Part shown: positions 1-64,000 of the stretch, one piece after another
Position numbering within the stretch: position 1 is the stretch's first letter
How the letters are laid out: each line of letters starts with the position of its first letter
NCBI RefSeq assembly: GCF_058153355.1
Contig: NZ_CM177019.1
Strand: one strand, 5' to 3'
DNA: 64,000 nt
The notes under the pieces: generated by a model
The model's database searches: none
What the model was told of the DNA's origin: nothing
What the model saw: the letters and a program-made list of their open reading frames with translations, nothing else
Made by a program: the position numbers and the translations under genes

Positions 1-9
1 CCCAACTGT

Positions 10-1587
10 TTGCCGTTTCTATCAACAGTTTGTTGCATTTGCAGACAATTTGTTGGCGAAAATCTTTGCAGCTTTGCTGATTCTCCCTCATTATTTGAAA
101 TGTGGTTTCACTTTCTGCAATTAAGGTCGGCTTTGAATATCTCCTCTGCTTTACGCCAGGTTGTTCACGGCACTCGCTGGCACGCTAAACGCAAGAGCTA
201 CAAAGTGTTGTTCTGGCGCGAGATAACCCCGCTTGCTGTTCCTATCTTCATGGAGAATGCCTGTGTCCTGTTGATGGGGGTTCTGAGCACTTTTCTGGTC
301 AGCTGGCTGGGAAAAGATGCGATGGCCGGCGTGGGATTGGCGGACAGCTTCAATATGGTCATTATGGCTTTTTTTGCTGCTATCGATCTTGGTACTACTG
401 TCGTTGTGGCATTTAGTCTCGGTAAGCGGGATCGACGACGAGCGAGGGTGGCGACGCGGCAGTCATTGGTGATCATGACGTTGTTTGCCGTACTGTTGGC
501 AACGCTTATTCATCATTTTGGCGAGCAAATTATTGATTTCGTCGCGGGTGATGCCACGACAGAAGTTAAAGCACTGGCGTTGACTTATCTGGAGCTGACG
601 GTACTCAGTTATCCAGCAGCTGCCATCACTTTGATTGGTAGCGGGGCACTTCGTGGTGCAGGGAATACGAAAATACCGCTACTGATTAACGGTAGCCTGA
701 ATATTCTTAATATTATTATTAGCGGCATATTGATTTACGGCCTTTTCTCCTGGCTGGGACTGGGATTTGTCGGGGCTGGGTTGGGGTTAACCATTTCTCG
801 TTATATTGGCGCAGTGGCAATTTTGTGGGTGCTGGCGATTGGTTTTAATCCTGCGCTAAGGATTTCGTTAAAGAGCTATTTTAAACCGCTGAATTTTAGC
901 ATTATCTGGGAAGTCATGGGGATTGGTATTCCCGCGAGTGTCGAATCAGTGTTATTTACCAGTGGTCGGTTATTAACCCAAATGTTCGTTGCCGGGATGG
1001 GGACCAGTGTTATTGCCGGAAATTTTATCGCGTTTTCAATTGCGGCTCTTATCAACTTACCCGGAAGTGCGCTCGGCTCTGCTTCTACGATCATTACAGG
1101 CCGAAGGTTGGGTGTAGGACAGATAGCGCAAGCAGAGATTCAGTTGCGGCATGTGTTCTGGCTTTCCACTCTTGGATTAACGGCCATCGCCTGGCTAACG
1201 GCTCCCTTTGCCGGGGTTATGGCATCGTTTTACACCCAGGATCCACAGGTTAAACATGTCGTTGTGATTCTGATTTGGCTAAATGCTTTATTTATGCCTA
1301 TTTGGTCTGCCTCATGGGTGCTACCCGCTGGATTTAAGGGTGCTCGCGATGCACGTTACGCCATGTGGGTTTCTATGTTGAGCATGTGGGGTTGCCGGGT
1401 TGTAGTCGGTTATGTGCTGGGAATCATGCTTGGCTGGGGTGTGGTTGGTGTCTGGATGGGAATGTTTGCCGACTGGGCTGTGCGGGCCGTGCTGTTTTAC
1501 TGGCGCATGGTTACTGGACGTTGGCTGTGGAAATACCCTAGACCTGAGCCGCAAAAGTGTGAAAAAAAGCCAGTTGTGTCGGAATAA
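10..1587 (+). CDS. yeeO: MATE-family efflux transporter YeeO
   Basis: 525-aa ORF, multi-TM hydrophobic profile; matches remembered YeeO and sits beside tRNA-Asn and yeeN. ORF begins with TTG; true start may be an internal ATG near 100. Confidence 0.8.
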   Translation: MPFLSTVCCICRQFVGENLCSFADSPSLFEMWFHFLQLRSALNISSALRQVVHGTRWHAKRKSYKVLFWREITPLAVPIFMENACVLLMGVLSTFLVSWLGKDAMAGVGLADSFNMVIMAFFAAIDLGTTVVVAFSLGKRDRRRARVATRQSLVIMTLFAVLLATLIHHFGEQIIDFVAGDATTEVKALALTYLELTVLSYPAAAITLIGSGALRGAGNTKIPLLINGSLNILNIIISGILIYGLFSWLGLGFVGAGLGLTISRYIGAVAILWVLAIGFNPALRISLKSYFKPLNFSIIWEVMGIGIPASVESVLFTSGRLLTQMFVAGMGTSVIAGNFIAFSIAALINLPGSALGSASTIITGRRLGVGQIAQAEIQLRHVFWLSTLGLTAIAWLTAPFAGVMASFYTQDPQVKHVVVILIWLNALFMPIWSASWVLPAGFKGARDARYAMWVSMLSMWGCRVVVGYVLGIMLGWGVVGVWMGMFADWAVRAVLFYWRMVTGRWLWKYPRPEPQKCEKKPVVSE

Positions 1588-1640
1588 ACGACAAAGTGCA
1601 GATTATTTCAGCAAACGATTTCAAATTTAAAAAACAGGCT

Positions 1641-1669
1641 TTGACATTGTGGATGGGCGTCGCTAATAT
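1641..1669 (+). promoter_or_regulatory. sigma70-like promoter for tRNA-Asn (TTGACA-17 bp-TAATAT, GC-rich discriminator)
   Basis: TTGACA and TAATAT hexamers with 17-bp spacer about 20 bp upstream of the tRNA. Confidence 0.5.
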
Positions 1670-1687
1670 TCGCCTCGTTCTCACGAT

Positions 1688-1763
1688 TCCTCTGTAGTTC
1701 AGTCGGTAGAACGGCGGACTGTTAATCCGTATGTCACTGGTTCGAGTCCAGTCAGAGGAGCCA
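1688..1763 (+). tRNA. asnW: tRNA-Asn (GUU)
   Basis: 76-nt sequence TCCTCTGTAGTTCAGTCGGTAGAACGGCGGACTGTTAATCCGTATGTCACTGGTTCGAGTCCAGTCAGAGGAGCCA; symbol by synteny between yeeO and yeeN. Confidence 0.9.
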
Positions 1764-2213
1764 AATTTTAGTTTTGAGACATCTCTATGAGTCTCAAGAC
1801 AGTTAAAAAATAAAAATTATTTTTACCCGGTTACCTTGTAAAAAAGTGACTGGGTTTTTTGATTTCTGTGTTTCGTGCGCTTAATCGAGTCTCACGCTTC
1901 AGTTAGCAAATTGCCCCCCAACAGACATCACGATTCGCAAGGTCAAAAAATTCGTTCCGTGAAGTACCGTACAAAGGTATAGAGAAAAATGCCTTATGCG
2001 GGATGTTGCTGTCGCGTTTTTATCGGGAAACTAAACGTAATTGCCACTTTGTCTTCTGTAATCAGAAAAAGAAAACCTGGAATTTTAATAAATATTATTT
2101 CTCTGGGGCCGGTATTTTTATAATCAATATGACGAGTTGAATATTATATTTATTATAAGAATCATATGAGATTAAAGAAATCTGCCATAAAGACAGATTT
2201 CTTTAAAATATAA

Positions 2214-2930
2214 TTAGAGATTTGCGACGTTATGATAAACTTTTTGAACATCGTCGTCATCTTCAAGGGCATCAACAAGCCCTTCAAAGATTTCTAAATC
2301 TTCTGGTGAAAGCTCAACTTCAGATTGAGCGATCATTTCTAATTCTGTTGTTGAGAACTCAGTGATTCCAGCTGCTTTTAGAGCCGCGATTCCTTTATGA
2401 AGGTCAGTTGGTTCAGTATAAATAACAATGTTACCTTCTTCTTCGGTCACATCACGAACATCAACTTCAGCTTCAAGTAAAATTTCAAAAATATGGTCAG
2501 GGTCTGTACCTTTAAATACAATCACACCCGTATTGTCAAACATATAGCTGACAGAACCTGCCGCTCCGATATTGCCGCCTTTTTTATTGAAAATTGTGCG
2601 AACGTTAGCAATCGTACGGTTAACATTTGAAGTCAAGGTTTCAGCGATAATCATTGAGCCATTAGGACCAAAGCCTTCATAACGGCCCTGCACGAACGTT
2701 TCATCTCCGCCGCCTTTGGCTTTATCAATTGCTTTATCAATAACATGCTTTGGAACTTGTGCCTGCTTTGCTCGTTCAATAACGAATTTTAAAGATGTGT
2801 TTAATTCTGGATCGGGTTCACCTTGTTTGGCAGCAGCATAGATTTCTACACCGAATTTTGCATAAATTTTAGACGTCGCACCGTCTTTAGCCGTTTTTTT
2901 AGCAACAATATTGGCCCATTTACGTCCCAC
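2214..2930 (-). CDS. yeeN: YebC/PmpR-family transcriptional regulator YeeN
   Basis: 238-aa ORF starting [12 protein letters not shown], typical of the YebC family. Confidence 0.85.
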
Positions 2931-3271
2931 TGGAATGATCTCCTCGAAAATTTATTTACATTACTGGTAAATCGTTAACATGCGTTAATTCGGCATATTA
3001 TATCATAACAGGAAAAATCTCGTCTATTAGAAATAAAAATATTCTAAATCCATAATCTTATATTTAATCTCATAAAAACTAATGTTGTTGGCGGATTTTT
3101 TTATAATTGTATTTTGAAAGCATACTTGCTTTTAATATATGGAAATCATTAAGGCTATAATAAAACTCGTATCCGCCCCAGGAAGCAAACAGCCTGCTTT
3201 ATTGCAGGCTATTTGCTGGATGACTTACTAAATCCTTCACATCTATTCCTGATAAAAAGGAACAGAACTTA

Positions 3272-4726
3272 TTACCGGAACGGCGGTTCATTAAAGGTTC
3301 GTAATTTACGTGAATGCAGTCGGTCGCCTTCTGCGCGCAGCAAATCGATCGCCCGAATGCCAATTTGCAGGTGTTCGGAAATAGCGCCTTCATAAAAACG
3401 GTTAGCCTGACCGGGAAGTTTAATCTCACCATGCAACGGTTTATCTGAAACACACAGTAGTGTCCCGTATGGCACGCGGAAACGATATCCTTGCGCGGCA
3501 ATGGTTGCACTTTCCATATCAATTGCTACGGCCCGGCTTAAGTTAAAACGAAGTGCAGAAGCTGAGTAACGTAATTCCCAGTTCCTGTCATCTGTGGTTA
3601 CCACAGTGCCAGTACGTAGCCGCTGTTTAACTTCCTCTCCGGGCCTGCCGCTGACTAACTTGGTAGCGTCATAAAGCGCACGTTGCACTTCAGCAATGCT
3701 CGGAATAGGAATATCGGGCGGCAGTACCGCATCAAGAACGTGGTCATCGCGTAAATAAGCGTGTGCAAGTACATAATCTCCAATGGCCTGGCTTTCACGT
3801 AAGCCACCACAGTGACCAATCATCAACCAGACATCCGGGCGCAGCACCGCCAGATGATCGCAGATGGTTTTAGCATTTGACGGTCCCACGCCAATATTCA
3901 CCAGAGTAATACCCTGACCATCGGCGGTAATTAAATGCCATGCTGGCATCTGGTGTTTTTTCCATGCAAGGTCGGAAATGGCTTCTTCTGGCGCTTCGGT
4001 TTCGGCGGTGATCCAGTTCCCGCCAGCACAAGAAAGGGCAATGTAGGGACTATCAGGGTCGAGGATCTGGCTGCATCCCCAACGAACGAATTCATCCACA
4101 TAACGTGTGTAGTTGGTAAACAAGACGAACGGCTGAAAATGTTCAACTGGCGTACCGGTATAATGGCGCAACCGCGCGAGGGAAAAATCGACGCGGCGCG
4201 CATCAAAATGCGATAGCGGGGAGAATTCCGTTGGATGATAAATGCCGTCTGCAGTTTCATCGCCAATTTGCGCCAGTTCTGTTGTCGGGAAGTAGCGAGT
4301 TAATCCAGCGCTCATTGAGCGATCAAGTGTCAATTCAGAGCCATCGATGACATAAGGATAAGGGATTTCATGCTGCGAGGGTTGCACCGAGATATGCGCA
4401 CCATAATCCTGATACAGCAACGTAAGTTGTTCATTCAGATACGAACGAAAGAGAGTAGGGCGAGTAATCGTGGTGGTGTAGCTGCCTGCGTGGGTAAAAC
4501 GACCAAATGCGCGCGTTTTGGGGGGATTTGTTGTGCTACCGTCCCAGGTTACGGTCAGTGATGGATAGACAAAAAGACCTTCTTTACGGGCATTTTCATC
4601 AGGTAATTCGCCACTTTTAATATAGTTGCCAATGGCATTGCGTAAAGCGACTACAGATTGCTCATACAGCGCGTCGAGTTTTTCCAGTGCCTGAGCTGGG
4701 GTCAGACCGGAGCCCTTATTATTCAT
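3272..4726 (-). CDS. amn: AMP nucleosidase
   Basis: ORF 3272-4882 contains the Amn sequence from internal Met (MNNKGSGLTPAQALEKLDALYEQ); start placed at that Met (484 aa). Confidence 0.85.
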   Translation of the reverse strand: MNNKGSGLTPAQALEKLDALYEQSVVALRNAIGNYIKSGELPDENARKEGLFVYPSLTVTWDGSTTNPPKTRAFGRFTHAGSYTTTITRPTLFRSYLNEQLTLLYQDYGAHISVQPSQHEIPYPYVIDGSELTLDRSMSAGLTRYFPTTELAQIGDETADGIYHPTEFSPLSHFDARRVDFSLARLRHYTGTPVEHFQPFVLFTNYTRYVDEFVRWGCSQILDPDSPYIALSCAGGNWITAETEAPEEAISDLAWKKHQMPAWHLITADGQGITLVNIGVGPSNAKTICDHLAVLRPDVWLMIGHCGGLRESQAIGDYVLAHAYLRDDHVLDAVLPPDIPIPSIAEVQRALYDATKLVSGRPGEEVKQRLRTGTVVTTDDRNWELRYSASALRFNLSRAVAIDMESATIAAQGYRFRVPYGTLLCVSDKPLHGEIKLPGQANRFYEGAISEHLQIGIRAIDLLRAEGDRLHSRKLRTFNEPPFR

Positions 4727-4827
4727 GTGTGTCTCCTGTTCCATACAATTACCGCACTTCCGATAGTATGTCACAGGAATGTGAAACAAAAGTGTAAGGC
4801 GAAGATCGGATGATCTTCGCCAGGCTA

Positions 4828-6144
4828 TTAAGCGCGTTGATTGTCTTTCATCAACAAAGCGGTCATTGCGGAAATCAGGCATCCAGCCAGTAAATAAATG
4901 GCGACGCTATGCCAGTTCCCGGCAAAGTAAGTGATAAGTGCAGCGGCAATGAAAGGTGTAAATCCACCGCCAACCACACTGGCAACCTGATATCCGATTC
5001 CAGCACCACTGTAGCGATAACTGGCACCAAACATTTCGGTAAACATCGGTTGTTGCACGCACACCACCATGTCATGCGCAATGTTTGCCAGCATTATGGA
5101 GAAGAAAACTATCCAGAAAATGGATTGTGCTTCAAGCGCCATAAAGAAAGGAAATGCGCTCAACGTTCCGATTAACGCACCTGTGATATAAACTCTGCGG
5201 CGACCAAAACGATCGGCAAGCCAGGCAAAACAGGGAATTGTCAGACAGCTTAGTCCACCTACCAGCAAACCAATATTGAGGAAAAGTTCGCGCGGTAACC
5301 CCATATTCTGGGTTGAATAATTAAGTGCGAAGGCGGTAACGATGTACATCGTCAGCAACTCGCACAGTCGTAGCGCAATAATCTTCAGAAAAGCACCGGG
5401 ATGTCGTAACAGTGCTTCGATAACCGGGATGCGTTTTTGCGCTGCCGCTTGATTATGTTGCTGTTGTTCAAATTCCGCGGACTCCTCCATGCCATTACGC
5501 ACCCACAATGCCCCCAGTACCAGTACGATGCTAAACAGGAAAGGAATGCGCCAGCCCCAGCTTAAAAACTGTTCGTCAGTCGTCATCATACTGATCAATG
5601 AAACCAGTCCGGTCGAAAGCAGTAAACCTACTCCGTAGCCAACTTGTACACCGCTACTGTAAAAGGCTTTTTTATTTTTCGGTGCACTTTCAACGGAAAG
5701 TAACGCCGCGCCTCCCCATTCGCCGCCGACAGCAAATCCCTGAATGGCACGCAGCGTCACCAGTAAAATGGGGGCCCACCACCCAATAGTCGAGAATGAA
5801 GGAAGAATACCAATCAAGGCTGTCGCGATACCCATCATCCAGACGGTCAGCATTAACATGCGCTTACGTCCCAGTCGGTCGCCAAAGTGACCGAAAATGA
5901 CACCGCCGAGCGGACGGAACAGGAATCCGACACCAAAGGTGGCAAATGCGGCGAGCGTTCCCATAGCCGGGCTTACTTGCGGGAAAAACTCGCGATTAAA
6001 CACCAGTGCGGCGGTAATGCCATAGAGTAAAAAATCATACCAGTCGACGACGGCACCAGCGAAACTGCCTAACGCAGCTCGTCGGGCGCGACTTAACGAA
6101 AGCGTCCCTTCATCGGGACGAGTGGAGATGAGCGTGGAGTCCAT
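4828..6144 (-). CDS. shiA: shikimate/dehydroshikimate MFS transporter
   Basis: 438-aa MFS-type ORF starting MDSTLISTRPDEGTLSLSRARR; position beside amn. Confidence 0.85.
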   Translation of the reverse strand: MDSTLISTRPDEGTLSLSRARRAALGSFAGAVVDWYDFLLYGITAALVFNREFFPQVSPAMGTLAAFATFGVGFLFRPLGGVIFGHFGDRLGRKRMLMLTVWMMGIATALIGILPSFSTIGWWAPILLVTLRAIQGFAVGGEWGGAALLSVESAPKNKKAFYSSGVQVGYGVGLLLSTGLVSLISMMTTDEQFLSWGWRIPFLFSIVLVLGALWVRNGMEESAEFEQQQHNQAAAQKRIPVIEALLRHPGAFLKIIALRLCELLTMYIVTAFALNYSTQNMGLPRELFLNIGLLVGGLSCLTIPCFAWLADRFGRRRVYITGALIGTLSAFPFFMALEAQSIFWIVFFSIMLANIAHDMVVCVQQPMFTEMFGASYRYSGAGIGYQVASVVGGGFTPFIAAALITYFAGNWHSVAIYLLAGCLISAMTALLMKDNQRA

Positions 6145-6449
6145 AATGATCCTGTTTGTACTGTCTTTTTATAATTAGTATGGAAAAGGTAACTCACATT
6201 GCCGTCGATCTATAAACGAACCTTATGAGACTACCGCGCCAGAGCGCTTCTGCAAATGATTTTATGGCTGATTAACGGCAACATGAAAAATTCGATGGAA
6301 GATGAAATCGCAGGAGTTGCATAAGGATTGAGCAGAGCACCTACAGTTTTGAGATATGAAACATAAAAGTCCGCATATGCACAAAATTGCACCCTGATGA
6401 TTCTGATAGACTGCATTGCATTATAACCAGTAGGGAGGCGAGGTTAGGT

Positions 6450-7520
6450 ATGTTTTTAGCATCATTGTTGAGACGTATTGCATTTAGTTACTACGATTAT
6501 AAAGCTAATAATTTCAATATTGAAAAAACAGAGTTTGTTGTCATCCATATTCCCGATCAGATTGGCGATGCTATGGCTATCTTTCCAGTGATTCGGGCGC
6601 TTGAATTGCATAAAATCAAGCATCTTTTAATAGTTACTTCGACAATTAATTTAGAAGTCTTTAATGCGCTCAAACTTGAACATACTAAATTAACATTAGT
6701 CACAATGACTATGCAGGATCACGCAACATTAAAAGAAATAAAAGATTTAGCGAAGAACATAACACAGCAATACGGTACGCCGGATCTTTGTATAGAGGCA
6801 ATGCGTAAAAAGAACCTGAAAACGATGTTATTTATCAGTCAGTTGAAAGCAAAAACAAATTTTCAGGTTGTTGGTTTAACCATGAAGTGCTACTCCCCTT
6901 TGTGTAAGAACGCCTCCCGGATGGATCAACATCTCCGGGCTCCCGTACCCATGACATGGGCGTTTATGATGCGTGAAGCGGGTTATCCGCCAGTCAGGCC
7001 AATATATGAATTACCATTAAGCGAGCAGGTAATAAATGAAGTACGTGAGGAATTGTGCACTTTAGGATCTTACATTGCGCTTAATTTAGATGGCAGCGTG
7101 CAGGAACGCACATTTTCGTTATCAGTAGCTGAGAAACTCATCGCCAAAATTCAAAGTGATAATGATATGCCAATAGTCATTGTTCATGGACCAAAAGGGG
7201 AAGATAAAGCCCGGAAATTAGCGGGTTGTTATAATAATGTCTACCGGCTATCCTTATCACCCTCGATTAAACGTTCAGCAGCAATCATAAAAGATGCTTA
7301 TATCGCAATAACCCCTGATACCTCAATATTACATATGGCAAGTGCCTATAATACCCCCGTCGTTGCAATTTATGCTGATTACAAAACGCGGTGGCCTGCG
7401 ATGGCAGATATCTCGGAGTCAGTGGTCGTTGGGCAAAAAATTGATCATATAAGTTTGGATGAATTCGGAAAGGCGCTAAAAAGTGCTTTGGAGAGAGTAT
7501 GTGTCAGTACTTACGTATAG
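6450..7520 (+). CDS. yeeL: glycosyltransferase family 9 (heptosyltransferase-like) protein YeeL, apparently intact
   Basis: ORF 6387-7520; start placed at internal ATG preceded by GGGAGG. Position between shiA and yeeJ. Confidence 0.6.
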   Translation: MFLASLLRRIAFSYYDYKANNFNIEKTEFVVIHIPDQIGDAMAIFPVIRALELHKIKHLLIVTSTINLEVFNALKLEHTKLTLVTMTMQDHATLKEIKDLAKNITQQYGTPDLCIEAMRKKNLKTMLFISQLKAKTNFQVVGLTMKCYSPLCKNASRMDQHLRAPVPMTWAFMMREAGYPPVRPIYELPLSEQVINEVREELCTLGSYIALNLDGSVQERTFSLSVAEKLIAKIQSDNDMPIVIVHGPKGEDKARKLAGCYNNVYRLSLSPSIKRSAAIIKDAYIAITPDTSILHMASAYNTPVVAIYADYKTRWPAMADISESVVVGQKIDHISLDEFGKALKSALERVCVSTYV

Positions 7521-7818
7521 AAGGTAATGCCGATCTATGCTGAACAGGGGACATTAATACCCTGAGGTTGGTCAATCACCACAAAAAAAGCCTTTGAATC
7601 AAAGCAATACTCACCGAATAATAAGGCAACCTGAACTTAAATCCCCGTTAACTGCCATACATTATTATGACTTGCACTGATGTAATTAGCTAAATATTAT
7701 CGTGATTTGACTAAATAGCAAAAATGATAGCTATCAAAAATAGCTCATATACTTTGTTTCCCGCTGCCGTAGAATAGATGGTCCTTCCATGTTTCAAGCA
7801 TTTATTCAAAAAAAAGGG

Positions 7819-7872
7819 GGCTCGACTGTCTTACGATAAACAGAGAGGGATTGTAAAGTCGAGTGCCCCTAA
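7819..7872 (-). terminator. Rho-independent terminator downstream of yeeJ
   Basis: GC-rich hairpin (GGGGCACTCGACT...AGTCGAGCCCC on the minus strand) followed by a T-run. Confidence 0.5.
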
Positions 7873-7899
7873 TGGAGCACTCTATAAAAAAATCAACAA

Positions 7900-15888
<7,989 letters not shown>

Positions 15889-16196
15889 GCTTACCTTCCC
15901 TGAACGAGCTAACATAAATGCGCCCTTTCTAGCACAGCGAAAAAATATAAATCCTGATAGCAATATGATTGAAAATTAATAACTTTTCGTTAAGCAGTTT
16001 TGGGTGTGAGTTGCAAGAGGGGAGACTACTGAATAACTCAAGTTTTATAATCGAGGGGAAAATGGTGATGGTGTCCATAGCAAAACGCCCTCAACCATAA
16101 AGATCGAGGGCGCTTAAGATGTCAAAAACCCGCTATCCGTTAAAAAGCAATGCTCAACTAAGGTCAGTGACATTGCGCTAAAAAGCGAATTTTTAG

Positions 16197-16216
16197 AATT
16201 TGGCTCCTCTGACTGG
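16197..16216. repeat. island boundary direct repeat (duplicate of tRNA-Asn 3' end, AATTTGGCTCCTCTGACTGG)
   Basis: Identical 20-mer recurs at 33537-33556, overlapping the 3' end of the minus-strand tRNA-Asn. Confidence 0.75.
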
Positions 16217-16367
16217 GATCGCCGTAGCCATTAACTGGCTGATTGGTAAGCTAAACCTAAAAGTTGGGGTTGTCAAGACCACCAGAATGACCACCTCTTT
16301 ACTTTGAAACTAACGACATATTTTACGCTCATCCCTCAGTCAATCGTAAGCTAATAAACAACACCAA

Positions 16368-16748
16368 CTACGGTGCTGGTATTATAGTCTCTGCTCCAAA
16401 CCAATTTCCAAGTGTTGTCAGTGCCGCAGGTGACAAAGCTTGGGTGAAAAGGATCGCAAGGCGCTTTTGGGGTCTGGAACAAGCGACGTAAAACAAATTT
16501 CGGTTTCGTTCAAATGAGTCTTGCTTATCGACTGGAATCGTTTGGGCTCCAGCGAATTCCAACATTTCTCCGAAGTTATACTGGTTCCACCCACGCCCAA
16601 CAACAACCAGGACATTCTCAAATTCAGCACCTTTCACACCATGTTTAGTTTCGAATGGAGAATATCCATCAAGATAACGGCGAAGTGATCTGACCTCCGA
16701 ATAGGGAATATTTTTCAGCTTTTCAAGTTCTTTTAATCTTCGGGGCAT
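16368..16748 (-). CDS. UvrD/PcrA-like SF1 helicase, C-terminal segment
   Basis: Carries helicase motif V/VI-like sequences (KGAEFENVLVV, YVACSRPQKRL); same reading frame as 16794-18122, separated by a single TAA. Confidence 0.6.
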   Translation of the reverse strand: MPRRLKELEKLKNIPYSEVRSLRRYLDGYSPFETKHGVKGAEFENVLVVVGRGWNQYNFGEMLEFAGAQTIPVDKQDSFERNRNLFYVACSRPQKRLAILFTQALSPAALTTLGNWFGAETIIPAP

Positions 16749-16793
16749 TTCAACATCAGCCGTTCTGTCAAAATGGAGTAACTCCTGCTCAAA

Positions 16794-18122
16794 TTATTCA
16801 ACCTTATCTGGAAGTCTTGGCTTCCGTTGAGCACGGATGAACTCAATTACGTCGCCAATTGTACCAGTTTCGCGGAGAGCAAGAAGTTGCGTCATTACAT
16901 TGTGCCAACTCACCTTATCTGAATGTCTACGCAACAGTGGTGTAATACCGCCAAGCGCATTAAACATCTCTCCATACTTACGAGCGGTAAAGGCATCACA
17001 GGCGGGTTCCAGTTTGTCTACAAAAAAGGCTATATGTTCATGTTCCTTTTTCGTGAAGGATTCATTGTATTTAAACGCTGCCACTATATTTGAATAGCCC
17101 TGCTGATTGGCTAAAAGTCGATGGGTCAACATGAGAATTTTGGTGTGATTGGGAGAAAAGTCCCAACCATCCTGCTCCAACGTTGTTTTAACTCGTTCCA
17201 GAGTAGCCTGGCCTTCACATAATGGTAAATCACCACTCCAGTGCACGCCTTTTTGACGAACTCCTTGCCAATTGTTTGTATGGAAAACGCGTACTAAACC
17301 TGTAGCTTCGGGATCTTTAACACACTGCGGTAGCTCAGGTCTCATACGATTAAGGGCATCAACAATTATCTTGTCCGAACGAAAATTGGCTTCTTTACCT
17401 ATTTCAACCACGTCCTGATGTTCCAGCTTTCCACATCCACCACCATAGATTTTTTGCCAATGGTCGCCGAAAAAACCAAATAAAGGTGCTCTAGCTTGTC
17501 CAAGAAAATGCCGTTTAATTGCCTCAATCCAGTTTTTATCAGTGTCCTGGTACTCATCGACCAGAATGATTGGAAAGCGTTCTGCAATCACTCTACGGAA
17601 TTTTTCGTGCTCCATGAGTGAGACAGTTAAAGAAAGAACATCGTCATGATGAAGAGTTATACGATGGTCGCGAATAGAGCGATGTCCAAGATTATACTCA
17701 ACACTACGATTCCCAAGGCTTCCACCAACTTCTTCGAGCTTTTCTGTCCATGTTGGCATTGTCTCAATCAGTTCTCTCAACGGTTTTTGAAAGCTGCTTA
17801 TTAACGACCAACAGAACGCATGATTGGTATCACAAAAAACGATGGGGCTTCGATCTGTTCGCGCGACGATTTCATCCTTCGCCACGTTAGTAAAGGTGAT
17901 GCAGGCAATTTGCTGGCTACGTTTTTCAAATAAATCCTTATTTCGCTCAATCAAGAATCGAAGTGCCTTAATAAGGGAATACGTTTTACCCGCACCAGCG
18001 CCAGCTTCCAGCCGGAAGCTTCGTCCTTCACTGAGGCAAGCATACATAGATTCCAAAGCTCGCTGGCTAGCAGCTTCGGCGGGCGAATGGATCTCAGACA
18101 TCAGCGCTGGCTCCTTCTTCAA
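16794..18122 (-). CDS. UvrD/PcrA-like SF1 helicase, N-terminal segment
   Basis: Walker A GAGAGKTY, motif II ILVDEYQDT, motif III-like FFGDHWQKIY; start overlaps the upstream OLD-family gene by 29 nt. Confidence 0.7.
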   Translation of the reverse strand: MKKEPALMSEIHSPAEAASQRALESMYACLSEGRSFRLEAGAGAGKTYSLIKALRFLIERNKDLFEKRSQQIACITFTNVAKDEIVARTDRSPIVFCDTNHAFCWSLISSFQKPLRELIETMPTWTEKLEEVGGSLGNRSVEYNLGHRSIRDHRITLHHDDVLSLTVSLMEHEKFRRVIAERFPIILVDEYQDTDKNWIEAIKRHFLGQARAPLFGFFGDHWQKIYGGGCGKLEHQDVVEIGKEANFRSDKIIVDALNRMRPELPQCVKDPEATGLVRVFHTNNWQGVRQKGVHWSGDLPLCEGQATLERVKTTLEQDGWDFSPNHTKILMLTHRLLANQQGYSNIVAAFKYNESFTKKEHEHIAFFVDKLEPACDAFTARKYGEMFNALGGITPLLRRHSDKVSWHNVMTQLLALRETGTIGDVIEFIRAQRKPRLPDKVE

Positions 18123-20166
18123 TACTAGTTGTGGCTTCTACAACTTGCGCCAATACTGGATCTTGTGTCATAAGCTCATTGCTGCCAGCTAACCAGCGGA
18201 TTCCATCGACTATGTATTTGGGGGCGTTCCATTCTGTCTCTGTAATCGCGTATTTCAATGCAAATTCTGATTTTTTCCACTCAGACGCTTTATCACGGGC
18301 TTCTATTTCCAGTTCCTGAGAATTTCTCCCTACCAGCCCGAATAAAGCCGAATTTGCAAGGATAAATGCATCTTCGAATGTGCGTCCGCAGGGGCCATCT
18401 GTCACTTCTGCACATTGATAGGCAATACGATTTCCATTACGAGCTTTATCATCGTCACTCCTGGCAATCAAACCAGCTAATGTGAAAGGGGTATCTTCAG
18501 AGAACCATGCTTTCAAACAAGCATTACTGGAATATGTACCAAGATGAACAGCACATGCCTGACCTCCTGCTCTTTGGACTGCGTCCAGATCTGTTATGAT
18601 CAGACTCTGAAGCTCAAGAAACGCTAATAACTCGAAGAACAAATGAGCGTAAGCACCGCCGACTTCCATCACCGTTGCGTACTGGCTCGACAGCTTCGGT
18701 CTCTCTGGTTCGGCTGATTCTAGTTTTTTGATGATGACGGGAAGCAATAATCGCTCGCTTAACCCCTCGACGAGAATCGCTTTATCTGCGAAAAACAGAT
18801 CACAACGTGTCAACGTCATGTATTGATGAAGGAATTTTTTATCTTCAATTAGAATATGATTCAGCCCTTTACGCAGATCTTTAATTTTGGTTTTTCGGAC
18901 ACCTTCCTGAGTCCCCTGTGCTGGAGCCCCCAGAAAATAGCGAATACTCTCGAAACCAGCCGCATTGGCAATGTGAGACGAGTGTGTAGACACGACAAAT
19001 TGTACAGGCCAGGGTCTCCTGTCCTCAGTGCCATCCACCAGTTGTTGTGCAATTTTGGCAAGTTGACGAATAAAAACCTCCTGCATTTGTGGATGCAGAT
19101 GGGCTTCTGGTTCTTCAATGAATATCAGGTGTACACCCGGCTCAGTAACTTCAGCACAAAATGCTTTATAGAAACCAGCTAATTGCAAGAGAATAAATAT
19201 CAGATTACGTGTACCAAGACCGTTATATGACTCCGGTAATGCGATTCCGCTATAACCTGAATAGCGAACTTTCGTGAAGTTTGATAGCAACTTGCTAACA
19301 TCGAGCAATGTTTCAGTATGTAACTCCTGTCCTCCCAATCCTGGGTATCCAAAAGTTTCTAGAGCCGGAATCAGACTGTTGAGCTGGTTTCCGAAGTTTG
19401 TGTCAATTTGAGTCTGAATGTCCTGAACTGCACCTTTCAATGCATCAGCAATTTGTTTATCAGCAGCTCCCGCAGATGCCGAAGAGGCTGTTGCGAAAAG
19501 ATTTTCAACCGTTTTAGCCAGTACATCGGATTCTCGGGACGTCACATCATCAAGTCCTCGCTGAGCGTTGATAAAGCCCGATTTGACCAGACCGCGCAAT
19601 GCACTAGGTGGTAACTCGCGACGATTATCAGGATCGTTGGGATCTTCAGCCCATATTTTCACACAGAAATTATTAGGGATACGTTCTCGCAATATACGGA
19701 GGAAAGCGAGGCGGTCTTCTCTAGAAAGTGGCATTTCAGTCTGACTTTCGAGAAATTGTGTCAGATGGCCATCTTTCAATTCGTATCGGACTACTACCTG
19801 CGCTTCAGAACACGCGGGATCCAAATCGATAACAAAGGGACTCAATGGACCTAATTGAGGTTGTGCAGGGTCGTACTGGAATTTCAGTCGAAGTTCAATG
19901 GCGGGAATAAGTTCTCGAACGAGATGATCTTCCATGCCTTCCTTAAGTGCTTCCAGAACATCACAAAAACGGTCGTAGCAGGAACTGGAAAAGTCTTCAA
20001 GTTGGAAAGTAGCACTACCATCTGCTAAGAATCTGCGTATTATTTCTGAGAGTGATGTTTTTCCGCTGTTGTTTCGTCCAACAATGACGGTCGTCTGTTC
20101 CTCCAATACAAGCTCTGCATCAGCTAAAAGACGGAAGTTTTTAATTTCGACCTGATGAATGTGCAT
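18094..20166 (-). CDS. OLD-family ATP-dependent endonuclease (ABC ATPase plus TOPRIM), GajA-like
   Basis: 690 aa; Walker A GRNNSGKTS, Walker B/D-loop LIFIEEPEAHLHP, H-loop STHSSH, TOPRIM-like AILVEGLSE and ITDLD. Confidence 0.7.
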   Translation of the reverse strand: MHIHQVEIKNFRLLADAELVLEEQTTVIVGRNNSGKTSLSEIIRRFLADGSATFQLEDFSSSCYDRFCDVLEALKEGMEDHLVRELIPAIELRLKFQYDPAQPQLGPLSPFVIDLDPACSEAQVVVRYELKDGHLTQFLESQTEMPLSREDRLAFLRILRERIPNNFCVKIWAEDPNDPDNRRELPPSALRGLVKSGFINAQRGLDDVTSRESDVLAKTVENLFATASSASAGAADKQIADALKGAVQDIQTQIDTNFGNQLNSLIPALETFGYPGLGGQELHTETLLDVSKLLSNFTKVRYSGYSGIALPESYNGLGTRNLIFILLQLAGFYKAFCAEVTEPGVHLIFIEEPEAHLHPQMQEVFIRQLAKIAQQLVDGTEDRRPWPVQFVVSTHSSHIANAAGFESIRYFLGAPAQGTQEGVRKTKIKDLRKGLNHILIEDKKFLHQYMTLTRCDLFFADKAILVEGLSERLLLPVIIKKLESAEPERPKLSSQYATVMEVGGAYAHLFFELLAFLELQSLIITDLDAVQRAGGQACAVHLGTYSSNACLKAWFSEDTPFTLAGLIARSDDDKARNGNRIAYQCAEVTDGPCGRTFEDAFILANSALFGLVGRNSQELEIEARDKASEWKKSEFALKYAITETEWNAPKYIVDGIRWLAGSNELMTQDPVLAQVVEATTSIEEGASADV

Positions 20167-20303
20167 ATGTCCCTCATGATCTATTTATAGTCTATCGATA
20201 AATCTGATGTTATTGCTCTACCTGTAATTTTCATTCTTACGATTGTTTTGCAATGCAAAATATACCTCAGGCCATATTTATTCCTGAGGTATGTTTTGGT
20301 ATC

Positions 20304-21824
20304 TCACTCGGTCAAAGAGGCCTCACGAACATCATCCGGTTGAGGTTGGCACTCTTTCCATCGTCGAATAAGCGTTGCTACACAGGGATTACCCGCCAGT
20401 TGATTCATTCTGACCCAGTCAACATCCACTAATCCAGCCAGAAGTTCAGGATTTAGTTCCCCTTGTAATGGGTGCCACTGGCGAATACTGGGCTGGCGCT
20501 GAATTTGAGGTTGAAGGGGAGCCAAACTCCCGACGATAACGTAATTTTGTTCTGGATCATGCCAGAGTCGTGTAATGCCAGGTATGTTTTTCAACCAGTT
20601 TCGAGGATCACCTAAAGGTAAATCAAAAACACGAGAGAGTAATTTATTCCATGACGCTATTAATGACGAACTGGCTTTCTTTGCCAATTTTTTCTCACCT
20701 GCCAGGAGTGCATTTTTTCTTTCTGGCCATTTGGAAAAAATATAACTTTTTAAAATATCGTAGGTAACATTAAGTTCATTATTGTAATAATACTCACGCA
20801 AAGCACAATTCCACAACTCGCACAGCAAGTCTAGTTCACGCATGAGTGTATTTTTATTGGTATCTGATAATTCACCTTCCTCATTAAGTTGCGCTATATA
20901 AAAAGACAGTATCTTTGTATCTGGTAAGAGCCAGTGGTTTAGTGAGAACTGCTGACTTTGAGTATCAAGAACAGTCATTAATGCATCTAAATTCTCAGGG
21001 ATCATATTAGGGGTGTCGTATTTCGGATCCTGAAGAAGAATGGATATTTCTTCCATTCTATGAATAATTATTGTCAATCTCTGAGCAAATCTGGTTAATT
21101 TATCTTCACTGCTGCCAAAACCTTGCGCTATTGATTCAGGCCGATAAGTATAAGGCCATTTTTTATTTAAGAGAGTAAGAAGAGCCTCGACAGAGGTATC
21201 AAACAGTTTCAGCCTTTCATCGCAGGCTTTAACTAAATCCGGGCAAGAAGGATTAAAAGGTAAAATTACTGGGCGGTCTTGTTCAGCGGTGAATAAATAT
21301 CCTTCGGTGATAACCAATAGGTCATGAGTCAGTAAGTCTTTCTGTTCTGTCAGGCTTGTACTGATTCTTGTTTCTTTGCAAAGTAAAAGATGCTTCAACG
21401 CAAGTTCTTTGTACGCAACTTCGGTATTACGCGCCAATGCATCAAGACAGGTCTTTTTCTCAAGATCTTGAATGGCATAGTCGTAATAGCAAGAATCTAT
21501 CGCAGGGATGAGTCGGGTAGTCCCATCGGGAGTATCCTGCTCAATCAATAAATTATCAACAACAGAATCACCACTAAGATCAAACGGATTAACGTTGATA
21601 TGCTGGCACGCAATTTTAGTTCTTAGATTCTGAGTTAACGGATAGCGGTCATCAATTATACCACGGATCTGATCTAACAAAACAAGTATGCATATAGAGC
21701 TGTCTTTTTCCAATTTTTCAAATGATGAGGGTTCTGAATCCGGTAATAATTCCAGCTGTACATCAGGATACTTTTTGTTCAACACCTTTTGTATCTGCGC
21801 ACTTCCCCGTGAAACCCGGGTCAT
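20304..21824 (-). CDS. hypothetical protein, no recognisable motif; 5' end lies in IS66-derived sequence
   Basis: Long ORF (track 20304-22004); only in-frame Met codons are inside the IS66 tnpC remnant, so the native N-terminus is probably lost. Confidence 0.4.
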
Positions 21825-22843
21825 CCAACCGGAAGAAGAATGCTGCCCGGCCTGTGGTGGCGGGCTCAGTCCTCTGGGATGTGATGTGTCAGAACAACTG
21901 GAGCTTATCAGCAGCGCCTTTAAGGTTATCGAAACACAACGTCCGAAACTGGCCTGTTGCCGGTGCGACCATATCGTGCAGGCTCCGGTGCCTTCAAAAC
22001 CCATTGCACGCAGTTATGCCGGAGCGGGGCTTCTGGCCCATGTTGTCGCTGGAAAATATGCAGACCATCTGCCGTTATACCGCCAGTCAGAAATATACCG
22101 TCGTCAGGGCGTGGAGCTGAGCCGTGCCACACTGGGGCGCTGGACAGGTGCTGTTGCTGAACTGCTGGAACCGCTGTATGACATCCTGCGCCAGTATGTG
22201 CTGATGCCCGGTAAAGTCCATGCCGATGATATCCCCGTTCCGGTCCAGGAGCCGGGCAGCGGTAAAACAAGGACTGCCCGGCTGTGGGTCTACGTTCGTG
22301 ATGACCGTAACGCCGGTTCGGAAATGCCTCCGGCGGTCTGGTTCGCGTACAGCCCGGACCGGAAAGGTATCCATCCACAGAATCATCTGGCCGGTTACAG
22401 CGGAGTGCTTCAGGCCGATGCTTACGGTGGTTACCGGGCGTTGTACGAATCCGGCAGAATAACGGAAGCCGCATGTATGGCTCATGCCCGGAGAAAAATC
22501 CACGATGTGCATGCAAGAGTGCCCACCGACATCACCACGGAAGCCCTGCAGCGTATCGGTGAACTGTATGCCATCGAGGCAGAGGTCCGGGGCTGTTCAG
22601 CAGAACAGCGTCTGGCGGCAAGAAAAGCCAGAGCCGCGCCACTGATGCAGTCACTGTATGACTGGATACAGCAACAGATGAAAACACTGTCGCGTCACTC
22701 GGACACGGCAAAAGCGTTCGCATACCTGCTGAAACAGTGGGATGCACTGAACGTGTACTGCAGTAATGGCTGGGTGGAAATCGACAACAACATCGCAGAG
22801 AACGCCTTACGGGGAGTGGCCGTAGGCCGGAAAAACTGGCTCT

Positions 22844-24667
22844 GTGTGTCACGAAGGAGTACTTATGGCAACAATGTGAAAATTGCAGCATAAGTTATCC
22901 ATGCTCTGAGGTGGGTGGAGGTGGGCCCTCCGGTCAGGGTTTACAGGAGCACTGACCAAACGACCCGGTGCTGCTTCATTCTAAGGAATGAGGTGGTGAG
23001 CGACTCGGGAAAAGGCAGAGATCTACTGTCACGTGGGGTTCGGGAAGCTGAACGAAAGTAAACTGTCCGATGAAGCATCGAAATCTTAGATGATGTCAAA
23101 ATGGGGCCGTACAGCCGTCCCCTGATAAGCGCAGAAGACACCTGCTTACTGACTGCGCGGCATCCGGTGTGAAGGCAGCAGGATCCCGGGCCAGACCATC
23201 TCAGGGAACGTGAGAACCTGTTTCCGGCACGTATCGGGAAACAGGGGCGGACCCATTCGTAGTAGTGATGAAAGATCTGTAATGGGTCTGGAGCGAAGGG
23301 ATGGGGATCACATTCATTGCAGAAGACACAACCCAAAAGGGGATGACGTAACTGATGCAACGAAAATCATTTGAAATACCAAAAGCACTGGTCTGGGCAT
23401 CATATCTGGATGTGCGTCGCAACAAGGGAGCCCCCGGATGCGACGGGCAGACTTTGAAAATGTTCGACCAGCAACGTGATGGCAATCTATACAAGATCTG
23501 GAACCGGCTATGTTCGGGAACATGGTTTCCGCCACCAGTGCTGGAAAAACGGATCCCGAAGTCGAATGGCAAGGAACGCATTCTGGGGATCCCAACAGTA
23601 TCCGATCGAATTGCTCAGGGAGCGATAAAACTTTTCATGGAAGAAAAGCTTGACCCGATTTTCCATGCTGATTCATATGGTTACCGACCAGGCAAATCAG
23701 CTCATGACGCTCTGAAACAATGTGCCATCCGGTGCTGGCGTTATAGCTGGATACTGGAAGTGGACATCAGTGCGTTTTTCGACCATGTGAGACATGATCT
23801 GGTGCTCAAAGCTCTGGAACACCACGGGATGCCTAAATGGGTCATCCTGTACTGTCGACGCTGGATGGAAGCGCCAATGCAGAGTTGTGAAAATGGAGAA
23901 TTAATAACCCGAACACGAGGCACTCCGCAGGGCGGGGTCATTAGTCCACTACTTGCTAACTTGTTCCTTCACTATGCATTTGATTTGTGGATGGAAAGAG
24001 AATATCGGGGGGTACCGTTTGAGAGGTACGCTGACGATATTGTAGTACATTGTTCACGAATGAGTGATGCAACAAGGCTGAAGAACAGGTTATCGGAGCG
24101 CTTCTCGGAAGTCGGGCTGGTCCTGAATGCAGGGAAAACGAATATCGCCTACATTGACACGTTTAAAAGGAGAAACGTCGCAACGAGTTTCACCTTTCTC
24201 GGATATGACTTCAAAGTGCGTACGCTGAAGAATTTCAAAGGCGAACTGTACCGAAAATGCATGCCGGGTGCGTCAAATGCAGCAATGCGCAAAATAACAG
24301 AAACAATCAAGAAGTGGCGTATACATCGCTCAACAGCTGAGAGTTTGCTGGATTTTGCGAGGCGCTACAATGCGATAGTGAGAGGCTGGATCGAGTACTA
24401 CGGAAAGTTCTGGTCCAGAAATTTCAACTATCGACTGTGGAGTGCAATGCAGTCACGTCTGCTCAAGTGGATGCAGTCTAAATACAGACTTTCGAACCGG
24501 AAGGCTCAGCGAAAGCTGACGCTGGTAAGGAAGGAGTATCCGAAGCTATTTGTTCACTGGTATTTACTACGTGCATCAAATGAGTGATCAAGAGCCGTAT
24601 GACGCGAGAGTGTCACGTACGGTTCCGTGAGCAGCCGGGGAGTGAAATTCTCTCCGGCTGACTCGAC
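22844..24667 (+). mobile_element. group II intron (~1.8 kb) with intron-encoded reverse transcriptase
   Basis: 5' GTGTG start; domain V-like GAGCCGTATGACGCGAGAGTGTCACGTACGGTTC near 3' end; joining the flanks restores the TnpC frame (KNWL-FAGSDSGG). Confidence 0.7.
23355..24587 (+). CDS. group II intron reverse transcriptase/maturase
   Basis: 410 aa with RT motifs including YADD and a C-terminal maturase-like region. Confidence 0.8.
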   Translation: MQRKSFEIPKALVWASYLDVRRNKGAPGCDGQTLKMFDQQRDGNLYKIWNRLCSGTWFPPPVLEKRIPKSNGKERILGIPTVSDRIAQGAIKLFMEEKLDPIFHADSYGYRPGKSAHDALKQCAIRCWRYSWILEVDISAFFDHVRHDLVLKALEHHGMPKWVILYCRRWMEAPMQSCENGELITRTRGTPQGGVISPLLANLFLHYAFDLWMEREYRGVPFERYADDIVVHCSRMSDATRLKNRLSERFSEVGLVLNAGKTNIAYIDTFKRRNVATSFTFLGYDFKVRTLKNFKGELYRKCMPGASNAAMRKITETIKKWRIHRSTAESLLDFARRYNAIVRGWIEYYGKFWSRNFNYRLWSAMQSRLLKWMQSKYRLSNRKAQRKLTLVRKEYPKLFVHWYLLRASNE

Positions 24668-24852
24668 TCGCAGGTTCCGACAGCGGTGGCGAACATGCGG
24701 CGGTGTTGTACTCGCTGATCGGCACATGCCGTCTGAACAATGTGGGGCCAGAAAAATGGCTGCGTTACGTCATTGAGCATATCCAGGACTGGCCGGCAAA
24801 CCGGGTACGCGATCTGTTGCCCTGGAAAGTTGATCTGAGCTCTCAGTAAATA

Positions 24853-26796
24853 TCAATACGGTTCTGGCGAGCCGCTTACGTTTAATCGGGAAATCTCATA
24901 TTTTCGGTTCATCATTAATGGCAGAAGGAAGCGTTGATGCTGTTGACGAGAAATTTCACCAGCACGGAGCAGTTTTTCTAGGTTGCGTAACTGGAAACCC
25001 GCATGCGCCATATCATCATTGTTCTCTGTATTGGCCTGAAAAGCGGAAAAGTAATAATGCCGTGATTCCAGCAAATATAAACAGGTCAGATCCATATTTT
25101 TGCCAGATTCAGGCAGGCTGAAATCCAGATTCACACCATTCGTCGCAGAGGCGGTCTGAGTCAGCACAATGACAATACGCCGGGAGGCAAATGCGGCCTG
25201 ATAAGCATCACTAAAGCCCTTTTTCTTCTGACATTCTGCGGTTAACAGACAAATCAGCGCAGGCTCATTATGTATGCTCACTGGGATAAACACATCAGCA
25301 AAATTTTTTAGTAGAGGATCATCAGATAAAGGTTGTTCCATTTTTAACCATGCGAGGTATTCTCTACTTTGTGTTGCTATTGTAGTGGTAAGCCATTTTC
25401 TTAAATAGGCTATGGAATTCACGAAAGCAAGATGCCCCCGGTGTTGAGGTCTTTTTCCCGCAAGATCCAATACATTAAGCAATTTTAGCAGTATATTTTT
25501 TCGATATTCTGATTCGAAATCTGATGAGGGGTCATCGCCATTCTGGAAAAAATCGGGGGCTAGCGAAGCGAGCAGATCAACACAATGCGGGTTATTCTTT
25601 ATGCTATTGAAATCTTGAATCTCAGCATTCAGTTGTGTGTTTCTGATATTTTCTTTGCTGTTATTGATCTCTTCAATAGCTAAATACTGCAACTGGAAAT
25701 CATCAGCCGTCTGGACATAAGGTATCGGTTCTTTAAACCACTCGACAGGTCGTTTTTCAAAAGTTGTTCCCAGAAAACTTTGTGTAACAGCAGGGTTGCG
25801 TGCTTCTGCAATATAACGAAGAGCTGAATTAATCCACCGGACATCGAAGTGATTACAGGCTCTTTCAATATATGACGTAGCCGACAGTGCAAAGACAAGA
25901 TTACGACTGGCGAGAGAAAGCAGCAGACCTTCTGCCGTCGTGGGCAGAAAGGCACGTTTGATCTGTATCCGTAACGGATCGATATCCGTATCTGAGACAT
26001 TCTGTTTCAGCAACCAATTGGTCAAGCCAAAAATACTGGCATGAGTATTTGGCAAAATATTACTTTTCCTTAATTCCCGTAGTTCCGGCAGGTCAGTACG
26101 CGGTAACAAAAATCGGGACATATTGGGCAGGGTTGAGCCGTAGTATGAAGGCCTGTAATCATTAACGGGGTCGAACAGAAGTCGGGTTAACTTTTTAATG
26201 TATTCATACGCTTCATCTTCACTTGCAGTCAGGTCGGTCAACATTAGGCTAAACTGTCGAATGAATTTTTCCATCAAGCGTAAAAAATCACTGATGTCGA
26301 TAGTCTGATCGCTATCCTGAAGCGGAGAGTCTGGCCTGATAATTTCGTATCCATGTTCCGCTTTCCGCATAATAAGCCGTTCACTGGTCACCAGTTGATC
26401 GGAACGGAATAAATAATGCTCACCAAAGGGTTTATTATCCAGATATTGCTGAAGAGGAATAACCAGCGATCTGGCATGTGTTAAATCAGCATGTTTTTCT
26501 GTTAATGCACTATCCAGATCATTAATAAATTTTTCTAGACGTTCACGGATCATAGGTGCAGGTTCCATTTCAACATACTGCATACGTTGTAGTAATCTGC
26601 GTCCCCCGTCGAGCAACTGACCCAGACACTCAGGTGGTTCCTGAACCCATTGCGCCTGTGCCAGATACTCTTGTAATACCTCAGACTGGTAATCAAATTC
26701 ATCGATGAAAATGATGTAATTACGCAGCTCTTTGCTGGACATTTTTACTTTGCGACGCCCATCGTAAAACGATGAAACCATCTTTTGAGTCGTCAT
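24853..26796 (-). CDS. hypothetical large protein, downstream part of a split P-loop NTPase; Walker-B-like IIFIDEFD near N-terminus
   Basis: 647-aa ORF; stop codon lies inside the IS66 terminal repeat; starts 2 nt after the stop of 26799-27572 in another frame. Confidence 0.45.
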   Translation of the reverse strand: MTTQKMVSSFYDGRRKVKMSSKELRNYIIFIDEFDYQSEVLQEYLAQAQWVQEPPECLGQLLDGGRRLLQRMQYVEMEPAPMIRERLEKFINDLDSALTEKHADLTHARSLVIPLQQYLDNKPFGEHYLFRSDQLVTSERLIMRKAEHGYEIIRPDSPLQDSDQTIDISDFLRLMEKFIRQFSLMLTDLTASEDEAYEYIKKLTRLLFDPVNDYRPSYYGSTLPNMSRFLLPRTDLPELRELRKSNILPNTHASIFGLTNWLLKQNVSDTDIDPLRIQIKRAFLPTTAEGLLLSLASRNLVFALSATSYIERACNHFDVRWINSALRYIAEARNPAVTQSFLGTTFEKRPVEWFKEPIPYVQTADDFQLQYLAIEEINNSKENIRNTQLNAEIQDFNSIKNNPHCVDLLASLAPDFFQNGDDPSSDFESEYRKNILLKLLNVLDLAGKRPQHRGHLAFVNSIAYLRKWLTTTIATQSREYLAWLKMEQPLSDDPLLKNFADVFIPVSIHNEPALICLLTAECQKKKGFSDAYQAAFASRRIVIVLTQTASATNGVNLDFSLPESGKNMDLTCLYLLESRHYYFSAFQANTENNDDMAHAGFQLRNLEKLLRAGEISRQQHQRFLLPLMMNRKYEISRLNVSGSPEPY

Positions 26797-26798
26797 GA

Positions 26799-27572
26799 TC
26801 AGCAGGTGTTGCTTTTCGTCACGCCAGGCAATGGCGGGCAGAATGCGCCTGACCCAGACGTGGCGACGGAAATCTGCAACTCGTTGCCTGGCTTGGCTGC
26901 CTGCGTGAGTTCATGTTCTTCGCCATATTTTTCTTTTTGTTTCTTGGCTTCTTTTTCCAGCAATTTGATATTCTGAATCAGAGTTATCTCCACCGCTGCG
27001 CATGATTTGATTAATGACTCTTTCTCACTGGCGATGGCCGTCTGAAAACGCGTCGGATATCCTTTCAGCGATTTGTTAATATGCAGTATGTTTTTGCAAT
27101 TTCTACGCAATTTGTCGGCGATATCCTGAATGGCAAACAAATTTCTGTCTTCCAGGATATTGATGGAGTCAAATGGATCGGGAAGTGAGTCTGCGGAAAT
27201 ATTATTCTCATGAGGCAAGGGGGTGGCCTCGATGGCAGAAACGATCTGTTCATCTTGTGCATAGAGCACGCTGACGGTGAATGGTTCCCCGTTACTGTCT
27301 TTATGCGCTGCCGTTTTCTCATAAATGTCGTGCAAAATATTCCAGCGATGGGTAACCAGAATGGCTTGAGAGCCTGATTTTTTTATCGTCTCCAGCGCCG
27401 GGAGAGCGTTATCGGCATAGCCAGAGCGGTAGAGTGAGCTGGTTTTTCCGCTACCCGTAGGCCCCTGAAGCTGACAAAATCCTGCGATACGACGGGATGT
27501 TTTGGATTTTTTTGCCTGAGAAAGGGTGTATTCAATAACGGCATTGTAGGAACGTATTAAAGGGGCACTCAC
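26799..27572 (-). CDS. P-loop NTPase N-terminal segment (Walker A GPTGSGKTS)
   Basis: 257-aa ORF with Walker A near residue 40; low-complexity C-terminal tail suggests a frameshift into the next ORF. Confidence 0.45.
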   Translation of the reverse strand: MSAPLIRSYNAVIEYTLSQAKKSKTSRRIAGFCQLQGPTGSGKTSSLYRSGYADNALPALETIKKSGSQAILVTHRWNILHDIYEKTAAHKDSNGEPFTVSVLYAQDEQIVSAIEATPLPHENNISADSLPDPFDSINILEDRNLFAIQDIADKLRRNCKNILHINKSLKGYPTRFQTAIASEKESLIKSCAAVEITLIQNIKLLEKEAKKQKEKYGEEHELTQAAKPGNELQISVATSGSGAFCPPLPGVTKSNTC

Positions 27573-27885
27573 ATTTCACCTCATCCGTGTCAGGTTATCG
27601 AAGAGTAGAATTTCAGCAAATTCATGTTACACCGAACGGGTATCATTTCAATGTTTAATAATAATTTCCCCTTATAAAACAACGCTTATAATACATTCGC
27701 AGGTCAGATGATTTATCGGTGTGTTATTTGTTTGAATTTGGTGTTGTGGTTTTCTTTTTTTAACAATCTTCGATCTTCCTTCCACGACTTCCCCTTGCCG
27801 TTTTCAACCGAAAGCGGTATCTTTCACTTGCACCTGCAAAATCAGGTGCCGGGATTGGAACCCCGAAATGTAACCATACTGGCGA

Positions 27886-27910
27886 CACGTGACGCGTCTG
27901 CGTCTTTTTT
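27886..27910 (+). terminator. hairpin plus T-run (GACGCGTCTGCGTC-TTTTTTT)
   Basis: Short GC stem followed by seven T on the plus strand. Confidence 0.35.
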
Positions 27911-28075
27911 TATGTCGCGCGCTTAGCTACACCAAAATTATGGTGGGCTGGGCGGGGGCACCGTAAGGTGCGCCGGTTCCAGTATGGCCGGTAGTTCCAA
28001 CCTCGTTCAGTCCACCACCCATGAGATTGGAACCTCTGGTGGTGGTTTTCAAACCACATACTGGAGGCTGCCTTT

Positions 28076-28543
28076 ATGGCTACGATCCCCACTCAGACAC
28101 ACCCGTTACTTGCTGTTCCCTTCAATGCTGCCACAGATTTTACCGTACTGGCAGACCACTGTGAAAACTTCGCCGAAACCCTGATCGAAAGCGACGACCC
28201 GGTGCTGCGGCTGGCGCTTTGCGGGCGGCTTGCCGCCTGTCTGACTCTGCTGCAACCCACGCTGAACGAACCCATCCCGTCCCATCTGACTGACAGCCTG
28301 ACCGTTGATGCTCTACCTGCCGATATGCCCCGATTTGTCCCCGACGCTGAATTACTTTGTGACTACTCACTGACGCTGGCGCAACTTCTTATCGGGCAGG
28401 GGATGCTGCCAAAAATGGAGCAGACGATAACTGGCTTATTATGTGAACTGGTCTGGTATTTTGCCGCTGAAATGAAAGCCCCGCGTTGGCTGCGTACTGC
28501 CGGTGGCGTGAAGTTTATCGATGGTGTGGAGGCCAAAGCATGA
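28076..28543 (+). CDS. hypothetical protein (155 aa), translationally coupled to Ner-like gene
   Basis: ORF with no recognised motif; stop overlaps the next start. Confidence 0.4.
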   Translation: MATIPTQTHPLLAVPFNAATDFTVLADHCENFAETLIESDDPVLRLALCGRLAACLTLLQPTLNEPIPSHLTDSLTVDALPADMPRFVPDAELLCDYSLTLAQLLIGQGMLPKMEQTITGLLCELVWYFAAEMKAPRWLRTAGGVKFIDGVEAKA

Positions 28544-28746
28544 TGCAGTCTGACTGGCATCCTGCCGACATTATCGCCGGGCTGAAAAAACGTGGCACTT
28601 CGCTGTCAGCGCTTTCGCGTCAGGCTGGGCTGGCGTCCTCCACGCTGGCTAATGCGCTTACCCGCCGCTGGCCCAAAGGTGAAAGATTGATTGCCGAAGC
28701 GTTAGATGTTGCGCCTGAGAACATCTGGCCTTCGCGCTATCGCTGA
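28540..28746 (+). CDS. Ner/Nlp-family HTH DNA-binding protein
   Basis: MMQSDWHPADIIAGLKKRGTSLSALSRQAGLASSTLANAL...WPSRY resembles Nlp/Ner; start placed at internal Met of ORF 28486-28746. Confidence 0.6.
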   Translation: MMQSDWHPADIIAGLKKRGTSLSALSRQAGLASSTLANALTRRWPKGERLIAEALDVAPENIWPSRYR

Positions 28747-28892
28747 TGTCCTTCCGGCGCAGCCACGATACGGAAGCTGCGCCGCATTTCGTTTATCTGA
28801 TTTGTCATAATCCTTTGAACCGCAAAAACAGTTTTCTATTATCGGCCTTCTTACCACGAACTAAGCTCCCGCCTGTACAAAATGCTTCATGA

Positions 28893-28920
28893 CCTGAAAG
28901 AAGCGCCTGATGTATCAGGA
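28893..28920 (+). repeat. imperfect direct repeat copy 1 (CCTGAAAGAAGCGCCTG...TATCAGGA) upstream of pemI
   Basis: About 30 bp shared with a second copy at 29862-29889. Confidence 0.45.
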
Positions 28921-29093
28921 TGGTCGCCGTTTTACCGGCAATGCCGCCTTTGAAAACTGCCGGATCTGTCCTTCGATGGATTAAGGCTTTCTTCATACTT
29001 TATTACGCTAAGGAAATCACAATGAATCTGATGAATAATTGTGCATCGCCTGCCGTAGATGTTATATTAAAATATAATATTCGGAGGTGCTCT

Positions 29094-29351
29094 ATGTATA
29101 CAACTCGCCTGAAAAAGGTCGGCGGATCCATCATGCTGGCGGTTCCCCCCGCCGTGCTGAAAACGCTGGAGCTGTCGACGGACAGCGAAGTGGGTATGAC
29201 CATTGATAATGGCTGCCTGATTATTGAACCCCAGAAACGGCCCCGTTATTCGCTTGAGGAGCTGTTGGCGCAGTGCGATCCGCACGCAGAAATGAGCGAA
29301 GAGGATCGGGAATGGATTGATGCGCCTGCGGTGGGCAAGGAGATCCTGTAA
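29094..29351 (+). CDS. pemI: PemI/MazE-family antitoxin
   Basis: MYTTRLKKVGGSIMLAVPPAVLK...YSLEELLAQCDP closely resembles plasmid R100 PemI; start at internal Met of ORF 28920-29351. Confidence 0.8.
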   Translation: MYTTRLKKVGGSIMLAVPPAVLKTLELSTDSEVGMTIDNGCLIIEPQKRPRYSLEELLAQCDPHAEMSEEDREWIDAPAVGKEIL

Positions 29352-29684
29352 ATGGACAGAGGGGAAATCTGGCTGGTTTCACTGGATCCGATTGCAGGTC
29401 ACGAGCAAAGCGGAAAACGTCCGGTGCTTATCGTATCGAAGGCATCGTTTAACAAGCTGACCCGGCTACCCGTTGTTGTTCCCGTTACCAGCGGTGGAAA
29501 CTTCGCCCGTGCAGCCGGTTTTACCGTCTCACTGGACGGTGCGGGAACAAAAACAACGGGCGTTATTCGCTGCGACCAGCCCAGAACCATTGATATGGGA
29601 GCCCGGAGCGGAAAGCGACTGGAACGTATACCCGATGCTGTCGTGAATGAAGTGCTGGCCCGACTGGAGGCCATTCTGAGCTGA
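29352..29684 (+). CDS. pemK: PemK/MazF-family toxin
   Basis: MDRGEIWLVSLDPIAGHEQSGKRPVLIVS...LPVVVPVTSGGNFARAAGF closely resembles PemK. Confidence 0.85.
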   Translation: MDRGEIWLVSLDPIAGHEQSGKRPVLIVSKASFNKLTRLPVVVPVTSGGNFARAAGFTVSLDGAGTKTTGVIRCDQPRTIDMGARSGKRLERIPDAVVNEVLARLEAILS

Positions 29685-29861
29685 TGCTTTTTATGTAAAC
29701 TGAATGATGGCGCTGTCATATACAGCGCCATCATTTTTTATAACGACAAGTGATTAAAAAATCCTTTTGCAGGTAAAAACAGTTTTTCCTTTCTCCGCCA
29801 GCGGTACTGGCATAGTCTCCCCCTTGCCCTATGCTGTCGTTGACAGCGCCACGCTTCACAA

Positions 29862-29889
29862 CCTGAAAGAAGCGCCTGTTATCAGGAGG
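29862..29889 (+). repeat. imperfect direct repeat copy 2, downstream of pemK
   Basis: Matches 28893-28920 with a few mismatches; partial similarity extends ~40 bp further. Confidence 0.45.
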
Positions 29890-30119
29890 TTGAGCCCTTT
29901 ACCGGTGCAGACCTTTGCAAACACCGGGTCGCAGAACATCGCGACGGAGGCCAGAGTTTTAACACGATACGTCCTTTTACTGCGCCAGCCTGCTGGTCTG
30001 AATCTGCCCCGCGCCGGAATTTTCCCGGTCAGCTTATATTTGCTGACACCCTCAGCACCTTTTACCTCACGGGCTGCGGCATGCATTTGCCGCAAGGCAT
30101 TTGCTGACGCGTGCCCGTA

Positions 30120-30250
30120 AAACTGCACCAGACGGTAAATTTTCAGACGCTGCACCAGACCCGTGCGTCACTTTAACCGCGCAGAGCGGGAAAGTGACGC
30201 ACGCAATCCCTTTCGACCTGCACCAGAAAACTCAACTGCGCCAGCTCACG
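30120..30250 (-). repeat. array of CTGCACCAG/CTGCGCCAG motifs upstream of the recombinase gene
   Basis: At least four copies near 30123, 30149, 30220 and 30238, in opposite orientation to the array at 31618-31881. Confidence 0.45.
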
Positions 30251-30535
30251 GCTGGAGTCTGACACCGCCTTTTCAGGCCATTTACCTATAAGGAGAACAT
30301 GAATCGATACCGAGGCGGATCCGGACGATCCGGGGGATAACCCGCGCAAGCGGGCGGCTGCTCAGAGAGCACAACCGAAGCCCCACCACACCTCAACGGC
30401 TGCCGCCCCGGCGCTCAGGTATCGTTCGCAGCCCCGACAAAAAAACAGGGGCTATCGGCCTGTGCGCCGGGGAAAGCTGTATCAGTGTTGGTTTTTTGGG
30501 GGATGAGTTTGCGGCAATCATGAAAAGGGGAATGT

Positions 30536-31423
30536 ATGGGGATACTGGAGCAGGAAATGACGCGACTGGCGCAGCAGGCGGGTGGCAGCTACAAAACTGT
30601 GGATGACCGCATCAGGCTGGCGCAGCGGTTTTGTGAGCGTCTGGTTCTGGCGCAGAACGTACAAATCCGCCGGGTGGAGCAGCTTAAGGCGCGGCATATT
30701 GAAGGCTATGTTCGTGAACGGCTGGCGCAGGGCATCACAAAGCGTTCCCTGCAAAATGAGATGGCGGCGGTGCGCTGCATTCTGAAACAGGCCGGGCGTG
30801 ACAGGCTGGCGCAGAGTGAGCGGCTGAATAACCGCTCGCTGGGATTGTCCGGAGCATCCCGTAACGGGACGAAGCTGGCTATTACACTGGAGCACTATCG
30901 TGATGTGCTGGAGACCGCCCGCGTAAAAGATCCGGGGCTGGCGGCAGCGCTGGAGCTCTCAAGGTTGATGGGATTACGTTCGCAGGAGGCGGTGCAGAGT
31001 GTACAGTCGCTGAAAACGTGGATACAGGCGCTGGAGCGTGGTGAGTCCCGGTTAACCGTGGTGTTCGGCACCAAAGGCGGACGGCCCCGCGAGACGATTA
31101 TTCTTGATGCTGGCGTAGTTAAAAAAGCGCTGGATAATGCGCTGGTGGTGGCTGAGGATCGTCACGGCAGGCTGATAGATAAGCCCGATCTGAGAAGCGC
31201 GATGAAATACTGGCACAGCCAGGCGTCGGGTCTTGGTTTAACTGGCGCATATTCCCCGCACTCGTTGCGCTATGCCTGGGCGCAGGATGCTATTCGTCAT
31301 TATCTGGCGCAGGGATTTTGTGAGAAGGAAGCGCTGGCGATGACGGCGATGGATTTGGGTCACGGCGACGGGCGCGGGCGGTATGTGGCGCAGGTTTACG
31401 GGCGAAAGGGGGATGCTGATTGA
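30536..31423 (+). CDS. small tyrosine recombinase/integrase-family protein
   Basis: 295 aa; C-terminal HSLRYAWAQ box and candidate nucleophile in GRGRYVAQVYG; LAQ-rich N-terminal domain. Confidence 0.5.
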   Translation: MGILEQEMTRLAQQAGGSYKTVDDRIRLAQRFCERLVLAQNVQIRRVEQLKARHIEGYVRERLAQGITKRSLQNEMAAVRCILKQAGRDRLAQSERLNNRSLGLSGASRNGTKLAITLEHYRDVLETARVKDPGLAAALELSRLMGLRSQEAVQSVQSLKTWIQALERGESRLTVVFGTKGGRPRETIILDAGVVKKALDNALVVAEDRHGRLIDKPDLRSAMKYWHSQASGLGLTGAYSPHSLRYAWAQDAIRHYLAQGFCEKEALAMTAMDLGHGDGRGRYVAQVYGRKGDAD

Positions 31424-31446
31424 TAGCTTCAGACTTGCAATATGAT

Positions 31447-32005
31447 GTTATTCATCGTTTTCCGTACAAAATTATTTGCCTCAAATAATTTTGGGTGATT
31501 TCCTATTAATCCCGGGTTATTCATCGTTATTCACCGAAAAAATTTCTACGTAGAAATTTTTTGTTCGATTTCCTCTCAATAAAAATGCTTCTGAACGGTA
31601 TGGCCTATTAACAGGCCTCTGGTGCAGTATTACGGTATTTTACTGATGATTGCGCCAGCAAAAGGAAAAGGCCAAATAATGGTAAAGGGCGACTAAGGGT
31701 AACAGCGCCAGACCGGAAAGGGCCAAAAGGCTAAAAGGCCTTAACACTGGCGCAGTTTGATGTTTATCCAATAATATCTGGCGCAGTCCTGACATAGACA
31801 GGTGACAGCGGACTGGTGCAGTAAATGGTGACATTGAACTGGTGCGGATACGATGTATTGGGAAATCAGTTTCTGGTGCAGATTATCTGGCAGCTATCGT
31901 CTGGAGATTATTCACTGTGAATAATTTTCGTTATTTGCCTATTGATTCATAATATATTGATAGGTTTTCGTACAAAATTATTCTACGTCGAATAATTTTG
32001 TACGC
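31447..32005. promoter_or_regulatory. cluster of perfect palindromes (candidate operators or recombination sites)
   Basis: CAAAATTATTTG-CCT-CAAATAATTTTG (~31466-31492); 24-bp AAAAATTTCTACGTAGAAATTTTT (~31539-31565); ATTATTCAC-T-GTGAATAAT (~31907-31925); GTACAAAATTATTC...GAATAATTTTGTAC (~31969-32002). Confidence 0.5.
31618..31881 (+). repeat. array of CTGGYGCAG direct repeats at ~26-35 bp spacing
   Basis: Copies near 31618, 31747, 31778, 31813, 31839 and 31873. Confidence 0.5.
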
Positions 32006-32055
32006 TTTCCGATTAATAACCCAAAAGTTGAAGATAAATCCTTTCAATGTAAAAA

Positions 32056-32088
32056 GCAGATCCGGATTCAATCGGGATCTGCTTTTTC
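32056..32088. terminator. bidirectional hairpin terminator between recombinase region and integrase 3' end
   Basis: AAAAAGCAGATCCGGATTCAATCGGGATCTGCTTTTT: 10-bp stem flanked by A-run and T-run. Confidence 0.55.
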
Positions 32089-32116
32089 ATTCTTAACAAA
32101 TCATATTGCTACTGGC

Positions 32117-33379
32117 TCAGGCCGCCTTATGCCGTCGCGCATAAATATACGGCGCAACGTATCCCTCGCGGCTCACGTCCAGATAATCCGACCACCACTG
32201 CATCATGGCTGTACGGGCGTCAAGATGTTCAGCCCGGTGGATATACGCCGCCCGAACGCTGTTGCGCTCCTGATGACTTATCTGCCGCTCCACCGCATCC
32301 CGTGACCAGAGCTCAGATTCCACTAATGCGCTACAGGCCATTGCCCGGAAGCCATGCCCGCAAACGTCAGTTTTAGTATCGTAACCTATCAGACGCAGCG
32401 CCCGGTTGATGGTGTTTTCACTCATCGGTTTATACGGGTTATGGTCGCCGGGGAACACCAGTTCCAGATGGCCGGAAATTTCGTGTATCTGCTTCAGAAT
32501 GGCAATAGCCTGTCGGGAAAGTGGCACAATATGTGGGGTGCGCATTTTCGCGCCGCGACCAGAGAAACGGACTTTCTCAATCGCTTCCCTTGTGGCGGGG
32601 ATGATCCAGATTTTGTTTCTGAAATCTATCTCACCCCAGCGGGCAAAGCGCAGCTCGCTGGAACGGATAAACAGGTGGAGAGTCAACACCACCGCCAGCC
32701 TCGTAAGCTGTCGTCCCTGCCGATAGTCGCCAATGCGCTCAAACAATTCGGGCAACCGCTCCAGCGGCAGAGCGGGATAGTGATTCTTAACCGGCGGCGC
32801 GGTGACGCCTTCCAGATGCTGCGCCGGGTTGTTTTCGGTCAGTCCCTGCTGAACGGCGTAACGCATGATGTTGCAGAGTTGCTGCCGGGTACGGGACGCG
32901 ACTTCCAGAAAACCTTTATCCTCAATAACCCGCAGTAACGCAGTGAAATGCTGCGTTTTCAGCGTGGTAACGGGCAGATGGCCAATAGCCGGAAATATAT
33001 GGTTATTCATGCTGGCGAGAATGCGCTCTGCATAATCAGGCGACCACTTTTTGTTGGTTTTGTGCCATGCAAGCGCTACAGCTTTAAAACACTTTTCCGG
33101 TGAAGTGGCGGCTTTTTCATCCATGCGTTGTTGGGCGGGGTTGATATTCTGCGCCAGTAGCTTGCGGATAGCATCGCGCTGTTGCCGGGCTTCAGCGAGA
33201 GAAATCAGCGGATATGCGCCCAGACTGACGCGGGACTCTTTACCACCGAAGCGATACTTGAGATACCAGATACGTGAACCGCCGGGATTGACCAGCAAAT
33301 ACAGACCGTGTGAATCAGACAGTTTGACGGGTTTGGAAGAGGGTTTTAAGTTACGGATTTTTGAATCGTTTAAAGACAT
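32117..33379 (-). CDS. int: P4-type tyrosine integrase
   Basis: ORF 32117-33481; start placed at MSLNDSKIRNLKPSSKPVKLSDSHGLYLLVNPGGSRIWYLKY, a P4-integrase-like N-terminus; adjacent to tRNA-Asn. Confidence 0.8.
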   Translation of the reverse strand: MSLNDSKIRNLKPSSKPVKLSDSHGLYLLVNPGGSRIWYLKYRFGGKESRVSLGAYPLISLAEARQQRDAIRKLLAQNINPAQQRMDEKAATSPEKCFKAVALAWHKTNKKWSPDYAERILASMNNHIFPAIGHLPVTTLKTQHFTALLRVIEDKGFLEVASRTRQQLCNIMRYAVQQGLTENNPAQHLEGVTAPPVKNHYPALPLERLPELFERIGDYRQGRQLTRLAVVLTLHLFIRSSELRFARWGEIDFRNKIWIIPATREAIEKVRFSGRGAKMRTPHIVPLSRQAIAILKQIHEISGHLELVFPGDHNPYKPMSENTINRALRLIGYDTKTDVCGHGFRAMACSALVESELWSRDAVERQISHQERNSVRAAYIHRAEHLDARTAMMQWWSDYLDVSREGYVAPYIYARRHKAA

Positions 33380-33540
33380 TTGGGGGTCACTCCAGAATCG
33401 AACCAACCTGACCCCAAATCTGACCACCAAATTAACCGGATGCGGAGGGAAAACTGAATACGCATCTGGAAAGATTTTCACGCTAACTTATTGAATCAAT
33501 ATCAAATAAAGACTAATAAGGTAGCGTAAGAATCGAAATT

Positions 33541-33616
33541 TGGCTCCTCTGACTGGACTCGAACCAGTGACATACGGATTAACAGTCCGCCGTTCTACCG
33601 ACTGAACTACAGAGGA
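33541..33616 (-). tRNA. asnT: tRNA-Asn (GUU), island integration target
   Basis: Exact reverse complement of the 76-nt tRNA-Asn at 1688-1763; symbol by synteny with yeeJ and mtfA. Confidence 0.9.
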
Positions 33617-33623
33617 ATCGTGT

Positions 33624-33652
33624 GAACGAGGCGCATATTACTTAGCGGTACC
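33624..33652 (-). promoter_or_regulatory. sigma70-like promoter for asnT (TTGACA-17 bp-TAATAT)
   Basis: Minus strand reads TTGACAGACAAGGTACCGCTAAGTAATATGCGCCTC just upstream of the tRNA. Confidence 0.5.
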
Positions 33653-33716
33653 TTGTCTGTCAACACCAAATTTCATAAGTTATTTCAACTGGTTAATTAA
33701 TCTGCAAACTTGTTAA

Positions 33717-34514
33717 TTAATGAACATTCGTCGCCGAAAACGAGTCTGTATCATTAGCGTGATGCAGTCTCTGCAAAGGATCTTGTTGATAAAATTGGCA
33801 GAAACGTTGCCACAATGAAGGGAAACGAGGAGCAAAAAGTTCTGGGGCGCTAAAGAAATATTCAGAAAGTACAGCAAAACACTCAGCAGGATCACTGGCA
33901 GCATAAGCATCAATGCTCGCCGCATTCTCGCCAACCAATTCGATTTCTTCCTGAATATTGTTCATTGCAGCATGAAGATCGTGTTCCCAGCCAGCAACCT
34001 CACGCAACGGAATAAAGGGAACTCCGCTGGCGCGATCGCCGTTACGGGTGTCCAGCTTATGAGCGACTTCATGAATAATCAGGTTAAAACCAGAAGCATC
34101 AAAAGAATCTTGTATATCCAACCAGTTCAAAACGATAGGCCCTTGCTGCCAGCTCTGACCTGACTGAACAATACGTTGGTTATGCACCAGACCGATATCG
34201 TCTTCCCATTCGTCATCGACCACAAATGGCGCAGGATAAATTAAGACTTCATGAAAACCATCCAGCCATTCCAGTCCTAACTCCAGAACGGGCAGGCAAA
34301 ATAGAAGTGCTATCCGGCAGCTTCTTAATGAATCCAGCTCAAAGCCCTGTAAGGGAACAAGCCGTTTTTGCTGTAAAAAACGTTCAGCAAGAGTGACTAG
34401 TTTCCTTTGTTCCTGTTCTGTCAGGCACGTTAAAAGGGGAATCGATAGTGCTTCCTGCCAGGGAAGGGCAGTTTGATGTGCTGATTCTTGTACTTTCCAG
34501 GGCCACTTAATCAT
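33717..34514 (-). CDS. mtfA: Mlc titration factor A (zinc-dependent peptidase fold)
   Basis: ORF 33717-34553; start placed at [28 protein letters not shown] motif IIHEVAHKL. Confidence 0.85.
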
Positions 34515-34607
34515 CGTTTTGCTCGCAAACTCGTCACTTGAACAAAATTGCACGGACAGGGACTGTTAAAATGCCAAATTTCCTGGCATCATGGCAACCA
34601 TCTGAAC

Positions 34608-34697
34608 GGAGAGATGCCGGAGCGGCTGAACGGACCGGTCTCGAAAACCGGAGTGGGGGCAACTCCACCGGGGGTTCAAATCCCCCTCTCTCCGCCA
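34608..34697 (+). tRNA. serU: tRNA-Ser (CGA)
   Basis: 90-nt GGAGAGATGCCGGAGCGGCTGAACGGACCGGTCTCGAAAACCGG...TCTCCGCCA with long variable arm and CGA anticodon. Confidence 0.85.
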
Positions 34698-34749
34698 AAA
34701 TTCAATCAATTACACATCATTAAGTCAGTGACAAAAATCACACTTGGAA

Positions 34750-35775
34750 TTACTTGGAATATTTTCTTGGAATATTTTCAGGTAACGGGACATCAAGTGT
34801 CGGTGAAACTTTAACCTTCCTGTCATAGATTAGCACTTGCCCCTCGGTTTTGTGACCAGAGAAAAGTTGCTTATCCCGACTGCTTCCTTCATAGTCTGAA
34901 ATTCCTTTCGCCTTCAGATCATGAAAGGTGAAGTCGGTTAAAATACCTGAAATTTTGCCTGCGCGATTTCTTGCTTCTACCCACATTTCGTTAAAGCCTT
35001 TGTACATATATCGGTTGCCGTATTGATTGCTGATTACATAGGCGGATGTTGGTAACTGTTTTGCTTTTTCGATCGCCGCCTGTAATCGTGGACTCCATGC
35101 TTTTATCTGTTTTTTCCCTGTTTTCCCTTGCTGGATAAAGATCCCGTCGTTTCCAATCTGCTCCCATTTCAGCGATAACACATCGGAAACCCTCGCTGCA
35201 CACAGATAGGCAATTTCCATTGCGATAAAAACAGGAAGAGGTGCAACGCTTAATACTGCCTGGTATTCTTTGTCGGTTACATATCGTTCCCGGTTTTTGG
35301 CCTTGAATTTACTTACACCTGCACATGGGTTAGCCTTCACGTACCCTCGCTCATACCCCCAACTGTAAACGCGGGACATACTGCTTTTTTCATGGTTGGC
35401 TTGCGTTTTACTCTGTTCCCCTCTCTTGTCCATGTATCGACGGATGTGTTCTGGTTTTATGGAATCTGCCGGCACCTTACCGAATACGGCAAGCAACTTT
35501 TTTTGATGTTGCAGATAATCTTTTTGTGTTCTTGGACTGAGGTCACTGTAATAGGCGCTGGCGAGGAATTTTTCCCACAAGCGACCGAATGTCATTGCAC
35601 GATCGCGATTATTTACAGTTTCCTCATACTTTTTCCATAAAGCAGCTAAACCATCCTTGATGGCGGTTAGTGTTACAGATTCTCTGGATGTTGGTTTCCA
35701 TACATAACTATATTTATTTGGGTATACATTTGGAGGTAATTTTTCGTGTTCAGGATTTTTCCTTCGTCTTCCCAT
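34750..35775 (-). CDS. int: phage tyrosine integrase
   Basis: 341-aa ORF abutting the tRNA-Ser 3' end with an excisionase immediately upstream. Confidence 0.75.
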   Translation of the reverse strand: MGRRRKNPEHEKLPPNVYPNKYSYVWKPTSRESVTLTAIKDGLAALWKKYEETVNNRDRAMTFGRLWEKFLASAYYSDLSPRTQKDYLQHQKKLLAVFGKVPADSIKPEHIRRYMDKRGEQSKTQANHEKSSMSRVYSWGYERGYVKANPCAGVSKFKAKNRERYVTDKEYQAVLSVAPLPVFIAMEIAYLCAARVSDVLSLKWEQIGNDGIFIQQGKTGKKQIKAWSPRLQAAIEKAKQLPTSAYVISNQYGNRYMYKGFNEMWVEARNRAGKISGILTDFTFHDLKAKGISDYEGSSRDKQLFSGHKTEGQVLIYDRKVKVSPTLDVPLPENIPRKYSK

Positions 35776-35978
35776 CAGATCGCACCAAAATTCGGCTCTA
35801 CCTTGCGTGGTGGTAAAGTTTTATTGCAGGTAAATAGATCCCGGCTGACAATCGGTTTGCCACTACGATTGGTATAGAACGGAAGCCCGTTTTCCATTAA
35901 CCATTTTCGCTGGTGGCTTGCATATTTGCAGCCCGTTAATATTAGCAATTCATCTTCGGTTAAAAATAAGCTGCTCAT
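35775..35978 (-). CDS. xis: excisionase (Xis)
   Basis: 67-aa ORF overlapping the integrase start. Confidence 0.6.
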   Translation of the reverse strand: MSSLFLTEDELLILTGCKYASHQRKWLMENGLPFYTNRSGKPIVSRDLFTCNKTLPPRKVEPNFGAI

Positions 35979-36036
35979 AGCTATATCTCATAACCGCCGC
36001 TAACTATATGCGGTTAGCGGCGAGCAGGGTTGAACA

Positions 36037-38508
36037 TTAAAAATCAGCCTGACTCGGGATCAGTTTTTGCCAGATTGCTGAAACGTATTTTGCCTGGTAA
36101 CGAGCGTCATCAAGTGCATTATGGCGCTCACCTTCGAATGGAATGGCAGTTCTGGCATCGAAGTCTATGGCTTTCCCCAGCTCAACGATTGTGCGTACAT
36201 CGCGATCGTTGCAGTAGCGCCACGGGCAGGGGATACCCTGTCGTTCGTATGAACGGCGTAAAATCACGTTGTCGAAGTTGGCCCCATTTCCCCAGACCTG
36301 AACAAAAAATTCACCGGAGTTTTCGTCGATAAATTCTCGCAATTGTAACAGTGCATCATCTAACGGGATTTCATCGGTCATAATGGCAGATTGCGCTTCG
36401 CGTGATTGCTTCAGCCACCATTTAATGGTGTCCCGATCAATGACTCCGCCAGCAGTTTCCAGATCGATAGTCTTACTAAATTCCGGTCCCATATCTCCGG
36501 TTTGCGGATCGAAAAATATTGCACCTATTGAGATAATCGGGGCATCAGGATTTTCTCCCATGGTTTCGAGGTCGATCATTAGATGGTCACACGTTCTGCT
36601 GGTGGATGTGATTTCGTGATGACCGTTCACCGTAATTAAGGGATCTGCCGTCTCGCCAGTTTCATTATCGCTGGCGTGGTCCTGAGCGCTGCCAGCATTC
36701 TCCTTGTGTGGATGTTCAGCGCCTTCCATTTCCTCCGGATCATTTTCCTGAACTTCAACCTGATACTCTTCATCGAATGTTTCTTGGTATGTTGCGTCGC
36801 CCATCACCGCGCCACAATCAGGGCAGTTGCCGCCGCCGGTCTGACCGCAGGCGGTGCAGACTTTTTCCACTTCCTGTTGCGCCACTGGTTCAGGCTGTTT
36901 CGTTTCTGGCTCGTTTTGTAACGCATTTGGGCTGTTTTGTTCCGCTTTTTGGTAGTTCCGTTCCGATTCATGCTGGTTCTGGTTCACAGAATCGCGGGTC
37001 TGGCTCCCCTTAACCCATTTCGGATCATTCGGGTCACTAATCCCTTCAACAAATTCACCGCGAGAGGCCGCAAGCAACTTATCGGCGTCAGGCTGGCTGA
37101 TATTGGCTGCCTGCATAATTTTGCTTACTTCGTCAGCTGTAACTTTTACCGGCTCTGGTTGTGCGGTCGTGTCAGATGCACCAGTATTTTGTTGTGAACC
37201 TGAGTATGTACCGTTTTTGCGGGCGAAATATTCTTCTTTCGTGATTTCAGTAGCCCCGGCAGCCAGCGCCTTATCCAGACCAGAAAGTTTGTTTGCGCGA
37301 CCGTATTTTTCGCCATCCTTGTCGGTGAAGAGAAAGTAGAACGGCCCCTCACGCTCTACAGATGGTTTGACTTCCACTTTGCATTCGGTTTTTTCGTTGT
37401 CCGGAATTGCCGTTTCCACTGCATCAGTTTCTGGTACTGGCGACGAGAGAGTATCAGTTGCGCTCTGATTTCTTCCTTCATCTTCAAACACGCCCTTTGT
37501 AGTCAGGTATTCAGTAATGTATTTGTTCAGTGCCACAGGGTCTTTGTGAATGTCGATCGGACGTTCACGGACAAGGCCAAAAATAGTCTGGCGGTCGTAG
37601 CGAAGGGCATCAGGCTGTTTGCGCATTGATGCCGAGATACGCTTCCAGTCTTCGTGGTCGTTGTCGATAACTTCATTTTTTGCCCAGCGATGGATGCTGC
37701 CGTCAATGTTTCCGGCATCCACATCACCAGGCCAGAGAGCGTAGGCCAGTTCGTCATCCAGTGTTTTCCATGTCTGCTTGTATTCGCGATGAGTGGCAGC
37801 AATGACCGGGCTGATTTTTCCTGTTGAATTTTCAGTGTTCTGTTGATTGGCTCTGGCGCGGGCGAGATCAACAACAGACGTGTATTTTCCGGTTTCCTTG
37901 CGTTCACCTTCGCGACGTTTTTTCCAGATGCGCATCTCTGCCTGAATTTCGGGCCATTTGGCACCAGGCTTACATTTATGCTTAACCCACCCGATGGCAT
38001 GCAGCTTAAGCTCCGGATACATGGCGTTAACTTCTGGCATTTTCATCAACGCTTCAACGATATGTCCGTCGAATGTTGCCATGTCTTCCTGCAACAATTC
38101 CTGCGCGCTAATCACCATATCAACGGTGATGTTTTCACATGTGTCGAACTTAACCATGACAGCGTTCTGTACTTCAGGGGCCAGCTTGTCAAAAGTGACG
38201 TTCATCGGATCTGATTCAGTCTCAACCGGGACAAAGGAAGCAGACTCCTCATCCCAGCGGTTTTCCTGCATATATTCAGCATCCCAGGAATCGAGGGCAG
38301 GGCGGGGTATACCGGGTTTATCCTCGCAAACAAGAAATTTATAAGCGCAGTCCTGAGCAGCCGGATAATGTTCCAGGAATTGCCAGTGAAATTTGGCACG
38401 GGCGCGGCGTTCGTCGCCGGCTTCAATGGCAGTGGCTACAGGTTTAGCGCCTTCTTCTTTTGTTGCCTTTTCGTCCGGAATGGCGGCGCAAATAAAGACT
38501 TTACTCAT
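36037..38508 (-). CDS. phage protein with C-terminal DnaQ-like (DEDD) 3'-5' exonuclease domain
   Basis: 823 aa; C-terminus has MIDLETMG and HNALDD exonuclease motifs; central acidic region and a CxxC...CPDC cluster. Confidence 0.55.
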   Translation of the reverse strand: MSKVFICAAIPDEKATKEEGAKPVATAIEAGDERRARAKFHWQFLEHYPAAQDCAYKFLVCEDKPGIPRPALDSWDAEYMQENRWDEESASFVPVETESDPMNVTFDKLAPEVQNAVMVKFDTCENITVDMVISAQELLQEDMATFDGHIVEALMKMPEVNAMYPELKLHAIGWVKHKCKPGAKWPEIQAEMRIWKKRREGERKETGKYTSVVDLARARANQQNTENSTGKISPVIAATHREYKQTWKTLDDELAYALWPGDVDAGNIDGSIHRWAKNEVIDNDHEDWKRISASMRKQPDALRYDRQTIFGLVRERPIDIHKDPVALNKYITEYLTTKGVFEDEGRNQSATDTLSSPVPETDAVETAIPDNEKTECKVEVKPSVEREGPFYFLFTDKDGEKYGRANKLSGLDKALAAGATEITKEEYFARKNGTYSGSQQNTGASDTTAQPEPVKVTADEVSKIMQAANISQPDADKLLAASRGEFVEGISDPNDPKWVKGSQTRDSVNQNQHESERNYQKAEQNSPNALQNEPETKQPEPVAQQEVEKVCTACGQTGGGNCPDCGAVMGDATYQETFDEEYQVEVQENDPEEMEGAEHPHKENAGSAQDHASDNETGETADPLITVNGHHEITSTSRTCDHLMIDLETMGENPDAPIISIGAIFFDPQTGDMGPEFSKTIDLETAGGVIDRDTIKWWLKQSREAQSAIMTDEIPLDDALLQLREFIDENSGEFFVQVWGNGANFDNVILRRSYERQGIPCPWRYCNDRDVRTIVELGKAIDFDARTAIPFEGERHNALDDARYQAKYVSAIWQKLIPSQADF

Positions 38509-38588
38509 TTTGTTTTAACCTCATTACAGATTTAAGGGTGAACAAATCCCTGCCATTGCTGGCATATAAAAATGAAACCGGATATTAA

Positions 38589-38846
38589 TTACGGTGCTGT
38601 TTTAAGTCCTGCCGGGACTTCTTTATTATCCTGGTGAATGATTTTATCAACCGGATAACAGTTACCGGGAATTTTCTGTTCAGCTGCAGCAGCCACGCAT
38701 TCTTTCATGGAGTTGTATACTCCGGTAACCAGTTCAGCTGGTTCGCCCGTATTAAGAATAACGGTCAGAACGAGTGCAAATGCTGTATTCATCGCCAGCA
38801 TCCTTTTTGCATCAGACGCAAACGAGCCAGCATTGAAACAATGCAT
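38589..38846 (-). CDS. hypothetical small phage protein
   Basis: ORF with a possible signal peptide from an internal Met (MNTAFALVLTVIL); start uncertain. Confidence 0.3.
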   Translation of the reverse strand: MHCFNAGSFASDAKRMLAMNTAFALVLTVILNTGEPAELVTGVYNSMKECVAAAAEQKIPGNCYPVDKIIHQDNKEVPAGLKTAP

Positions 38847-38987
38847 ATTTTATTTAATGACTCCCGTTCGTGTTTTCTCTTGTTAATGGCATCTTCAGTA
38901 AATACCGTGTTACTGATAGTGACACCAATTTCAAAACAACCTTCAGACGTATTAACGTTTGGTAATAACGTTTCCATTATCGCGTCC

Positions 38988-39545
38988 TCAACAATGAATT
39001 TTGAGTAATTGCTCTACAGTCATATTTTTAATTGCGCCCCGGTTAACAAGAGTCCATCCCTGTTCTTCCAGATAAAACCGGAAAGTCTCCATGGTACAGA
39101 CCCGTGCGCCATCAGGGACGGTTTCGGTGAATCTGATGTTGCCGCGTTCGTCGAAGTGAACAACCAGGGTGCGGCCATCGCCTGGAATTATTTTGTCAGT
39201 GGGTGGGGTGTTATTCTGGCGCAGCTCGGCCTCCATGCGGTCGAACTCAGCAATGTAGGTTTCTTTGAATGCAGCGGCTTTTTTGCCTGTGAAGCCCATC
39301 ACCAGGAAAACGAAGCCGTTTTTGGTGATTTGGTACATTGGGCGTTTTTCGCCTTTGGCGTCGGTATAGGTGACGGGCTTAAAATTAAGCCGGTTAAACT
39401 CCGGCGAGCATTCGAGAGTTTCGATCTTCTGAATAACGTTTTTGTGCATTTTCCGGAAGAACTCCGCAACCGCAACAGACGTAGTGACAGCGCGACCATT
39501 TTCGATGGTTACGTCAGGGTGAGAAAGGGTAAGGATAGTAGCCAT
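38988..39545 (-). CDS. Rha-family phage regulatory protein
   Basis: Start placed at MATILTLSHPDVTIENGRAVTTSVAVAEFF within ORF 38988-39839. Confidence 0.55.
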   Translation of the reverse strand: MATILTLSHPDVTIENGRAVTTSVAVAEFFRKMHKNVIQKIETLECSPEFNRLNFKPVTYTDAKGEKRPMYQITKNGFVFLVMGFTGKKAAAFKETYIAEFDRMEAELRQNNTPPTDKIIPGDGRTLVVHFDERGNIRFTETVPDGARVCTMETFRFYLEEQGWTLVNRGAIKNMTVEQLLKIHC

Positions 39546-40392
39546 GATGGCAGCCTCGATAGTCAGTTTAAATAACTCACCACCAGAGGTAGCAATCTCA
39601 TGGGTGGTGAGACGCACAGGGTTGCTACAACCGGTGACTACCGAAACCGGCCAGCCTTGCGGCTGCCCTGCACGCCCCACCATAATCTGAATGTGGCTGT
39701 GCTTGACGCATAAAAAAACCGCCTGAGCGCGGTTATGCGCAGTAGTCATCGTCGGGGTAGCAATCCCGGCACCCGTTTTATGAGGTGCAGGTGCACTATA
39801 ATTCCACCCGTTCTGGTTTTCAATAGCTACATTCAACATTTTCTCTTTCCTTTCATCACCGAAGTGAACTTTGTTGATGCGGTGCCTGGTGCCTCCAGGT
39901 GACGTTAACCAGTTAACAATTAACGCCGGAATAAGGGATTTTCCTTACTGTTTTAACTGTTCCGCGTGCGCTGAGCCGCATTCACCGCATCACAAAATTC
40001 ACTTTAAAAAGGGCGGACATCAGCCAGCAATTAAACCGATGCCGCCAAAGGTAATCAACATGGGTTGTTGCAGCGGGGTTGTCGCTCAGGCGTATGGTCA
40101 ACCTGACAACCCGGTGGACATTTGCGAGGAACGGAGAACCCCCGCCATACTTACCGCCGCGCCATTTCGCGGATTGCCACAACCGGAAGCGCACGGTCGA
40201 AGAAAATTTAACGACAGGCTATCTATGAACCAGCAACCTCGCCGTGCGCTTTCGCGTTATGCTCTGACTTTTCAGGGAAATATCCTTTCAGTAAACTGTC
40301 AGTGCCGGATACTCACCCGTGTCCGGCGCACCTACTCCACCTTACCCGTGGAGAACTCCTTAATTACCAACCTTAGCTTCGTTGGTTAGCTA

Positions 40393-40611
40393 TTAACGCG
40401 GGTATGTAATCATTCTGGCAATGCTTAATGCCGCTGCTTTTTCCAGATTGGTGATATCCTGCTCCAGAGCAGACAGATTTTCGGCCTGCTTAGCCCTGGC
40501 TTTATTGGCCCATTTCAGGTCCTGCGCTGCCTTAATTTTCTGGCGCATCCACTCATAAAGTTCATCATCGGTATAGTCTGGCGCGATGATGACGGGTTCT
40601 CGTTTCTGCAT
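40393..40611 (-). CDS. hypothetical phage protein
   Basis: Start placed at internal Met (MQKREPVIIAPDY) preceded by AGGA; ORF track gives 40393-40773. Confidence 0.35.
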   Translation of the reverse strand: MQKREPVIIAPDYTDDELYEWMRQKIKAAQDLKWANKARAKQAENLSALEQDITNLEKAAALSIARMITYPR

Positions 40612-40769
40612 ACTGATTCCTCGCGTGCTGTTTCGCTTATCAGCCGTTAGATTTTGCCGAACTGGAAAGCGCCTGTTTAAATTCGCTGAAGCTGAGAGCT
40701 TCTTCGCCTTCGGCAAGGCCTTCGAAGTATTCTTCGTAAGCCTTTTCCATGATTGTGTCGAAATCCATA

Positions 40770-40925
40770 TCATTCACCTGAGTTTCTTTCCAGCCAGCGA
40801 CGGGCACCATTTTCGGTTTTAAACGTTTTGCTTCTGGTATACGTCATCGCGGTGAACGTGCCGTCCTGGTTTGGAAACACGCCGTACACCAGAGATTCGT
40901 TGTTGCCAAGATCAATAGTATCCAT
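40770..40925 (-). CDS. hypothetical phage protein
   Basis: Start placed at MDTIDLGNNESLVYGVF preceded by GAGG; ORF track gives 40770-40964. Confidence 0.35.
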   Translation of the reverse strand: MDTIDLGNNESLVYGVFPNQDGTFTAMTYTRSKTFKTENGARRWLERNSGE

Positions 40926-41129
40926 GCTGACCTCATTTCCCCTTAACGCCGGGTGGCGGAACAAAAAACCTGCTGCATAGTTAAAGATTGAACCCTGCCG
41001 TCATGTTCTTACGCCTCGGGCTGGCTACTTAACCCCTGACCACTGCCTGGTAACTCGAAGTATTGCCCTGCGTTCTGTGGGGCGGGGTGGGTTGACGCCT
41101 GGAACAATAGCATCATTATTTTTTGATGT

Positions 41130-41150
41130 AAATAGCATCGCTATTGTTTT
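41130..41150. promoter_or_regulatory. operator-like palindrome AATAGCATCGCTATT (candidate OL)
   Basis: Same palindrome recurs in the cI-cro intergenic region. Confidence 0.4.
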
Positions 41151-41201
41151 TTGTTGGGGCAAGAAAAAACCACCCTAAGGTGGTTCTGTCGGCGGGAATA
41201 A

Positions 41202-41492
41202 TTAACTGTTTTTGCCTGGATACTGTCTTCGAGAATGCACAATATTTACTACTTCTATGCTTGATGCTGTTACTCGGTAAAGGATGATGTAGTTAGGATG
41301 AGTTACAATTTCACGAAGACCAAGAACTCGCTCGCTTGGAGGATACAGGTAAGGATGCTCTGTGAGCGGCAAAACGGATGTTTCAATTCGAATTTTCATT
41401 CTGCGTGCTGCCGCGGGATTTTCTTTAGCTATGTAGGCTACGATCTGGCGCAAATCATCACGAGCAGATGGTAGCCATAAAACGGGTAACAT
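41202..41492 (-). CDS. RelE/ParE-family toxin
   Basis: 96-aa ORF with RelE/ParE-like composition, overlapping the upstream 64-aa antitoxin ORF. Confidence 0.6.
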   Translation of the reverse strand: MLPVLWLPSARDDLRQIVAYIAKENPAAARRMKIRIETSVLPLTEHPYLYPPSERVLGLREIVTHPNYIILYRVTASSIEVVNIVHSRRQYPGKNS

Positions 41493-41686
41493 TATTCACC
41501 TCTGTGAGTCGCAGCAGCAATTTGGGCAATAATTTGTTCCATTTCCGCCATTACCTCATCATGCGGAATCGCCGGGCGGGGATCCGCGAGGCTTGCTGCT
41601 ACTTTGGCCCGCAGCCATTCGTTGTAACTATTTTCTTGCTCAACTGTCTCAAATTCTGAAACCATTGGGGAAAGGACTGTACTCAT
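41492..41686 (-). CDS. antitoxin partner of the RelE/ParE-family toxin
   Basis: 64-aa ORF immediately upstream of and overlapping the toxin ORF. Confidence 0.5.
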   Translation of the reverse strand: MSTVLSPMVSEFETVEQENSYNEWLRAKVAASLADPRPAIPHDEVMAEMEQIIAQIAAATHRGE

Positions 41687-41705
41687 TTTACATATCTCCT
41701 CTGAT

Positions 41706-42206
41706 TTAGGCGCGACGGCCTTTTTGTGCAGCTAACCACCGCGCAACCGTACGATCCATTGATTCTTTTTTATCTTTCATCTCCTGAAGCATGTGCTCTT
41801 GATCTTCTTTCGGAAAAGCTCTGAACGTATGGATTAAATCTCGTTCCATCGGCTCTACGGCAAACGGTAGTTCATCCTCTGTTTGTTCTGTGTCTGCTGG
41901 TAATGCGACTATGTTATCTTGCTGTGGTTCTCGACAATACATCCTTGCAATTTGCAGCAAATCTGCCATGTCTGGCCTGATTGACTCAGGGGGAACTTTC
42001 AGTAAGCCAGCAAACTTTAGAACAGCCTCAAGGTTTAGTGGGGTTTGACCATTTAGGTAGTGACTTACCGCCCCTTGTGTTGAAAACCCCATAATTTCCG
42101 CCGCACGTTCCTGAGTCAATCCCAACTGAGATTTCTTTGCCATCCAGATTTCTTTCAGTCTTCTGGCGGCGTTTAGGTCGGTGTCTGACAGTGATTTTCT
42201 TTTCAT
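41706..42206 (-). CDS. CI-like HTH prophage repressor
   Basis: Start placed at MKRKSLSDTDLNAARRLKEIW in ORF 41706-42236; divergent from a Cro-like gene across a palindrome-rich intergenic region. Confidence 0.6.
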   Translation of the reverse strand: MKRKSLSDTDLNAARRLKEIWMAKKSQLGLTQERAAEIMGFSTQGAVSHYLNGQTPLNLEAVLKFAGLLKVPPESIRPDMADLLQIARMYCREPQQDNIVALPADTEQTEDELPFAVEPMERDLIHTFRAFPKEDQEHMLQEMKDKKESMDRTVARWLAAQKGRRA

Positions 42207-42244
42207 ACATCCAATTCTAATAAGATTGCTAATCACTTTGAAAT

Positions 42245-42290
42245 AGCATCGCTATTTACTTTTAAAAATAACAGTGCTATTAATTATGCG
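42245..42290. promoter_or_regulatory. cI-cro intergenic operators (AATAGCATCGCTATT and ATAACAGTGCTATTA)
   Basis: Two related palindromes between divergent repressor genes. Confidence 0.45.
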
Positions 42291-42317
42291 TTGGTAACAC
42301 ATCACATAGGGCGGATT

Positions 42318-42581
42318 ATGAATCTTGGAGAATATTTGCATCATTTTCATATAACCCAGAGTTCATTTGCTGAGATTGTTGGCGCATCCCAGGGGATGGT
42401 CAGCCACGTTATAACGGGGCGTGCAAAACTTACAGGAGAAAAAATATTACGTTGGTGTGAAGCAACGGGATGGGTGGTGACCCCACATGAGATTGACAGT
42501 AAAACCTACCCCAACCCAACTGACGGCTTGCCTGCTGAGTTTCAGGCTAACACACAACCATCGGCGGGGGTTGATTCATGA
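42318..42581 (+). CDS. Cro/YdaS-like HTH regulator
   Basis: Start placed at MNLGEYLHHFHITQSSFAEIVGASQGMVSH within ORF 42291-42581. Confidence 0.55.
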   Translation: MNLGEYLHHFHITQSSFAEIVGASQGMVSHVITGRAKLTGEKILRWCEATGWVVTPHEIDSKTYPNPTDGLPAEFQANTQPSAGVDS

Positions 42582-43003
42582 AAACCAAGCATGAGCACAT
42601 CCGTATGGCGATGAATGCATGGGCATATCCTGATGGTGAGAAAGTTCCGGCGGCTGAGATAGCCCGGACTTATTTCGAACTGGGGATGACGTTCCCTGAA
42701 CTGTACGACGACAGCCATCCGGAAGCCCTGGCTCGCAATACCCAGAAAATTTTCCGCTGGATAGAGAAAGACACCCCTGATGCTGTTAAAAAAATTCAGG
42801 CGTTGTTACCAGCGATCGAAAAGGCAATGCCGCCTCCGCTGGTGGCCCGAATGCGCAGCCACAGTTCAGCTTATTTTCGGGAGCTGGTGGAGACGCGGGA
42901 GCGACTGGTGAGAGACGCTGATGATTTTGTCGCAGTGGCAATCGCCGGTTTCAATCAGATGAACCGTGGTGGCCCGGCAGGAAATGCTGTGGCAGTACAT
43001 TGA
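42578..43003 (+). CDS. CII/YdaT-like early regulatory protein
   Basis: 141-aa ORF immediately after the Cro-like gene, overlapping start/stop. Confidence 0.35.
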   Translation: MKTKHEHIRMAMNAWAYPDGEKVPAAEIARTYFELGMTFPELYDDSHPEALARNTQKIFRWIEKDTPDAVKKIQALLPAIEKAMPPPLVARMRSHSSAYFRELVETRERLVRDADDFVAVAIAGFNQMNRGGPAGNAVAVH

Positions 43004-43074
43004 CTGACAATAGCCATATCGAATTGCTTCCGGCAACTCGTGAGTAAAAAGATTCGGTATCAGAAGAGGTGAGT

Positions 43075-44127
43075 ATGGCTAACGCCTGGCTCAGATTATG
43101 GCATGACATGCCAAATGACCCTAAGTGGCGAACAATTGCCAGGGTGTCAGGGCAGACAATTGCAACAGTGATGGCTGTGTATATCCACCTTCTGGTGAGC
43201 GCGTCACGAAATGTCACGACATGTCACGGCGTGTCACTACGTGGTCACATTGATGTCACGACGGAAGATTTAGCAAGTGCGCTTGATGTGACGGAAGAAG
43301 TAATTGATTCAATTTTACAGGCAATGCAGGGGCGGGTACTTGATGGAGATTTAATCTCTGGATGGGAAAAACGCCAGGTACTGAAAGAGGACAATGGCAA
43401 CGTTTCACAAACCGCGAAATCCCCGGCAGAGCGCAAGAGAGCGCAGCGCGAGAGGGAAAAATTACGAAAACAGAATGAGGGGGGGCATGACGAGTCACGC
43501 ATATGTCACGACATGTCACGACGAGTCACGACAGATAAAGATACAGATAAAGATACAGATAAAGAATTAAACCCCACACATAACGCGCGCGTGCGCGAGA
43601 GTGCTCCGACCAGTGAGTCGAATGGCGTGCTGTTGCAGGCAGCGGAACCTGATTACCTGGAAGGCCTGAGCGAACCCATCGGGAAATTTCCGATGACTGA
43701 TGGCTGGCATCCGTCGCCGGATTTTCGACGGCGGGCAGCTCTGTGGGGAGTAGCTCTGCCGGAGCCGGAATTTACACCAGCTGAACTTGCCGCCTTCCGG
43801 GACTACTGGGCAGCGGAGGGTAAAGTTTTCACGCAGGTTCAGTGGGAGCAGAAATTCGCCCGTCACGTAAATCACGTCAGGGCGCAGGTTAAACCAGTCA
43901 GCAAGGGGGTGAGCCATGCAGCAGCACCAGGCGGCACCGCATCACGGGCAGTTCAGGAAATTCGGGCAGCACGTGAGCAGTGGGAACGTGAAAACGGATT
44001 TATCAGCGACGGAAACGGCGTGGAAGCTGTGGGAACTCATGGGGGAGGTTTATTCGAACCGCTGGACCCGGAAGAACGGGGCCGCACCTTCGAAGCTCTG
44101 GATTGCACAGATTGGCGTGATGACTGA
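43075..44127 (+). CDS. phage replication initiation protein (O-like) with internal iterons
   Basis: Start at ATG preceded by GAGGTG; coding sequence contains GTCACG repeat clusters and GATAAAGATACA tandem repeats. Confidence 0.5.
43190..43570 (+). repeat. candidate phage origin iterons (GTCACG clusters; tandem GATAAAGATACA)
   Basis: Two clusters of GTCACG-type repeats plus three tandem 12-mers inside the O-like gene. Confidence 0.5.
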
Positions 44128-44581
44128 GCAGCAAATCCGACAGGTCTGCCGCCAGTGCATGGACCGCTGCCGGGCGGGTGAAACATGGCCTCCGGACCTG
44201 GCTGAGTTTGTGGCGCTGATTTCGGAAAGCGGGGCCAATCCATTCGGTCTGACGGTGGATGCCGTGATGGAGGAGTACCGCCGCTGGCGCAATGAGTCCT
44301 GGCGATACGACGGAAGCGATAAATACCCGTGGTCTCAGCCTGTGCTGTATCACATTTGCCTCGAAATGCGGGCAAAAGGGGTTGAGCGTCAGATGACCGA
44401 AGGGGAGTTAAAACGACTTGCAGAACGGCAACTGACGAAATGGGCAAAACATGTTGGTATGGGTCTGAGTGTTCCACCCGTCCGGCGGCAACTGGCAGCC
44501 CCCAAACGTCCTGCGGGACCAACACCAATTGAGTTGCTGAAACAGGAGTATGAACGCCGGAAGGCAGCTGGTTTTGTATGA
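44120..44581 (+). CDS. phage replication-associated protein (P-like position)
   Basis: Start placed at [13 protein letters not shown] overlapping the O-like stop; assigned by position only. Confidence 0.3.
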
Positions 44582-44611
44582 ATTGTGAAGGTGATTTTTT
44601 CAGGAGGATTT

Positions 44612-45034
44612 ATGGCGAAACCTTTTACTCCCGAACAGCGGGAAGAACTGAAGACGCGAATTGTGGAACTCGTGCATCAGGACGGTCGGGTCACGATTCG
44701 GCAGTTGTCAGATGAAACAGGTATCAGTCGTGCGTCTGTCGGTCGCTTATGCATGGAACTGGTCGCAAGTGGTGATGTATATAATTCTGGCTACGGCTTA
44801 TTCCCGTCTGAACAGGCTCGCAAGGACTGGCAAAGCGCCCGCAAAAAACTCTCGAGAGTAAAGGTGAGGAAACCGGTTGTTGTTGATCCGGACCTTATCT
44901 GGTCATTACCAGACGGAGAAATACGTCGTTACAACAGACGACAGAACATAATCTGTCGCGAGTGCCGGAATAGTGAAGTTATGCAGCGTGTACTGGCTTT
45001 CTATCAGGGGAATTTTCAGGAGGCGGCGCAGTGA
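44612..45034 (+). CDS. hypothetical phage protein
   Basis: Start placed at MAKPFTPEQ preceded by AGGAGG. Confidence 0.4.
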   Translation: MAKPFTPEQREELKTRIVELVHQDGRVTIRQLSDETGISRASVGRLCMELVASGDVYNSGYGLFPSEQARKDWQSARKKLSRVKVRKPVVVDPDLIWSLPDGEIRRYNRRQNIICRECRNSEVMQRVLAFYQGNFQEAAQ

Positions 45035-45231
45035 GCAGGATTGACTACCAGGAATTGGCTGCTGCTAATGCTTTCCTGGCGGATGTGCGGGCGGTAGCGT
45101 TTAACGACCTTTGCGCGGCGTTTGTCAGGCACGCAAAAGTTGCAGGGCTGGATGATGGCGATACCGTAACGCTTAAGGAAGCGACAGATTCGCTGCTGCA
45201 TTGTGCGGAACAGCTTCGTACATCTGAATAA
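45031..45231 (+). CDS. hypothetical phage protein
   Basis: 66-aa ORF coupled to the upstream gene. Confidence 0.3.
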   Translation: MSRIDYQELAAANAFLADVRAVAFNDLCAAFVRHAKVAGLDDGDTVTLKEATDSLLHCAEQLRTSE

Positions 45232-45327
45232 TTAAATTTAGCACTGTAAATAAAATTTAATCCTTAACCGGAGGGATTTCTGCACCCTCAGAACATCAGG
45301 AGGCCGCCCGAAAGGGCAGTAATAAAA

Positions 45328-46173
45328 ATGGCTGAATTAACCAGAGAGCAATTAATCGAAGAAGCTAAATTAAAAATAGCAATTGCGGAATGCCACCCCA
45401 ATTCAGGGATGGCACAGGTAGAGTGCGAGTTATTCAAAATTGCACTGGCATCACTGGAAGCAGAGCCGGTTGCTTATATTTTCAAACATCCGGCCGGGAA
45501 ATTATTCTGGTCTTTAACAGACGAAAGTAATAAAGGACAGTCAGATGTTATGCCTGTTTATGCTGCCGCGCCTGCGTCAGTTGTGCCGGATAATGCATCA
45601 GGGTCTCTTGCTTATGCTTACAAAGAGCTTACGCCTGAGATTATGCGCGGTCATATCGCTGTATTCGAGCGATATGGAATAGCCCCAAACGATAGCTCGA
45701 CCACAATTCAGGCACTGCGAATCGCGCTGGATGGTATAGAGCGGAGCGACTCCATGCTTTATGGGCGTCAGCCATGCCATCAAATTACCGCCGCAATGGC
45801 AAAAGCCATTGCGCTTAAACTTGGTGCTGAACTGAATAACGAAGAAGCAGAGATTTTCGCGGATGGGTATAACGCCGCTGTGCTTCATGGTGTCGAACCT
45901 GTAAGCCAGACTTACAAGTTGAATGAGATGTCGGGCAACTCTCCGGTAACTCCGGGCGGTTGGATAAGCTGTAGTGAGCGAATGCCTGAGAAGCATCAGA
46001 ATGTGCTTATTTCGGTGAATTTCGATAGCTCTCTGGTTGAGCCGCTAATATGTTCAGCACGCTATACCGGAAGCACATTTCGGCGCGGAGATGCAACGGT
46101 TAAGCCGGGTAATGATATTGAACAGGCAACCCACTGGATGCCGCTACCAGAACCGCCTCAGGAGGTGAACTGA
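45328..46173 (+). CDS. hypothetical phage protein
   Basis: 281-aa ORF in the early-right region. Confidence 0.4.
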   Translation: MAELTREQLIEEAKLKIAIAECHPNSGMAQVECELFKIALASLEAEPVAYIFKHPAGKLFWSLTDESNKGQSDVMPVYAAAPASVVPDNASGSLAYAYKELTPEIMRGHIAVFERYGIAPNDSSTTIQALRIALDGIERSDSMLYGRQPCHQITAAMAKAIALKLGAELNNEEAEIFADGYNAAVLHGVEPVSQTYKLNEMSGNSPVTPGGWISCSERMPEKHQNVLISVNFDSSLVEPLICSARYTGSTFRRGDATVKPGNDIEQATHWMPLPEPPQEVN

Positions 46174-46568
46174 TGAAAAATGAAACCGACAATGTTATCA
46201 CCCTGGTACAGCCAAAACGCGATGAAGAGAAGCTGCTGAACATTACAGTAACTGACAGAAAAAACTACATACAACAGAGATGTAAGCATCGGGCTGTTGA
46301 GGTTCACGAACCGGATCGCGTTATCCTGTGTTTACAGTGCGGATGTGCTGTAGACCCTTTCCAGTACGTTCTGCAGTGCGCGAACGATGGCGAGGCTGTG
46401 GTGAAAGAGATTAAGCAGCTTCATAACAGGCGTGATCAGCTTCGCGAATCCGTTGCCAACCTTGAGCGCGAAGAAAAGAACGCCAAAGCACGGTTACGAG
46501 CAGCAAGGACTGCAATATTGTATGCGGAAAATGATCTTAAAAATATTGAGCAGGAGGTGAATCGATGA
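46173..46568 (+). CDS. hypothetical phage protein
   Basis: 131-aa ORF coupled to the upstream gene; coiled-coil-like C-terminus. Confidence 0.35.
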   Translation: MKNETDNVITLVQPKRDEEKLLNITVTDRKNYIQQRCKHRAVEVHEPDRVILCLQCGCAVDPFQYVLQCANDGEAVVKEIKQLHNRRDQLRESVANLEREEKNAKARLRAARTAILYAENDLKNIEQEVNR

Positions 46569-46772
46569 GCTGGCCTGAAGCATTCACAACGGTAGGAATT
46601 GCGATGGCGGTGGCGCTGGTGGTGTATTCGATTTGCCGCTGGGGATAAATCGCCGAAAAAAGATCCCGACACAAACATGAGCCGGAATCTTTGATTTATA
46701 TAGCCTACGAATCCGCCAGTAAGAGAGGGGGCGGACGGTTTATTCTAACACCGGAATGATGTGTGTAAAAGT

Positions 46773-47072
46773 TTATAAGAAATCGGTTTCATAACTTTGC
46801 CCACCATGATAGATACCGACAATAAAGACTTTTCTGCCATCAACGGCAAAAGCAATAATCGTTCTGTGGCGGAAATGAGTTACCCGCATTCCCTGGCGAA
46901 TATCATCGCGTTTATTGCCCCGATGCGGGAATGTAGAAAACCCATCAAGATAATCAAGAAGCGCATTGGCATAATTGTCAGCAATAACGCTCCCTGCTTT
47001 CTCCGTTATATATCTGTGCAGGTCGATTATCTGTTGTTCGGCCTCCGGAGTAATGATGACTTCATATGTCAT
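46773..47072 (-). CDS. ParE/RelE-family toxin
   Basis: 99-aa ORF MTYEVIITPEAEQQIIDLHRYI, typical ParE N-terminus. Confidence 0.7.
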   Translation of the reverse strand: MTYEVIITPEAEQQIIDLHRYITEKAGSVIADNYANALLDYLDGFSTFPHRGNKRDDIRQGMRVTHFRHRTIIAFAVDGRKVFIVGIYHGGQSYETDFL

Positions 47073-47077
47073 GCAGA

Positions 47078-47335
47078 TTACTTCCCGGATCGAATCGCGG
47101 CGCGAACCTGTGAAATGGAGCGTCCGTTGTTTGGGTTTTCGCGGATAGAATCAAGAGAGGGGGCGGCTGAATGCGTTAACCATGCTTCGATTGCTTTATC
47201 GCGCTCATTCAGTGCGCGAAGCCCTTCACGAATGACCTCGCTTTCTGAAGCATAGGCACCGGAAGCCACACGGGCGCGCACCATGTCAGCCATCTCGTTA
47301 GTTAATGTAATGCTGAATTGTTGGGTTGTACGCAT
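47078..47335 (-). CDS. ParD-family RHH antitoxin
   Basis: Start placed at MRTTQQFSITLTNEMADMVRARVASGAYASESEVIREGLRAL within ORF 47078-47398. Confidence 0.7.
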   Translation of the reverse strand: MRTTQQFSITLTNEMADMVRARVASGAYASESEVIREGLRALNERDKAIEAWLTHSAAPSLDSIRENPNNGRSISQVRAAIRSGK

Positions 47336-47473
47336 GGTAAACCTCACAGAGTAGGATAGAACACTATTCGATGATAGCACGCTGCCTGTTGACGACAACA
47401 GAAATCAGAGACAATATTGCCGCACGCCAGCCTGAACAACTGGCACCTGCTGCGTCAGCAGAGAAAACTGATG

Positions 47474-47749
47474 GCGCACGATACCAAATTACACAATTCT
47501 GATAATTCAGCCGTCTTTGCCAGCAGGCACGGGCGGCGTACTCACGCATTCAAATATGACTGGTATCAGCATGACCCCTGCACCGAAGAACAGGCTGAAT
47601 GGCTGATTCAGCGCTACCGCAGACACGGATACGAGATTAAGAAAGCCCTCAGCCTCGATTATCGTCACTGGATAATCTTCGTCAGGCTCCCTTATTCCGA
47701 ACGCCCACCGCGTCCGTCCCGCACATTCCAGCAACGCATCTGGAGGTAA
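47474..47749 (+). CDS. hypothetical phage protein
   Basis: Start placed at internal Met of ORF 47417-47749. Confidence 0.3.
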   Translation, partial: AHDTKLHNSDNSAVFASRHGRRTHAFKYDWYQHDPCTEEQAEWLIQRYRRHGYEIKKALSLDYRHWIIFVRLPYSERPPRPSRTFQQRIWR

Positions 47750-47750
47750 C

Positions 47751-48806
47751 GTGCGGGTATTACTTAGACCTGTTCTGGTACCGGAACTCGGGCTGGTGGT
47801 TCTTAAGCCTGGTCGTGAATCCATGCAGGTATTTCATAACCCTCGCGTGCTGGTGGAGCCGGAACCGAAAAGCATGCGTGGTCTGCCGTCCGGAGTCGTG
47901 CCTGCCGTTCGCCAGCCGCTGGCGGAGGACAAATCATTACTGCCATTTTTCAGCGATGAGCGTGTGATTCGTGCTGCAGGTGGTGCTGGTGCACTGTCTG
48001 ACTGGCTGTTGCGTCATGTCAAATCCTGCCAGTGGCCTCATGGTGACTATCATCACAGTGAAACCGTCATACATCGTTACGGTACCGGCGCGATGGTGTT
48101 GTGCTGGCACTGCGACAACCAGCTGCGTGACCAGACCTCCGAATCACTCGGGCAACTTGCTCATCAAAACCTGTCAGCATGGATGATTGACGTCATACGC
48201 CATGCAATGAATGGCACACAGGAGCGGGAATTATCGCTGGCTGAATTATCCTGGTGGGCGGTCTGCAATCAGGTGGCGGATGCGCTACCAGAGGCAGCAT
48301 TACGTCGTTCTCTGGGGTTACGTGCGGAAAAAATCCGCTCGGTGTACCGCGAAAGCGACATCATACCGGGAGAACAGACAGCCACCAGCATCCTGAAACA
48401 GCGCACAAAAAATCTTGCGCCGCTGCCTCACGCCCACCAGCAAAACCCGCCACAGGAAAAGACGGTGGTCAGCATTGCCGTTGATCCGGAGTCACCGGCT
48501 CAGTATCTCCAGCGCCAGAAACCACAACGGGAAGAGATGCCCGTATACACGCGCTGGGTAAAAACGCAGAAATGCATGACGTGTGGCAATCAGGCAGATG
48601 ATCCGCATCACATCATTGGTCATGGACTGGGAGGGATGGGAACAAAGGCTGATGATTTGTTTGTTATTCCGCTGTGCCGTAAATGCCATAGCGAACTACA
48701 CGCCGGGGTAAAAGATTTTGAAGAAAAACACGGCAGCCAGCTGTTGTTGCTGATTCGTTTTTTAATGCACGCGAGAAATTCGGGTGTTCTGAAGTGGAAA
48801 GCATAA
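47751..48806 (+). CDS. phage protein with Cys/His-rich C-terminal motif
   Basis: C-terminal CMTCGNQADDPHHIIGH...CRKCHSELH; start uncertain. Confidence 0.4.
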   Translation: MRVLLRPVLVPELGLVVLKPGRESMQVFHNPRVLVEPEPKSMRGLPSGVVPAVRQPLAEDKSLLPFFSDERVIRAAGGAGALSDWLLRHVKSCQWPHGDYHHSETVIHRYGTGAMVLCWHCDNQLRDQTSESLGQLAHQNLSAWMIDVIRHAMNGTQERELSLAELSWWAVCNQVADALPEAALRRSLGLRAEKIRSVYRESDIIPGEQTATSILKQRTKNLAPLPHAHQQNPPQEKTVVSIAVDPESPAQYLQRQKPQREEMPVYTRWVKTQKCMTCGNQADDPHHIIGHGLGGMGTKADDLFVIPLCRKCHSELHAGVKDFEEKHGSQLLLLIRFLMHARNSGVLKWKA

Positions 48807-49187
48807 ATGACTGAACGTACAGAATTCGTTTTGCCTTACCCGCCGACGGTGAACACTTACTGGCGGCGTCGTGGTGGAACGTACTTTATATCGGAAACGG
48901 GAAAGCGTTATCGCCGGGATGTGGCGCTTATTGTCCGTCAGCAGCGACTGAAATTAAGCCTGTCCGGAAGACTGGCGATAAAGATTATTGCAGAGCCACC
49001 GGATAAGCGCCGTCGTGACCTGGACAATATCCTGAAGGCACCACTGGATGCGCTGACGCATGCCGGACTACTTATAGACGACGAGCAGTTTGATGAAATC
49101 AATATTGTGCGCGGTCAGGTCGTTCCTGGTGGGCGACTGGGCGTGAAGATTTACGAAATAATGCATGACGGGCAGGTCAAAAAATGA
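48807..49187 (+). CDS. rusA: RusA-family Holliday junction resolvase
   Basis: 126 aa with RusA-like core (PDKRRRDLDNILKAPLDALTHAG). Confidence 0.75.
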   Translation: MTERTEFVLPYPPTVNTYWRRRGGTYFISETGKRYRRDVALIVRQQRLKLSLSGRLAIKIIAEPPDKRRRDLDNILKAPLDALTHAGLLIDDEQFDEINIVRGQVVPGGRLGVKIYEIMHDGQVKK

Positions 49188-50005
49188 AGCTGGAAGATTT
49201 ACCGAAATACTATTCCCCAAAATCGCCAGGCCTGACTGATGCATCCGCCTCGACGTCAAAAGATGCGCTGAGTATCACTGATGTGATGGCTGCGCAGGGT
49301 ATGACACAAAACCTGGCTGAGATGGGATTTTCTGCGTTCCTGGGGAAAATGGGCATCAGTATGAATGACAGGGCGCGGGCAACAGAATTACTGGCAGATT
49401 ATGCACTCAGTCGGTGCGATCGCGTGGCGGCGTTAAGAAAACTTCCGGCAGAAATAAAACCGACAGTGATGCGCATTATGGCTTCGTACGCTTTTGAGGA
49501 TTATGCCCGCAGCGCAGCGAGTAAAAAGCAATGCCCTTGTTGCCGGGGGGAAAAATTTATTGAAAGCGAGGTTTTTACAAACAAGGTTCAGTATCCGGAT
49601 GGCAAGCCGCCAGTATGGGCAAAGTGTACGAAAGGTGTGTATCCGTCTTACTGGGAAGAATGGAAAAAAGTCCGGGAGGTGGTGAAGGTTTCCTGTCCTG
49701 AATGCAAAGGGAAGGGGGAGATTTCCACTGCCTGTAAAGACTGTCGTGGGCGTGGTGTCGCCATTCATCGTGAAGAGTCGGAAAAACGGGGCATGCCTGT
49801 TATCAGGGACTGCCAGCGTTGTGGCGGTCGGGGCTATGAAAGGCTGCCATCAACGGAGGCATTTAATGCCATATGCAAAGTGACGAGTGCTATTACACTT
49901 GATACGTGGAAAAAATCAGTGAAGCGCTTTTACGATACGTTGGTGGTTCGGTTTGACATTGAAGAGGCATGGGCGGAGCGGCAGTTAAAGAGGGTAATGC
50001 GATAG
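49184..50005 (+). CDS. late-gene antiterminator Q-like protein
   Basis: 273 aa with several CxxC zinc-finger pairs; lies between rusA and the lysis cassette. Confidence 0.55.
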   Translation: MKLEDLPKYYSPKSPGLTDASASTSKDALSITDVMAAQGMTQNLAEMGFSAFLGKMGISMNDRARATELLADYALSRCDRVAALRKLPAEIKPTVMRIMASYAFEDYARSAASKKQCPCCRGEKFIESEVFTNKVQYPDGKPPVWAKCTKGVYPSYWEEWKKVREVVKVSCPECKGKGEISTACKDCRGRGVAIHREESEKRGMPVIRDCQRCGGRGYERLPSTEAFNAICKVTSAITLDTWKKSVKRFYDTLVVRFDIEEAWAERQLKRVMR

Positions 50006-50007
50006 TG

Positions 50008-50108
50008 TTGTTGATTTTTCCCGAATTTGTGGTAAATTCGCCATAAAGATGGGCGTTTTGTGCCTGACGTTAGAGAAATTTTTACAGCCCGCCATCGAGC
50101 GGGTTTTT
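50008..50108 (+). promoter_or_regulatory. candidate late promoter and Q-dependent terminator (PR-prime and tR-prime equivalent)
   Basis: TTGATT...TAAATT promoter-like hexamers just after the Q stop, then hairpin CCCGCCATCGAGCGGG-TTTTTTG. Confidence 0.45.
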
Positions 50109-50232
50109 TGTGCCAGAAAAACGGTACAGAACATTAAACGCGCTGGTGGTTGCGAATACTGGTCTTTCAGCTTGCTGGCTGTTTCGACAAGAGTTATTGG
50201 TATGTCACGTTAACCGGAAAAGGGAAAAAGGC

Positions 50233-50430
50233 ATGCTAAAACAGCAGGATATGACCGAAACCGCCAGAGTGGTGTTTAATGAATTAAGCGTCACCGAACC
50301 GGCGACCGTCGGGGAAATTGCGCAGAACATTTATCTTTCACGCGAACGCTGCCAGTTAATACTGACCCAGCTTGTTATGGCGGGTCTGGCAGATTATCAG
50401 TTCGGTTGTTACAGACGCCTTCCGCAGTGA
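50233..50430 (+). CDS. hypothetical small phage protein
   Basis: Start at internal Met of ORF 50110-50430; weak ribosome-binding site. Confidence 0.25.
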   Translation: MLKQQDMTETARVVFNELSVTEPATVGEIAQNIYLSRERCQLILTQLVMAGLADYQFGCYRRLPQ

Positions 50431-50580
50431 AGGCTTTTTTATTTGTGGTAATGGGCGGCTGGTGGGTGTTAGCGGCACCTGCCAGCCATCTGCTCATGCG
50501 TTGGGATCACAAGCAAACCTCAGGCCCATCTGCTTTGCGCAAAAGCAGAATGAGCCTATCAGAGAAGTGCTTATTGATCT

Positions 50581-51633
50581 ATGACTAATACTGTAAAAAT
50601 ATCCAGTTGTGAGTTAATCAACGCTGATTGCCTGGAATTTATCCAGACCTTACCGGAAAACTCTGTCGATCTGATAGTCACAGACCCGCCATACTTTAAA
50701 GTGAAGCCCGAGGGCTGGGATAACCAGTGGAAGGGCGACGAGGATTACCTGAAATGGCTGGATCAGTGTCTGGCGCAATTCTGGCGGGTACTGAAGCCTG
50801 CCGGAAGTCTCTACCTGTTCTGTGGTCATCGCCTGGCATCTGATATCGAAATCATGATGCGTGAGCACTTTAATGTGCTGAACCACATTATCTGGGCGAA
50901 GCCGTCCGGACGCTGGAACGGATGCAGCAAGGAAAGCCTGCGGGCGTATTTCCCGGCAACAGAACGCATTCTGTTTGCAGAACATTATCAGGGGCCATAC
51001 CAGCCCAAAAATGACGGCTATGCGGCAAAGGGGCGCGAACTAAAACAGCACGTCATGGCCCCGCTGATTTCTTACTTTCGTGATGCGCGTGAATCACTGG
51101 GAATAACGTCAAAACAGATAGCGGAAGCCACCGGAAAGAAAAACATGGCTTCGCACTGGTTTGGTACCAGTCAGTGGCAATTACCGAACGAGGTTGATTA
51201 CAACAAATTGCAGGCGTTGTTTGCGCGTGTTGCGGCAGAAAAACATCAGCGCGGGGAACTGGAAAAGCCACACCACCAGCTGGTGGCATCTTATGATTCA
51301 CTTAATCGCAAATATTCTGAATTGCTGGATGAGTTTAAATCTCTCCGGCGCTATTTCTCCGTATCAGTATCCGTGCCTTATACCGATGTCTGGATGCATA
51401 AGCCCGTTCAGTTCTACCCGGGTAAACATCCGTGCGAGAAACCGGCGGATATGCTCAGGCAAATAATCAATGCCAGTAGTCGACCTGGTGATCTGGTTGC
51501 TGATTTTTTTATGGGATCCGGTTCCACAATAAAAGCAGCAATGGCGCTGGGGCGTCGGGCCTTAGGTGTTGAGCTTGAGTCAGAGCGGTTTAACCAGACA
51601 GTGAAAGAGATAAACGAGCTGGTGGGGAAATAA
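50581..51633 (+). CDS. DNA methyltransferase (likely N6-adenine; DPPY motif IV before FxGSG motif I)
   Basis: VTDPPYF near N-terminus and FFMGSGST near C-terminus; no adjacent restriction enzyme. Confidence 0.7.
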
Positions 51634-51700
51634 TCTGGTGGCCACGTCAGGTGGCCTTTTTATTTCCATTACACAGCACCCGCATCTGCGAGGTGGGGTT

Positions 51701-51916
51701 ATGAAATCCATGGATAAGTTAACAACGGGTGTCGCCTATGGCACCTCAGCAGGTAGTGCTGGCTACTGGTTTTTACAGTGGCTTGATCAGGTCAGTCCGT
51801 CACAGTGGGCTGCGATTGGTGTACTGGGGAGTCTGGTTCTGGGCTTTCTGACTTATCTGACGAATCTGTATTTCAAAATAAGAGAAGACAAGCGTAAGGC
51901 TGCGAGAGGTGAATAA
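51701..51916 (+). CDS. phage-21-type class II holin (pinholin) with dual start MKSMDK
   Basis: [53 protein letters not shown] closely resembles S21. Confidence 0.8.
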
Positions 51917-52413
51917 TGTCGCCATCATTACGCAAGGCTGTTGCAGTTGCTATTGGTGGTGGGGCTATTGCCATAGCGTCTGTGCTCATCACTGGCCCAG
52001 GTGGTAACGATGGTCTGGAAGGTGTCAGCTACATACCATACAAAGATATCGTTGGCGTATGGACTGTATGCCACGGACACACCGGAAAAGACATCATGCT
52101 CGGTAAAACGTATACCGAAGCAGAATGCAAAGCCCTCCTGAATAAAGACCTTGCCACTGTCGCCAGACAAATTAACCCGTACATCAAAGTCGATATACCG
52201 GAAACAACGCGCGGCGCTCTTTACTCGTTCGTTTACAACGTGGGCGCTGGCAATTTCAGAACATCGACGCTTCTTCGCAAAATAAACCAGGGCGATATCA
52301 AAGGCGCATGTGACCAGCTACGTCGCTGGACATATGCTGGCGGTAAGCAATGGAAAGGGCTGATGACCCGTCGTGAGATTGAGCGTGAAGTCTGTTTGTG
52401 GGGGCAGCAATGA
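51916..52413 (+). CDS. SAR endolysin (lysozyme with N-terminal signal-anchor-release domain)
   Basis: N-terminal Gly/Ala-rich TM segment [23 protein letters not shown] followed by a lysozyme-like domain. Confidence 0.75.
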
Positions 52414-52874
52414 GCAGAGTCACCGCGATTATCTCCGCTCTGGTTATCTGCATCATCGTCTGCCTGTCATGGGCTGTTAATCATTACCGTGATAACGCCA
52501 TTACCTACAAAGAGCAGCGCGACAAAAACGCAAGAGAACTGAAGCTGGCGAACGCAACCATTACTGACATGCAGCAGAGACAGCGTGATGTTAATGCACT
52601 CGATGCTAAATACACGAAGGAGTTAGCTGATGCGAAAGCTGAAAATGAAACTCTGCGCGCTGATGTTGCCGCTGGTCGTCGTCGGTTGCACATCAAAGCA
52701 GTCTGTCAGTCAGTGCGTGAAGCCACCACCGCCTCCGGCGTGGATAATGCAACCAGCCCCCGACTGGCAGACACCGCTGAACGGGATTATTTCACCCTCA
52801 GAGAGCGGCTGATGACGATGCAGATGCAACTGGAAGGGGCACAGGAGTATATCCGCACTCAGTGCATTAAGTAG
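52398..52874 (+). CDS. i-spanin (Rz)
   Basis: N-terminal TM segment then coiled-coil; follows the endolysin. Confidence 0.7.
52630..52812 (+). CDS. o-spanin (Rz1) embedded in Rz in another frame
   Basis: Lipobox LVVVGC and proline-rich PPPPPAW; entirely inside the Rz gene. Confidence 0.7.
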
Positions 52875-52916
52875 CCTTTTTATCGTGGTAAACATTTCGC
52901 AGGGTATGAGGTATTT

Positions 52917-53267
52917 ATGCCATCACTAATCCCACGTGCCTGCCGTAAGCGAGGCTGCGCAGGCACAACAACAGACAGCTCTGGCTACTGTGATAAACAT
53001 CGCGGTGAAGGCTGGGTGCAGCACCAGCGCGGACTGAGCTGCCACCAGCGTGGCTATGGCTCAAAATGGACGGTGATTCGTGCCCGTATTCTGAAGCGCG
53101 ATAAAGGTCTGTGTCAGTTGTGTCTGCGTGTCGGTGTGGTGAGCGAGGCGAAAACCGTCGACCACATCATCCCGAAAGCGCATGGCGGAACAGACGCAGA
53201 CAGCAACCTGCAGAGTCTGTGCTGGCCCTGCCATAAAGCGAAAACAGCGCGCGAACGAATCAGGTGA
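52917..53267 (+). CDS. HNH endonuclease
   Basis: Cys-rich 116-aa protein with HNH-like DHIIPKAHGGTD...CWPCH, upstream of terminase genes. Confidence 0.65.
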   Translation: MPSLIPRACRKRGCAGTTTDSSGYCDKHRGEGWVQHQRGLSCHQRGYGSKWTVIRARILKRDKGLCQLCLRVGVVSEAKTVDHIIPKAHGGTDADSNLQSLCWPCHKAKTARERIR

Positions 53268-53414
53268 TAATTATTCTCACTTGTAGGGAGGGGCGGGGCA
53301 AATCCCTGCAGCCCTGGCTGTCCGGGACCGCCCGCCAACCCTTCCTCGCATCGCCGCAGGTTCGAAAACTTTTTTTTGGGAATGCGATCAAACGATTGAT
53401 AGGTAAAATCGATT

Positions 53415-53897
53415 ATGTCAGGACCCCCGAAAAACCCGCCACGCCTGCATTTGATACGAGGCAATCCCTCAAAGCGTCCCGTTAAAGACGCCAAAAAAAA
53501 CGCTAAAAAGGACGAAAAAGGTCTCCCTAAAATTCCGCAGCATTTAGGGGCGCAGGGAAAGTACTGGTTCAGGCGAATGGCGGAAGAGCTGAATGCGGAA
53601 GGGATCATTTCTCAGCTTGATGCGCGTGCACTCGAGTTGCTGGTGGAAGCCTACACCGAATACCGGCATCACTGCGAAACCCTCGATGTTGAGGGTTATA
53701 CCTACCGCACGGAAACGCAGAACGGTGATGTGCTGATTAAGGCACACCCGGCTGCTGCGATGAAAGCGGATGCCTGGAAGCGGATCCGGGCGATGCTTGC
53801 AGAATTTGGTATGTCACCGGCAAGCCGGGCGAAAGTAAATATCGCCGGACCGGATGATGTTGATCCGCTGGCAGAACTTTTAAAAGCGAGAGACTGA
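53415..53897 (+). CDS. terminase small subunit
   Basis: 160-aa basic protein directly upstream of the large terminase. Confidence 0.6.
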   Translation: MSGPPKNPPRLHLIRGNPSKRPVKDAKKNAKKDEKGLPKIPQHLGAQGKYWFRRMAEELNAEGIISQLDARALELLVEAYTEYRHHCETLDVEGYTYRTETQNGDVLIKAHPAAAMKADAWKRIRAMLAEFGMSPASRAKVNIAGPDDVDPLAELLKARD

Positions 53898-55654
53898 TGG
53901 CAAAAGTGGCTGACGGGATCCGCTACGCCGAACGTGTTGTTGCAGGAGAAATTGTCGCTGGTGAATTTGTCCGTCTGGCCTGCCAGCGTTTTCTTGATGA
54001 TCTGAAGTACGGCGAAGAGCGGGGGATTTATTTCAGTGAACCCCGTGCGCAGCACATCCTGAATTTCTACAAATTTGTGCCCCATGTAAAAGGGGCGCTG
54101 GCAGGTCAGCCCATTGAGTTGATGGACTGGCATGTGTTTATCCTCATTAATATTTTTGGTTTTGTCATTCCGCTGGTGAATGAAGAGACCGGGGAAGTTG
54201 TCATGCGCAGCGATGGCAGCGGACGCCCGGTGATGGTGCGCCGTTTCCGGACAGCGTACAACGAAGTCGCCCGTAAAAACGCAAAATCAACCCTGTCATC
54301 AGGTATCGGTCTGTATATGACGGGGGCAGATGGTGAAGGCGGGGCTGAGGTGTATTCAGCCGCAACCACGCGTGACCAGGCCAGAATCGTGTTTGAAGAC
54401 GCCAAAAATATGGTCAGAAAAGCCCGGTCGACACTCGGGCGGTTGTTTGATTTCAACAAGCTGGCGATTTACCAGGAGCAGAGCGCATCAAAATTTGAAC
54501 CGCTTTCCTCGGATGCAAACAACCTGGATGGTCTGAACATCCACTGCGCCATTATTGATGAGCTGCATGCACATAAAACCCGCGACGTGTGGGACGTTCT
54601 GGAAACGGCAACCGGTGCCCGTCTGCAGTCCCTGTTATTTGGTATCACCACGGCTGGCTTTAACAAGGAAGGGATTTGTTACGAGCAGCGTGATTACGCC
54701 ATCAAGGTATTGCGTGGCTATAACAGCGACGTGGAGGGCGCGGTAAAAGACGACTCCTACTTTGCGATTATTTACACGCTCGATGAGGGAGATGATCCGT
54801 TTGATGAAACGGTCTGGCAGAAAGCGAATCCGGGCCTGGGCATCTGTAAACGCTGGGATGATCTGCGTCGTCTGGCGAAAAAAGCGAAAGAACAGGTCTC
54901 TGCGCGGGTGAATTTTTTCACCAAACACATGAACGTGTGGGTAACAGCAGAGTCTGCCTGGATGGATATGATTAAGTGGGAGAAGTGTGAATACATTGCC
55001 CCACGACATGAGCTGAAAACGTATCCCATGTGGGTCGGCGTTGACCTTGCTCATAAGATTGATATCTGTGCGGCGGCAAAACTCTGGCGAACGGATAACG
55101 GGCATGTTCATGCCGATTTTAAATTCTGGCTTCCGGAAGGACGGCTGGAACGATGCTCGCGGCAGCAGGCAGAACTTTACCGGAAGTGGGCGGAGATGGA
55201 TAAGCTCATCCTGACGGATGGTGATGTTATCGATCATGCTCAGATAAAAAGTGACCTACTGGAATGGACTGGCGGTGAAAACCTGAGGGAGCTGGGATTT
55301 GACCCGTGGAGCGCAATGCAGTTCAGTCTGGCGCTGGCTGAAGAAGGTATACCGCTGGTGGAGGTTCCGCAGACGGTCCGCAATCTGTCAGAGGCCATGA
55401 AGGAAACGGAATCACTGGTCTATGCCGGGCGTTTCCATCACAGCAATCACCCGGTCATGAACTGGATGATGTCTAACGTTACGGTAAAACCGGACAAAAA
55501 CGACAATATCTTCCCGAACAAATCCACGCCGGAAGCCAAAATCGACGGCCCTGTTGCGATGTTTACAGCAATGAGCCGGATGCTGGTCAATGGCGGTGAA
55601 CCGGAGCCGGATCTGTCTGAGCATCTGGTCAGCGTTGGTATTCGCTCGCTTTAA
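53897..55654 (+). CDS. terminase large subunit
   Basis: 585 aa in canonical position before portal. Confidence 0.7.
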
Positions 55655-55665
55655 CCGAGGTCATT

Positions 55666-55848
55666 ATGTTTCTGATAATTCTCACGCCACTGGTGGGCGT
55701 GCTGGGGGCGCTTTTGCTGTCGTATGGCACATGGCTGATTTATCCCCCGGCAGGTTTTGTTGTTGCCGGGGCGCTGTGTCTGTGCTGGTCGTGGCTGGTT
55801 GCGCGTTATCTCGATCGCGGTCACCGGGTCGCCTCCGGAGGTGAGTAA
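55666..55848 (+). CDS. small hydrophobic phage protein
   Basis: 60-aa two-TM-like ORF between terminase and portal. Confidence 0.3.
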
Positions 55849-57089
55849 TGTTTTTCCAGGGGCTTTTTCAACGCAAAAATAACACCCCCGTCACAACGCC
55901 CGGGATGCTTGCGGAAGAGCTGGGGTTGTCATACGACACCTATACCGGAAAGCGGATCAGCAGCCAGCGGGCCATGCGGCTGACGGCGGTCTATTCCTGC
56001 GTCAGGGTGCTGGCTGAGTCTGTTGGTATGCTGCCCTGCAGTCTCTACAAAATCAGCGGCACCCTTAAAACACGGGCGGTGGATGAACGGCTGCATAAGC
56101 TGATTTCAGCAAAACCCAATGGCTACATGACGCCGCAGGAATTCTGGGAGCTGGTTATCGTCTGCCTGTGTCTGCGGGGGAATTTTTACGCTTACAAGGT
56201 GAAGGCGCTGGGGGAAGTTGTGGAGCTTCTTCCGATAGATCCGGGCTGTGTGGAACCGAAGCTGAACAGCCAGTGGCAGCCGGTTTATCAGGTGACGTTT
56301 CCGGATGGTTCCGTGGATGTGCTGACCCAGGATGAAATCTGGCATGTGCGTACTCTGACGCTGGACGGACTGGTCGGGCTGAATCCCATTGCGTATGCGC
56401 GTGAGGCCATTTCACTGGCAGCGGCAACCGAGGAGCACGGCGCCAGGTTGTTTGGTAATGGTGCGGTGACATCCGGTGTGTTGCGTACGGAACAAAAGCT
56501 CACGCCGGATGCTTATGAGCGCATGAAGAGGGATTTTGAGGAGCGTCATCTTGGGCTGGGTAATGCGCACCGTCCGATGATTCTGGAAATGGGGCTGGAC
56601 TGGAAGCCGGTGGCACTGAATGCCGAGGACAGCCAGTTCCTGGAAACCCGCAAGTTTCAGCTGGAAGAAATCTGTCGTCTTTTCCGCGTGCCACTGCATA
56701 TGGTGCAGAACACTGACCGCGCCACCTTCAACAATATTGAAGAGCTGGGGCTTGGCTTCATTAACTATTCCCTTGTGCCGTATCTGATCCGTATTGAACA
56801 GCGGATCAATACAGGGCTGGTGAGGGAGAGTAAACAGGGAAAATTTTACGCCAAATTTAATGCCGGGGCGTTGTTGCGCGGGGATATGAAATCCCGCTTT
56901 GAAGCGTATGCCACGGGAATTAACTGGGGTATTTATTCCCCGAATGACTGCCGTGATCTGGAAGATATGAACCCTCGCCCGGGCGGTGATGTGTATCTGA
57001 CACCGATGAACATGACCACCAGTCCCTCTGCTGGCGATGACAACGGTAAGAAAAAGGAGAGTGGAGATGCAGACAAAACAGCGTCTTGA
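55848..57089 (+). CDS. portal protein (HK97-like)
   Basis: 413 aa; followed by protease and capsid genes. Confidence 0.7.
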   Translation: MFFQGLFQRKNNTPVTTPGMLAEELGLSYDTYTGKRISSQRAMRLTAVYSCVRVLAESVGMLPCSLYKISGTLKTRAVDERLHKLISAKPNGYMTPQEFWELVIVCLCLRGNFYAYKVKALGEVVELLPIDPGCVEPKLNSQWQPVYQVTFPDGSVDVLTQDEIWHVRTLTLDGLVGLNPIAYAREAISLAAATEEHGARLFGNGAVTSGVLRTEQKLTPDAYERMKRDFEERHLGLGNAHRPMILEMGLDWKPVALNAEDSQFLETRKFQLEEICRLFRVPLHMVQNTDRATFNNIEELGLGFINYSLVPYLIRIEQRINTGLVRESKQGKFYAKFNAGALLRGDMKSRFEAYATGINWGIYSPNDCRDLEDMNPRPGGDVYLTPMNMTTSPSAGDDNGKKKESGDADKTAS

Positions 57090-57717
57090 TATACCGCTGA
57101 ACCTGAAATCCGTCAGTGATTCTGGTGAGTTTGAAGGTTACGGTTCTGTTTTTGGTGTTAAGGACAGCCACGATGATGTGGTGATGTCCGGGGCATTTGC
57201 TGCTTCCCTGCGGGCGTGGAGTGACAGAAAAGCGTTACCTGCGCTGCTCTGGCAGCACCGCATGGATGAACCCATCGGTGTGTACACCGAAATGAAGGAA
57301 GACGATGTCGGGCTTTACGTCAGGGGACGGTTGCTTATTGATGATGATCCCCTCGCAAAACGCGCACATGCACACATGAAGGCCGGTTCGTTAACCGGCC
57401 TTTCTGTTGGCTACATCCTGAAGGACTGGGAGTACGACCGGGGAAAAGGGGTATTCCTGCTGAAAGAGATCGACCTGTGGGAGGTCAGTCTGGTGACGTT
57501 TCCTTCCAATGATGAAGCACGCATCAGCGATGTGAAAAATGCGCTGGCGCGTGGGGAGATCCCTGATCAGAAAATTATTGAGCGAGTCCTGCGCGATGTT
57601 GGACTCTCGCGAACCCAGGCCAAAGCATTCATGGCCGGGGGATATGGCGCTTTATCCCTGCGTGATGCTGAGGATGTGGATGTCGCACTGAATGCACTGA
57701 AAAATCTTAAATTTTAA
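57067..57717 (+). CDS. prohead protease (HK97-like)
   Basis: Start placed at internal Met of ORF 57037-57717; between portal and capsid. Confidence 0.6.
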   Translation: MQTKQRLDIPLNLKSVSDSGEFEGYGSVFGVKDSHDDVVMSGAFAASLRAWSDRKALPALLWQHRMDEPIGVYTEMKEDDVGLYVRGRLLIDDDPLAKRAHAHMKAGSLTGLSVGYILKDWEYDRGKGVFLLKEIDLWEVSLVTFPSNDEARISDVKNALARGEIPDQKIIERVLRDVGLSRTQAKAFMAGGYGALSLRDAEDVDVALNALKNLKF

Positions 57718-57730
57718 CCAGGAGTAAATA

Positions 57731-64000: not shown

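Follow-up and report, generated by a model that had tools for sequence, protein, structure and literature searches.

Between the 3' ends of two convergent genes on a small genomic island lies a 693-bp spacer carrying a dense cluster of perfect palindromes, which raises the question of what function, if any, these palindromes serve. We analyzed a 64-kb stretch of DNA (64,000 nucleotides, hereafter the window) that contains the whole island. The island is of the defence type, with Gabija and MazEF as cargo, and is integrated at a tRNA-Asn gene (33541-33616, - strand) whose 3' end (33544-33560) is repeated with two mismatches at 16204-16220, giving an island length of ~17.3 kb. On one side of the spacer is a P4-type integrase gene (32117-33379, - strand), whose product is 51% identical to P4 Int; its longest ORF reaches 33481, and the orthologue annotated in E. 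coli starts at the residue equivalent to M35. On the other side is p295 (30536-31423, + strand), a tyrosine-recombinase-family gene of the MpsA-like type (PF12834 and PF12835), so that the neighbors named in the first-pass annotation, a recombinase and a P4-type integrase, were correctly recognized. The palindrome region begins 24 bp past the stop codon of p295, on its downstream side. Apart from p295 and int, the conserved backbone of the island comprises just a 155-aa ORF, an HTH repressor-like protein, and a toxin-antitoxin pair.

The first-pass annotation had described four perfect inverted repeats with arms of 9-14 bp, one of them a 24-bp palindrome, within about 550 bp. The cluster and the count of four were reproduced, with corrected sizes: the arms measure 9-15 nt, and the spacer-less repeat at 31537-31562 (13+13) is a palindrome of 26 bp. 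The others lie at 31467-31478/31482-31493 (arms of 12 nt, spacer of 3 nt), 31907-31915/31917-31925 (9+1+9), and 31969-31983/31990-32004 (15+6+15). When perfect inverted repeats with arms of at least 9 and loops of at most 8 were counted, 4 of the 12 distinct examples in the whole window fell in these 540 bp (31467-32004). In 2000 dinucleotide-preserving shuffles of 31424-32050 the mean number was 0.036 and the maximum 2, with four reached in none (0/2000); for arms of at least 12, three were observed against a shuffled mean of 0.0005. The palindrome region is AT-rich, with a GC content of 0.31-0.39 compared to 0.55-0.62 in the flanks. Dispersed palindromic repeats (REP, ERIC, MITE) were considered and rejected, as no similar palindrome was found elsewhere in the window and the region is present at only one or two places per carrier genome. 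A scan of viral contigs with the 26-bp palindrome recovered nothing but this island, located at the margin of a predicted prophage.

Such density had been taken to indicate an operator array, an origin, or a recombination site, with the P4 crr/ori regions proposed for comparison. An operator or promoter role for the neighboring genes is unlikely because both genes end at the spacer, which contains a GC-containing hairpin at 32051-32087 bearing A and T runs on both sides. This hairpin is conserved in all aligned loci and is read as a bidirectional intrinsic terminator common to both convergent genes; in a scan for terminators, with a G+C-rich stem followed by a T run, it was the only site to qualify, and none of the four palindromes was reported. 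An origin, more probably of transfer than of replication, and a recombination site are both still viable.

In P4 ori and crr the type-1 repeat TGTTCACC is clustered and serves as the binding site of the alpha protein. That the spacer is a regulatory or replication region of the P4 type, or a satellite-phage operator array, would agree with the integrase type and the tRNA target of this island, but the resemblance goes no further. In the window TGTTCACC occurs four times (2.3 expected) and never between 16 and 34 kb, and thus not within the island. The alpha primase-helicase family is absent among the island ORFs, as are sid, delta, psu, and epsilon genes. The single "helicase" PHROG match in the island is the C-terminal piece of GajB, and a 126-aa ORF at the far island end (16368-16748), considered as a remnant of alpha, was rejected as the C-terminal part of a split GajB. 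A blastn search of 50,697 phage records, P4 included, gave zero matches to the region, and P4 itself has a gene (cII) after the 3' end of int rather than a palindrome-rich spacer. Identity with P4 ori/crr was therefore rejected, and we consider it extremely unlikely that the region is of the P4 type.

Three of the four palindromes form the cores of a repeated unit of ~65 bp, and all three units have the same orientation. Each reads TATTNATCGnTTTTC, then a palindrome of ~34 bp, then GnTTTCCTATYAAT. Unit A (31447-31511, + strand) has the left flank GTTATTCATCGTTTTCC, the 12+3+12 palindrome at 31467-31493, and the right flank GATTTCCTATTAAT, and folds as single-stranded DNA with a z of -4.5. It is a hybrid in the window, its left outer end being of the unit-2/4 type and its right outer end of the unit-1 type. 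Unit B (31516-31580, + strand) carries the 26-bp palindrome between GTTATTCATCGTTATTCACCG, which includes the DnaA-box-like TTATTCACC, and GATTTCCTCTCAAT. Unit C (31955-32018, + strand) is bounded by TATTGATAGGTTTTC and GCTTTCCGATTAAT; its 15+6+15 palindrome (31969-32004) may alternatively be drawn as 13+8+13, or 34 bp from GTAC to GTAC, its outer flanks are also able to pair, and its folding z is -5.2. The remaining palindrome, ATTATTCAC t GTGAATAAT (31907-31925), is composed of two inverted DnaA-box-like 9-mers. It is probably the least important of the four, since it is not kept as a palindrome in four related loci (L009, L021, L046, and L013).

Far from being absent or unconserved in related islands, the outcome that would have counted against the first-pass annotation, the spacer retains 79-90% identity in islands of E. 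coli, Phytobacter, Tenebrionibacter, Klebsiella, Citrobacter, Tatumella, Entomohabitans, and Pantoea, though some relatives are without the palindromes. In islands of about ten enterobacterial genera the palindromes are kept through compensatory changes. Across the four palindromes and the terminator hairpin, 18 of 75 pairs showed double-sided changes, compared to 6.4 in shuffles (18 was reached in 0/500) and 4-5 in slid controls. Unit A is kept in 11 of the 13 loci of alignment A1, with compensatory arm changes. The palindrome of unit B is nearly invariant, and in L008 and L024 a different perfect palindrome occupies the same place. Unit C is found in nine loci with invariant arms and a variable center, and its version in Brenneria and Affinibrenneria has altered arms that are still complementary. 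Whole arms have been swapped symmetrically in L046, L024, and Brenneria. Measured from one outer GTAC to the other, palindrome length stays within 33-36 bp, and the conserved flanks share one polarity.

The number of units is less constant, ranging from 0 to 5 among relatives. L014 and L015 have the core and boxes described below and lack the long palindromes, while their p295-type gene is apparently intact (that of L015 stops about three codons early). In L010 a palindrome has collapsed to a single GTAC by a slippage-type event, the deletion that separates the window from L003 ends in unit flanks rather than in cores, and in L022 and L025 ORFs are inserted within the spacer. It might be argued from this variation that the units have no specific function, being AT-rich palindromes that arose by local duplication and hairpin-templated repair and are tolerated, perhaps bound by H-NS; units are wholly missing from some otherwise intact modules, and their number changes through recombination between flanks. 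Yet palindromes are prone to deletion, as L010 itself illustrates, and these persist at the same positions across about ten genera, with arms replaced symmetrically, length held constant, and flanks conserved and polar. An absence of function is accordingly unlikely in our judgment.

Flanked by the hairpin units are two further elements, a purine-rich core that is nearly invariant and a phased series of CTGGYGCAG boxes. The core (31648-31745, + strand) comprises about eight AAAGG-type repeats bordered by the reversed box variants TTGCGCCAG and CAGCGCCAG. It is the densest run of invariant columns in alignment A1 and the sole part of the spacer kept in the palindrome-less loci L010, L011, L014, and L015. 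The box array (31619-31881, + strand) has members at 31619, 31747, 31778, 31813, 31839 (the variant CTGGTGCGG), and 31873; from 31747 onward they follow one another at 26-35 bp, a phasing of ~3 helical turns. CTGGYGCAG occurs 20 times in the window against 1.06 expected, and the boxes are conserved among relatives. The spacer boxes fall in three reading frames and are thus non-coding, and a candidate small protein gene in the spacer (ORF 31640-31834, - strand) was rejected, since in relatives this stretch contains indels of 1, 2, and 7 nt.

Further boxes, oriented opposite to those of the spacer, occur within p295 and on its upstream side. Selection at the DNA level on the six 9-mers within the gene was considered and rejected, the synonymous-site test being not significant (0.89 vs 0.85, p 0.096). 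Upstream of the gene a second conserved block of the module (30069-30535) holds four boxes on the - strand (30123, 30150, 30218, and 30236), a hairpin at 30162-30203 with a 13-bp stem and a 16-nt loop, and a GC-rich, near-invariant, structured leader at ~30310-30500. The boxes are too distant from the att core (1.7-3.5 kb) to be arm-type sites of the P4-type integrase, and to our knowledge the 9-mer matches none of Chi, KOPS, or dif. It resembles a XerC arm, and the resemblance stops at the edges of the 9-mer.

Repeated 9-mers phased at ~3 helical turns in AT-rich DNA could also belong to a vegetative replication origin of the excised island, in which the boxes would serve as iterons and the palindromes would assist melting. 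DnaA-box-like 9-mers are present: TTATTCACA at 31917-31925 on the - strand is a perfect match, and unit B has matches at 8/9 positions (TTATCCACC in most relatives) that are mostly conserved. Other mobilizable islands have been reported to replicate after excision (preprint 10.64898/2026.01.12.698999). Against this, genes for a replication initiator, a primase, or a helicase are absent from the conserved backbone, 4 of 8 relatives have lost the perfect DnaA box, the boxes in and upstream of p295 run opposite to those in the spacer, unlike iterons, and the spacer has no similarity to any plasmid or phage origin. A replication origin is for these reasons improbable.

The adjacent gene offers a different lead. 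p295 matches PF12835 (the Integrase_1 catalytic domain) with an E of 3.2e-60 over positions 1-149 of 149, and PF12834 with an E of 8e-36. PF12835 is the signature used by the Burrus group for MpsA-type relaxases (PMC10484663), and it is the best Pfam family for MpsA from an SGI1 contig (E 2e-10). By hhalign, the p295-family profile aligned to MpsA with a probability of 96.9% (E 1.6e-10; identity 23%), compared to 29% for a prophage integrase and 1.9% for an Xer-like plasmid recombinase as controls. p295 also shares 49.8% identity, across 98% of its length, with WP_033567157.1 of ICE SGI-4, a MOB_M relaxase seed in the preprint of Ares-Arroyo et al. 2026 (bioRxiv 10.64898/2026.01.13.699239). 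By sequence comparison p295 is nearer to known MOB_M proteins than to ordinary integrases, making it a candidate MOB_M-type mobilization protein. The repeats, non-random and compensatorily conserved, are always linked to a gene of this MpsA family; among 5426 E. coli genomes, the spacer (39 genomes) and the gene (39-42) always occur together.

We infer, tentatively and at somewhat short of an even chance, that the spacer palindromes are part of a cis-acting region for DNA processing, akin to an origin of transfer or relaxosome, on a mobilizable island. The hairpin units, purine-rich core, and phased boxes would form the cis half of a two-part mobilization module, and p295 the trans half. After excision of the 17-kb island by the P4-type integrase, p295 would bind the box repeats and dyads that lie to either side of its gene, perhaps assisted by host bending proteins and by a relaxase and coupling protein from a helper conjugative element. 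The AT-rich palindromes of 34 bp might then be extruded as cruciforms, or form hairpins within the single strand that is displaced or transferred, and in this way aid the opening and nicking of strands or, in the recipient, priming of the complementary strand. Action at the level of DNA rather than RNA, binding by p295, and a role in transfer are all inferred here.

Known systems provide partial parallels. In SGI1 (mpsA-mpsB, oriT_SGI1, and sgm-sRNA; Kiss 2019, PMC6414798; Nagy 2021, PMC9299015) a PF12835 tyrosine-recombinase-family protein is likewise encoded directly beside inverted-repeat-rich non-coding DNA on an integrase-bearing mobilizable island. However, p295 and MpsA are only distantly alignable (23%), p295 has its own N-terminal domain and no separate MpsB, and oriT_SGI1 is a GC-rich sequence of 125 bp upstream of mpsA, whereas the units described here are AT-rich, 34 bp, multi-copy, and downstream; at the DNA level the two are not similar. 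Among homologues for which a role has been proposed, the closest (50% identity, full-length) is that of the ICE SGI-4, SGI-4-like elements, and TAI islands (oriT_rM6, bioRxiv 10.64898/2026.01.13.699239). In this clade the gene is also flanked by several hairpin units in the same orientation with covarying stems, so that repeated hairpin units beside the gene are a trait of the family. Exactly these SGI-4 units are shared by E. coli genomes, which fits the statement of the preprint that TAI islands carry an SGI-4-type oriT (Ares-Arroyo et al. 2026, bioRxiv 10.64898/2026.01.13.699239). The SGI-4 units are unrelated to ours in sequence and shape. They have a GTCGC-N4-GCGAC mini-hairpin in addition to GC-rich stems of 6 bp with loops of 20 nt, and they lie both upstream and downstream of the gene, which is followed by genes for ArdC, a methylase, a helicase, and TraI (MOB_H) rather than by a convergent integrase. 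The CTGGYGCAG array is absent from that clade. Alignment of the spacer to the SGI1 mpsA flanks and to the SGI-4 spacer gave nothing significant, and a candidate motif in common with the latter, TTCATCGTTTTCGTAC, was dismissed as a single 16-nt coincidence (E 1.6) absent from other distant loci.

Tyrosine-recombinase-like relaxases also act in pIGRK (MobK) and pCW3 (TcpM), whose oriTs contain several inverted and direct repeats (PMC8152469). The pIGRK oriT has a G-rich tract comparable to the G-run-rich core. TcpM is only weakly related to p295 (hhalign 20%, E 1e-3), and both oriTs are single and upstream of the gene. In conjugative leading regions, ssi and the F Frpo are strand-polar hairpin clusters near the origin of transfer. 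The spacer is similar in this general respect, but those elements are longer and imperfect and have promoter or primosome motifs, none of which was identified in the spacer.

Several observations weigh against an origin of transfer at this position. An oriT is expected to adjoin the relaxase gene, most often within the first large spacer on its upstream side. The known oriTs of this family (SGI1, pIGRK, and apparently SGI-4) are upstream of the gene while the palindromes are downstream, and the upstream block (30069-30535), which equals or exceeds the spacer in conservation, could itself be the true oriT. Some lineages (L014 and L015) do without the palindromes, whose copy number ranges from 0 to 5. 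SGI-4-type elements carry MOB_H TraI in addition. Several palindromes are self-complementary through the center, which is needless for hairpin stability and points to recognition of a double-stranded dyad or to a templated origin. The units have no sequence similarity to plasmid oriTs, to SGI1, or to the SGI-4 units; a blastn search of 72,556 plasmid records matched only the same island in one Salmonella record, and a copied plasmid oriT (e.g., of the ICEKp1 or RP4 type) was rejected at blastn sensitivity.

The requirement of SGI1 mobilization for a small RNA encoded beside mpsA (PMC9299015) is a precedent for another reading, in which the units act as RNA, forming AU-rich hairpins in a ~660-nt 3' UTR of p295 or in a small RNA. 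The p295 transcript would extend as far as the terminator at 32051-32087, no terminator-like site being found between the p295 stop codon and 32051, and its hairpins would control stability, processing, or convergent-transcription interference with int. All spacer units and boxes are in the p295 sense orientation, and a sigma-70-like match at 31957-31984 could start an RNA of ~100 nt that ends at the terminator. However, the promoter scan found only this one site compared to 2.4 in shuffles, and the covariance models of Rfam 15 gave zero matches at E <= 1 on either strand of 31200-32300. The stems are almost pure A-U, their complementarity through the center would be of no help to an RNA hairpin, and the compensatory changes restore Watson-Crick pairs. 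Taken together, these data make an RNA function unlikely.

That p295 keeps the full R-K-H-R-H-Y catalytic set suggests that it might instead be a true site-specific recombinase, with the palindromes as lox/FRT-like core sites in which a crossover spacer of 6-8 bp lies between two 13-bp binding arms. Both loxP and FRT are built as 13+8+13, or 34 bp, and unit C can be written in this form as GTACAAAATTATT-CTACGTCG-AATAATTTTGTAC, with its arms invariant and its center variable over nine loci and a complete tyrosine-recombinase active site encoded alongside. Such sites could serve in dimer resolution of the excised circle or in deletion and insertion of cargo in the spacer, consistent with the hybrid unit A, the variable unit number, and the ORFs within the spacers of L022 and L025. 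Unlike loxP, FRT, and dif, however, the spacer has several non-identical tandem sites. Arms differ between units of one locus, and in L046 and L024 the unit-1 arm is quite different while units 2 and 4 are ordinary. In units A and B and in many orthologues, the symmetry runs through the center or the spacer measures only 0-4 nt, which is atypical for crossover spacers. The deletion between the window and L003 ends outside the cores, and the SGI-4-clade units, as stem-loops with 20-nt loops, are not lox-like. We regard recombination of this kind as an unlikely alternative to the mobilization reading.

A more speculative idea, which we think highly improbable, is that the hairpin units are single-strand-folding recombination or insertion sites used by the MpsA-like protein, in the manner of attC or CTX-attP, and that the spacer is a gene-capture platform. 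This would explain the in-spacer ORFs of some relatives and the hybrid palindromes, and the polar CTGGYGCAG arrays diverging from the p295 start might then orient the machinery. If true, a system of the tyrosine-recombinase family would here link the conjugative entry of single strands to the acquisition of cargo.

Were the region only a tolerated AT-rich spacer, the finding would be an ordinary one. Much of the anti-phage defence and virulence cargo of enterobacteria sits on small tRNA-linked islands with P4-type integrases. If the spacer and its MpsA-like gene are a self-contained module, a family of such islands in at least 10 genera would gain a testable route of transfer, and a structurally distinct cis site, built of multi-copy 34-bp palindromes and polar 9-mer arrays, would join the very few that have been characterized for tyrosine-recombinase-like relaxases.

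The spacer between the gene for p295, an MpsA-like protein of the tyrosine recombinase family (30536-31423, + strand), and a convergent P4-type integrase gene (32117-33379, - strand) covers 693 bp (31424-32116) and is AT-rich, with a GC fraction of 0.31-0.39 versus 0.55-0.62 on both flanks. A cluster of four perfect inverted repeats reported here by the first-pass annotation was borne out, with repeats found at 31467-31493 (12+3+12), 31537-31562 (13+0+13), 31907-31925 (9+1+9) and 31969-32004 (15+6+15). The earlier description of their sizes held overall and needed small corrections of arm length, the perfect palindrome being 26 bp rather than 24 bp and the arms spanning 9-15 bp. Four of the 12 inverted repeats of this kind in the entire window lie in the spacer. 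Dinucleotide-preserving shuffles of the spacer contained a mean of 0.036 and reached four in 0 of 2000 cases; for arms of at least 12 bp, three repeats were observed compared to 0.0005 in shuffles. The p295 gene ends 24 bp ahead of the start earlier assigned to the cluster, and a bidirectional terminator-like hairpin (32051-32087) closes the spacer. Since the genes on both sides converge on the spacer, the palindromes are not promoter operators of either neighbor, and the operator array previously suggested is ruled out in this sense. The integrase is 51% identical to P4 Int, and the proposed comparison with P4 identified the spacer as neither P4 ori nor crr. At blastn sensitivity, a copy of a plasmid oriT was also rejected for the spacer; a terminator array was rejected for the palindromes.

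Three of the four palindromes each form the core of a ~65-bp repeated unit, present as unit A (31447-31511), unit B (31516-31580) and unit C (31955-32018), all in the same polarity. The unit consists of a left flank TATTNATCGnTTTTC, a 33-36-bp palindrome that is usually bounded by GTAC...GTAC, and a right flank GnTTTCCTATYAAT. The outer flanks are also able to pair into a long hairpin whose internal loop is T-rich, and folding as single-stranded DNA gave z-scores against shuffles of -4.5 for unit A and -5.2 for unit C. Several palindromes are symmetric right through their center and unit C has a lox-like geometry (13+8+13) with invariant arms, and for this reason we retain, as a rather unlikely alternative, that a recombinase uses the palindromes as a dyad site in double-stranded DNA. 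As no terminator separates p295 from the units, they might instead act as RNA; the region has no Rfam match, however, and we consider this role unlikely. Between units B and C lie a purine-rich core (31648-31745), which is the best-conserved stretch of the spacer, and a series of + strand CTGGYGCAG boxes, with intervals of 26-35 bp among the last five. A replication origin would suit the AT-richness and the DnaA-box-like motifs of the spacer, but no initiator gene was found and the best of these motifs is poorly conserved, making an origin very improbable.

Scanning one genome per species recovered 47 loci encoding p295 relatives. In a close group with 77-93% protein identity to p295, which includes loci from Phytobacter, Tenebrionibacter, Citrobacter, Entomohabitans, Klebsiella, Kluyvera, Tatumella, Brenneria, Affinibrenneria, Salmonella diarizonae, Pantoea and E. 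coli, the order p295-spacer-convergent integrase is constant, even where integrase identity falls to 35-58%. The spacer is neither absent nor unconserved in related islands, as the first-pass annotation had allowed it might be; many of these loci share 79-90% identity with it. Palindrome arms grow, shrink or swap symmetrically on both sides, such that palindromes stay palindromes; such paired arm changes are seen in E. coli N17 (TCACCCAAAATTATTTG/CAAATAATTTTGGGTGA), Pantoea (CCTGATGATATTTGA/TCAAATATCATCAGG) and Brenneria (AAAATATTCTG/CAGAATATTTT). In a 13-sequence alignment, two-sided changes were present in 18 of the 75 pairs tested across the four palindromes and the terminator hairpin, compared to 6.4 in shuffles (0 of 500 reached 18) and 4-5 when the structures were slid by 1-3 columns. 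The small palindrome at 31907-31925 is the exception and has decayed in four of eight relatives.

Between units A and B, most relatives have an additional unit accompanied by ~110 bp of AT-rich sequence, both missing from the window, and two related loci (L014 and L015) have no units at all. L010 retains a unit (4900-4960) whose 34-bp palindrome is reduced to one GTAC, and its p295 has an early stop codon. Insertions inside the spacer, following the unit-B-type palindrome, contain a 534-aa ORF in L022 (847-4046) and a 158-aa ORF in L025 (1159-2853). In E. coli LF82 (L002, 8848-9306), an IS200C copy has inserted into the spacer, separating the box array from the unit C position, and the adjoining integrase is a pseudogene. 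The part of the spacer that is constant across relatives is the core with the boxes. The palindromes are retained as palindromes, yet their copy number is not fixed, which indicates that the units are under selection where present and dispensable for the module. Among 5426 E. coli genomes, the spacer region always accompanies p295 (39 and 39-42 genomes); a dispersed repeat was rejected, the region occurring at one or two places per carrying genome and always with p295.

The p295 protein matches Pfam PF12834 and PF12835 across the full domain length, and PF12835 is the signature used by the Burrus group for MpsA, the atypical SGI1 relaxase (PMC10484663). PF12835 was also the best Pfam family of MpsA itself, the sequence of which was taken from an SGI1 contig located via a published primer sequence. 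A p295-family profile matched MpsA with 96.9% probability (E 1.6e-10), versus 29% and 2% for two ordinary tyrosine recombinases and 20% for TcpM, and the catalytic residues R, K, H, R, H and Y are invariant in p295, its relatives, MpsA and TcpM. Over its whole length, p295 is 49.8% identical to WP_033567157.1 of the ICE SGI-4, one of the seeds of the MOB_M relaxase profile of Ares-Arroyo et al. (bioRxiv 10.64898/2026.01.13.699239). In SGI-4 and a Pantoea MPF_G plasmid, genes of this type are followed 3' by ArdC-like, DUF1281, methylase, UvrD-helicase and TraI genes, of which UvrD-helicase and TraI were annotated inside the fetched stretch for the Pantoea plasmid only; leading regions typically show such an order. 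In small Burkholderiaceae plasmids, a p295 relative coexists with a Xer-like recombinase, so mobilization fits better than resolution as the role of these proteins.

Homologues at ~50% identity, found in SGI-4, Serratia, Erwinia, Pantoea, Photorhabdus and Klebsiella plasmids, have another conserved unit on their flanks, in one to three copies that share a single orientation and are located 770-900 bp upstream and 90-1100 bp downstream of the gene. This unit comprises a GTCGC-N4-GCGAC mini-hairpin, CACCAATG, and a 6-bp stem covarying around the loop CTGTGAGGARCGCCTTCGGGTG; the mini-hairpins are of the GAAA/TTCG type (L054 2063-2245 and 4530-4590; also L026-L045, L055 and L056). Exactly both upstream units of the SGI-4 spacer occur in ~700 E. 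coli genomes, which fits the report that TAI islands carry an SGI-4-type oriT without a relaxase (Ares-Arroyo et al., bioRxiv 10.64898/2026.01.13.699239). Polar repeated hairpin units thus stand beside a PF12835 gene in two clades with unrelated sequences, and, on comparative grounds, this recurrence argues most strongly for the palindromes studied here being cognate cis sites of p295. We tentatively read the spacer as a possible mobilization site; like every functional role that we infer for the spacer or p295, this draws on comparative sequence analysis.

The island is ~17.3 kb long; its boundaries are the tRNA-Asn (33541-33616) 3' end and, at 16204-16220, a 17-bp repeat of that end. Its cargo comprises a Gabija pair, a group II intron reverse transcriptase/maturase (23355-24587; TIGR04416, E 6e-118), ORFs without assigned identity and a MazEF-like pair. 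GajA (18094-20166) is intact, while two ORFs (16794-18122 and 16368-16748) make up a split and probably frameshifted GajB. Directly 3' of the MazF-like gene, a perfect inverted repeat with 14-bp arms followed by a T run (29703-29735) has the look of a plain terminator with no relation to the AT-rich units. Between shiA and the distal repeat of the island (6387-15963) are a heptosyltransferase-like gene and a 2687-aa ORF on the - strand, an arrangement that may reflect an older island or an adhesin locus lying beyond the att-bounded element. On the other side, a prophage-like region (34608-64000) lies behind tRNA-Ser (34608-34697) and encodes a tyrosine integrase of its own (34750-35775), placing two mobile elements side by side at the asnT-mtfA-serU locus.

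The block upstream of p295 (30069-30535) is 80-94% conserved in all close loci irrespective of the cargo to its left, and contains four reverse-orientation boxes, a hairpin and a near-invariant, GC-rich structured leader. The hairpin (30162-30203), kept in nearly all close relatives, has a perfect 13-bp stem (CGTGCGTCACTTT/AAAGTGACGCACG) and a 16-nt loop, and lies between two reversed CTGGTGCAG boxes. Just 5' of the p295 start codon, the almost invariant GC-rich segment 30310-30500 has a strong predicted consensus fold (-78.7 kcal/mol, 12 loci) in which a covarying stem (CCCGC/GCGGG) carries a GNRA-like loop; the segment could function as a small RNA, as a structured 5' leader or as the true oriT. 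The 9-mer CTGGYGCAG occurs 20 times in the window (1.06 expected), 16 of these within 29980-31881, and its polarity switches strictly at the p295 start, with 5/5 on the - strand to the left and 11/11 on the + strand to the right. Six of the + strand copies are L-A-Q codons inside p295 without counterpart in the ~50%-identity homologues, and a synonymous-site test detected no DNA-level constraint on these six in-gene copies.

The region most resembles the cis-acting DNA associated with tyrosine-recombinase-like relaxases. What sets it apart from the three or four cases described so far is its location, downstream of the gene and facing a convergent integrase, its AT-rich composition, its up to five 34-bp palindromic units and the associated polar 9-mer array. 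The nick site may lie in the upstream block, as the analogy with SGI1, pIGRK and SGI-4 suggests. The downstream palindromes would then be accessory sites, for example in relaxosome architecture or as single-strand hairpins in the first DNA entering the recipient.

Follow-up and report, generated by a model that had tools for sequence, protein, structure and literature searches.

A predicted PaaR-PaaA-ParE-type toxin-antitoxin module in the immunity region of a lambdoid prophage

Analysis of a 64,000-nt stretch of DNA (contig NZ_CM177019.1 of NCBI RefSeq assembly GCF_058153355.1; referred to below as the window, with position 1 as its first letter) revealed in the ORF listing three co-oriented minus-strand reading frames at 41202-42236, which encode a helix-turn-helix (HTH) repressor, an antitoxin, and a toxin (Table 1). 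They are part of a prophage integrated at tRNA-Ser, adjoining mtfA, whose integrase, replication, terminase, and head genes are present within the window. The longest repressor ORF spans 41706-42236 and opens with a GTG at 42236; translation likely begins at the ATG at 42206, for a protein of 166 aa, and the RefSeq start for the identical repressor protein of a related locus (L001) likewise yields the 166-aa form. The original prediction had placed a toxin-antitoxin (TA) pair at 41130-42236, with an end coordinate that derives from the GTG of the longest repressor ORF. We found that the pair does lie inside this span, which also takes in a left operator site and the repressor gene and is therefore not the pair alone.

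Further analysis of the gene layout pointed to a single transcriptional unit. Specifically, the 19 nt between the repressor stop codon and the antitoxin start carry a GGAG Shine-Dalgarno sequence and are too short for a terminator, and the antitoxin stop codon has one base in common with the toxin ATG (TAATG), consistent with translational coupling. The only terminator-like hairpin of the operon is located downstream of the toxin gene, beginning 12 bases past its stop codon; a simple terminator scan did not flag it, but RNA folding revealed it clearly (−15.1 kcal/mol, z −3.2, equalled by 0 of 200 shuffles). The co-orientation of the pair with the repressor, as previously proposed, was evident from the position of all three ORFs on the minus strand, and this arrangement indicates that the pair is almost certainly co-transcribed with the repressor. 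Against Rfam, at a permissive threshold, the locus gave no more than two sub-threshold chance matches, and the operon thus contains no known RNA element.

Table 1. Genes and predicted regulatory features of the immunity region, in window coordinates
Feature	Position	Strand	Description or basis
PL-like promoter	41104-41132	−	−35 TTTACA, 17-nt spacer, −10 TATTGT preceded by TG; consensus scan
Left operator, degenerate copy	41106-41120		AATAGCATCATTATT, 2 mismatches; repeat search
Left operator, exact 15-bp palindrome	41131-41145		AATAGCATCGCTATT; identical to the site at 42242-42256
Likely intrinsic terminator of the repressor-antitoxin-toxin transcript	41163-41190	−	Hairpin then U-run; RNA folding and inverted repeat
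ParE-family toxin, 96 aa	41202-41492	−	Pfam PF05016; PDB 5cw7_B (ParE2)
PaaA-family antitoxin, 64 aa	41492-41686	−	Pfam PaaA2 PF21217; without DNA-binding domain
Prophage repressor, 166 aa	41706-42206	−	Lambda-cI-type N-terminal HTH domain and PaaR/DicA-type C-terminal domain; HTH_3; without S24 peptidase
PRM-like promoter	42214-42242	−	−35 TTCAAA, 17-nt spacer, −10 TAGAAT; consensus scan
Possible third right-operator site	42219-42233		AATAAGATTGCTAAT, 4 mismatches; read from the sequence, weak call
Right operator, exact palindrome	42242-42256		AATAGCATCGCTATT; repeat search
Right operator, degenerate copy	42267-42281		AATAACAGTGCTATT; repeat search
YdaS-like, Cro-analogue HTH protein, 87 aa	42318-42581	+	phrog_35 transcriptional repressor, E 8e-17
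YdaT-box-like inverted repeat	42571-42588		TTGATTCATGAAAACCAA; ydaS/ydaT junction, position of the PRE analogue
YdaT-like, CII-analogue activator, 141 aa	42578-43003	+	phrog_163 CII-like transcriptional activator, E 7e-44

The antitoxin matched PaaA2 of E. coli O157:H7 (PDB 3zbe, E 1.4e-23), carried PaaA2 (E 4.8e-23) as its sole Pfam domain, and scored 94 bits against the NCBIfam model NF050103 (cutoff 50). In turn, the toxin matched ParE2 of E. coli O157:H7 (E 6.7e-37, 67% identity) as well as the Pfam ParE_toxin model (E 2e-17), and its further, weaker PDB matches were ParE proteins, too. Its identity to ParE2 of phage Evi was likewise 67%, and that to E. coli alleles 83% and 88%. Judged by these matches, the pair is of the RelE/ParE superfamily, as the original prediction had it, and belongs more precisely to the PaaA-ParE subfamily. 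All three genes of the operon are under strong purifying selection: at a dS of >1 between the window genes and their relatives, dN/dS ranged from 0.05 to 0.06 for the toxin and from 0.07 to 0.14 for the antitoxin and was 0.09 for the repressor. The labels in RefSeq are generic, namely, "RelE/ParE family toxin," "RelB family antitoxin," and "helix-turn-helix domain-containing protein."

The repressor proved to be a composite. Residues 2-82 matched the N-terminal domain of the lambda repressor (PDB 1lmb, E 1.3e-9), with the similarity to lambda cI ending at ~residue 90, and this DNA-binding domain has no homology with that of PaaR1 or PaaR2, the regulators of the two O157:H7 systems described below. 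The C-terminal part displayed 52% identity to PaaR2 over 44 aa and 56% identity over 64 aa to the PaaR1-type second O157:H7 regulator, and residues 106-162 matched positions 74-130 of the DicA model (135 positions, E 7.6e-8), against which the whole repressor scored 32 bits, far under the cutoff of 101. The S24 self-cleaving peptidase domain is absent, and Pfam detected HTH domains only. Given a lambda-cI-type match at the N-terminus and PaaR/DicA-type matches at the C-terminus, the repressor reads as a chimera of both. The idea that the C-terminal domain is a TA-specific docking domain coupling the repressor to the toxin complex was rejected for lack of support, given that DicA matches this very domain and its gene is not known to be followed by a TA pair on the K-12 map.

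Next, we analyzed the sequences that flank the operon. A repeat search uncovered an exact copy of AATAGCATCGCTATT at either end, each accompanied by a degenerate copy at an identical spacing of 25 bp on the left and on the right; the presence of a partner 25 bp from each exact palindrome marks the sites as matched left and right operators. With ≤3 mismatches allowed, 10 matches to AATAGCATCGCTATT occurred in the window versus 1.8 expected, a number reached by 0 of 100 shuffles. The left operator, which had been a mere candidate in the original prediction, is thus real as a sequence feature, and the proposed location of the pair held up, with the cI-like repressor on one side and, on the other, a left operator and promoter that mirror the right operator. 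The possible weak third right-operator site falls between the −10 and −35 elements of the PRM-like promoter, and L003, a relative whose repressor is 78% identical, has a similar sequence there. [quoted passage not shown]

The consensus promoter scan found the PRM-like and PL-like sites and no PR. A PR candidate, TTTACT-17-TATTAA at 42255-42283, was noted by eye. The PL-like promoter overlaps both left operator sites and points left into ydfA-like early genes, a position in which the promoter-like site at 41104-41132 would function as PL. The −10 element of the PRM-like promoter ends 7 nt before the repressor ATG, and the repressor is therefore predicted to be expressed from a leaderless mRNA.

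On the other side of the right operator, the YdaS-like gene is divergent from the repressor gene, and RefSeq annotates an HTH at the equivalent position in L001. Together, these elements have the form of a lambdoid switch: the repressor and Cro-like genes diverge from a set of repeated operators, which has its match at a distant left promoter. The CII-analogue YdaT-like protein carries the RefSeq name "toxin YdaT family protein." The inverted repeat TTGATTCATGAAAACCAA differs by one mismatch from the published YdaT recognition sequence, TTGATT-N6-AATCAA. Across the window, matches to the YdaT box were not above chance (7 versus 4.65), and we retained the box as a part of the region only because each of the five compared loci has just one such site, always at the ydaS/ydaT junction.

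Sliding identity profiles showed that heteroimmune relatives have two segments replaced together: 41100-41200, with the left operator, and 41850-42450, which spans the N-terminal half of the repressor, the right operator, and the Cro-like gene. Homology persists in these relatives across the flanks, the TA pair, the C-terminal part of the repressor, and ydaT, and each of them has its own palindromes at both operon ends. In comparison, L003 keeps the AATAGC half-sites on the left and on the right. These comparisons support the assignment of the operators. Sequences related to the TA pair at the DNA level were found in 841 of 5426 complete E. coli genomes, 605 of which cover ≥80% of the pair. 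The repressor type of the window was present at full length in 71 genomes. In E. coli FDAARGOS_944, a copy of the whole locus (99.3% identical) occupies the same tRNA-Ser/mtfA site under generic RefSeq names. Within the phage-genome collection, isolated phages matched the locus DNA over ~100 bp of the left flank only, and a search with the toxin protein returned one isolated phage, Evi, plus a distant fragment, which suggests that the system is seen mostly in prophages.

By its sequence, the locus is the already published paaR-paaA-parE three-component system of a lambdoid immunity region. The system was described as paaR2-paaA2-parE2 from the immunity region of the cryptic prophage CP-933P (Sp12) of E. 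coli O157:H7 (Hallez 2010; Jurenas 2021, PMC8630535). There, PaaR2 is a cI analogue that forms octamers, has no peptidase domain, and regulates the paaR2-paaA2-parE2 operon; the paaR2 mRNA is leaderless, as known for lambda cI; the analogues of Cro and CII are YdaS and YdaT, respectively, the latter being a regulator and not a toxin (PMC8630535). PL933P and OL are located beyond parE2, just as lambda PL is located beyond cI-rexA-rexB (PMC8630535). PaaA2, which has no DNA-binding domain, is broken down by ClpAP and ClpXP, and ParE2 co-localises with the nucleoid and induces SOS (PMC8630535). The CP-933P locus stabilises an unstable plasmid via post-segregational killing, and the authors of the CP-933P study proposed that the TA guards the immunity region against loss or replacement (PMC8630535).

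In light of these data, we consider it very probable that a PaaR-PaaA-ParE module has been built into the lysogenic PRM-type operon of this lambdoid prophage, where, by homology, it would serve as an addiction mechanism. In a lysogen, the cI-like repressor would occupy the AATAGCAnnGCTATT palindromes at both operators, one separating its own gene from the Cro-like ydaS and the other just past the toxin gene, and thereby keep the rightward and leftward early promoters off. The repressor transcript, probably leaderless, would read through the antitoxin and toxin genes and stop at the hairpin before the left operator, and PaaA would wrap around the ParE toxin and neutralise it. Because PaaA has no DNA-binding domain, transcription would be controlled by the prophage repressor. 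If the immunity region or the prophage were lost or replaced, the labile antitoxin would decay, and free ParE, in this scheme a nucleoid-associated, SOS-inducing toxin, would arrest or kill the cell, so that the host would be dependent on keeping the element. For the present locus, the sequence analysis establishes gene content, homologies, operator repeats, mosaic boundaries, and purifying selection, and we infer toxicity, antitoxin lability, promoter use, and DNA binding from the O157:H7 homologues.

Type II TA systems are able to act in abortive infection. An alternative reading is that abortive infection or superinfection exclusion, as with Rex, is the main role of the pair: a superinfecting phage would shut off host transcription or deplete PaaA in some other way, and the released ParE would kill the infected lysogen before the invader replicates. 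The location of the pair in the rexA-rexB slot of lambda, its predicted co-transcription with the repressor, which would ensure expression in lysogens, and the lability of the antitoxin in the homologue are consistent with such a role. However, we regard it as unlikely: a PADLOC scan of five immunity-region proteins gave only weak HTH-type matches, for the Cro-like protein, and none for the repressor, antitoxin, or toxin; our literature search returned no report of phage defence by PaaA-ParE; addiction is the published phenotype of the homologues; and the Ren-like exclusion gene elsewhere in the same prophage leaves no clear need for a second exclusion function. We are similarly doubtful that, besides addiction, the cassette could fire as an abortive-infection module when a superinfecting phage cuts the antitoxin supply. 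If this were true, lambdoid phages would have in their "rex slot" a docking site of general use for defence cargo, and defence would become a phenotype of a widespread TA family, with relatives in 841 of 5426 complete E. coli genomes.

It is very improbable that the toxin is a RelE-type ribosome-dependent mRNA endonuclease and not of the DNA-damaging ParE type. The NCBIfam RelE_StbE model (TIGR02385) did register it, at 29.3 bits, and the RefSeq name is "RelE/ParE family," but this score barely exceeds the cutoff of 27.9, whereas the Pfam ParE_toxin model reached 64 bits, the nearest structures and those ranking after them are ParE proteins, and the closest characterised relative, ParE2, is the one that co-localises with the nucleoid and induces SOS, which favours the ParE branch. 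Finally, although a published reporter system detected no ParE2 activity in either transcriptional state and many prophages bearing such systems are cryptic (PMC8630535), there is hardly any likelihood that the pair is a decaying passenger without present function, given full-length reading frames throughout, dN/dS values of 0.05-0.14 at a dS of >1, an intact Shine-Dalgarno sequence, start/stop overlap, and terminator, and a prophage that retains integrase, replication, terminase, and head genes in the window.

With the addiction module as the preferred reading, the practical value of this analysis is correct annotation, as the RefSeq names of the operon are generic and the CII-like YdaT is still called a "toxin." More broadly, the relatives present lambdoid immunity regions as sets of exchangeable parts, in which the repressor DNA-binding domain, the Cro-like gene, and both operators were swapped as a unit while the repressor oligomerisation domain, the TA cassette, and the CII-like gene were retained. 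This picture agrees with the published proposal that a cell losing the immunity region is penalised by the TA, yet the region does recombine within the repressor gene.

Among known systems, the ParD-ParE pairs of RK2 and Vibrio cholerae (ParDE2) have a toxin of the same Pfam family, but ParD binds DNA and autoregulates, whereas PaaA lacks a DNA-binding domain and leaves that task to a separate regulator. Gyrase inhibition is no established trait of the PaaA-ParE subfamily; according to a review, ParE2 neither binds GyrA59 nor inhibits gyrase. DicA of the Qin prophage in E. coli K-12 resembles the repressor in its C-terminal domain and in its cI-equivalent position upstream of ydfA-type genes.

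The lambda cI-rexA-rexB operon shares with the locus the placement of accessory genes between the repressor gene and OL/PL, their predicted co-transcription from a PRM-type promoter, a homologous repressor N-terminal domain, and, as predicted here, a leaderless repressor mRNA. It differs in that lambda cI has the S24 self-cleaving C-terminal domain that the repressor of the window lacks and in that RexA and RexB show no homology with PaaA or ParE. The Rex mechanism is membrane depolarisation on infection, which is unrelated to ParE action. It is in position only that the pair matches rexA-rexB, whose slot the original prediction named, and the same layout, with PL beyond the TA genes, has been published for CP-933P.

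The closest characterised-type TA alleles are those of L002, from O157:H7 strain F6321, in which the antitoxin is 78% and the toxin 83% identical to those of the window and the ydfA-side and ydaT-side flanks are 88-98% identical at the DNA level. In contrast, replacement in L002 extends to the N-terminal domain of the repressor, to the operators on both sides, and to ydaS, and its palindromes, at both ends, are AAAAACTGTT/AACAGTTTTT. We take L002 to be the probable paaR1-paaA1-parE1 of CP-933M, since its antitoxin differs from the PaaA2 of the PDB and the published study puts a homologue on CP-933M.

The locus is also close to paaR2-paaA2-parE2 of CP-933P, which has the same order of regulator, antitoxin, and toxin and the same place in the immunity region; there, too, ydaS and ydaT are divergent from the operon and meet at a YdaT box, and OL/PL lie past the toxin gene. 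The isolated phage Evi (LR597642) also encodes PaaR2, PaaA2, and ParE2 in this order, with divergent ydaS and ydaT, and was the source of the PaaR2 sequence used here, which starts with MQKKE and so matches the published N-terminal sequencing. Like the repressor of the window, PaaR2 has no peptidase domain, but it is 123 aa in length versus 166 aa and its N-terminal DNA-binding domain is unrelated. The operators differ, being 18-bp palindromes built on GTTTAGTAA in CP-933P and 15-bp palindromes built on AATAGCAnnGCTATT here; the Cro-like YdaS genes are not alignable at the DNA level, and the last ~18 residues of the antitoxin diverge from PaaA2. On sequence comparison, only the specificity module is new, consisting of a repressor with a lambda-cI-type N-terminal and a PaaR/DicA-type C-terminal domain together with its own operators, and the locus is a heteroimmune member of the PaaR-PaaA-ParE family with a different DNA-binding specificity module.

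The chromosomal flank at 30000-36000 (mtfA, tRNA-Asn and tRNA-Ser) reached at best ~91-93% identity to complete E. coli genomes, and with so low a match to any of them the host is probably a non-coli Escherichia. For the immunity region, in contrast, E. coli FDAARGOS_944 matches at 99.3% identity, and this strain also carries a prophage at the same tRNA-Ser site. As a side observation, the window holds an intact 2687-aa ORF to one side of the tRNA-Asn/mtfA locus, and in FDAARGOS_944 a gene for an Ig-like domain protein, annotated as frameshifted, lies on the corresponding side.

Two RNA matches were found in the leftward early operon, namely the C4 antisense RNA (Rfam RF01695, 75.7 bits) and the Hfq-binding RNA isrK (Rfam RF01394, 61.5 bits). 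Both fall within a long ORF, towards its 5′ end; its product resembles Rha/Ant-type anti-repressors, and the true start of this Ant-like gene is probably downstream of the two RNAs. The C4/isrK/Ant-like set forms an anti-repressor module of the P1-immI/Gifsy-like type, which could provide the induction route for a repressor that has no self-cleaving domain.

In the immunity region, the homologue of the YdaT-like gene is named "toxin YdaT family protein" in RefSeq. Published work (PMC8630535) shows that YdaT activates transcription in the manner of CII rather than acting as a toxin; the RefSeq label is misleading.

Coordinates of the features discussed (window positions)
Feature	Position	Strand	Remark
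Large ORF, 2687 aa	7900-15963	-	intact
Prophage integrase	34750-35775	-	directly after tRNA-Ser; within 34608-35775
Ant-like long ORF	38988-39839	-	product matches phrog_995, phrog_373, phrog_63
RNA match	39600-39687	-	
RNA match	39712-39788	-	
YdaT-like gene	42578-43003	+	
O-like replication initiator gene	43069-44127		
TGTCACGAC repeats, four copies	43212-43262	+	10-bp spacing; inside O-like gene
TGTCACGAC repeats, three copies	43504-43532	+	10-bp spacing; inside O-like gene
Ren-like exclusion protein	44585-45034	+	phrog_142, E 1.7e-44

In the replication region, both clusters of TGTCACGAC repeats are probably origin iterons. The Ren-like gene lies directly 3′ of the O-like and P-like replication genes, the same slot that ren occupies in lambda.

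Follow-up and report, generated by a model that had tools for sequence, protein, structure and literature searches.

Two co-varying iteron arrays and an A+T-rich tract within an initiator gene: a predicted theta-type replication origin of a lambdoid prophage

A lambdoid prophage in the 64-kb stretch of DNA analyzed here (hereafter, the window) is predicted to have a theta-type replication origin that lies inside the gene for its initiator, a reading to which we assign a probability of roughly 80%. Origins that combine iterons with an A+T-rich tract inside the initiator gene are of a textbook kind; the present instance differs in the family of its initiator and in its iteron. A sequence-only reading of the region had already proposed a candidate phage origin, and this proposal gains support, at the level of comparative sequence analysis, from the conservation of the repeats, from selection that acts on them as DNA, from the co-variation of two repeat arrays with the initiator subfamily, and from the placement of an A+T-rich tract next to the second array. 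The second array lies in the part of the gene that encodes a predicted disordered linker, beside the least stable duplex of the neighborhood, and the N-terminal domain, the iterons and the tract are inherited jointly.

Two clusters of GTCACG-type repeats are contained in one ORF, exactly where the sequence-only reading had located them, and share the common core (T)GTCACG(A). Array 1 (43203-43260, plus strand) consists of six direct copies of (T)GTCAC(G) with a period of 10-11 bp, namely GTCACG at 43203, 43213, 43223 and 43255 and GTCAC at 43233 and 43244, so that the successive spacings are 10, 10, 10, 11, and 11 bp. A single inverted core (GTGACG; CGTCAC on the minus strand) is found at 43288-43293, 28 bp downstream of array 1. 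Array 2 (43484-43530, plus strand), at a distance of ~230-290 bp from array 1, includes four intact copies of GTCACG at 43494, 43505, 43515, and 43525 (spacings of 11, 10, and 10 bp) and a decayed fifth copy, GGCATGAC at 43484-43491, which is the intact TGTCACGA in most relatives; the array occupies nt 410-456 of the 1053 nt of the gene (39.8-43.2%). The clustering of GTCACG is far beyond chance: at least three GTCAC per 60 nt occur only at the two arrays (counts of 6 and 4-5) when both strands of the 64-kb window are considered, with no further GTCAC array elsewhere, first-order Markov simulations (n = 200, 64 kb each) never went above three per 60 nt, and all four exact plus-strand matches to TGTCACGAC in the window fall within the two arrays.

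Directly after array 2 comes an A+T-rich tract, with a purine-rich coding strand (43531-43575, plus strand), that is made up of three units of ACAGATAAAGAT followed by AATTAAACC. The three tandem units announced by the sequence-only reading are indeed present at 43531-43565, with the qualification that the third is imperfect in the register adopted there (GATAAAGATACA twice, then GATAAAGAATTA); in the register of TRF, the same stretch comprises 2.9 copies of the 12-mer. The segment 43531-43570 has an A+T content of 77.5%, is the least stable 40-mer within 42250-44600 according to nearest-neighbor energy, and ranks at the 99.8th percentile of instability over the whole window. The tract at 43531-43575 is a candidate DNA-unwinding element, and of ten related or analogous initiator genes that were compared, nine have a matching tract after the last iteron.

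The sequence-only reading had made its proposal depend on the conservation of the repeats in homologous phages, and the repeats are kept in 46 distinct close relatives (homologous sequences from IMG/VR loci and phage records) as well as in Aeromonas and Pseudomonas phages. The close-relative scan yielded only loci of 89-96% identity, which were used for the selection test and not for the analysis of co-variation. Among these 46 homologs, 15% of the columns are variable in the cores, compared with 59% in the spacers within the arrays and 87% at the other third codon positions of the N-terminal half of the gene; at third codon positions inside the cores, the fraction of variable columns is likewise 15%. 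Over greater distances, the codons of E. coli phage Evi, Aeromonas pAEv1818 and Pseudomonas phita81A, which share 66-88% identity with the window protein in the N-terminal region, were compared at invariant degenerate amino acids: the codon is identical in all three phages in 11 of 11 cases wholly inside the cores vs. 10 of 64 outside (Fisher p = 5e-7 for the contrast with partly overlapping codons included). These comparisons indicate that selection on the cores acts at the DNA level and is not confined to the protein. With a period of 10-11 bp, successive cores pass through all three reading frames, and no amino-acid repeat results.

The number of repeats varies in whole units. Six copies are present in array 1 of most E. 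coli-type relatives and four in that of Evi-type, Aeromonas, and Pseudomonas phages (a 21-bp in-frame indel); array 2 ranges from three to five copies among the relatives, with indels of 10-22 bp, and the 12-mer is present in two or three copies, with indels of 12 bp. Since the copy number shifts by whole repeats, the protein evidently tolerates change here while the cores persist. The inverted copy persists, in the form GTGAC, in phages of the Evi, Aeromonas, and Pseudomonas groups; palindromes at the repeat junctions are not conserved, given that the spacers are variable.

The putative initiator gene (43075-44127, plus strand; ORF 43069/43075-44127), delineated from the ORF and family matches, encodes a protein of 350 amino acids from the ATG that matches PHROG 1408/3729, "replication initiation protein". 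The label "O-like" given to this gene by the sequence-only reading fits its position and inferred role, but not its sequence: similarity to lambda O was detected neither with Pfam (no match to Phage_rep_O) nor with BLASTP (E = 2.4) nor with hhalign (probability 0.1%), and homology with lambda O was ruled out on these results. The N-terminal domain aligns over its whole length with TIGR01714 (E = 0.0079; 16.4 bits against a cut-off of 49.8 bits), PF09681 gives a weak match in 1 of 49 family members, and in hhalign the family profile matches the replisome organizer of phiEf11 with 85% probability (E = 6e-6, 92 columns). These similarities suggest that the N-terminal domain is remotely related to phage replisome organizers of the SPP1 G38P type. 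The C-terminal domain (aa 205-271) is DnaT-like (Pfam DnaT, PF17948, E = 3.8e-18), and aa 201-270 align to the DnaT chains 6aep/4ou6 in the PDB, which represent the ssDNA-binding C-terminal domain (E ~1e-20). Orthology with DnaT was considered and rejected: the score against the NCBIfam DnaT equivalog NF002770 is 96.8 bits vs. a cut-off of 201, and the shared part is confined to the C-terminal ssDNA-binding domain. On this evidence, the window protein appears to be a phage initiator with a borrowed DnaT-like domain and not a DnaT ortholog. Its C-terminal domain is not of the Phg_2220_C type either; PF09524 is matched by only 1 of 49 aligned relatives.

In the AlphaFold2 model, the N-terminal domain (aa ~1-100) is predicted with confidence (pLDDT 90-98 over aa ~10-100), and a helix at aa 117-140 is followed by a predicted disordered linker (aa ~141-210). 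The N-terminal domain is probably a winged helix; a Foldseek search of the PDB with the full-length model produced no match with E < 0.4, and the prevalence of winged-helix proteins in this non-significant list is suggestive only. Array 1 encodes a β-hairpin of the N-terminal domain between two helices (aa 44-62, or aa 47-56 in the model), for which the confidence of the model is somewhat lower. Array 2 encodes the first part of the disordered linker (aa 137-152), and array 2 together with the A+T-rich tract corresponds to aa ~137-167, the beginning of the long low-confidence region. The constraint on the protein would be relaxed over array 2 and the tract because these encode the predicted interdomain linker. 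Two ORFs that overlap the arrays, 43394-43570 (+1 frame) and 43245-43519 (minus strand), are regarded as spurious; the former appears in databases only as the frameshifted tail of a few entries.

The prophage occupies the window from about 34.6 kb onward, with a tRNA-Ser(CGA) gene at 34608, the integrase gene at 34750-35775 and the gene for a RecE-like exonuclease at 36037-38508. An HTH repressor-like gene (176 aa) is encoded together with PaaA2 and ParE genes on the minus strand (41202-42236), and the plus strand carries a cro-like HTH gene (42291-42581), a cII-like/YdaT gene (42578-43003), the initiator gene and the gene for a lambda-P-like helicase loader (44120-44581). The start of the latter gene was taken from the RefSeq (PGAP) annotation of a 97%-identical homolog, and the in-frame ORF reaches upstream as far as 43916; its product matches Pfam Phage_lambda_P (PF06992, E = 4e-16) and PHROG 109 ("P-like helicase loader"), is 24% identical to lambda P (E = 7e-7) and has a RefSeq homolog named "replication protein P". 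A ren-like gene follows (44585-45034), with genes for RusA, Q, a methyltransferase and the large terminase further to the right. The order cro-like, cII/YdaT-like, initiator, P-like, ren-like is that of cro-cII-O-P-ren in lambda, and rightward early transcription would reach the initiator gene and the origin via the cro-like and cII-like genes. A scan of 41500-45200 for promoters and terminators found nothing above the shuffled expectation and no promoter-like site in the initiator gene; the predicted RNA fold of 43480-43600 is unremarkable (z = -1.6), and no Rfam match was obtained in the region. One DnaA box with a single mismatch (43176-43184, minus strand) is located just upstream of array 1 and is treated as a chance occurrence because it is not kept in the Aeromonas and Pseudomonas homologs.

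Distant homologs, retrieved by tblastn of the N-terminal domain against phage records, show the two-array layout at equivalent positions of the gene, with a core that differs by subfamily and is always altered in both arrays together. The core GTCACG of the window gene occupies gene nt 129-181 in array 1 and 420-451 in array 2; the corresponding values are GCAACGC, 130-182, and 401-431 for Ralstonia phage Hennie (L088, 39% amino acid identity), CGAACGC, 126-148, and 337-367 for Manatee Spring phage (L086, 49%), and GTAGAC, 142-178, and 358-384 for Ralstonia phage Raharianne (L094:1534-2370). In Raharianne, all seven GTAGAC sites of the 2.65-kb locus belong to the two arrays, each of which has the arrangement direct-direct-inverted. 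In Hennie and Raharianne, the respective core also occurs in inverted orientation at the place equivalent to 43288-43293. Microcystis phage MACPNOA1 (L095) has a GTCAC-type array 2, no array 1 and a G-rich run after the last repeat; in all other relatives, including Enterococcus phiEf11, an A/purine-rich tract comes directly after the last repeat of array 2 and usually begins with (C/T)AGATAAAGA or with a close or GA-rich variant. The joint change of both arrays is best explained by one protein with subfamily-specific binding, for which the encoded initiator is the obvious candidate.

A second line of comparison concerns the A+T-rich tract itself. Similarity to the window extends up to 43566 in phages Evi, Tritos, and others, whereas in Rac-SA53 ydaU/ydaV, PPompW prophages, and others it starts at 43535-43561 and continues rightward, so that the set of phages matching the N-terminal half and the set matching the C-terminal half overlap only at 43535-43566. 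As judged from these matches, the A+T-rich tract is the junction of a mosaic recombination. Because the match sets break inside the tract, the N-terminal domain, both arrays and the tract form one inherited specificity module, and the DnaT-like C-terminal half is co-inherited with the P-like loader.

The following scheme is proposed as the most likely mechanism of the predicted origin. The N-terminal domain, probably a winged helix, would bind the (T)GTCACG(A) iterons on one face of the DNA, with a single site in each helical turn. Oligomerization of the initiator on array 2 would destabilize the adjacent A-rich, purine-rich tract at 43531-43575, and the DnaT-like C-terminal domain and the P-like loader would bring the host DnaB to the opened DNA, the DnaT-like domain possibly holding single-stranded DNA. 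Rightward early transcription would pass through the site, as it does at ori-lambda. Array 1 would bind the same protein, and its probable role is to extend the nucleoprotein complex, to loop it, or else to regulate it.

Among the competing explanations, the live question is whether the origin proper includes array 1. A more ambitious form of the origin reading, to be taken as tentative, holds that the origin is bipartite, with two co-evolving arrays bound by the initiator, array 1 having a distinct and required role (looping, handcuffing, or autoregulation) that is conserved across a large proteobacterial branch of replisome organizers with at least four specificities, and the near-universal (C/T)AGATAAAGA tract serving both as a shared unwinding/loading element and as the recombination joint for the swapping of origin-specificity modules. 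Should this be the case, the sequence of array 1 would dictate part of the amino acid sequence of the very domain with which the initiator binds DNA. Another possibility, which we likewise consider doubtful, is that the origin consists of array 2 and the A+T-rich tract only, array 1 remaining outside initiation, either as an autoregulatory or copy-control site (titration, handcuffing, a transcription roadblock) or as a tolerated duplicate that is kept in step by gene conversion. A single mid-gene array is enough in lambda and phiEf11; a clear array 2 only is present in L087 (AACGC), L090 (GCAACG), and phiEf11 (GTAACG), and array 1 may be dispensable for initiation because it is absent or weak in these relatives. 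The inter-array distance lacks a fixed helical phase among the relatives, and in the GTCACG group inverted copies accompany array 1 and are absent at array 2, both of which are in keeping with the restriction of the origin to array 2. However, the synonymous sites of array 1 are frozen across E. coli, Aeromonas, and Pseudomonas phages, and array 1 is found at the same place in four specificity groups, which indicates a function of some kind.

The two remaining explanations deny that the repeats are part of an origin at all. The repeats could be sites for a different protein or process, such as an operator of the cII/YdaT-like protein or the repressor, or sites for partition, packaging or a host factor: they are embedded in an early regulatory and replication region that encodes several DNA-binding proteins, and co-variation by itself would be compatible with another binding protein, given that the arrays lie in or next to the initiator gene. 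Nevertheless, the core tracks the subfamily of the N-terminal domain of the initiator across hosts in which the flanking regulators differ, an unstable A-rich tract, placed at a domain boundary within a replication protein, accompanies the arrays, the 64-kb window contains no further array, and well-studied origins have exactly such a layout (PMC5737612; PMC8022706), so this explanation is improbable. Still less credible is the notion that the repeats lack any cis function and are a by-product of low-complexity or slippage-prone coding maintained by selection on the protein alone, as the conserved amino acid motif SRNVTRGH.DVT and the indels, which resemble slippage and measure 21 bp in array 1, 10-22 bp in array 2 and 12 bp in the A+T-rich tract, might suggest. 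The cores are read in three frames and yield no amino-acid repeat, their synonymous conservation is 11/11 vs. 10/64 outside, one and the same core is found in the coding sequence of a folded hairpin as well as in that of a disordered linker and switches in both together between subfamilies, and the RNA fold (z = -1.6) is not exceptional.

The placement had been likened by the sequence-only reading to that of the lambda origin within O, and the analogy is apt for array 2 and the A+T-rich tract, which agree with ori-lambda in relative place and polarity, but not for the additional, upstream array in the part of the gene that encodes a folded domain. Array 2 and the tract are found at 40-47% of the gene, compared with 38.7-48% of O for the lambda iterons; the promoter-distal side is occupied by an A-rich tract with a purine-rich coding strand, in lambda the iterons being followed by ACACAAAAGACACTATTACAAAAGAAAAAAGAAAAG in the same polarity; the site encodes an interdomain linker in lambda O too; and the gene order cro-cII-initiator-P-ren, with a loader of the P family (PF06992) directly downstream, is shared. 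As in lambda O, the N-terminal half with the iterons behaves as a specificity module and the C-terminal half is co-inherited with the loader. In contrast, the window initiator has no detectable relationship to lambda O and possesses a DnaT-like C-terminal domain, the lambda iterons are dyad-symmetric and ~19 bp long whereas those of the window gene are direct repeats in which a core of 6-8 bp recurs every 10-11 bp, and lambda has one array where the window gene has two.

Among the replisome organizers, G38P of SPP1 binds oriL repeats that are located within gene 38, beside an AT-rich unwinding element, and a 356-bp fragment of oriL suffices in vitro (PMC5737612; PMC6316719). The combination of direct repeats with an AT-rich element within the organizer gene is common to SPP1 and the window; the second G38P site (oriR), however, is ~13 kb away in SPP1, whereas the second array of the window is in the same gene. 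The window protein also departs from the replisome-organizer systems in that it scores below the thresholds of the phage_rep_org_N families (TIGR01714/PF09681), its C-terminal domain is DnaT-like instead of Phg_2220_C, and the loader is P-like instead of G39P/DnaC-like. The same succession of an iteron array and an AGATAAAGA tract, accompanied by remote homology of the N-terminal domains, is seen in phiEf11, which differs by the lack of array 1. Distinct iterons are present in the initiator genes of lambda, P22, and phage L; in phage L, they amount to six imprecise repeats of 11 bp (PMC8022706). Gene 18 of P22 and phage L resembles the window gene in its lambdoid setting, in that short, sequence-specific repeats occur midway along the initiator gene and in that the origin was read from sequence; it differs in the initiator family, in the repeat and in the partner, a DnaB-type helicase (gene 12), and a second array is not reported there.

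A literature search found no published account of this origin or of binding or origin activity in its family. A specialist might be mildly surprised by the presence of a second array, overprinted on coding sequence, and by the AGATAAAGA joint that is shared. The replication module is common and widespread: of 5,426 complete E. coli genomes, 657 contain 80% or more of the gene, relatives are encoded in 539 stretches of IMG/VR, and the prophages with this module have relatives that include prophages found alongside Stx-converting phages. The predicted origin of ~380 bp, with its simple iteron consensus, offers a testable handle on the replication of these prophages, and the consensus could serve as a marker for typing the specificity of replication or incompatibility. 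It would also be a compact system in which to address how an initiator that lacks an AAA+ domain opens DNA via short, one-per-turn sites, and a natural example of a cis-element overprinted on a coding sequence, with a module boundary that coincides with the A+T-rich tract of the origin.

In Rac-SA53 ydaU/ydaV and its relatives, the DnaT-like C-terminal half and the P-like gene show 90-96% DNA identity to those of the window, and the join falls in the same A+T-rich tract. The N-terminal domain of Rac-type YdaU (the Rac origin being oriJ) differs, being DUF1376 and not of the replisome-organizer type. With E. coli DnaT (primosomal protein I), only the ssDNA-binding C-terminal domain is held in common. 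At the place equivalent to the GTCACG arrays, Rac-SA53 YdaU instead has a 9-bp inverted repeat, GTTCAAACA / TGTTTGAAC.

The P-like ORF, which encodes a lambda-P-like helicase loader downstream of the initiator gene, has a RefSeq-style start at 44120, and ORF analysis shows that its reading frame is open from 43916, 204 nt further upstream; in this extended form it overlaps the 3′ end of the initiator gene over 43916-44127. Three profile matches reach into the extension, those to PHROG 109, phrog_33198 and Pfam P, which begin at residues 19, 42 and 61, respectively. In addition, the initiator and the P-like ORF share a match to one family, PHROG 15931 (482 positions). Taken together, the open frame, the profile matches in the extension and the family that spans both genes suggest that the real start of P may lie inside the initiator gene or that fused initiator-P forms may exist.

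Two further sequence elements flank the candidate origin inside the initiator gene. A DnaA-box-like 9-mer, ATATACACA (43176-43184, minus strand; one mismatch to TTATNCACA), is located 20 bp upstream of array 1, the first cluster of GTCACG-type iterons. This 9-mer is retained in Escherichia coli phage Evi and is not conserved in the Aeromonas or Pseudomonas homologues compared, hence it is probably a chance occurrence. Adjoining the AT tract on the right, where the C-half module of the initiator begins, is a GC-rich near-palindrome of alternating purines and pyrimidines, ACGCGCGCGTGCGCGA (43583-43598), at which a 6-bp indel is found among the relatives. Phage lambda has a palindrome to the right of its AT-rich region, of which this near-palindrome appears reminiscent.

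Very many E. coli entries for the initiator protein (database matches P0001-P0093) are labeled ‘partial’ and end at 150-240 aa. Evidently, draft assemblies break at or just past the arrays and the AT tract, probably because the C-half module is common to several prophages of one genome.

In the locus of Ralstonia phage Raharianne (L094, ~1195-1500), a frameshifted remnant of an N-domain of the type found in Ralstonia phage Hennie precedes the initiator gene of the GTAGAC type and retains its own array 1 of the GCAACG type (3 or 4 direct and 2 inverted copies); this remnant looks like a trace of replication-module replacement. In the DUF1376-type ydaU gene of Rac-SA53 (L002, 2925-2985), a 9-bp inverted repeat, GTTCAAACA ... 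TGTTTGAAC, is located directly upstream of the same AT-rich joint as in the window gene and may play the corresponding recognition role in the DUF1376-type module.

The likely attachment site of the prophage is tRNA-Ser(CGA) (34608-34697), directly followed by the integrase gene (34750-35775); two tRNA-Asn(GTT) genes (1688-1763 and 33541-33616) are in opposite orientations. The immunity region carries a paaR2-paaA2-parE2-like unit (41202-42236, minus strand) in which the ParE toxin is encoded at 41202-41492, the PaaA2 antitoxin at 41492-41686 and a protein resembling HTH repressors at 41706-42236; a second ParE-family ORF is present at 46773-47072 (minus strand). Upstream of the prophage, matches to the Rfam models RF01999 (22917-23033) and RF00029 (24590-24667) of group II intron domains, both on the plus strand, indicate a group II intron (22917-24667). 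An EFASI RNA maps to 30299-30428. The pair of isrK sRNA and C4 antisense RNA (Rfam) is present in two copies of opposite orientation, at 27830-28022 (plus strand) and 39600-39788 (minus strand), the latter within an ORF of the prophage early-left region that encodes Rha and Ash domains (38988-39839, minus strand).

Follow-up and report, generated by a model that had tools for sequence, protein, structure and literature searches.

Canonical ParDE toxin–antitoxin (TA) modules are carried by plasmids and chromosomes. They include the systems of RK2/RP4, Caulobacter (ParDE1, 3kxe), Mesorhizobium (ParDE3, 5ceg/6x0a), Vibrio (ParDE2, 7r5a) and M. tuberculosis (ParDE1, 8c24), and gyrase poisoning and autoregulation are among their features. 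ParE-family toxins have also been described in prophages. The PaaR2-PaaA2-ParE2 module of the O157:H7 prophage CP-933P (5cw7, 3zbe) is composed of three components, with an unrelated PaaA antitoxin and control by a cI-like PaaR2, and it is located in the immunity region (PMC8630535). The Shewanella prophage CP4So harbours a ParE-fold toxin paired with a ribbon-helix-helix/CopG-type antitoxin, ParE_SO-CopA_SO (PMC8706911), and PfiT-PfiA of Pf4 (9w3a) is a further prophage ParE-fold module. The latter two were linked to prophage maintenance or production; they belong to other phage types and hosts and have low identity to the proteins described here.

We analysed a ParD–ParE pair located in a lambdoid prophage, within a 64,000-nucleotide stretch of contig NZ_CM177019.1 (assembly GCF_058153355.1) that we call the window (Table 1). 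The pair shares its operon order and antitoxin architecture with the canonical systems, and its toxin superimposes on the toxins of the PDB entries listed above with TM scores of 0.79-0.83. Nevertheless, toxin identity is only ~20-25%, and the carrier is a lambdoid prophage rather than a plasmid or a chromosome. A plasmid search identified as closest relatives the KluA/KluB 'plasmid stability' pair of the IncP-1beta plasmid R751 (NC_001735), in which 97% of ParE aligns at 47% identity and a ParD-family gene is adjacent. That pair differs in its plasmid context, in 53% of the toxin residues and in having no isrK, C4 or ant neighbour in the annotation lines.

Both ORFs were found at the positions given in a preliminary description of this DNA, exact to the base, and the profile search that it had proposed as a check returned matches for both proteins. 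ParD scored 53.8 bits against the NCBIfam model TIGR02606 ('ParD family antitoxin', curated cut-off 46.2) and matched PF03693 (E 2.3e-7) and phrog_6494 (E 1.7e-56). Its sequence relatives in the PDB are ParD1, ParD2 and ParD3 proteins (3kxe, 7b22, 5ceg, 8c24). Residues ~6-51 represent the DNA-binding and dimerisation part, and the C-terminal ~34 residues presumably form the toxin-binding tail; within the clade the first 50 residues are nearly invariant and the C-terminus varies. The family is large, with 2657 word-index matches, many of them labelled ParD1/3/4, and the exact ParD protein is present under that name on at least 1000 public contigs. ParE matched PF05016 from end to end (1-89/89, E 8.9e-11) and phrog_5232 'toxin' (E 8.7e-43), and its exact sequence is on record from E. 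coli. The NCBIfam search returned no family match for ParE.

The two genes form a bicistronic unit with the antitoxin gene first, both intact and separated by 5 nt, and the homologous pairs are arranged likewise, their genes being -4 to +6 nt apart. A Shine-Dalgarno sequence, GAGG, is found 6 nt upstream of the parD ATG. We discarded a longer parD start, a TTG at 47398, which is not conserved and not used in the RefSeq annotation. Aligned with their homologues, both proteins are full length and keep all the nearly invariant residues of their families. When compared with the Salmonella homologues, parD and parE had dN/dS values of 0.05 and 0.10, respectively. Relative to the homologues of Yersinia, Cronobacter and Erwinia, synonymous sites were saturated (pS 0.70-0.83) and pN was only 0.09-0.23. 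These low dN/dS and pN values indicate that the two ORFs are not chance occurrences. The parDE pair is an intact type II ParD–ParE TA module under strong purifying selection.

Table 1. Features of the parDE cassette and of its neighbourhood (positions in the window)
Feature	Position	Strand	Remarks
PaaR2-PaaA2-ParE2 three-component module	41202..42236		PDB relatives 5cw7/3zbe
DnaT-like replisome organiser	43069..44127	+	Upstream of parDE
P-like ORF	~43916..44581	+	Named by position and by RefSeq annotation of its equivalent in related prophages
27-aa hydrophobic ORF MSWPEAFTTVGIAMAVALVVYSICRWG	46565..46648	+	Left edge of shared cassette
Terminator hairpin	46653..46692		Predicted; with U-tract on the minus strand, intrinsic terminator of parDE; also a hairpin for (+) early-right transcripts
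parE	46773..47072	-	99 aa + stop; ParE-type toxin
parD	47078..47335	-	85-aa ribbon-helix-helix antitoxin; ATG at 47335
5'-UTR block GAATAGTGTTCTATCC	47354..47369	-	Between -10 and Shine-Dalgarno; imperfect palindrome
parDE promoter	47364..47404	-	Predicted; consensus scan match
Divergent promoter remnant	47389..47431	+	Predicted; TTGACG-18 nt-AATATT (47389-47418), scan match
orf90	47471..47749	+	Downstream of cassette
DUF968/HNH protein	47751..48806	+	
RusA	48807..49187	+	
Q-like antiterminator	49184..50005	+	Named from annotated homologues

The genes belong to a cassette (46563..47431) that consists of a membrane-peptide ORF, a bidirectional terminator, parE, parD and a compact regulatory region. 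Its left boundary is at 46563, as defined with STEC711 and ArgO145, and its right boundary at 47418-47431. The membrane-peptide ORF is coupled to the preceding gene by an ATGA overlap and is intact in Salmonella, with six synonymous and three non-synonymous codon changes; the RefSeq loci examined lack an annotation for it. The terminator was called from folding and covariation rather than from a simple terminator scan, which missed it and proposed two sites within coding regions that are not convincing. The call is based on a minus-strand fold (z = -2.5, 151-nt 3' region), on an inverted repeat (I5) and on one base pair that differs between E. coli and Salmonella by a compensatory change. A short RNA, possibly starting near 46735 (-), may end at this terminator.

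The predicted parDE promoter is composed of a -35 element TTGTCG (47398-47393), a 16-nt spacer and an extended -10 element TG-c-TATCAT (47379-47371), and transcription would start near 47364 (-). An inverted repeat that overlaps the -35 element, CTGTTG-TCGT-CAACAG (47386-47401), is a candidate operator. GTCGTCAA and the TG-n-TA motif are invariant in E. coli, Salmonella, Yersinia, Cronobacter, Erwinia, Enterobacter and Izhakiella despite the saturation of synonymous sites, and the Shine-Dalgarno sequence is likewise invariant across the seven genera. Within the 5'-UTR block, the letters AATA-TGTTC-ATCC are invariant in nine divergent loci and occur only once in the window, and the block might represent a second operator for ParD or ParDE. 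GTCGTCAA and/or AATAGTGTTCTATCC are candidate sites at which ParD, or the ParD–ParE complex, may act in autoregulation.

The composition of the cassette does not look foreign, its GC content being 0.45-0.51 compared with 0.46-0.57 in the flanks. The GC skew flattens over the cassette, as expected of genes on the opposite strand. An exact 14-nt direct repeat, AAGAGAGGGGGCGG, which is unlikely to occur by chance, is found at 46721 and 47153; it is not duplicated in STEC711.

The cassette is already known: its genes are routinely annotated, and it is an ordinary module. Of 5426 complete E. coli genomes, 327 carry it at ~98% identity, its genes going under ParD/ParE names; it also occurs in phage ArgO145, and its proteins belong to two PHROG families. 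A tblastn search of 50,697 phage records with ParE retrieved four records only, namely ArgO145 (two accessions) and two Stx2a phages. The toxin is thus rare in deposited phage genomes, though common in prophages. In Stx2a phages we also found an orphan ParD next to isrK-C4-ant, without ParE, and some O157 records name the orphan protein 'kluA'. EHEC phages have been noted to carry ParD and HigA as orphans (PMC12502783), and our literature search identified no study of this prophage parDE clade beyond that one.

The position of the cassette is not fixed. STEC prophages have the 856-bp cassette among their early-right genes and ArgO145 has it on the early-left side, antisense in each case. Homologues occupy further positions in prophages of Yersinia, Salmonella, Cronobacter, Erwinia and Izhakiella, for example after Q in Salmonella and, in a Yersinia prophage, in the early-left region. 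Conversely, the same slot harbours relBE-hokD in the Qin prophage of K-12 and hokD in an O157 prophage. Like parDE, the relBE-hokD cargo is found directly upstream of orf90-ydfU(DUF968)-Q and encodes a toxin of the RelE/ParE superfamily. It differs in that RelE, which is paired with the antitoxin RelB, is an mRNase and that the relBE-hokD genes point the same way as the early-right genes, whereas parDE is antisense. Predicted promoter and terminator signals of its own that are conserved, independent orientation, presence or absence at one slot and variable location are features expected of a moron. They bear out the preliminary description, which had placed the pair on the strand opposite to the flanking early-right genes and regarded this as a moron arrangement. 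The neighbours of the cassette are indeed all on the plus strand; the NCBIfam search gave no match for the P-like ORF among them.

Other parts of that description have to be revised. It had called the pair the second ParD/ParE module of the prophage, but the other module, PaaR2-PaaA2-ParE2, likewise encodes a prophage-borne ParE-family toxin with an antitoxin that is not ParD. The pair studied here is thus the sole true ParD/ParE pair in the window. The two toxins are 32% identical over 37 residues only. The co-occurrence of two TA modules in one prophage, which had been considered notable, is not unusual either. In two of the three other E. coli parDE prophages that we examined, STEC711 and 06-00048, a ParE-family module is also present beside the repressor gene; it is absent from the third, 88-3493.

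We consider parDE to be an intact, self-contained type II TA cassette that a lambdoid prophage carries as a moron in its nin region, with a probability of roughly 0.85. Its mode of action can be proposed from the established ParDE systems of RK2, Caulobacter, Vibrio, Pseudomonas and M. tuberculosis. In the lysogen, parDE would be transcribed from its own sigma-70 promoter regardless of phage repression. ParD dimers would bind the operator(s) at the -35 element and in the 5' UTR, causing autorepression, and the C-terminal tail of ParD would wrap around ParE and neutralise it. Upon loss of the prophage or arrest of synthesis, the labile ParD would be degraded and ParE set free. Free ParE would then poison DNA gyrase, resulting in double-strand breaks and induction of the SOS response; the cells would stop growing or die. 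For this prophage clade, both gyrase poisoning and autoregulation are proposed by analogy with the canonical systems. The net outcome would be the stabilisation of the prophage by addiction. Abortive infection directed against other phages may be an additional outcome. Some ParE-fold toxins among the structural matches, PrpT and PfiT, are linked to other phenotypes.

The chief benefit of the cassette could instead lie in abortive infection, serving anti-phage defence or superinfection exclusion through the same ParDE mechanism. TA systems are increasingly seen to act in phage defence, the cassette is a moron with a predicted promoter of its own in a slot that hosts other TA cargo too, and the same prophage carries a second ParE-family TA module. 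Nevertheless, PADLOC identified no family at E <= 0.01 for ParE, ParD, PaaR2, PaaA2 or ParE2, which leaves a defence role without database support, and we know of no ParDE system that counts as an established defence family. We regard defence as the main benefit as rather unlikely, if the most plausible of the alternatives to addiction.

A different alternative concerns ParD itself, which might also repress a divergent promoter. In nine of 12 distinct related contexts, parD is back-to-back with isrK, C4 and a gene coding for an ORF6N, Bro-N or P22_AR_N protein, and in the relatives its ATG is 89-94 nt from the 5' end of isrK. A predicted promoter, TTGACG-18-TATAnT, is found at -36..-7 in all seven related loci, ending 7 nt before the Rfam-defined 5' end of isrK. 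This shared placement identifies the (+) promoter as PisrK. TTGACGACAACAGATATCCGGGG is conserved across genera beside parD and absent from isrK promoters that do not adjoin parD. The invariance of the DNA-binding half of ParD in the clade and the orphan ParD of Stx2a phages, which would suit a regulator retained for its own sake, point in the same direction.

Such control has a precedent in the immI region of P22, where ant is regulated by Mnt and Arc, both of them ribbon-helix-helix proteins. The relatives of the cassette match the Mnt/Pant layout of P22 immI (Mnt/Arc-ant) and the C4 control logic of P1/P7 immI (C4 RNA-icd-ant). They differ from immI in that ParD is a TA antitoxin rather than Mnt or Arc, and the window has no isrK-C4-ant beside parD. 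A comparable antirepressor operon led by isrK, isrK-orf45-anrP, has been described in Gifsy-1 (PMC4825925).

In the window, the isrK operon that adjoined parD has been lost, and a remnant of PisrK is left facing the Q operon. The -35 element of this predicted promoter overlaps that of parD. A recombination junction with the orf90-DUF968-RusA-Q leader is located at 47425-47431: homology to the Salmonella cassette stops at 47431, and homology to an O157 prophage devoid of parDE starts at 47425. The predicted TTGACG-18-AATATT promoter is thereby retained and joined to the Q-operon leader, and a transcript from it would start near 47425 (+). Consistent with the loss of the operon, the Rfam search of 46500-47800 at E <= 10 detected no isrK or C4, only chance snoRNA-like matches. 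The window has an isrK-C4-Rha module of its own at 38988..39788, 7.5 kb from parDE, with a promoter that differs from the PisrK linked to parD.

If ParD represses the divergent promoter, its loss through stress or proteolysis would free ParE and open repressor-independent expression of the antirepressor or of Q. Several observations weigh against this proposal. A 90-bp linkage can survive through descent alone. In the window, besides the missing isrK operon, half of the conserved spacer is altered and the -10 element is weakened (AATATT). No second copy of an operator-like motif is found in the window beyond chance, including in its isrK-C4-Rha module, and the promoter calls are consensus matches only. 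A dual role for ParD, which is compatible with the TA-module explanation, is thus doubtful, and slightly less probable than defence. We hold as a shade more doubtful still the further step that ParD is both antitoxin and divergent-promoter repressor, and the TA pair a stress-sensing induction switch rather than a simple addiction module.

A further alternative is that the toxin does not poison gyrase but acts as a RelE-like, ribosome-dependent mRNA endonuclease. Neither PF05016 nor the 'RelE/ParE family' label assigned by PGAP separates the two types of proteins. Their folds are related, and RelBE2 was found at rank 25 of the Foldseek matches. However, the AlphaFold2 model of ParE (pLDDT 91.8) places the protein in the ParE branch of the RelE/ParE superfamily and not in the mRNase branch. 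In the Foldseek comparison with the PDB, ranks 1-23 are occupied exclusively by toxins of the ParE family, PrpT and PfiT among them, with TM scores of 0.72-0.84, whereas RelE, YoeB, HigB and YafQ score 0.40-0.64. PfiT is among the best structural matches. The best PDB sequence matches of ParE are ParE3 and ParE1, a homologue at 65% identity carries the JGI label ParE1/3/4, and the partner is of the ParD type, with a score above the curated cut-off. An mRNase activity is thus highly improbable, and by analogy with its relatives we presume that ParE is a DNA-gyrase poison. Decay of the cassette into a non-functional remnant is least probable of all and largely refuted by the selection analysis. 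The cryptic state of many E. coli prophage regions and the loss of the adjoining isrK operon are outweighed by full-length ORFs with dN/dS of 0.05-0.10, by the retained promoter, Shine-Dalgarno and terminator signals and by ~98% identity in 327 genomes.

As an intact TA moron, parDE adds one case to the lambdoid prophages that have TA cargo in their nin region, and in this respect it is of little importance. Its practical relevance, which is modest, stems from its position: in several STEC prophages, with Stx2k and Stx2c prophages among those examined, Q and stx2 follow ~3 kb downstream of the cassette. Gyrase poisoning of the ParE type induces the SOS response, which is the trigger of Stx phage induction. 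The point of possible weight is the conserved back-to-back layout with the antirepressor operon. If ParD controls PisrK, the TA pair would feed directly into the choice between lysis and lysogeny, and degradation of ParD would couple the release of ParE to CI-independent expression of the antirepressor or of Q (and Shiga toxin).

On the evidence of its sequence, the ParD-ParE pair is an intact module, predicted to be autonomously expressed, in a known lambdoid-prophage toxin-antitoxin (TA) hot spot. The preliminary description had placed such a pair at 46773-47335, and both minus-strand ORFs were found there, in antitoxin-first order with a gap of 5 nt and a GAGG 6 nt upstream of the parD start codon. 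The toxin matches the Pfam profile ParE_toxin (PF05016) across the entire model (E 8.9e-11) and PHROGs phrog_5232, 'toxin' (8.7e-43). The antitoxin scores 53.8 bits against NCBIfam TIGR02606, 'ParD family antitoxin' (curated cut-off 46.2 bits), and further matches PF03693 and phrog_6494 (1.7e-56). Since both the ParD and the ParE profiles match, that identification is confirmed. The arrangement was also described correctly: the pair lies antisense amid phage early genes, with several small ones between the P-like ORF and parE/parD, and with orf90, DUF968/HNH, RusA and Q, then lysis and structural genes, downstream.

Features of the parDE-bearing prophage (window positions)
Feature	Position	Strand	Remarks
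tRNA gene	34608-34694	+	directly beside integrase; presumably the attachment site
Integrase	34750..35775	-	adjoins tRNA gene
Rha-family antirepressor-like gene	~38988..39542	-	after isrK and C4
C4 antisense RNA	39600-39687	-	early-left region
isrK sRNA	39712-39788	-	early-left region
ParE2	41202..41492	-	PDB matches
PaaA2	41492..41686	-	PDB matches
PaaR2, cI-like repressor	41706..42236	-	PDB matches
Cro/YdaS-like, YdaT-like ORFs			after repressor module; from position and annotated relatives
DnaT-like replisome organiser			after Cro/YdaS-like and YdaT-like ORFs
P-like ORF			after replisome organiser; named from annotated equivalent in relatives; no match in family search
27-aa hydrophobic ORF MSWPEAFTTVGIAMAVALVVYSICRWG	46565..46648	+	left cassette edge; ATGA-coupled to preceding gene
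parDE terminator	about 46653-46692		strong hairpin (46659-46692), minus-strand U-tract
parE	46773..47072	-	99 aa; ORF table
parD	47078..47335	-	85 aa from ATG at 47335; ORF table
Imperfect palindrome GAATAGTGTTCTATCC	47354-47369
Predicted parD promoter	47398 to 47371		TTGTCG, 16 nt, TG-c-TATCAT
Inverted repeat over -35	47386-47401		CTGTTG-TCGT-CAACAG

As neither PF05016 nor the PGAP name 'RelE/ParE family' can part gyrase poisons from mRNases, the toxin branch was examined directly. For this, 1.84 billion representatives were scanned in full with HMMER, which yielded 1199 relatives; an 83-sequence alignment (A1) served as input for an AlphaFold2 model (mean pLDDT 91.8). In a Foldseek comparison with the PDB, places 1-23 are all taken by ParE-family toxins (TM 0.72-0.84), including Mesorhizobium ParE3, Pseudomonas aeruginosa ParE, Vibrio ParE2, Caulobacter ParE1, Mycobacterium tuberculosis ParE1 and ParE2, Escherichia coli ParE2, PrpT and PfiT. 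A RelE-type mRNase is very unlikely, as RelE, YoeB, HigB and YafQ rank lower (TM 0.40-0.64). Sequence searches of the PDB concur with this ranking, yielding 6x0a ParE3 and 8c24 ParE1 for the toxin; for the antitoxin, they yielded ParD of 3kxe, 7b22, 5ceg and 8c24. The toxin belongs to the ParE branch, and gyrase poisoning would be expected from the established behaviour of that family.

ParD and ParE are both full length relative to their homologues. In comparison with Salmonella locus L097, dN/dS is 0.05 for parD and 0.10 for parE. Against Yersinia, Cronobacter and Erwinia, pS is at saturation (0.70-0.75 and 0.79-0.83, respectively), with pN of only 0.09-0.16 and 0.20-0.23. Thus, both genes are under strong purifying selection. 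The first 50 residues of ParD are nearly invariant within the clade and its C-terminus is variable, a pattern consistent with an operator that is conserved and a toxin interface that co-evolves.

The module is already known: hundreds of genomes carry it in annotated form, and PHROGs includes it. Using a 901-bp query at ≥80% coverage, the cassette was detected in 327 of 5426 complete E. coli genomes, with ~98% identity among the matches listed; PGAP names a RelE/ParE toxin and a ParD antitoxin in all 15 matches listed. The protein records of the pair in the loci examined are WP_000220600.1 and WP_001260977.1. Identical ParD is found on at least 1000 public contigs, and identical ParE in two NCBI E. 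coli entries, with near variants on hundreds of contigs. Phage ArgO145 and two Stx2a phages carry the module, annotated as toxin and antitoxin. Of the plasmid-borne relatives found, KluA/KluB of IncP-1beta plasmids come closest (47% identity). A literature search found no experimental characterization of the prophage ParDE clade.

The pair had also been called the second ParD/ParE module of the prophage. There are indeed two TA modules, but the first, PaaR2-PaaA2-ParE2, with strong PDB matches to 5cw7/3zbe and lambda CI, has three components and an antitoxin that is not ParD. Its ParE2 shares just 32% identity over 37 aa with the 99-aa ParE. The Stx2k prophage of STEC711 and strain 06-00048 carry the cassette in the same position, together with a ParE-family module beside the repressor; 88-3493 has the cassette there and lacks such a second module. 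The prophage does not appear to extend left of ~34.6 kb.

The cassette shows textbook moron behaviour, as the preliminary description had proposed. The window has 46563-47418 in common with STEC711 and ArgO145, homology to a Salmonella version extends to 47431, and homology with a parDE-less O157 prophage begins at 47425. The slot directly preceding orf90-DUF968(ydfU)-Q repeatedly hosts TA cargo: relB-relE-hokD-rem in K-12 Qin (L100 2223..4840), hokD in an O157:H7 prophage (L101 2719..4371) and parDE in the window type. Homologues ~63-80% identical in Yersinia, Salmonella, Cronobacter, Erwinia and Izhakiella are all prophage-borne, in the early-left region, in the nin region or just after Q, and always opposed to the flanking genes; an Enterobacter homologue lies among IS elements. 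Cronobacter and Erwinia prophages also harbour a hok/sok type I TA (Pfam HOK_GEF and Rfam sok; L090 1541-1865, L092 2416-2735) 1-2 kb from parDE-isrK-ant, and addiction modules thus cluster there. In Salmonella L097 (3428..4591), a 387-aa HSDR_N-domain gene separates the C4 RNA and ORF6N antirepressor genes. This type of cassette is widespread in Salmonella, and the insertion would be a moron inside a moron.

From left to right, the cassette comprises the 27-aa ORF, the terminator, parE, parD and a ~90-bp regulatory region. The small ORF, without annotation in the RefSeq loci examined, is intact in Salmonella (six synonymous and three non-synonymous codon changes). At one pair of the terminator hairpin, E. 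coli and Salmonella differ by a compensatory change. Just past the parE stop is a strong promoter-like site (TTTACA-16-TAGAAT with TG, 46769 to 46742, minus strand); beyond it come a hairpin whose loop is rich in C and U (46712-46735) and then the terminator. The region 46653..46769 (minus strand), conserved in L097, may represent an sRNA of ~85 nt or may just be the parDE 3' UTR. An exact 14-nt direct repeat, AAGAGAGGGGGCGG (46721-46734 and 47153-47166, plus strand), has one copy in this hairpin and one in the parD coding sequence; none is expected by chance (100 shuffles). ArgO145 has two copies and STEC711 only one.

The regulatory region was compared in nine divergent loci (A4; also A2). 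Despite saturated synonymous sites, GTCGTCAA, the extended -10 TG-n-TA, AATA-TGTTC-ATCC in the 5' UTR and GAG of the Shine-Dalgarno are invariant. The inverted repeat and the palindrome are candidate operators; within the window, such motifs have no second instance.

The opposite strand of GTCGTCAA reads TTGACG, and in seven loci TTGACG-18-TATAnT stops 7 nt short of the Rfam isrK 5' end. By Rfam, isrK and C4 are back-to-back with parD in 9 of 12 distinct contexts, and in most of these a gene of antirepressor type, with an ORF6N, Bro-N or P22_AR_N domain, comes next; just 89-94 nt separate the isrK start from the parD ATG. The conserved TTGACGACAACAGATATCCGGGG block is missing from isrK promoters not adjoining parD. 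In P22 immI, the ribbon-helix-helix repressors Mnt and Arc lie opposite the ant operon, a layout that parD and isrK-C4-ant of the relatives resemble. This layout is likewise reminiscent of the P1 C4 and Gifsy-1 isrK-anrP systems (PMC4825925). In Stx2a phages (L003 = LC727840, 2299..3550), an orphan ParD, 86% identical, is back-to-back with isrK-C4-ant, and the place of ParE is taken by a lipoprotein-like ORF of 93 aa and an HTH gene resembling HigA; a 2025 paper (PMC12502783) describes antitoxins of both kinds, ParD and HigA, as orphans in EHEC phages. The isrK-C4-Rha genes elsewhere in the window are a P1/Gifsy-type immI-like module, whose promoter (TTGAAA-17/18-TATAGT) is unlike the parD-linked one.

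It is improbable that ParD is a shared repressor linking the TA to expression of an antirepressor or of Q. In the window, isrK-C4-ant is absent beside parD. Only TTGACG-18-AATATT (47389-47418) is kept there, and the orf90-DUF968-RusA-Q leader joins on to it at 47425-47431. ParD control of the divergent promoter is thus a testable idea rather than a finding. By analogy with classical ParDE systems, the most likely mechanism is that ParD or ParDE would autoregulate its own operon, and that ParD would neutralize ParE, which would otherwise poison gyrase. The module would thereby serve prophage retention and possibly the exclusion of other phages.

Follow-up and report, generated by a model that had tools for sequence, protein, structure and literature searches.

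The window analysed here, a 64,000-nucleotide stretch of DNA, contains a prophage that extends from a tRNA-Ser gene and integrase (34608-35775) to beyond the terminase genes. The features of its central region, within which a methyltransferase gene is located, are as follows:

47751-48806, DUF968 gene, upstream of the methyltransferase gene
48807-49187, RusA gene, upstream of the methyltransferase gene
49184..50005, plus strand, antiterminator Q, 273 amino acids with a DnaJ-type zinc-finger region (PF03589 Antiterm, E 4e-50; phrog_127 'anti-termination protein Q-like', E 2e-111)
50011..50053, plus strand, candidate late promoter pR'
50086..50112, plus strand, tR'-like intrinsic terminator
50233..50430, plus strand, 65-amino-acid stand-alone winged-helix protein (phrog_331, E 1e-46)
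50417..50444, plus strand, second terminator-like hairpin, overlapping the stop codon of the small ORF
50447..50580, plus strand, untranslated leader of 134 nt, directly upstream of the methyltransferase ATG
50581..51633, plus strand, DNA methyltransferase ORF with an ATG start, 350 codons and a stop, assigned to the M.EcoGII-family β-class N6-adenine enzymes
51640..51665, plus strand, third terminator-like hairpin, in the gap between the methyltransferase and holin genes
51701-51916, plus strand, phage-21-type holin (PF04971, E 3e-35)
51916-52413, plus strand, lysozyme (endolysin; PF00959, E 1e-45)
52398-52874, plus strand, Rz (PF03245, E 3e-52)
52630-52812, plus strand, embedded Rz1, from the ORF list
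52917-53267, HNH protein, directly upstream of the small terminase subunit

The lysis genes are followed by the HNH protein and then by the small and large terminase subunits. The profile matches of the neighbouring genes support the first-pass annotation, which had placed the methyltransferase at a moron position in the late region between Q and the lysis cassette. Its further claim that no restriction enzyme is adjacent also holds, as the flanking genes encode the winged-helix protein and the holin. Searches with Pfam and PADLOC, which covered the genes flanking the methyltransferase, those of the early prophage region and ten larger ORFs of the asnT island, and which extended up to 55.6 kb, identified no cognate endonuclease. 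In PADLOC the HNH protein drew no more than weak, generic HNH matches (E 3e-5 to 2e-4), and the DUF968 protein had no match. A Type II restriction-modification system was rejected, as there is no endonuclease gene next to the methyltransferase. The adjacent asnT island carries a Gabija-like pair.

The product of the methyltransferase ORF matches the Pfam family PF01555 (N6_N4_Mtase) across residues 29-341 with an E-value of 1.9e-43 and a score of 149.5 bits, compared with a cut-off of 26.7. It is also matched by PHROGs families described as 'DNA methyltransferase' (E 1e-99 to 1e-107) and by the PADLOC model MTase_II (E 4e-153), at significance levels that chance cannot account for. These hits are to DNA methyltransferases and not to a non-DNA methyltransferase, the outcome against which the original call of a DPPY-type DNA methyltransferase had been set; that call is further corroborated by motif order and predicted structure. 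The catalytic motif, TDPPYF, occupies residues 34-39, with DPPY at 35-38, and the SAM-binding motif, DFFMGSGST, occupies residues 308-316, including FFMGSG at 309-314 and the FxGxG signature, FMGSG, at 310-314. The sequence DPPY is typical of N6-adenine enzymes, SPPY or SPPF being characteristic of N4-cytosine enzymes. The catalytic Rossmann domain is built from two segments, approximately residues 1-135 and 260-350, between which a helical insert of approximately residues 146-255 forms the target recognition domain. The order in which motif IV, the target recognition domain and motif I occur assigns the enzyme to the β class. Membership of the Dam-type α class (PF02086), in which motif I precedes motif IV, was rejected since the protein matches PF01555 alone and motif IV comes before motif I. 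The AlphaFold model of the enzyme (pLDDT 92.7) displays a predicted Rossmann-type fold, as in solved β-class enzymes. The top matches of the model in the PDB, identified with Foldseek, are CcrM (6pbd), M.BceJIV (8urk), MboIIA (1g60) and RsrI (1nw6), with E-values of 1e-15 to 1e-17; all of the top matches are β-class DNA amino-methyltransferases. The residues that are invariant in the family (D35, W46, D47, W59, E128, W271, K287, D308 and G312) are all present. Between genera the coding sequence retains 77-82% amino acid identity, compared with 38-44% identity at four-fold degenerate sites, which indicates purifying selection. The gene appears to be a genuine, intact prophage DNA adenine methyltransferase.

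The closest characterized relatives of the enzyme are M.EcoGII and its near-twin M.EcoGI from E. coli O104:H4 C227-11 (GenBank EGT69837.1; Murray et al. 2018, PMC5778455), the product of M.EcoGII having been identified as m6A by LC-MS (PMC5778455). Like M.EcoGII, the enzyme described here conforms to a length of 349-350 residues and to a layout of DPPY, central helical target recognition domain and FxGxG, is prophage-borne and has no partner endonuclease. It is ∼84% identical to M.EcoGII over the full length (∼55 amino acid differences), ∼90% identical to Anc291 and ∼71% identical to SUPREM, values that are good to ∼1-2% because the three comparison sequences, machine-read from the supplementary PDF of PMC11551740, contain a few reading errors (for example, NHHIW for NHIIW). 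In the target recognition region, residues 160-237, identity to M.EcoGII is 81%, with 15 of the 78 residues differing. Anc291 and SUPREM are reconstructed ancestors of the M.EcoGII clade, which were made and methylate DNA and RNA without site specificity (PMC11551740); together with M.EcoGII they are experimentally non-specific adenine methyltransferases (PMC5778455; PMC11551740). The two-domain structure predicted here, a Rossmann domain and a helical bundle, agrees with the published description of these proteins (PMC11551740). Unlike the prophage gene, however, Anc291 and SUPREM are laboratory reconstructions, and SUPREM contains Glu179, which raises RNA activity, whereas the residue here is Gln179, as in the M.EcoGII clade. 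As M.EcoGII and SUPREM are only 70% identical to each other and both are non-specific, the enzyme lies inside the tested sequence range. Murray et al. 2018 (PMC5778455) name the enzyme of phage 1720a-02 as a close M.EcoGII relative; it shares 93% identity with M.EcoGII and 84% with the protein described here, and its locus has the same order of Q, small ORF, leader and methyltransferase. Homologues at ∼93% similarity are given as 'nonspecific' in methylome studies (PMC6602927). Judged by these comparisons, the enzyme is a member of the M.EcoGII family of prophage SAM-dependent N6-adenine enzymes with little or no sequence specificity, although its 16% divergence from M.EcoGII may confer some sequence preference on this allele.

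Homologues at ≥80% nucleotide identity occur in 2,609 of 5,426 complete E. coli genomes, and are also found in phages phiP27, SfV, mEp460 and cdtI, and in Stx2 phages. The presence of the gene in approximately half of E. coli genomes, combined with its close kinship to the characterized M.EcoGII, shows that it is an ordinary gene; the family is already known and characterized, and the allele, one more in a very common prophage family, in itself matters little. The lambdoid-phage genes labelled 'putative DNA methylase' (phiP27 L24, SfV orf48, mEp460_053, cdtI, Ayreon and many Stx2 phages) display 83-87% nucleotide identity to it and occupy the same position, with Q ahead and a holin or the stx genes behind, and with the same small ORF preceding them and flanking terminators. 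They differ in the surrounding Q, holin and cargo genes and, in Stx phages, the methyltransferase is separated from the lysis genes by tRNA genes and stx. Of 86 fetched loci, 73 have a detected Q-family gene upstream of the methyltransferase and 80 have a holin or stx gene downstream of it, the types of Q and holin varying between loci. Truncated copies are present elsewhere, as in an Enterobacter remnant adjoining icd and in fragmentary clusters retrieved by a representative search.

The small ORF begins at GTG 50110 in the mechanical ORF list, but alignment with annotated orthologues agrees with the ATG at 50233. The AlphaFold model of its 65-residue product (pLDDT 92) adopts an H-H-H-β-hairpin topology and resembles MarR/OhrR winged helices with a TM-score of ∼0.8. 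The distance from the end of the ORF to the methyltransferase downstream could be read in 84 loci with sufficient flanking sequence; it is 153-160 nt in 83 of them and 114 nt in the remaining one. The two genes form a conserved pair, and the methyltransferase travels as a module with the winged-helix ORF and the 134-nt leader, not as a lone moron.

The candidate pR' consists of TTGATT (50011-50016), a 16-nt spacer and an extended -10 element, TGgTAAATT (50030-50038), followed 6 nt on by AAAGATGGG (50045-50053). The last of these resembles AACGATGGG, the σ70-dependent pause element of lambda pR', and presumably functions in the same manner. The promoter was called by eye, as its 8 of 12 consensus matches fall under the threshold of the consensus scan, which identified no σ70-like promoter in 49800-52000. 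The -10 and ...GATGGGC blocks of the candidate are retained downstream of Q in SfV, mEp460 and prophages of Pantoea and Cronobacter. A terminator scan revealed the three hairpins, AGCCCGC...GCGGGTT then TTTTTG at the tR'-like site, GCCTTC...GAAGGC then TTTTTTATTT at the second site and GGCCAC...GTGGCC then TTTTTATTT at the third; in total it identified eight terminator-like sites on both strands, compared with 2.5 expected from shuffled sequence. Relatives keep the tR'-like terminator; the annotations of SfV and Ayreon list terminators both there and at the site of the third hairpin, and that of Ayreon also lists one at the counterpart of the second.

The location of the methyltransferase gene behind pR' and two terminator-like hairpins suggests that its expression is Q-dependent and restricted to lytic growth. 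M.EcoGI, M.EcoGII and close homologues left no signal in lysogen methylomes, and RT-PCR revealed no transcript of them (PMC5778455; PMC6602927; PMC4659465); constitutive expression of M.EcoGII-family enzymes is deleterious (PMC5778455). Silence of the gene in the lysogen would be consistent with this position, and pR', the pause element, the two hairpins ahead of the gene and the third after it offer a sequence-level explanation for the phenomenon. Two roles had been proposed for the enzyme in the first-pass annotation. Protection of phage DNA is favoured by published work and by the position behind terminators, whereas an alteration of host methylation in the lysogen is unlikely, since the homologues are silent in lysogens.

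It is probable, in our judgement, that the gene encodes a non-specific N6-adenine methyltransferase of the M.EcoGII family that is expressed under the control of Q during lytic growth and protects progeny DNA from restriction. The methyltransferase would be the second ORF of the late operon, transcribed from pR' just after Q, and RNA polymerase would have to pass the tR'-like terminator and the second hairpin to reach it. The enzyme would be made, along with the lysis and morphogenesis proteins, only once Q has rendered the polymerase terminator-resistant, that is in lytic growth after induction or infection. Replicating phage DNA would be heavily methylated before packaging, and progeny genomes would arrive in a new host shielded from the many Type I, II and III restriction systems with adenine-containing sites. 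Silence in the lysogen would spare the host the toxicity of genome-wide adenine methylation. The family, intact motifs, fold, position, terminators, homologue distribution and the absence of a partner endonuclease from the regions scanned derive from the present analysis, and non-specificity, lysogen silence and toxicity from the literature on homologues; we infer that expression in this prophage is timed by Q and that the phage gains protection from restriction. The anti-restriction role of the family is likewise an inference of authors and reviewers (PMC5778455; PMC12707154). On the basis of the late-operon anatomy, the DNA packaged in virions of such phages is predicted to be heavily adenine-methylated. 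This is assumed rather than demonstrated in the literature searched, where no experiment was found that shows virion DNA hypermethylation, or better plating on restricting hosts, for any phage with this gene. In hosts with m6A-dependent Type IV enzymes, dense m6A might instead be a disadvantage.

Other functions can be envisaged for the enzyme. It is improbable that it is a sequence-specific orphan methyltransferase which, as with CcrM, YhdJ and Dam, marks a defined motif and regulates phage or host expression, replication or packaging. The partial NCBIfam matches to YhdJ-type (PRK11524) and CcrM models that would favour such a role are far under their cut-offs (110 versus 292 bits; 74 versus 830 bits) and reflect shared catalytic motifs only, and the label 'site-specific DNA-methyltransferase' attached to many homologues in RefSeq is a generic product name. 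[quoted passage not shown] We consider it very unlikely that the in vivo substrate is RNA or single-stranded DNA, such as transcripts or replication intermediates in lytic growth, rather than duplex phage DNA. M.EcoGII does methylate single-stranded DNA, DNA:RNA hybrids and RNA in vitro (PMC5778455; PMC7544214), but its initial velocity is ∼100-fold lower on RNA than on DNA (0.12 versus 11.12; Table S3, PMC11551740), and Gln179, retained here, is tied to low RNA activity, the RNA-improved variant containing Glu179 (PMC11551740).

There is a similarly small likelihood that the methyltransferase is active in the lysogen, where it would alter the host methylome and gene expression as a lysogenic-conversion function. 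Host expression is indeed reshaped by some prophage methyltransferases, M.EcoGIII among them (PMC6602927; PMC4659465), and TGTGGTAAT, upstream of the leader, read by eye, loosely resembles an extended -10 element. Against this, two terminator-like hairpins precede the gene, the scan identified no promoter-like site between Q and the holin, M.EcoGI, M.EcoGII and close homologues are without methylation or RT-PCR signal in lysogens (PMC5778455; PMC6602927; PMC4659465) and constitutive expression is deleterious (PMC5778455). Least credible of all is the view that the gene is an inactive remnant in a decaying prophage. The truncated copies near icd in Enterobacter and in fragmentary clusters demonstrate that such remnants occur, but the copy described here is full length, contains all of the invariant family residues and belongs to a coding sequence under purifying selection (77-82% amino acid versus 38-44% four-fold identity), and the integrase, replication, Q, lysis and terminase genes of its prophage are full-length ORFs with strong family matches.

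The 134-nt leader may add a further level of control. Identity of the leader between genera is 75-82%, compared with 38-44% at the four-fold sites of the adjacent coding sequence, indicating that strong purifying selection acts on it in at least 12 genera. Wherever flanking DNA is readable, the leader is accompanied by the methyltransferase or remnants of it, and a covariance model of the leader has a single match in the window (50450-50586, 140 bits). The locus L121 (Logan SRR8137545) was left out because its sequence has the appearance of C-to-T conversion, as would result from an assembly of bisulfite reads. The predicted fold, which is far more stable than that of shuffled sequence (z = -4.9), contains a long hairpin at ∼50456-50486, a second hairpin at ∼50530-50548 and a long-range stem in which a GAUCA box (∼50504-50508) pairs with UGAUC just before the AUG. 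In the consensus fold UGAUC pairs with GAUCA or GGUCA, and is kept in 26-27 of 27 sequences. Compensatory changes were observed in only 4 of 32 pairs, a few of them in the main hairpin, because the sequence is nearly invariant. No Rfam family matched at E ≤ 1 in 49900-51800, a region that covers the leader and the short pR'-tR' transcript, and nothing is annotated at the equivalent positions in RefSeq.

Several readings of the leader were assessed. The conserved pairing may occlude the ribosome binding site, but the pairing probability at positions -8 to +3 was not significantly above that of shuffled-leader controls, a fraction of 0.07-0.47 of which reached the observed value. A small coding gene was rejected, since the reading frame that opens at the conserved ATG 50451 (MGGWWVL...) has a length of anywhere between 7 and 45 codons and shifts frame between lineages. 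The leader does not correspond to the anti-sRNAs of Tree et al. 2014, which are 51-60 nt long and lie downstream of moron genes. A tentative proposal, which we regard as somewhat less than an even prospect, is that the leader is a cis-regulatory RNA or DNA operator dedicated to M.EcoGII-family genes that gates translation or transcription, possibly in response to the winged-helix protein, the methyltransferase itself or SAM/SAH, and acts as a second lock atop Q antitermination. The leader may be new, as no earlier description was found. In five loci (two from Kosakonia, two from Trabulsiella and L119) the small ORF is absent but the leader is kept, which weakens the case for an obligatory, Com-like dependence on the small protein.

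The com-mom system of phage Mu offers a parallel, in which Com, a zinc-finger protein, is encoded upstream of mom. Mom, like the M.EcoGII-family enzymes, is a toxic DNA-modification enzyme that is silent in the lysogen and made late, and its gene likewise lies behind a small ORF and an RNA leader. The likeness is by analogy only: the two systems are not homologous, Mom does not belong to the SAM-dependent methyltransferases and the small protein described here is a winged helix, not a zinc finger. Some lineages keep the leader without the small ORF, and occlusion of the ribosome binding site did not reach significance in the pairing test. A review in EcoSal pairs Mom with M.EcoGII (PMC12707154). 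M.EcoGIX and M.BceJIII are also mobile-element orphans that are silent in normal growth, display very relaxed specificity and are thought to protect element DNA in a new host (PMC7736820). In contrast to the enzyme studied here, however, they are single-stranded DNA-specific, recognize SAY, associate with DNA polymerase I, are plasmid-borne and belong to another sequence family (PMC7736820). Should the leader prove to be a regulator, it would provide a simple and widespread model of how mobile elements control a dangerous enzyme. It would also matter for the expression of M.EcoGII-type enzymes as tools, M.EcoGII itself being sold as a reagent (NEB M0603, cited in PMC7736820).

The gene at the centre of the first-pass annotation encodes a DNA methyltransferase. 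An ORF occupies exactly the interval proposed (50581-51633, + strand), starting at an ATG and encoding 350 aa, and the raw sequence displays TDPPYF close to the N-terminus and DFFMGSGST close to the C-terminus of the product. This order of motifs, DPPY followed by FxGxG, is that of the beta-class. The protein matches Pfam PF01555 (N6_N4_Mtase; E 1.9e-43, aa 29-341), three PHROGs 'DNA methyltransferase' families (E 1e-99 to 1e-107) and the PADLOC Type II methyltransferase model (E 4e-153). An AlphaFold model derived from an alignment of 48 homologues (mean pLDDT 92.7) comprises a Rossmann domain split by a helical insertion spanning aa 146-255. The top Foldseek matches in the PDB are all beta-class DNA amino-methyltransferases (CcrM, M.BceJIV, MboIIA and RsrI, with N4-cytosine enzymes next), and a PDB sequence search returned the identical set. 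The assignment as a DPPY-type DNA methyltransferase is thus borne out by the PF01555 match, the motif order and the Foldseek matches; neither profile nor structure searches pointed to a non-DNA methyltransferase, and the earlier interpretation of the gene is sound.

The enzyme is a member of a biochemically characterized, extremely common family and in this sense is already known. M.EcoGII, a 349-aa non-specific adenine methyltransferase encoded on a prophage of E. coli O104:H4, is silent in the lysogen, and constitutive expression of it does harm; the family is very large, with members in E. coli prophages, and a 'very similar' enzyme is encoded by phage 1720a-02 (PMC5778455). Phage 1720a-02 is also among the BLAST matches of the present gene, its enzyme being 84% identical to the window protein. 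The sequences of M.EcoGII and of Anc291 and SUPREM, two reconstructed ancestors of its clade, were machine-read from the PMC11551740 supplement, and reading errors leave the following identities accurate to within a percent or two: M.EcoGII is 93% identical to the 1720a-02 enzyme and 84% to the window protein (by region: N-terminal catalytic 94%, target recognition 81%, C-terminal 75%), the window protein is ~90% identical to Anc291 and ~71% to SUPREM, and M.EcoGII and SUPREM share only 70%. Both ancestors, when expressed by the authors, were largely non-sequence-specific (PMC11551740). From these identities, the window protein lies within the sequence range tested for non-specificity.

Of 5426 complete E. 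coli genomes, 2609 carry homologues with at least 80% nucleotide identity, at up to 7 copies per genome; such homologues are also present in 50 phage records, including phiP27 (L24), SfV (orf48), mEp460, cdtI, Ayreon and many Stx2 phages. A protein search (E <= 1e-20) identified 2790 clusters, with members in Escherichia, Citrobacter, Salmonella, Klebsiella, Enterobacter, Cronobacter, Pantoea, Mixta, Erwinia and Kosakonia, while 314 clusters were matched among 50%-identity representatives (E <= 1e-30). Methylome papers list such genes as 'nonspecific, M.EcoGI/GII homologues' (PMC6602927, PMC4659465); in lysogens these gave no methylation signal (PMC6602927), and an RT-PCR transcript was absent (PMC4659465).

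The first 6 kb of the window (yeeO, amn, shiA, tRNA-Asn) is up to 98.5% identical to E. coli chromosomes, an integrase follows a tRNA-Ser gene, and the early genes beyond it have lambdoid-type matches (Rha/Ash, an HTH repressor, DnaT- and P-like replication proteins, DUF977 and DUF551). The methyltransferase is therefore carried by a lambdoid prophage of an Escherichia chromosome, which extends from ~34.6 kb to past the window end. The relevant features are:
34608-34697, tRNA-Ser
34750-35775, integrase
47751-48806, DUF968 gene
48807-49187, RusA gene
49184-50005, antiterminator Q
50011-50053, + strand, candidate late promoter pR' with pause element, shortly after the Q stop codon
50086-50112, + strand, terminator-like hairpin 1
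50233-50430, + strand, small ORF (65 aa)
50417-50444, + strand, terminator-like hairpin 2, at the end of the small ORF
50447-50580, + strand, untranslated leader (134 nt) between the small ORF and the methyltransferase
50581-51633, + strand, methyltransferase
51640-51665, + strand, terminator-like hairpin 3, between methyltransferase and holin
51701-51916, phage-21-type holin
52917-53267, + strand, small HNH endonuclease

Beyond the holin lie genes for lysozyme, Rz, Rz1, the HNH protein and both terminase subunits (small, then large), confirming the proposed slot between Q and the lysis cassette. The view that the methyltransferase has no adjacent restriction enzyme also holds: Pfam and PADLOC scans found no restriction endonuclease among the flanking genes or ten early prophage ORFs, and no restriction-modification genes among ten ORFs of the asnT island (~16.8-33.5 kb), the scans on the late side reaching as far as 55.6 kb. 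The HNH protein has only weak generic HNH matches, and its placement directly upstream of the terminase subunits suggests that it is associated with packaging and is not a restriction enzyme. The island adjoining tRNA-Asn contains a Gabija-like defence pair (16794-20166, - strand). Island ORFs 20304-22004, 24853-26796 and 26799-27572 had no Pfam matches; the assigned features are:
16794-18122, - strand, GajB-like UvrD-type helicase (442 aa)
18094-20166, - strand, GajA-like protein with AAA_15 and OLD-like TOPRIM domains (690 aa)
21688-22893, + strand, IS66-family transposase
23355-24587, + strand, group II intron reverse transcriptase/maturase
30536-31423, + strand, integrase
32117-33481, - strand, integrase adjoining tRNA-Asn
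33541-33616, tRNA-Asn

The candidate pR' comprises TTGATT, a 16-nt spacer, TGgTAAATT, a further 6 nt and then AAAGATGGG. In phage lambda the -10 element of pR' is TAAATT, separated by 6 nt from the sigma70-dependent pause element AACGATGGG; the candidate thus shares both the -10 and the spacing. The -10 and ...GATGGGC blocks are retained 3' of Q in SfV, mEp460 and prophages of Pantoea and Cronobacter. The terminator scan identified 8 terminator-like sites, compared with 2.5 expected from shuffled sequence, and depositors annotated terminators at equivalent positions in SfV and Ayreon. No sigma70-like promoter was detected by the promoter scan in 49800-52000. Judged from this layout, the methyltransferase would be read only by Q-modified polymerase, that is, during lytic growth, consistent with the published silence of its homologues in lysogens. 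The segment 50011-50112 (+ strand) should also yield a short constitutive pR'-tR' transcript, predicted at ~65 nt, which corresponds in position to the regulatory sRNA StxS of Stx phages (PMC7547250).

In the most probable mechanism, Q would after induction enable polymerase from pR' to pass the terminators, and the methyltransferase would be made together with the lysis and head genes. The enzyme would then methylate adenines across replicating phage DNA, and packaged genomes would consequently be protected, in the host infected next, at many restriction sites that contain adenine. The anatomy is observed here and the chemistry is that of the homologues, while we infer the timing and the benefit. 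In the searchable literature, no experiment was found that directly tested whether virion DNA is hypermethylated, or plating improved, in any phage with the gene.

Only for the untranslated leader and the small winged-helix protein was no description found. The small ORF belongs to phrog_331 (function unknown in PHROGs) and is predicted to be a stand-alone winged helix (pLDDT 92; TM-score ~0.8 to MarR/OhrR domains). Among the 84 loci fetched with sufficient upstream flank, the homologous ORF stops 153-160 nt short of the methyltransferase in 83 and 114 nt short of it in the remaining one. The arrangement recurs in Klebsiella, Salmonella, Pantoea, Cronobacter and Enterobacter, and the types of Q and holin that flank the pair differ between loci. 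The small protein might regulate the methyltransferase or recognise methylated DNA. The leader is retained without the small ORF in five loci (two Kosakonia, two Trabulsiella and L119), and an Erwinia homologue of the methyltransferase has neither. Cargo varies in other prophages, both between Q and the module and after the methyltransferase: in a Salmonella prophage a HicA/HicB toxin-antitoxin pair separates Q from the small ORF (L088, 1363-2001), and in a Klebsiella locus an AcrVA2-like gene adjoins a Cas1-like gene downstream of the methyltransferase (L087, 4643-6080).

The leader is real and under strong purifying selection. Copies from other genera share 75-82% identity with that of the window, whereas four-fold degenerate sites in the neighbouring coding sequence reach only 38-44%. 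In E. coli it occurs at 4388 places in 2707 genomes, a frequency close to that of the methyltransferase, and RefSeq annotates nothing at these positions. In a pattern scan with one genome for each species, 22 contigs representing about ten genera held the leader; it preceded the methyltransferase in 18 and a truncated methyltransferase remnant in one, and the other three ended too soon to show what follows. Overall, about a dozen genera show linkage of the leader to the methyltransferase or to remnants of it. Its predicted folding is stronger than that of shuffled sequence (z = -4.9), and in the main hairpin G.U, G-C and A-U changes leave the pairing intact, a diverged relative having a few double changes. 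Over the whole fold covariation is weak (4 of 32 pairs), and no Rfam family matched. A conserved upstream ORF within the leader was excluded, and occlusion of the methyltransferase start codon by the leader had no statistical support. By analogy, the leader may exert a Mu com-mom-like control of the methyltransferase. A Logan contig (SRR8137545, L121) carrying an E. coli module with nearly every C changed to T was left out as an artefact in the public assembly collection, as if from bisulfite-converted reads. In Enterobacter sp. Bisph1 (L097, 2717-3277) the leader adjoins icd and is followed by only a methyltransferase fragment; this locus is what remains of a decayed prophage, with the leader preserved.

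Follow-up and report, generated by a model that had tools for sequence, protein, structure and literature searches.

A predicted phage 21/DLP12-type pinholin, SAR endolysin and spanin lysis cassette in a mosaic lambdoid prophage

Overlapping open reading frames (ORFs) at positions 51701-52874 (+) of the 64,000-nucleotide stretch of contig NZ_CM177019.1 (assembly GCF_058153355.1) analysed here, hereafter the window, raise the question of which lysis strategy they encode, and whether they belong to a maintained prophage or to a decaying one. The ORF listing and reading of the sequence revealed four undisrupted lysis genes, S, R, Rz and Rz1, beginning at the first S ATG (51701) and ending with the Rz stop codon (52874). 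The S stop codon and the R start codon overlap by a single base (TAATG), while R and Rz overlap by 4 nt (ATGA). These genes almost certainly represent a pinholin/SAR-endolysin/spanin lysis module of the phage 21/DLP12 type in a lambdoid prophage, with the mechanism predicted from near-identity to these systems. The features of the cassette are as follows:

51690..51698 (+), Shine-Dalgarno-like GAGGTGGGG before the S dual start, with a GAGG core 7 nt 5' of the ATG at 51701 (sequence reading)
51701..51916 (+), S, 71-aa product from Met1, putative antiholin form (S71 equivalent; ORF, PF04971 and phage 21 alignment)
51710..51916 (+), S, 68-aa product from Met4, putative active pinholin form (S68 equivalent; M-K-S-M start as in phage 21)
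51916..52413 (+), R, predicted SAR endolysin, GH24/T4-lysozyme-type muramidase, 165 aa (Pfam, 3hde/4zpu)
52410..52874 (+), Rz, inner-membrane spanin subunit (i-spanin), 154 aa (Pfam, PHROG 13)
52617..52622 (+), AAGGAG Shine-Dalgarno sequence of Rz1, within Rz, 7 nt 5' of the ATG at 52630 (sequence reading)
52630..52812 (+), Rz1, outer-membrane lipoprotein spanin subunit (o-spanin), 60 aa (Pfam, PHROG 3198, lipobox)

In a PHROGs profile search the cassette matched holin, endolysin and Rz-like spanin families. No NCBIfam model matched S or Rz1, and the matches of R and Rz to models in this collection were sub-threshold, while Rfam at gathering thresholds recovered no known RNA families between 49.9 and 53.5 kb.

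Phage 21 was represented by a curated full genome (OL657228.1), in which S21-71 is annotated as 'antiholin' and S21-68 as 'holin class II', followed by a 'SAR endolysin', an 'i-spanin' and an 'o-spanin'. The two cassettes have in common the gene order, the 1-nt S/R and 4-nt R/Rz overlaps, the embedded Rz1 in the +1 frame and the MKSMDK start of S. Their products share 67/71 (94.4%; S), 159/165 (96.4%; R), 135/154 (87.7%; Rz) and 55/60 (91.7%; Rz1) identical amino acids, with the Rz protein here being one residue longer than its phage 21 counterpart. At the nucleotide level, the two cassettes are 90% identical overall and their S genes 84%, the differences falling mostly at synonymous sites. 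The first-pass annotation had proposed a phage 21-type cassette, a proposal at odds with any lack of similarity to S21 and R21; the alignments instead revealed clear similarity, and the label stands for S and R. It is less exclusive for the remainder, as the spanin pair is equally close to that of phage lambda and R is marginally nearer to RrrD of the E. coli K-12 prophage DLP12. The identities to the DLP12 essD-rrrD-rzpD/rzoD products are 91.5% for S, 97.6% (161/165) for R, 87.0% for Rz and 90.0% for Rz1. S and DLP12 EssD agree in all of their first 26 residues, whereas the middle of S (WLDQVSPSQ...LGF) is like that of S21 and unlike that of EssD.

The predicted pinholin and SAR endolysin

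The S product matches the 'Bacteriophage P21 holin S' family (Pfam PF04971, Phage_holin_2_1; Bitscore: 120.4, cut-off 26; e-value: 3e-35) and differs from S21-71 of OL657228 by the substitutions I7L, S8T, I11V and R64K, with residues 12-63 identical. The MKSMDK dual start remarked upon in the first-pass annotation is encoded by ATG AAA TCC ATG GAT AAG at 51701-51718, identical to phage 21, and its in-frame ATGs at codons 1 and 4 predict products of 71 and 68 residues. The ribosome-binding site coincides in position with the GGAGG annotated for phage 21 S. In dual-start holins of this kind, the longer product is an antiholin with an extra N-terminal positive charge, the role of which has been described (PMC9636201). 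A conserved RNA structure setting the S71:S68 ratio was considered and dropped, as folding of the 66 nt round both S starts gave structures that differed between the window and phage 21 and of which neither stood out from those of shuffled sequences (z = -0.57 and -0.86, respectively).

The membrane segments of S, R and Rz were delimited by a simple hydropathy calculation in place of a dedicated topology predictor, and this check, which the first-pass annotation had called for, gave the expected segments in S and at the N-terminus of R. Residues 7-25 of S form a weak first segment (mean Kyte-Doolittle: 0.59; Gly/Ala/Ser/Thr content: 63%) and residues 36-54 a strongly hydrophobic second one (mean Kyte-Doolittle: 1.72), after which comes a highly charged C-terminal tail. 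The second segment contains G40, S44 and G48, and we take G40-x3-S44-x3-G48 to be the helix-packing motif of the S21 second membrane segment. The holes formed by S21-68 are heptameric, with channels of ~2 nm, and serve the pinholin/SAR pathway (PMC9636201). With its 94% identity to S21, the S protein would be expected to form similarly small, depolarising holes that are impassable to a soluble endolysin.

The R protein belongs to the lysozyme family (Pfam PF00959, Phage_lysozyme; Bitscore: 156; e-value: 1e-45) and matches the R21 structures 3hde/3hdf, with the match to 3hde extending over residues 1-165, SAR segment included (e-value: 2e-108), as well as the RrrD structure 4zpu (161/165; e-value: 3e-109). 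It differs from R21 by P2S, A11V, S29G, K68E, M98T and I159V. SAR endolysins are recognized by a weakly hydrophobic, Gly/Ala/Ser/Thr-rich N-terminus that follows one to three basic residues, and by the catalytic triad E-X8-D-X5-T (PMC9239132). The N-terminal signal-anchor-release segment postulated in the first-pass annotation could be placed at residues 8-27, a Gly/Ala-rich stretch (60% Gly/Ala/Ser/Thr) directly after R6 K7, and the catalytic motif is complete (E35-X8-D44-X5-T50). The definitive test of a SAR endolysin entails Sec-dependent export, inactive tethering in the membrane and release upon depolarisation (PMC9239132). All three behaviours would be expected of R, given its 96-98% identity to R21 and RrrD.

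Lyz of phage P1, the first SAR endolysin to be described, is caged by a disulfide, and its activation requires a Cys in its SAR domain. It belongs to the same lysozyme family as R and follows the same N-terminal SAR logic, being recovered as a distant match (PDB 1xjt/1xju; e-value: ~3e-8). The cysteines of R are located at residues 52, 71, 132 and 160, with none in the SAR segment, suggesting that activation by refolding in the R21 mode should apply, and not the disulfide mode of P1 Lyz.

The arrangement could also be read as lambda-like, with S a large-hole holin, R a soluble cytoplasmic endolysin and the hydrophobic N-terminus of R not a SAR segment. What speaks for this reading is the shared S-R-Rz/Rz1 order and the resemblance of the spanins to those of lambda (Rz: 89.6%; Rz1: 90%). 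The lambda holin S105/S107, however, has three membrane segments and forms large holes, while lambda R is a soluble transglycosylase, and both are unrelated to S and R of the window, with ~20% identity in forced global alignment against 94-96% to the phage 21 proteins, for which the pinholin/SAR behaviour has been experimentally established. Furthermore, the match of R to the crystal structures of R21 covers the whole protein (165 residues), with the SAR segment included. A lambda-type pairing of large-hole holin and soluble endolysin is effectively refuted by these alignments, and retains a negligible probability beside the pinholin and SAR endolysin assignment.

While 16% of the bases of S differ from those of phage 21 S, only 4/71 residues do (dS: 1.2; dN: 0.034; dN/dS: 0.028), and the dN/dS of R is 0.05-0.09 against phage 21 and DLP12. 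The values of 0.03-0.09 for the two genes in comparison with phage 21 and DLP12 point to purifying selection, and suggest maintained genes rather than drifting remnants.

The nested spanin genes and the proposed lysis pathway

The Rz protein matches the 'Bacteriophage Rz lysis protein' family (Pfam PF03245, Phage_lysis; Bitscore: 177; e-value: 3e-52) and the 'Rz-like spanin' family PHROG 13 (e-value: 9e-81; aligned over 1-154 of 154), and combines an N-terminal membrane segment (residues 4-23) with two cysteines, C99 and C152. Rz1 lies wholly inside Rz, as the first-pass annotation had observed: its start is offset by 220 nt (3x73 + 1) from that of Rz, and hence in the +1 frame, while 62 nt separate its end from the Rz stop, and it covers 0.47-0.87 of the Rz length. 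The typical position range of embedded +1 Rz1 genes in i-spanin genes is given in PMC6139136. The lipobox and proline run noted at the same time correspond to V17-V18-G19-C20 (VVGC), followed by T21/S22, and to a penta-proline stretch at P32-P36 (PPPPP). A further cysteine is found at C29, and nine of the 40 residues of the mature part are Pro. The lipobox consensus [LVI][ASTVI][GAS]C, the role of the proline region and the sensitivity of the penta-proline of o-spanins to mutation have been described, as have the homotypic and required disulfides at Rz C99/C152 and Rz1 C29 in the lambda spanin family (PMC6139136).

Short alternative-frame ORFs are common in the ORF list, and the Rz1 frame might be viewed as a chance ORF inside Rz from which no protein is made. 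Its translated product, however, matches the Pfam family 'Lipoprotein Rz1 precursor' far above the cut-off (Bitscore: 71, cut-off 27.9; e-value: 6e-20) and PHROG 3198 (e-value: 3e-30), and shares 55/60 residues with the annotated phage 21 o-spanin. It is preceded by AAGGAG at a distance of 7 nt, contains the consensus lipobox and the penta-proline run, and public records contain the exact 60-aa sequence under the name 'Rz1 family lipoprotein'. The Pfam score, the identity to phage 21 and the motifs effectively refute a chance origin, which is left with next to no probability, and Rz1 is retained as the predicted o-spanin. The RefSeq record that was inspected lists only a 'class II holin', a 'lysozyme RrrD' and a 'lysis protein', without Rz1; both Rz1 and the dual start are often left out or under-named by automatic annotation.

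In comparison with lambda, the spanins are 89.6% (Rz) and 90.0% (Rz1) identical, with C99/C152, C29 and PPPPP conserved. The pair is as close to lambda as to phage 21 (Rz: 89.6% versus 87.7%) because lambda and phage 21 share this module. Disruption of the outer membrane, or membrane fusion, by Rz/Rz1 would be expected from the ~90% identity to the proteins of both phages.

A lysis pathway can be proposed on the basis of the near-identity to phage 21 and lambda, in which the individual steps are established. Late in the lytic cycle, the lysis genes would be transcribed from a late operon controlled by the Q antiterminator, by a presumed route. The S68 pinholin would build up within the inner membrane and, at a fixed moment, open numerous nanometre-scale holes through which the proton motive force collapses, with S71, which has the additional Lys2, delaying hole formation. 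Meanwhile R would be exported via Sec, its weakly hydrophobic N-terminal SAR segment holding it in the inner membrane in an inactive state, and depolarisation would release it to refold and cleave the peptidoglycan through its E35/D44/T50 site. Inner-membrane Rz and the outer-membrane lipoprotein Rz1 would form a complex that spans the periplasm and which, once the cell wall is gone, would disrupt the outer membrane, probably by fusing both membranes. Given the differences from S21 (four positions) and R21 (six positions), the timing of lysis could differ from that of phage 21.

Prophage setting and occurrence of the cassette

The cassette is located within a mosaic lambdoid prophage, integrated beside tRNA-Ser, that comprises Q, a DNA methylase, the lysis genes, HNH and terminase genes, an HK97-like head and a contractile tail, and the late operon starts with the cassette. 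Upstream of the cassette are found genes for a DUF968/HNH protein, RusA, Q, a phrog_331 ORF and an orphan DNA methylase. The integrase gene and the elements between Q and S are as follows:

34750-35775 (-), integrase gene, abutting tRNA-Ser(cga)
49184-50005 (+), Q antiterminator gene
50086-50105 (+), terminator-like hairpin (terminator scan)
50110-50430 (+), phrog_331 ORF, function unassigned
50417-50434 (+), terminator-like hairpin (terminator scan)
50581-51633 (+), orphan type-II-like N6/N4 DNA methylase gene (PADLOC MTase_II; e-value: 4e-153)
51640..51656 (+), terminator-like hairpin with T-run, between the methylase gene and S (terminator scan; fold -12.2 kcal/mol, z = -2.5)

A scan of the + strand from 49900 to 53500, including the Q-to-S interval (50006-51690), yielded no sigma-70-like site to which the late promoter after Q could be assigned. 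Together with the three terminator-like hairpins between Q and S, this suggests that expression of the lysis genes would depend on Q antitermination.

Homology to other prophages with the same cassette starts at 51684, 17 bp 5' of S, suggesting that the hairpin at 51640..51656 forms part of the upstream insert; to judge from the extent of this homology, position 51684 is a typical mosaic junction. The relatives carry tRNA genes or no called gene at the position of the methylase. Phage 21 likewise differs in its flanks, with tRNA genes upstream and bor downstream of its cassette, as opposed to the DNA methylase upstream and the HNH-terminase genes downstream in the window. No restriction enzyme gene adjoins the orphan methylase gene (50581-51633). 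The methylase could be envisaged as tied in its expression to the lysis/late operon via Q antitermination, modifying progeny DNA just before its release, but we consider this highly improbable; even so, the arrangement would count as a moron at the well-known hotspot for insertions between Q and S.

Directly after the cassette, and before the P27-family small terminase gene, an HNH endonuclease of 116 aa is encoded (within the region 52917-53897 (+)), a pairing of HNH and terminase genes as known from HK97-like phages. A bor gene, present in phage 21, lambda and DLP12, is absent downstream of the cassette.

The cassette is widespread. Of 5426 complete E. coli genomes, 5207 contain matches to its DNA, 2931 of them with at least 80% coverage, at a median of three places per genome among those with any match, and 551 phage records match as well. 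The exact S, Rz1 and Rz proteins are found on ~995, ~998 and ~1000 contigs, respectively, in a public protein collection, and the exact R protein on 6 contigs. The best loci compared by BLAST are 95-98% identical over the cassette, with none identical. The whole Q-to-HNH stretch is present at a coverage of at least 80% in a single genome (1/5426), while annotations of other E. coli genomes include similar methylase-Q-holin neighbourhoods. The cassette shows no departure from the known pinholin/SAR-endolysin/spanin family and is as such already known, its surroundings being the sole unusual feature of this copy.

The abundance of such cassettes bears on a further reading, in which the copy in the window is left over in a defective (cryptic) prophage, from which no phage would be released and in which the genes are silent or used by the host. 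DLP12 is a decayed cryptic prophage of this kind, with borD downstream of its lysis genes, and the nearest named relative of R is its protein RrrD (161/165). Furthermore, near-identical cassettes occur in decayed prophages, such as that of FDAARGOS_944, with a frameshifted Q and large terminase and a portal gene split by an IS element, and many of the matching places (median of three per matching E. coli genome) are probably remnants. In the window, however, every neighbouring gene that was examined is intact. These include the integrase, Q, methylase and HNH genes, and downstream of the cassette the P27-family small terminase, large terminase, portal, S78 protease, HK97-type capsid, connector, tail sheath and tube genes, with the window ending inside the tail genes. 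The strong purifying selection on S and R likewise argues against a relic cassette. We consider this reading unlikely, and favour a lysis module that is maintained in its prophage. The outcome is a secure annotation of pinholin/antipinholin, SAR endolysin, i-spanin and o-spanin genes, of little wider importance.

Other elements in the window

The chromosomal backbone at 2000-7600 (yeeN-amn-shiA-glycosyltransferase) reaches no more than 98.6% identity to the complete E. coli genomes, with most of them (4043/5416 records) at 90-95%, suggesting either an Escherichia strain outside that collection or divergent alleles in this region. It is followed by a gene for a yeeJ-like inverse autotransporter adhesin (7900-15963 (-); 2687 aa), with an IAT_beta domain and then 16 Big_1 and 10 Invasin_D3 repeats. 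Between this gene and tRNA-Asn (33541-33616 (-)) lies an island of ~17 kb (16300-33616), which has a P4-type integrase gene (32117-33481 (-)) at its tRNA-Asn end and also encodes a MazF/PemK toxin (29352-29684).

A Gabija anti-phage system is encoded in the island (16368-20166 (-)). The gajA gene is intact (18094-20166 (-); 690 aa; PADLOC GajA e-value: 3e-290), while GajB appears to be distributed over two ORFs, with 16794-18122 matching positions 4-435 of the 579-position profile and 16368-16748 matching positions 453-575. The split profile match suggests a frameshift or stop near 16750-16790. Three further island ORFs, at 20304-22004 (566 aa), 24853-26796 (647 aa) and 26799-27572 (257 aa), match neither Pfam nor PADLOC profiles, and as they adjoin defence genes they may represent uncharacterised defence genes. 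The 566-aa ORF overlaps, on the opposite strand and by ~300 bp, that of an IS66-family transposase (21688-22893 (+)). A group II intron follows directly after the transposase ORF (the two together at 21688-24667), with Rfam matches to the intron D1-D4 domain (22917-23033) and 3' domain (24590-24667) and an ORF for its reverse transcriptase/maturase (23355-24587). An EFASI RNA (30299-30428 (+); Rfam RF02957; Bitscore: 119) is located just 5' of an integrase-like ORF (30536-31423) with Pfam Integrase_1 and Phage_int_SAM_2 domains.

In the early region of the prophage, an 823-aa ORF (36037-38508 (-)) matches Pfam only near its C-terminus (residues 642-813), to a Rv2179c-like 3'-5' exoribonuclease domain, with no assignment for its first ~640 residues. 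Finally, two pairs of isrK sRNA and C4 antisense RNA were detected, all above the Rfam gathering score, of which one (27830-28022 (+)) is found in the tRNA-Asn island and the other (39600-39788 (-)) in the prophage, inside a Rha/Ash-family ORF (38988-39839 (-)).
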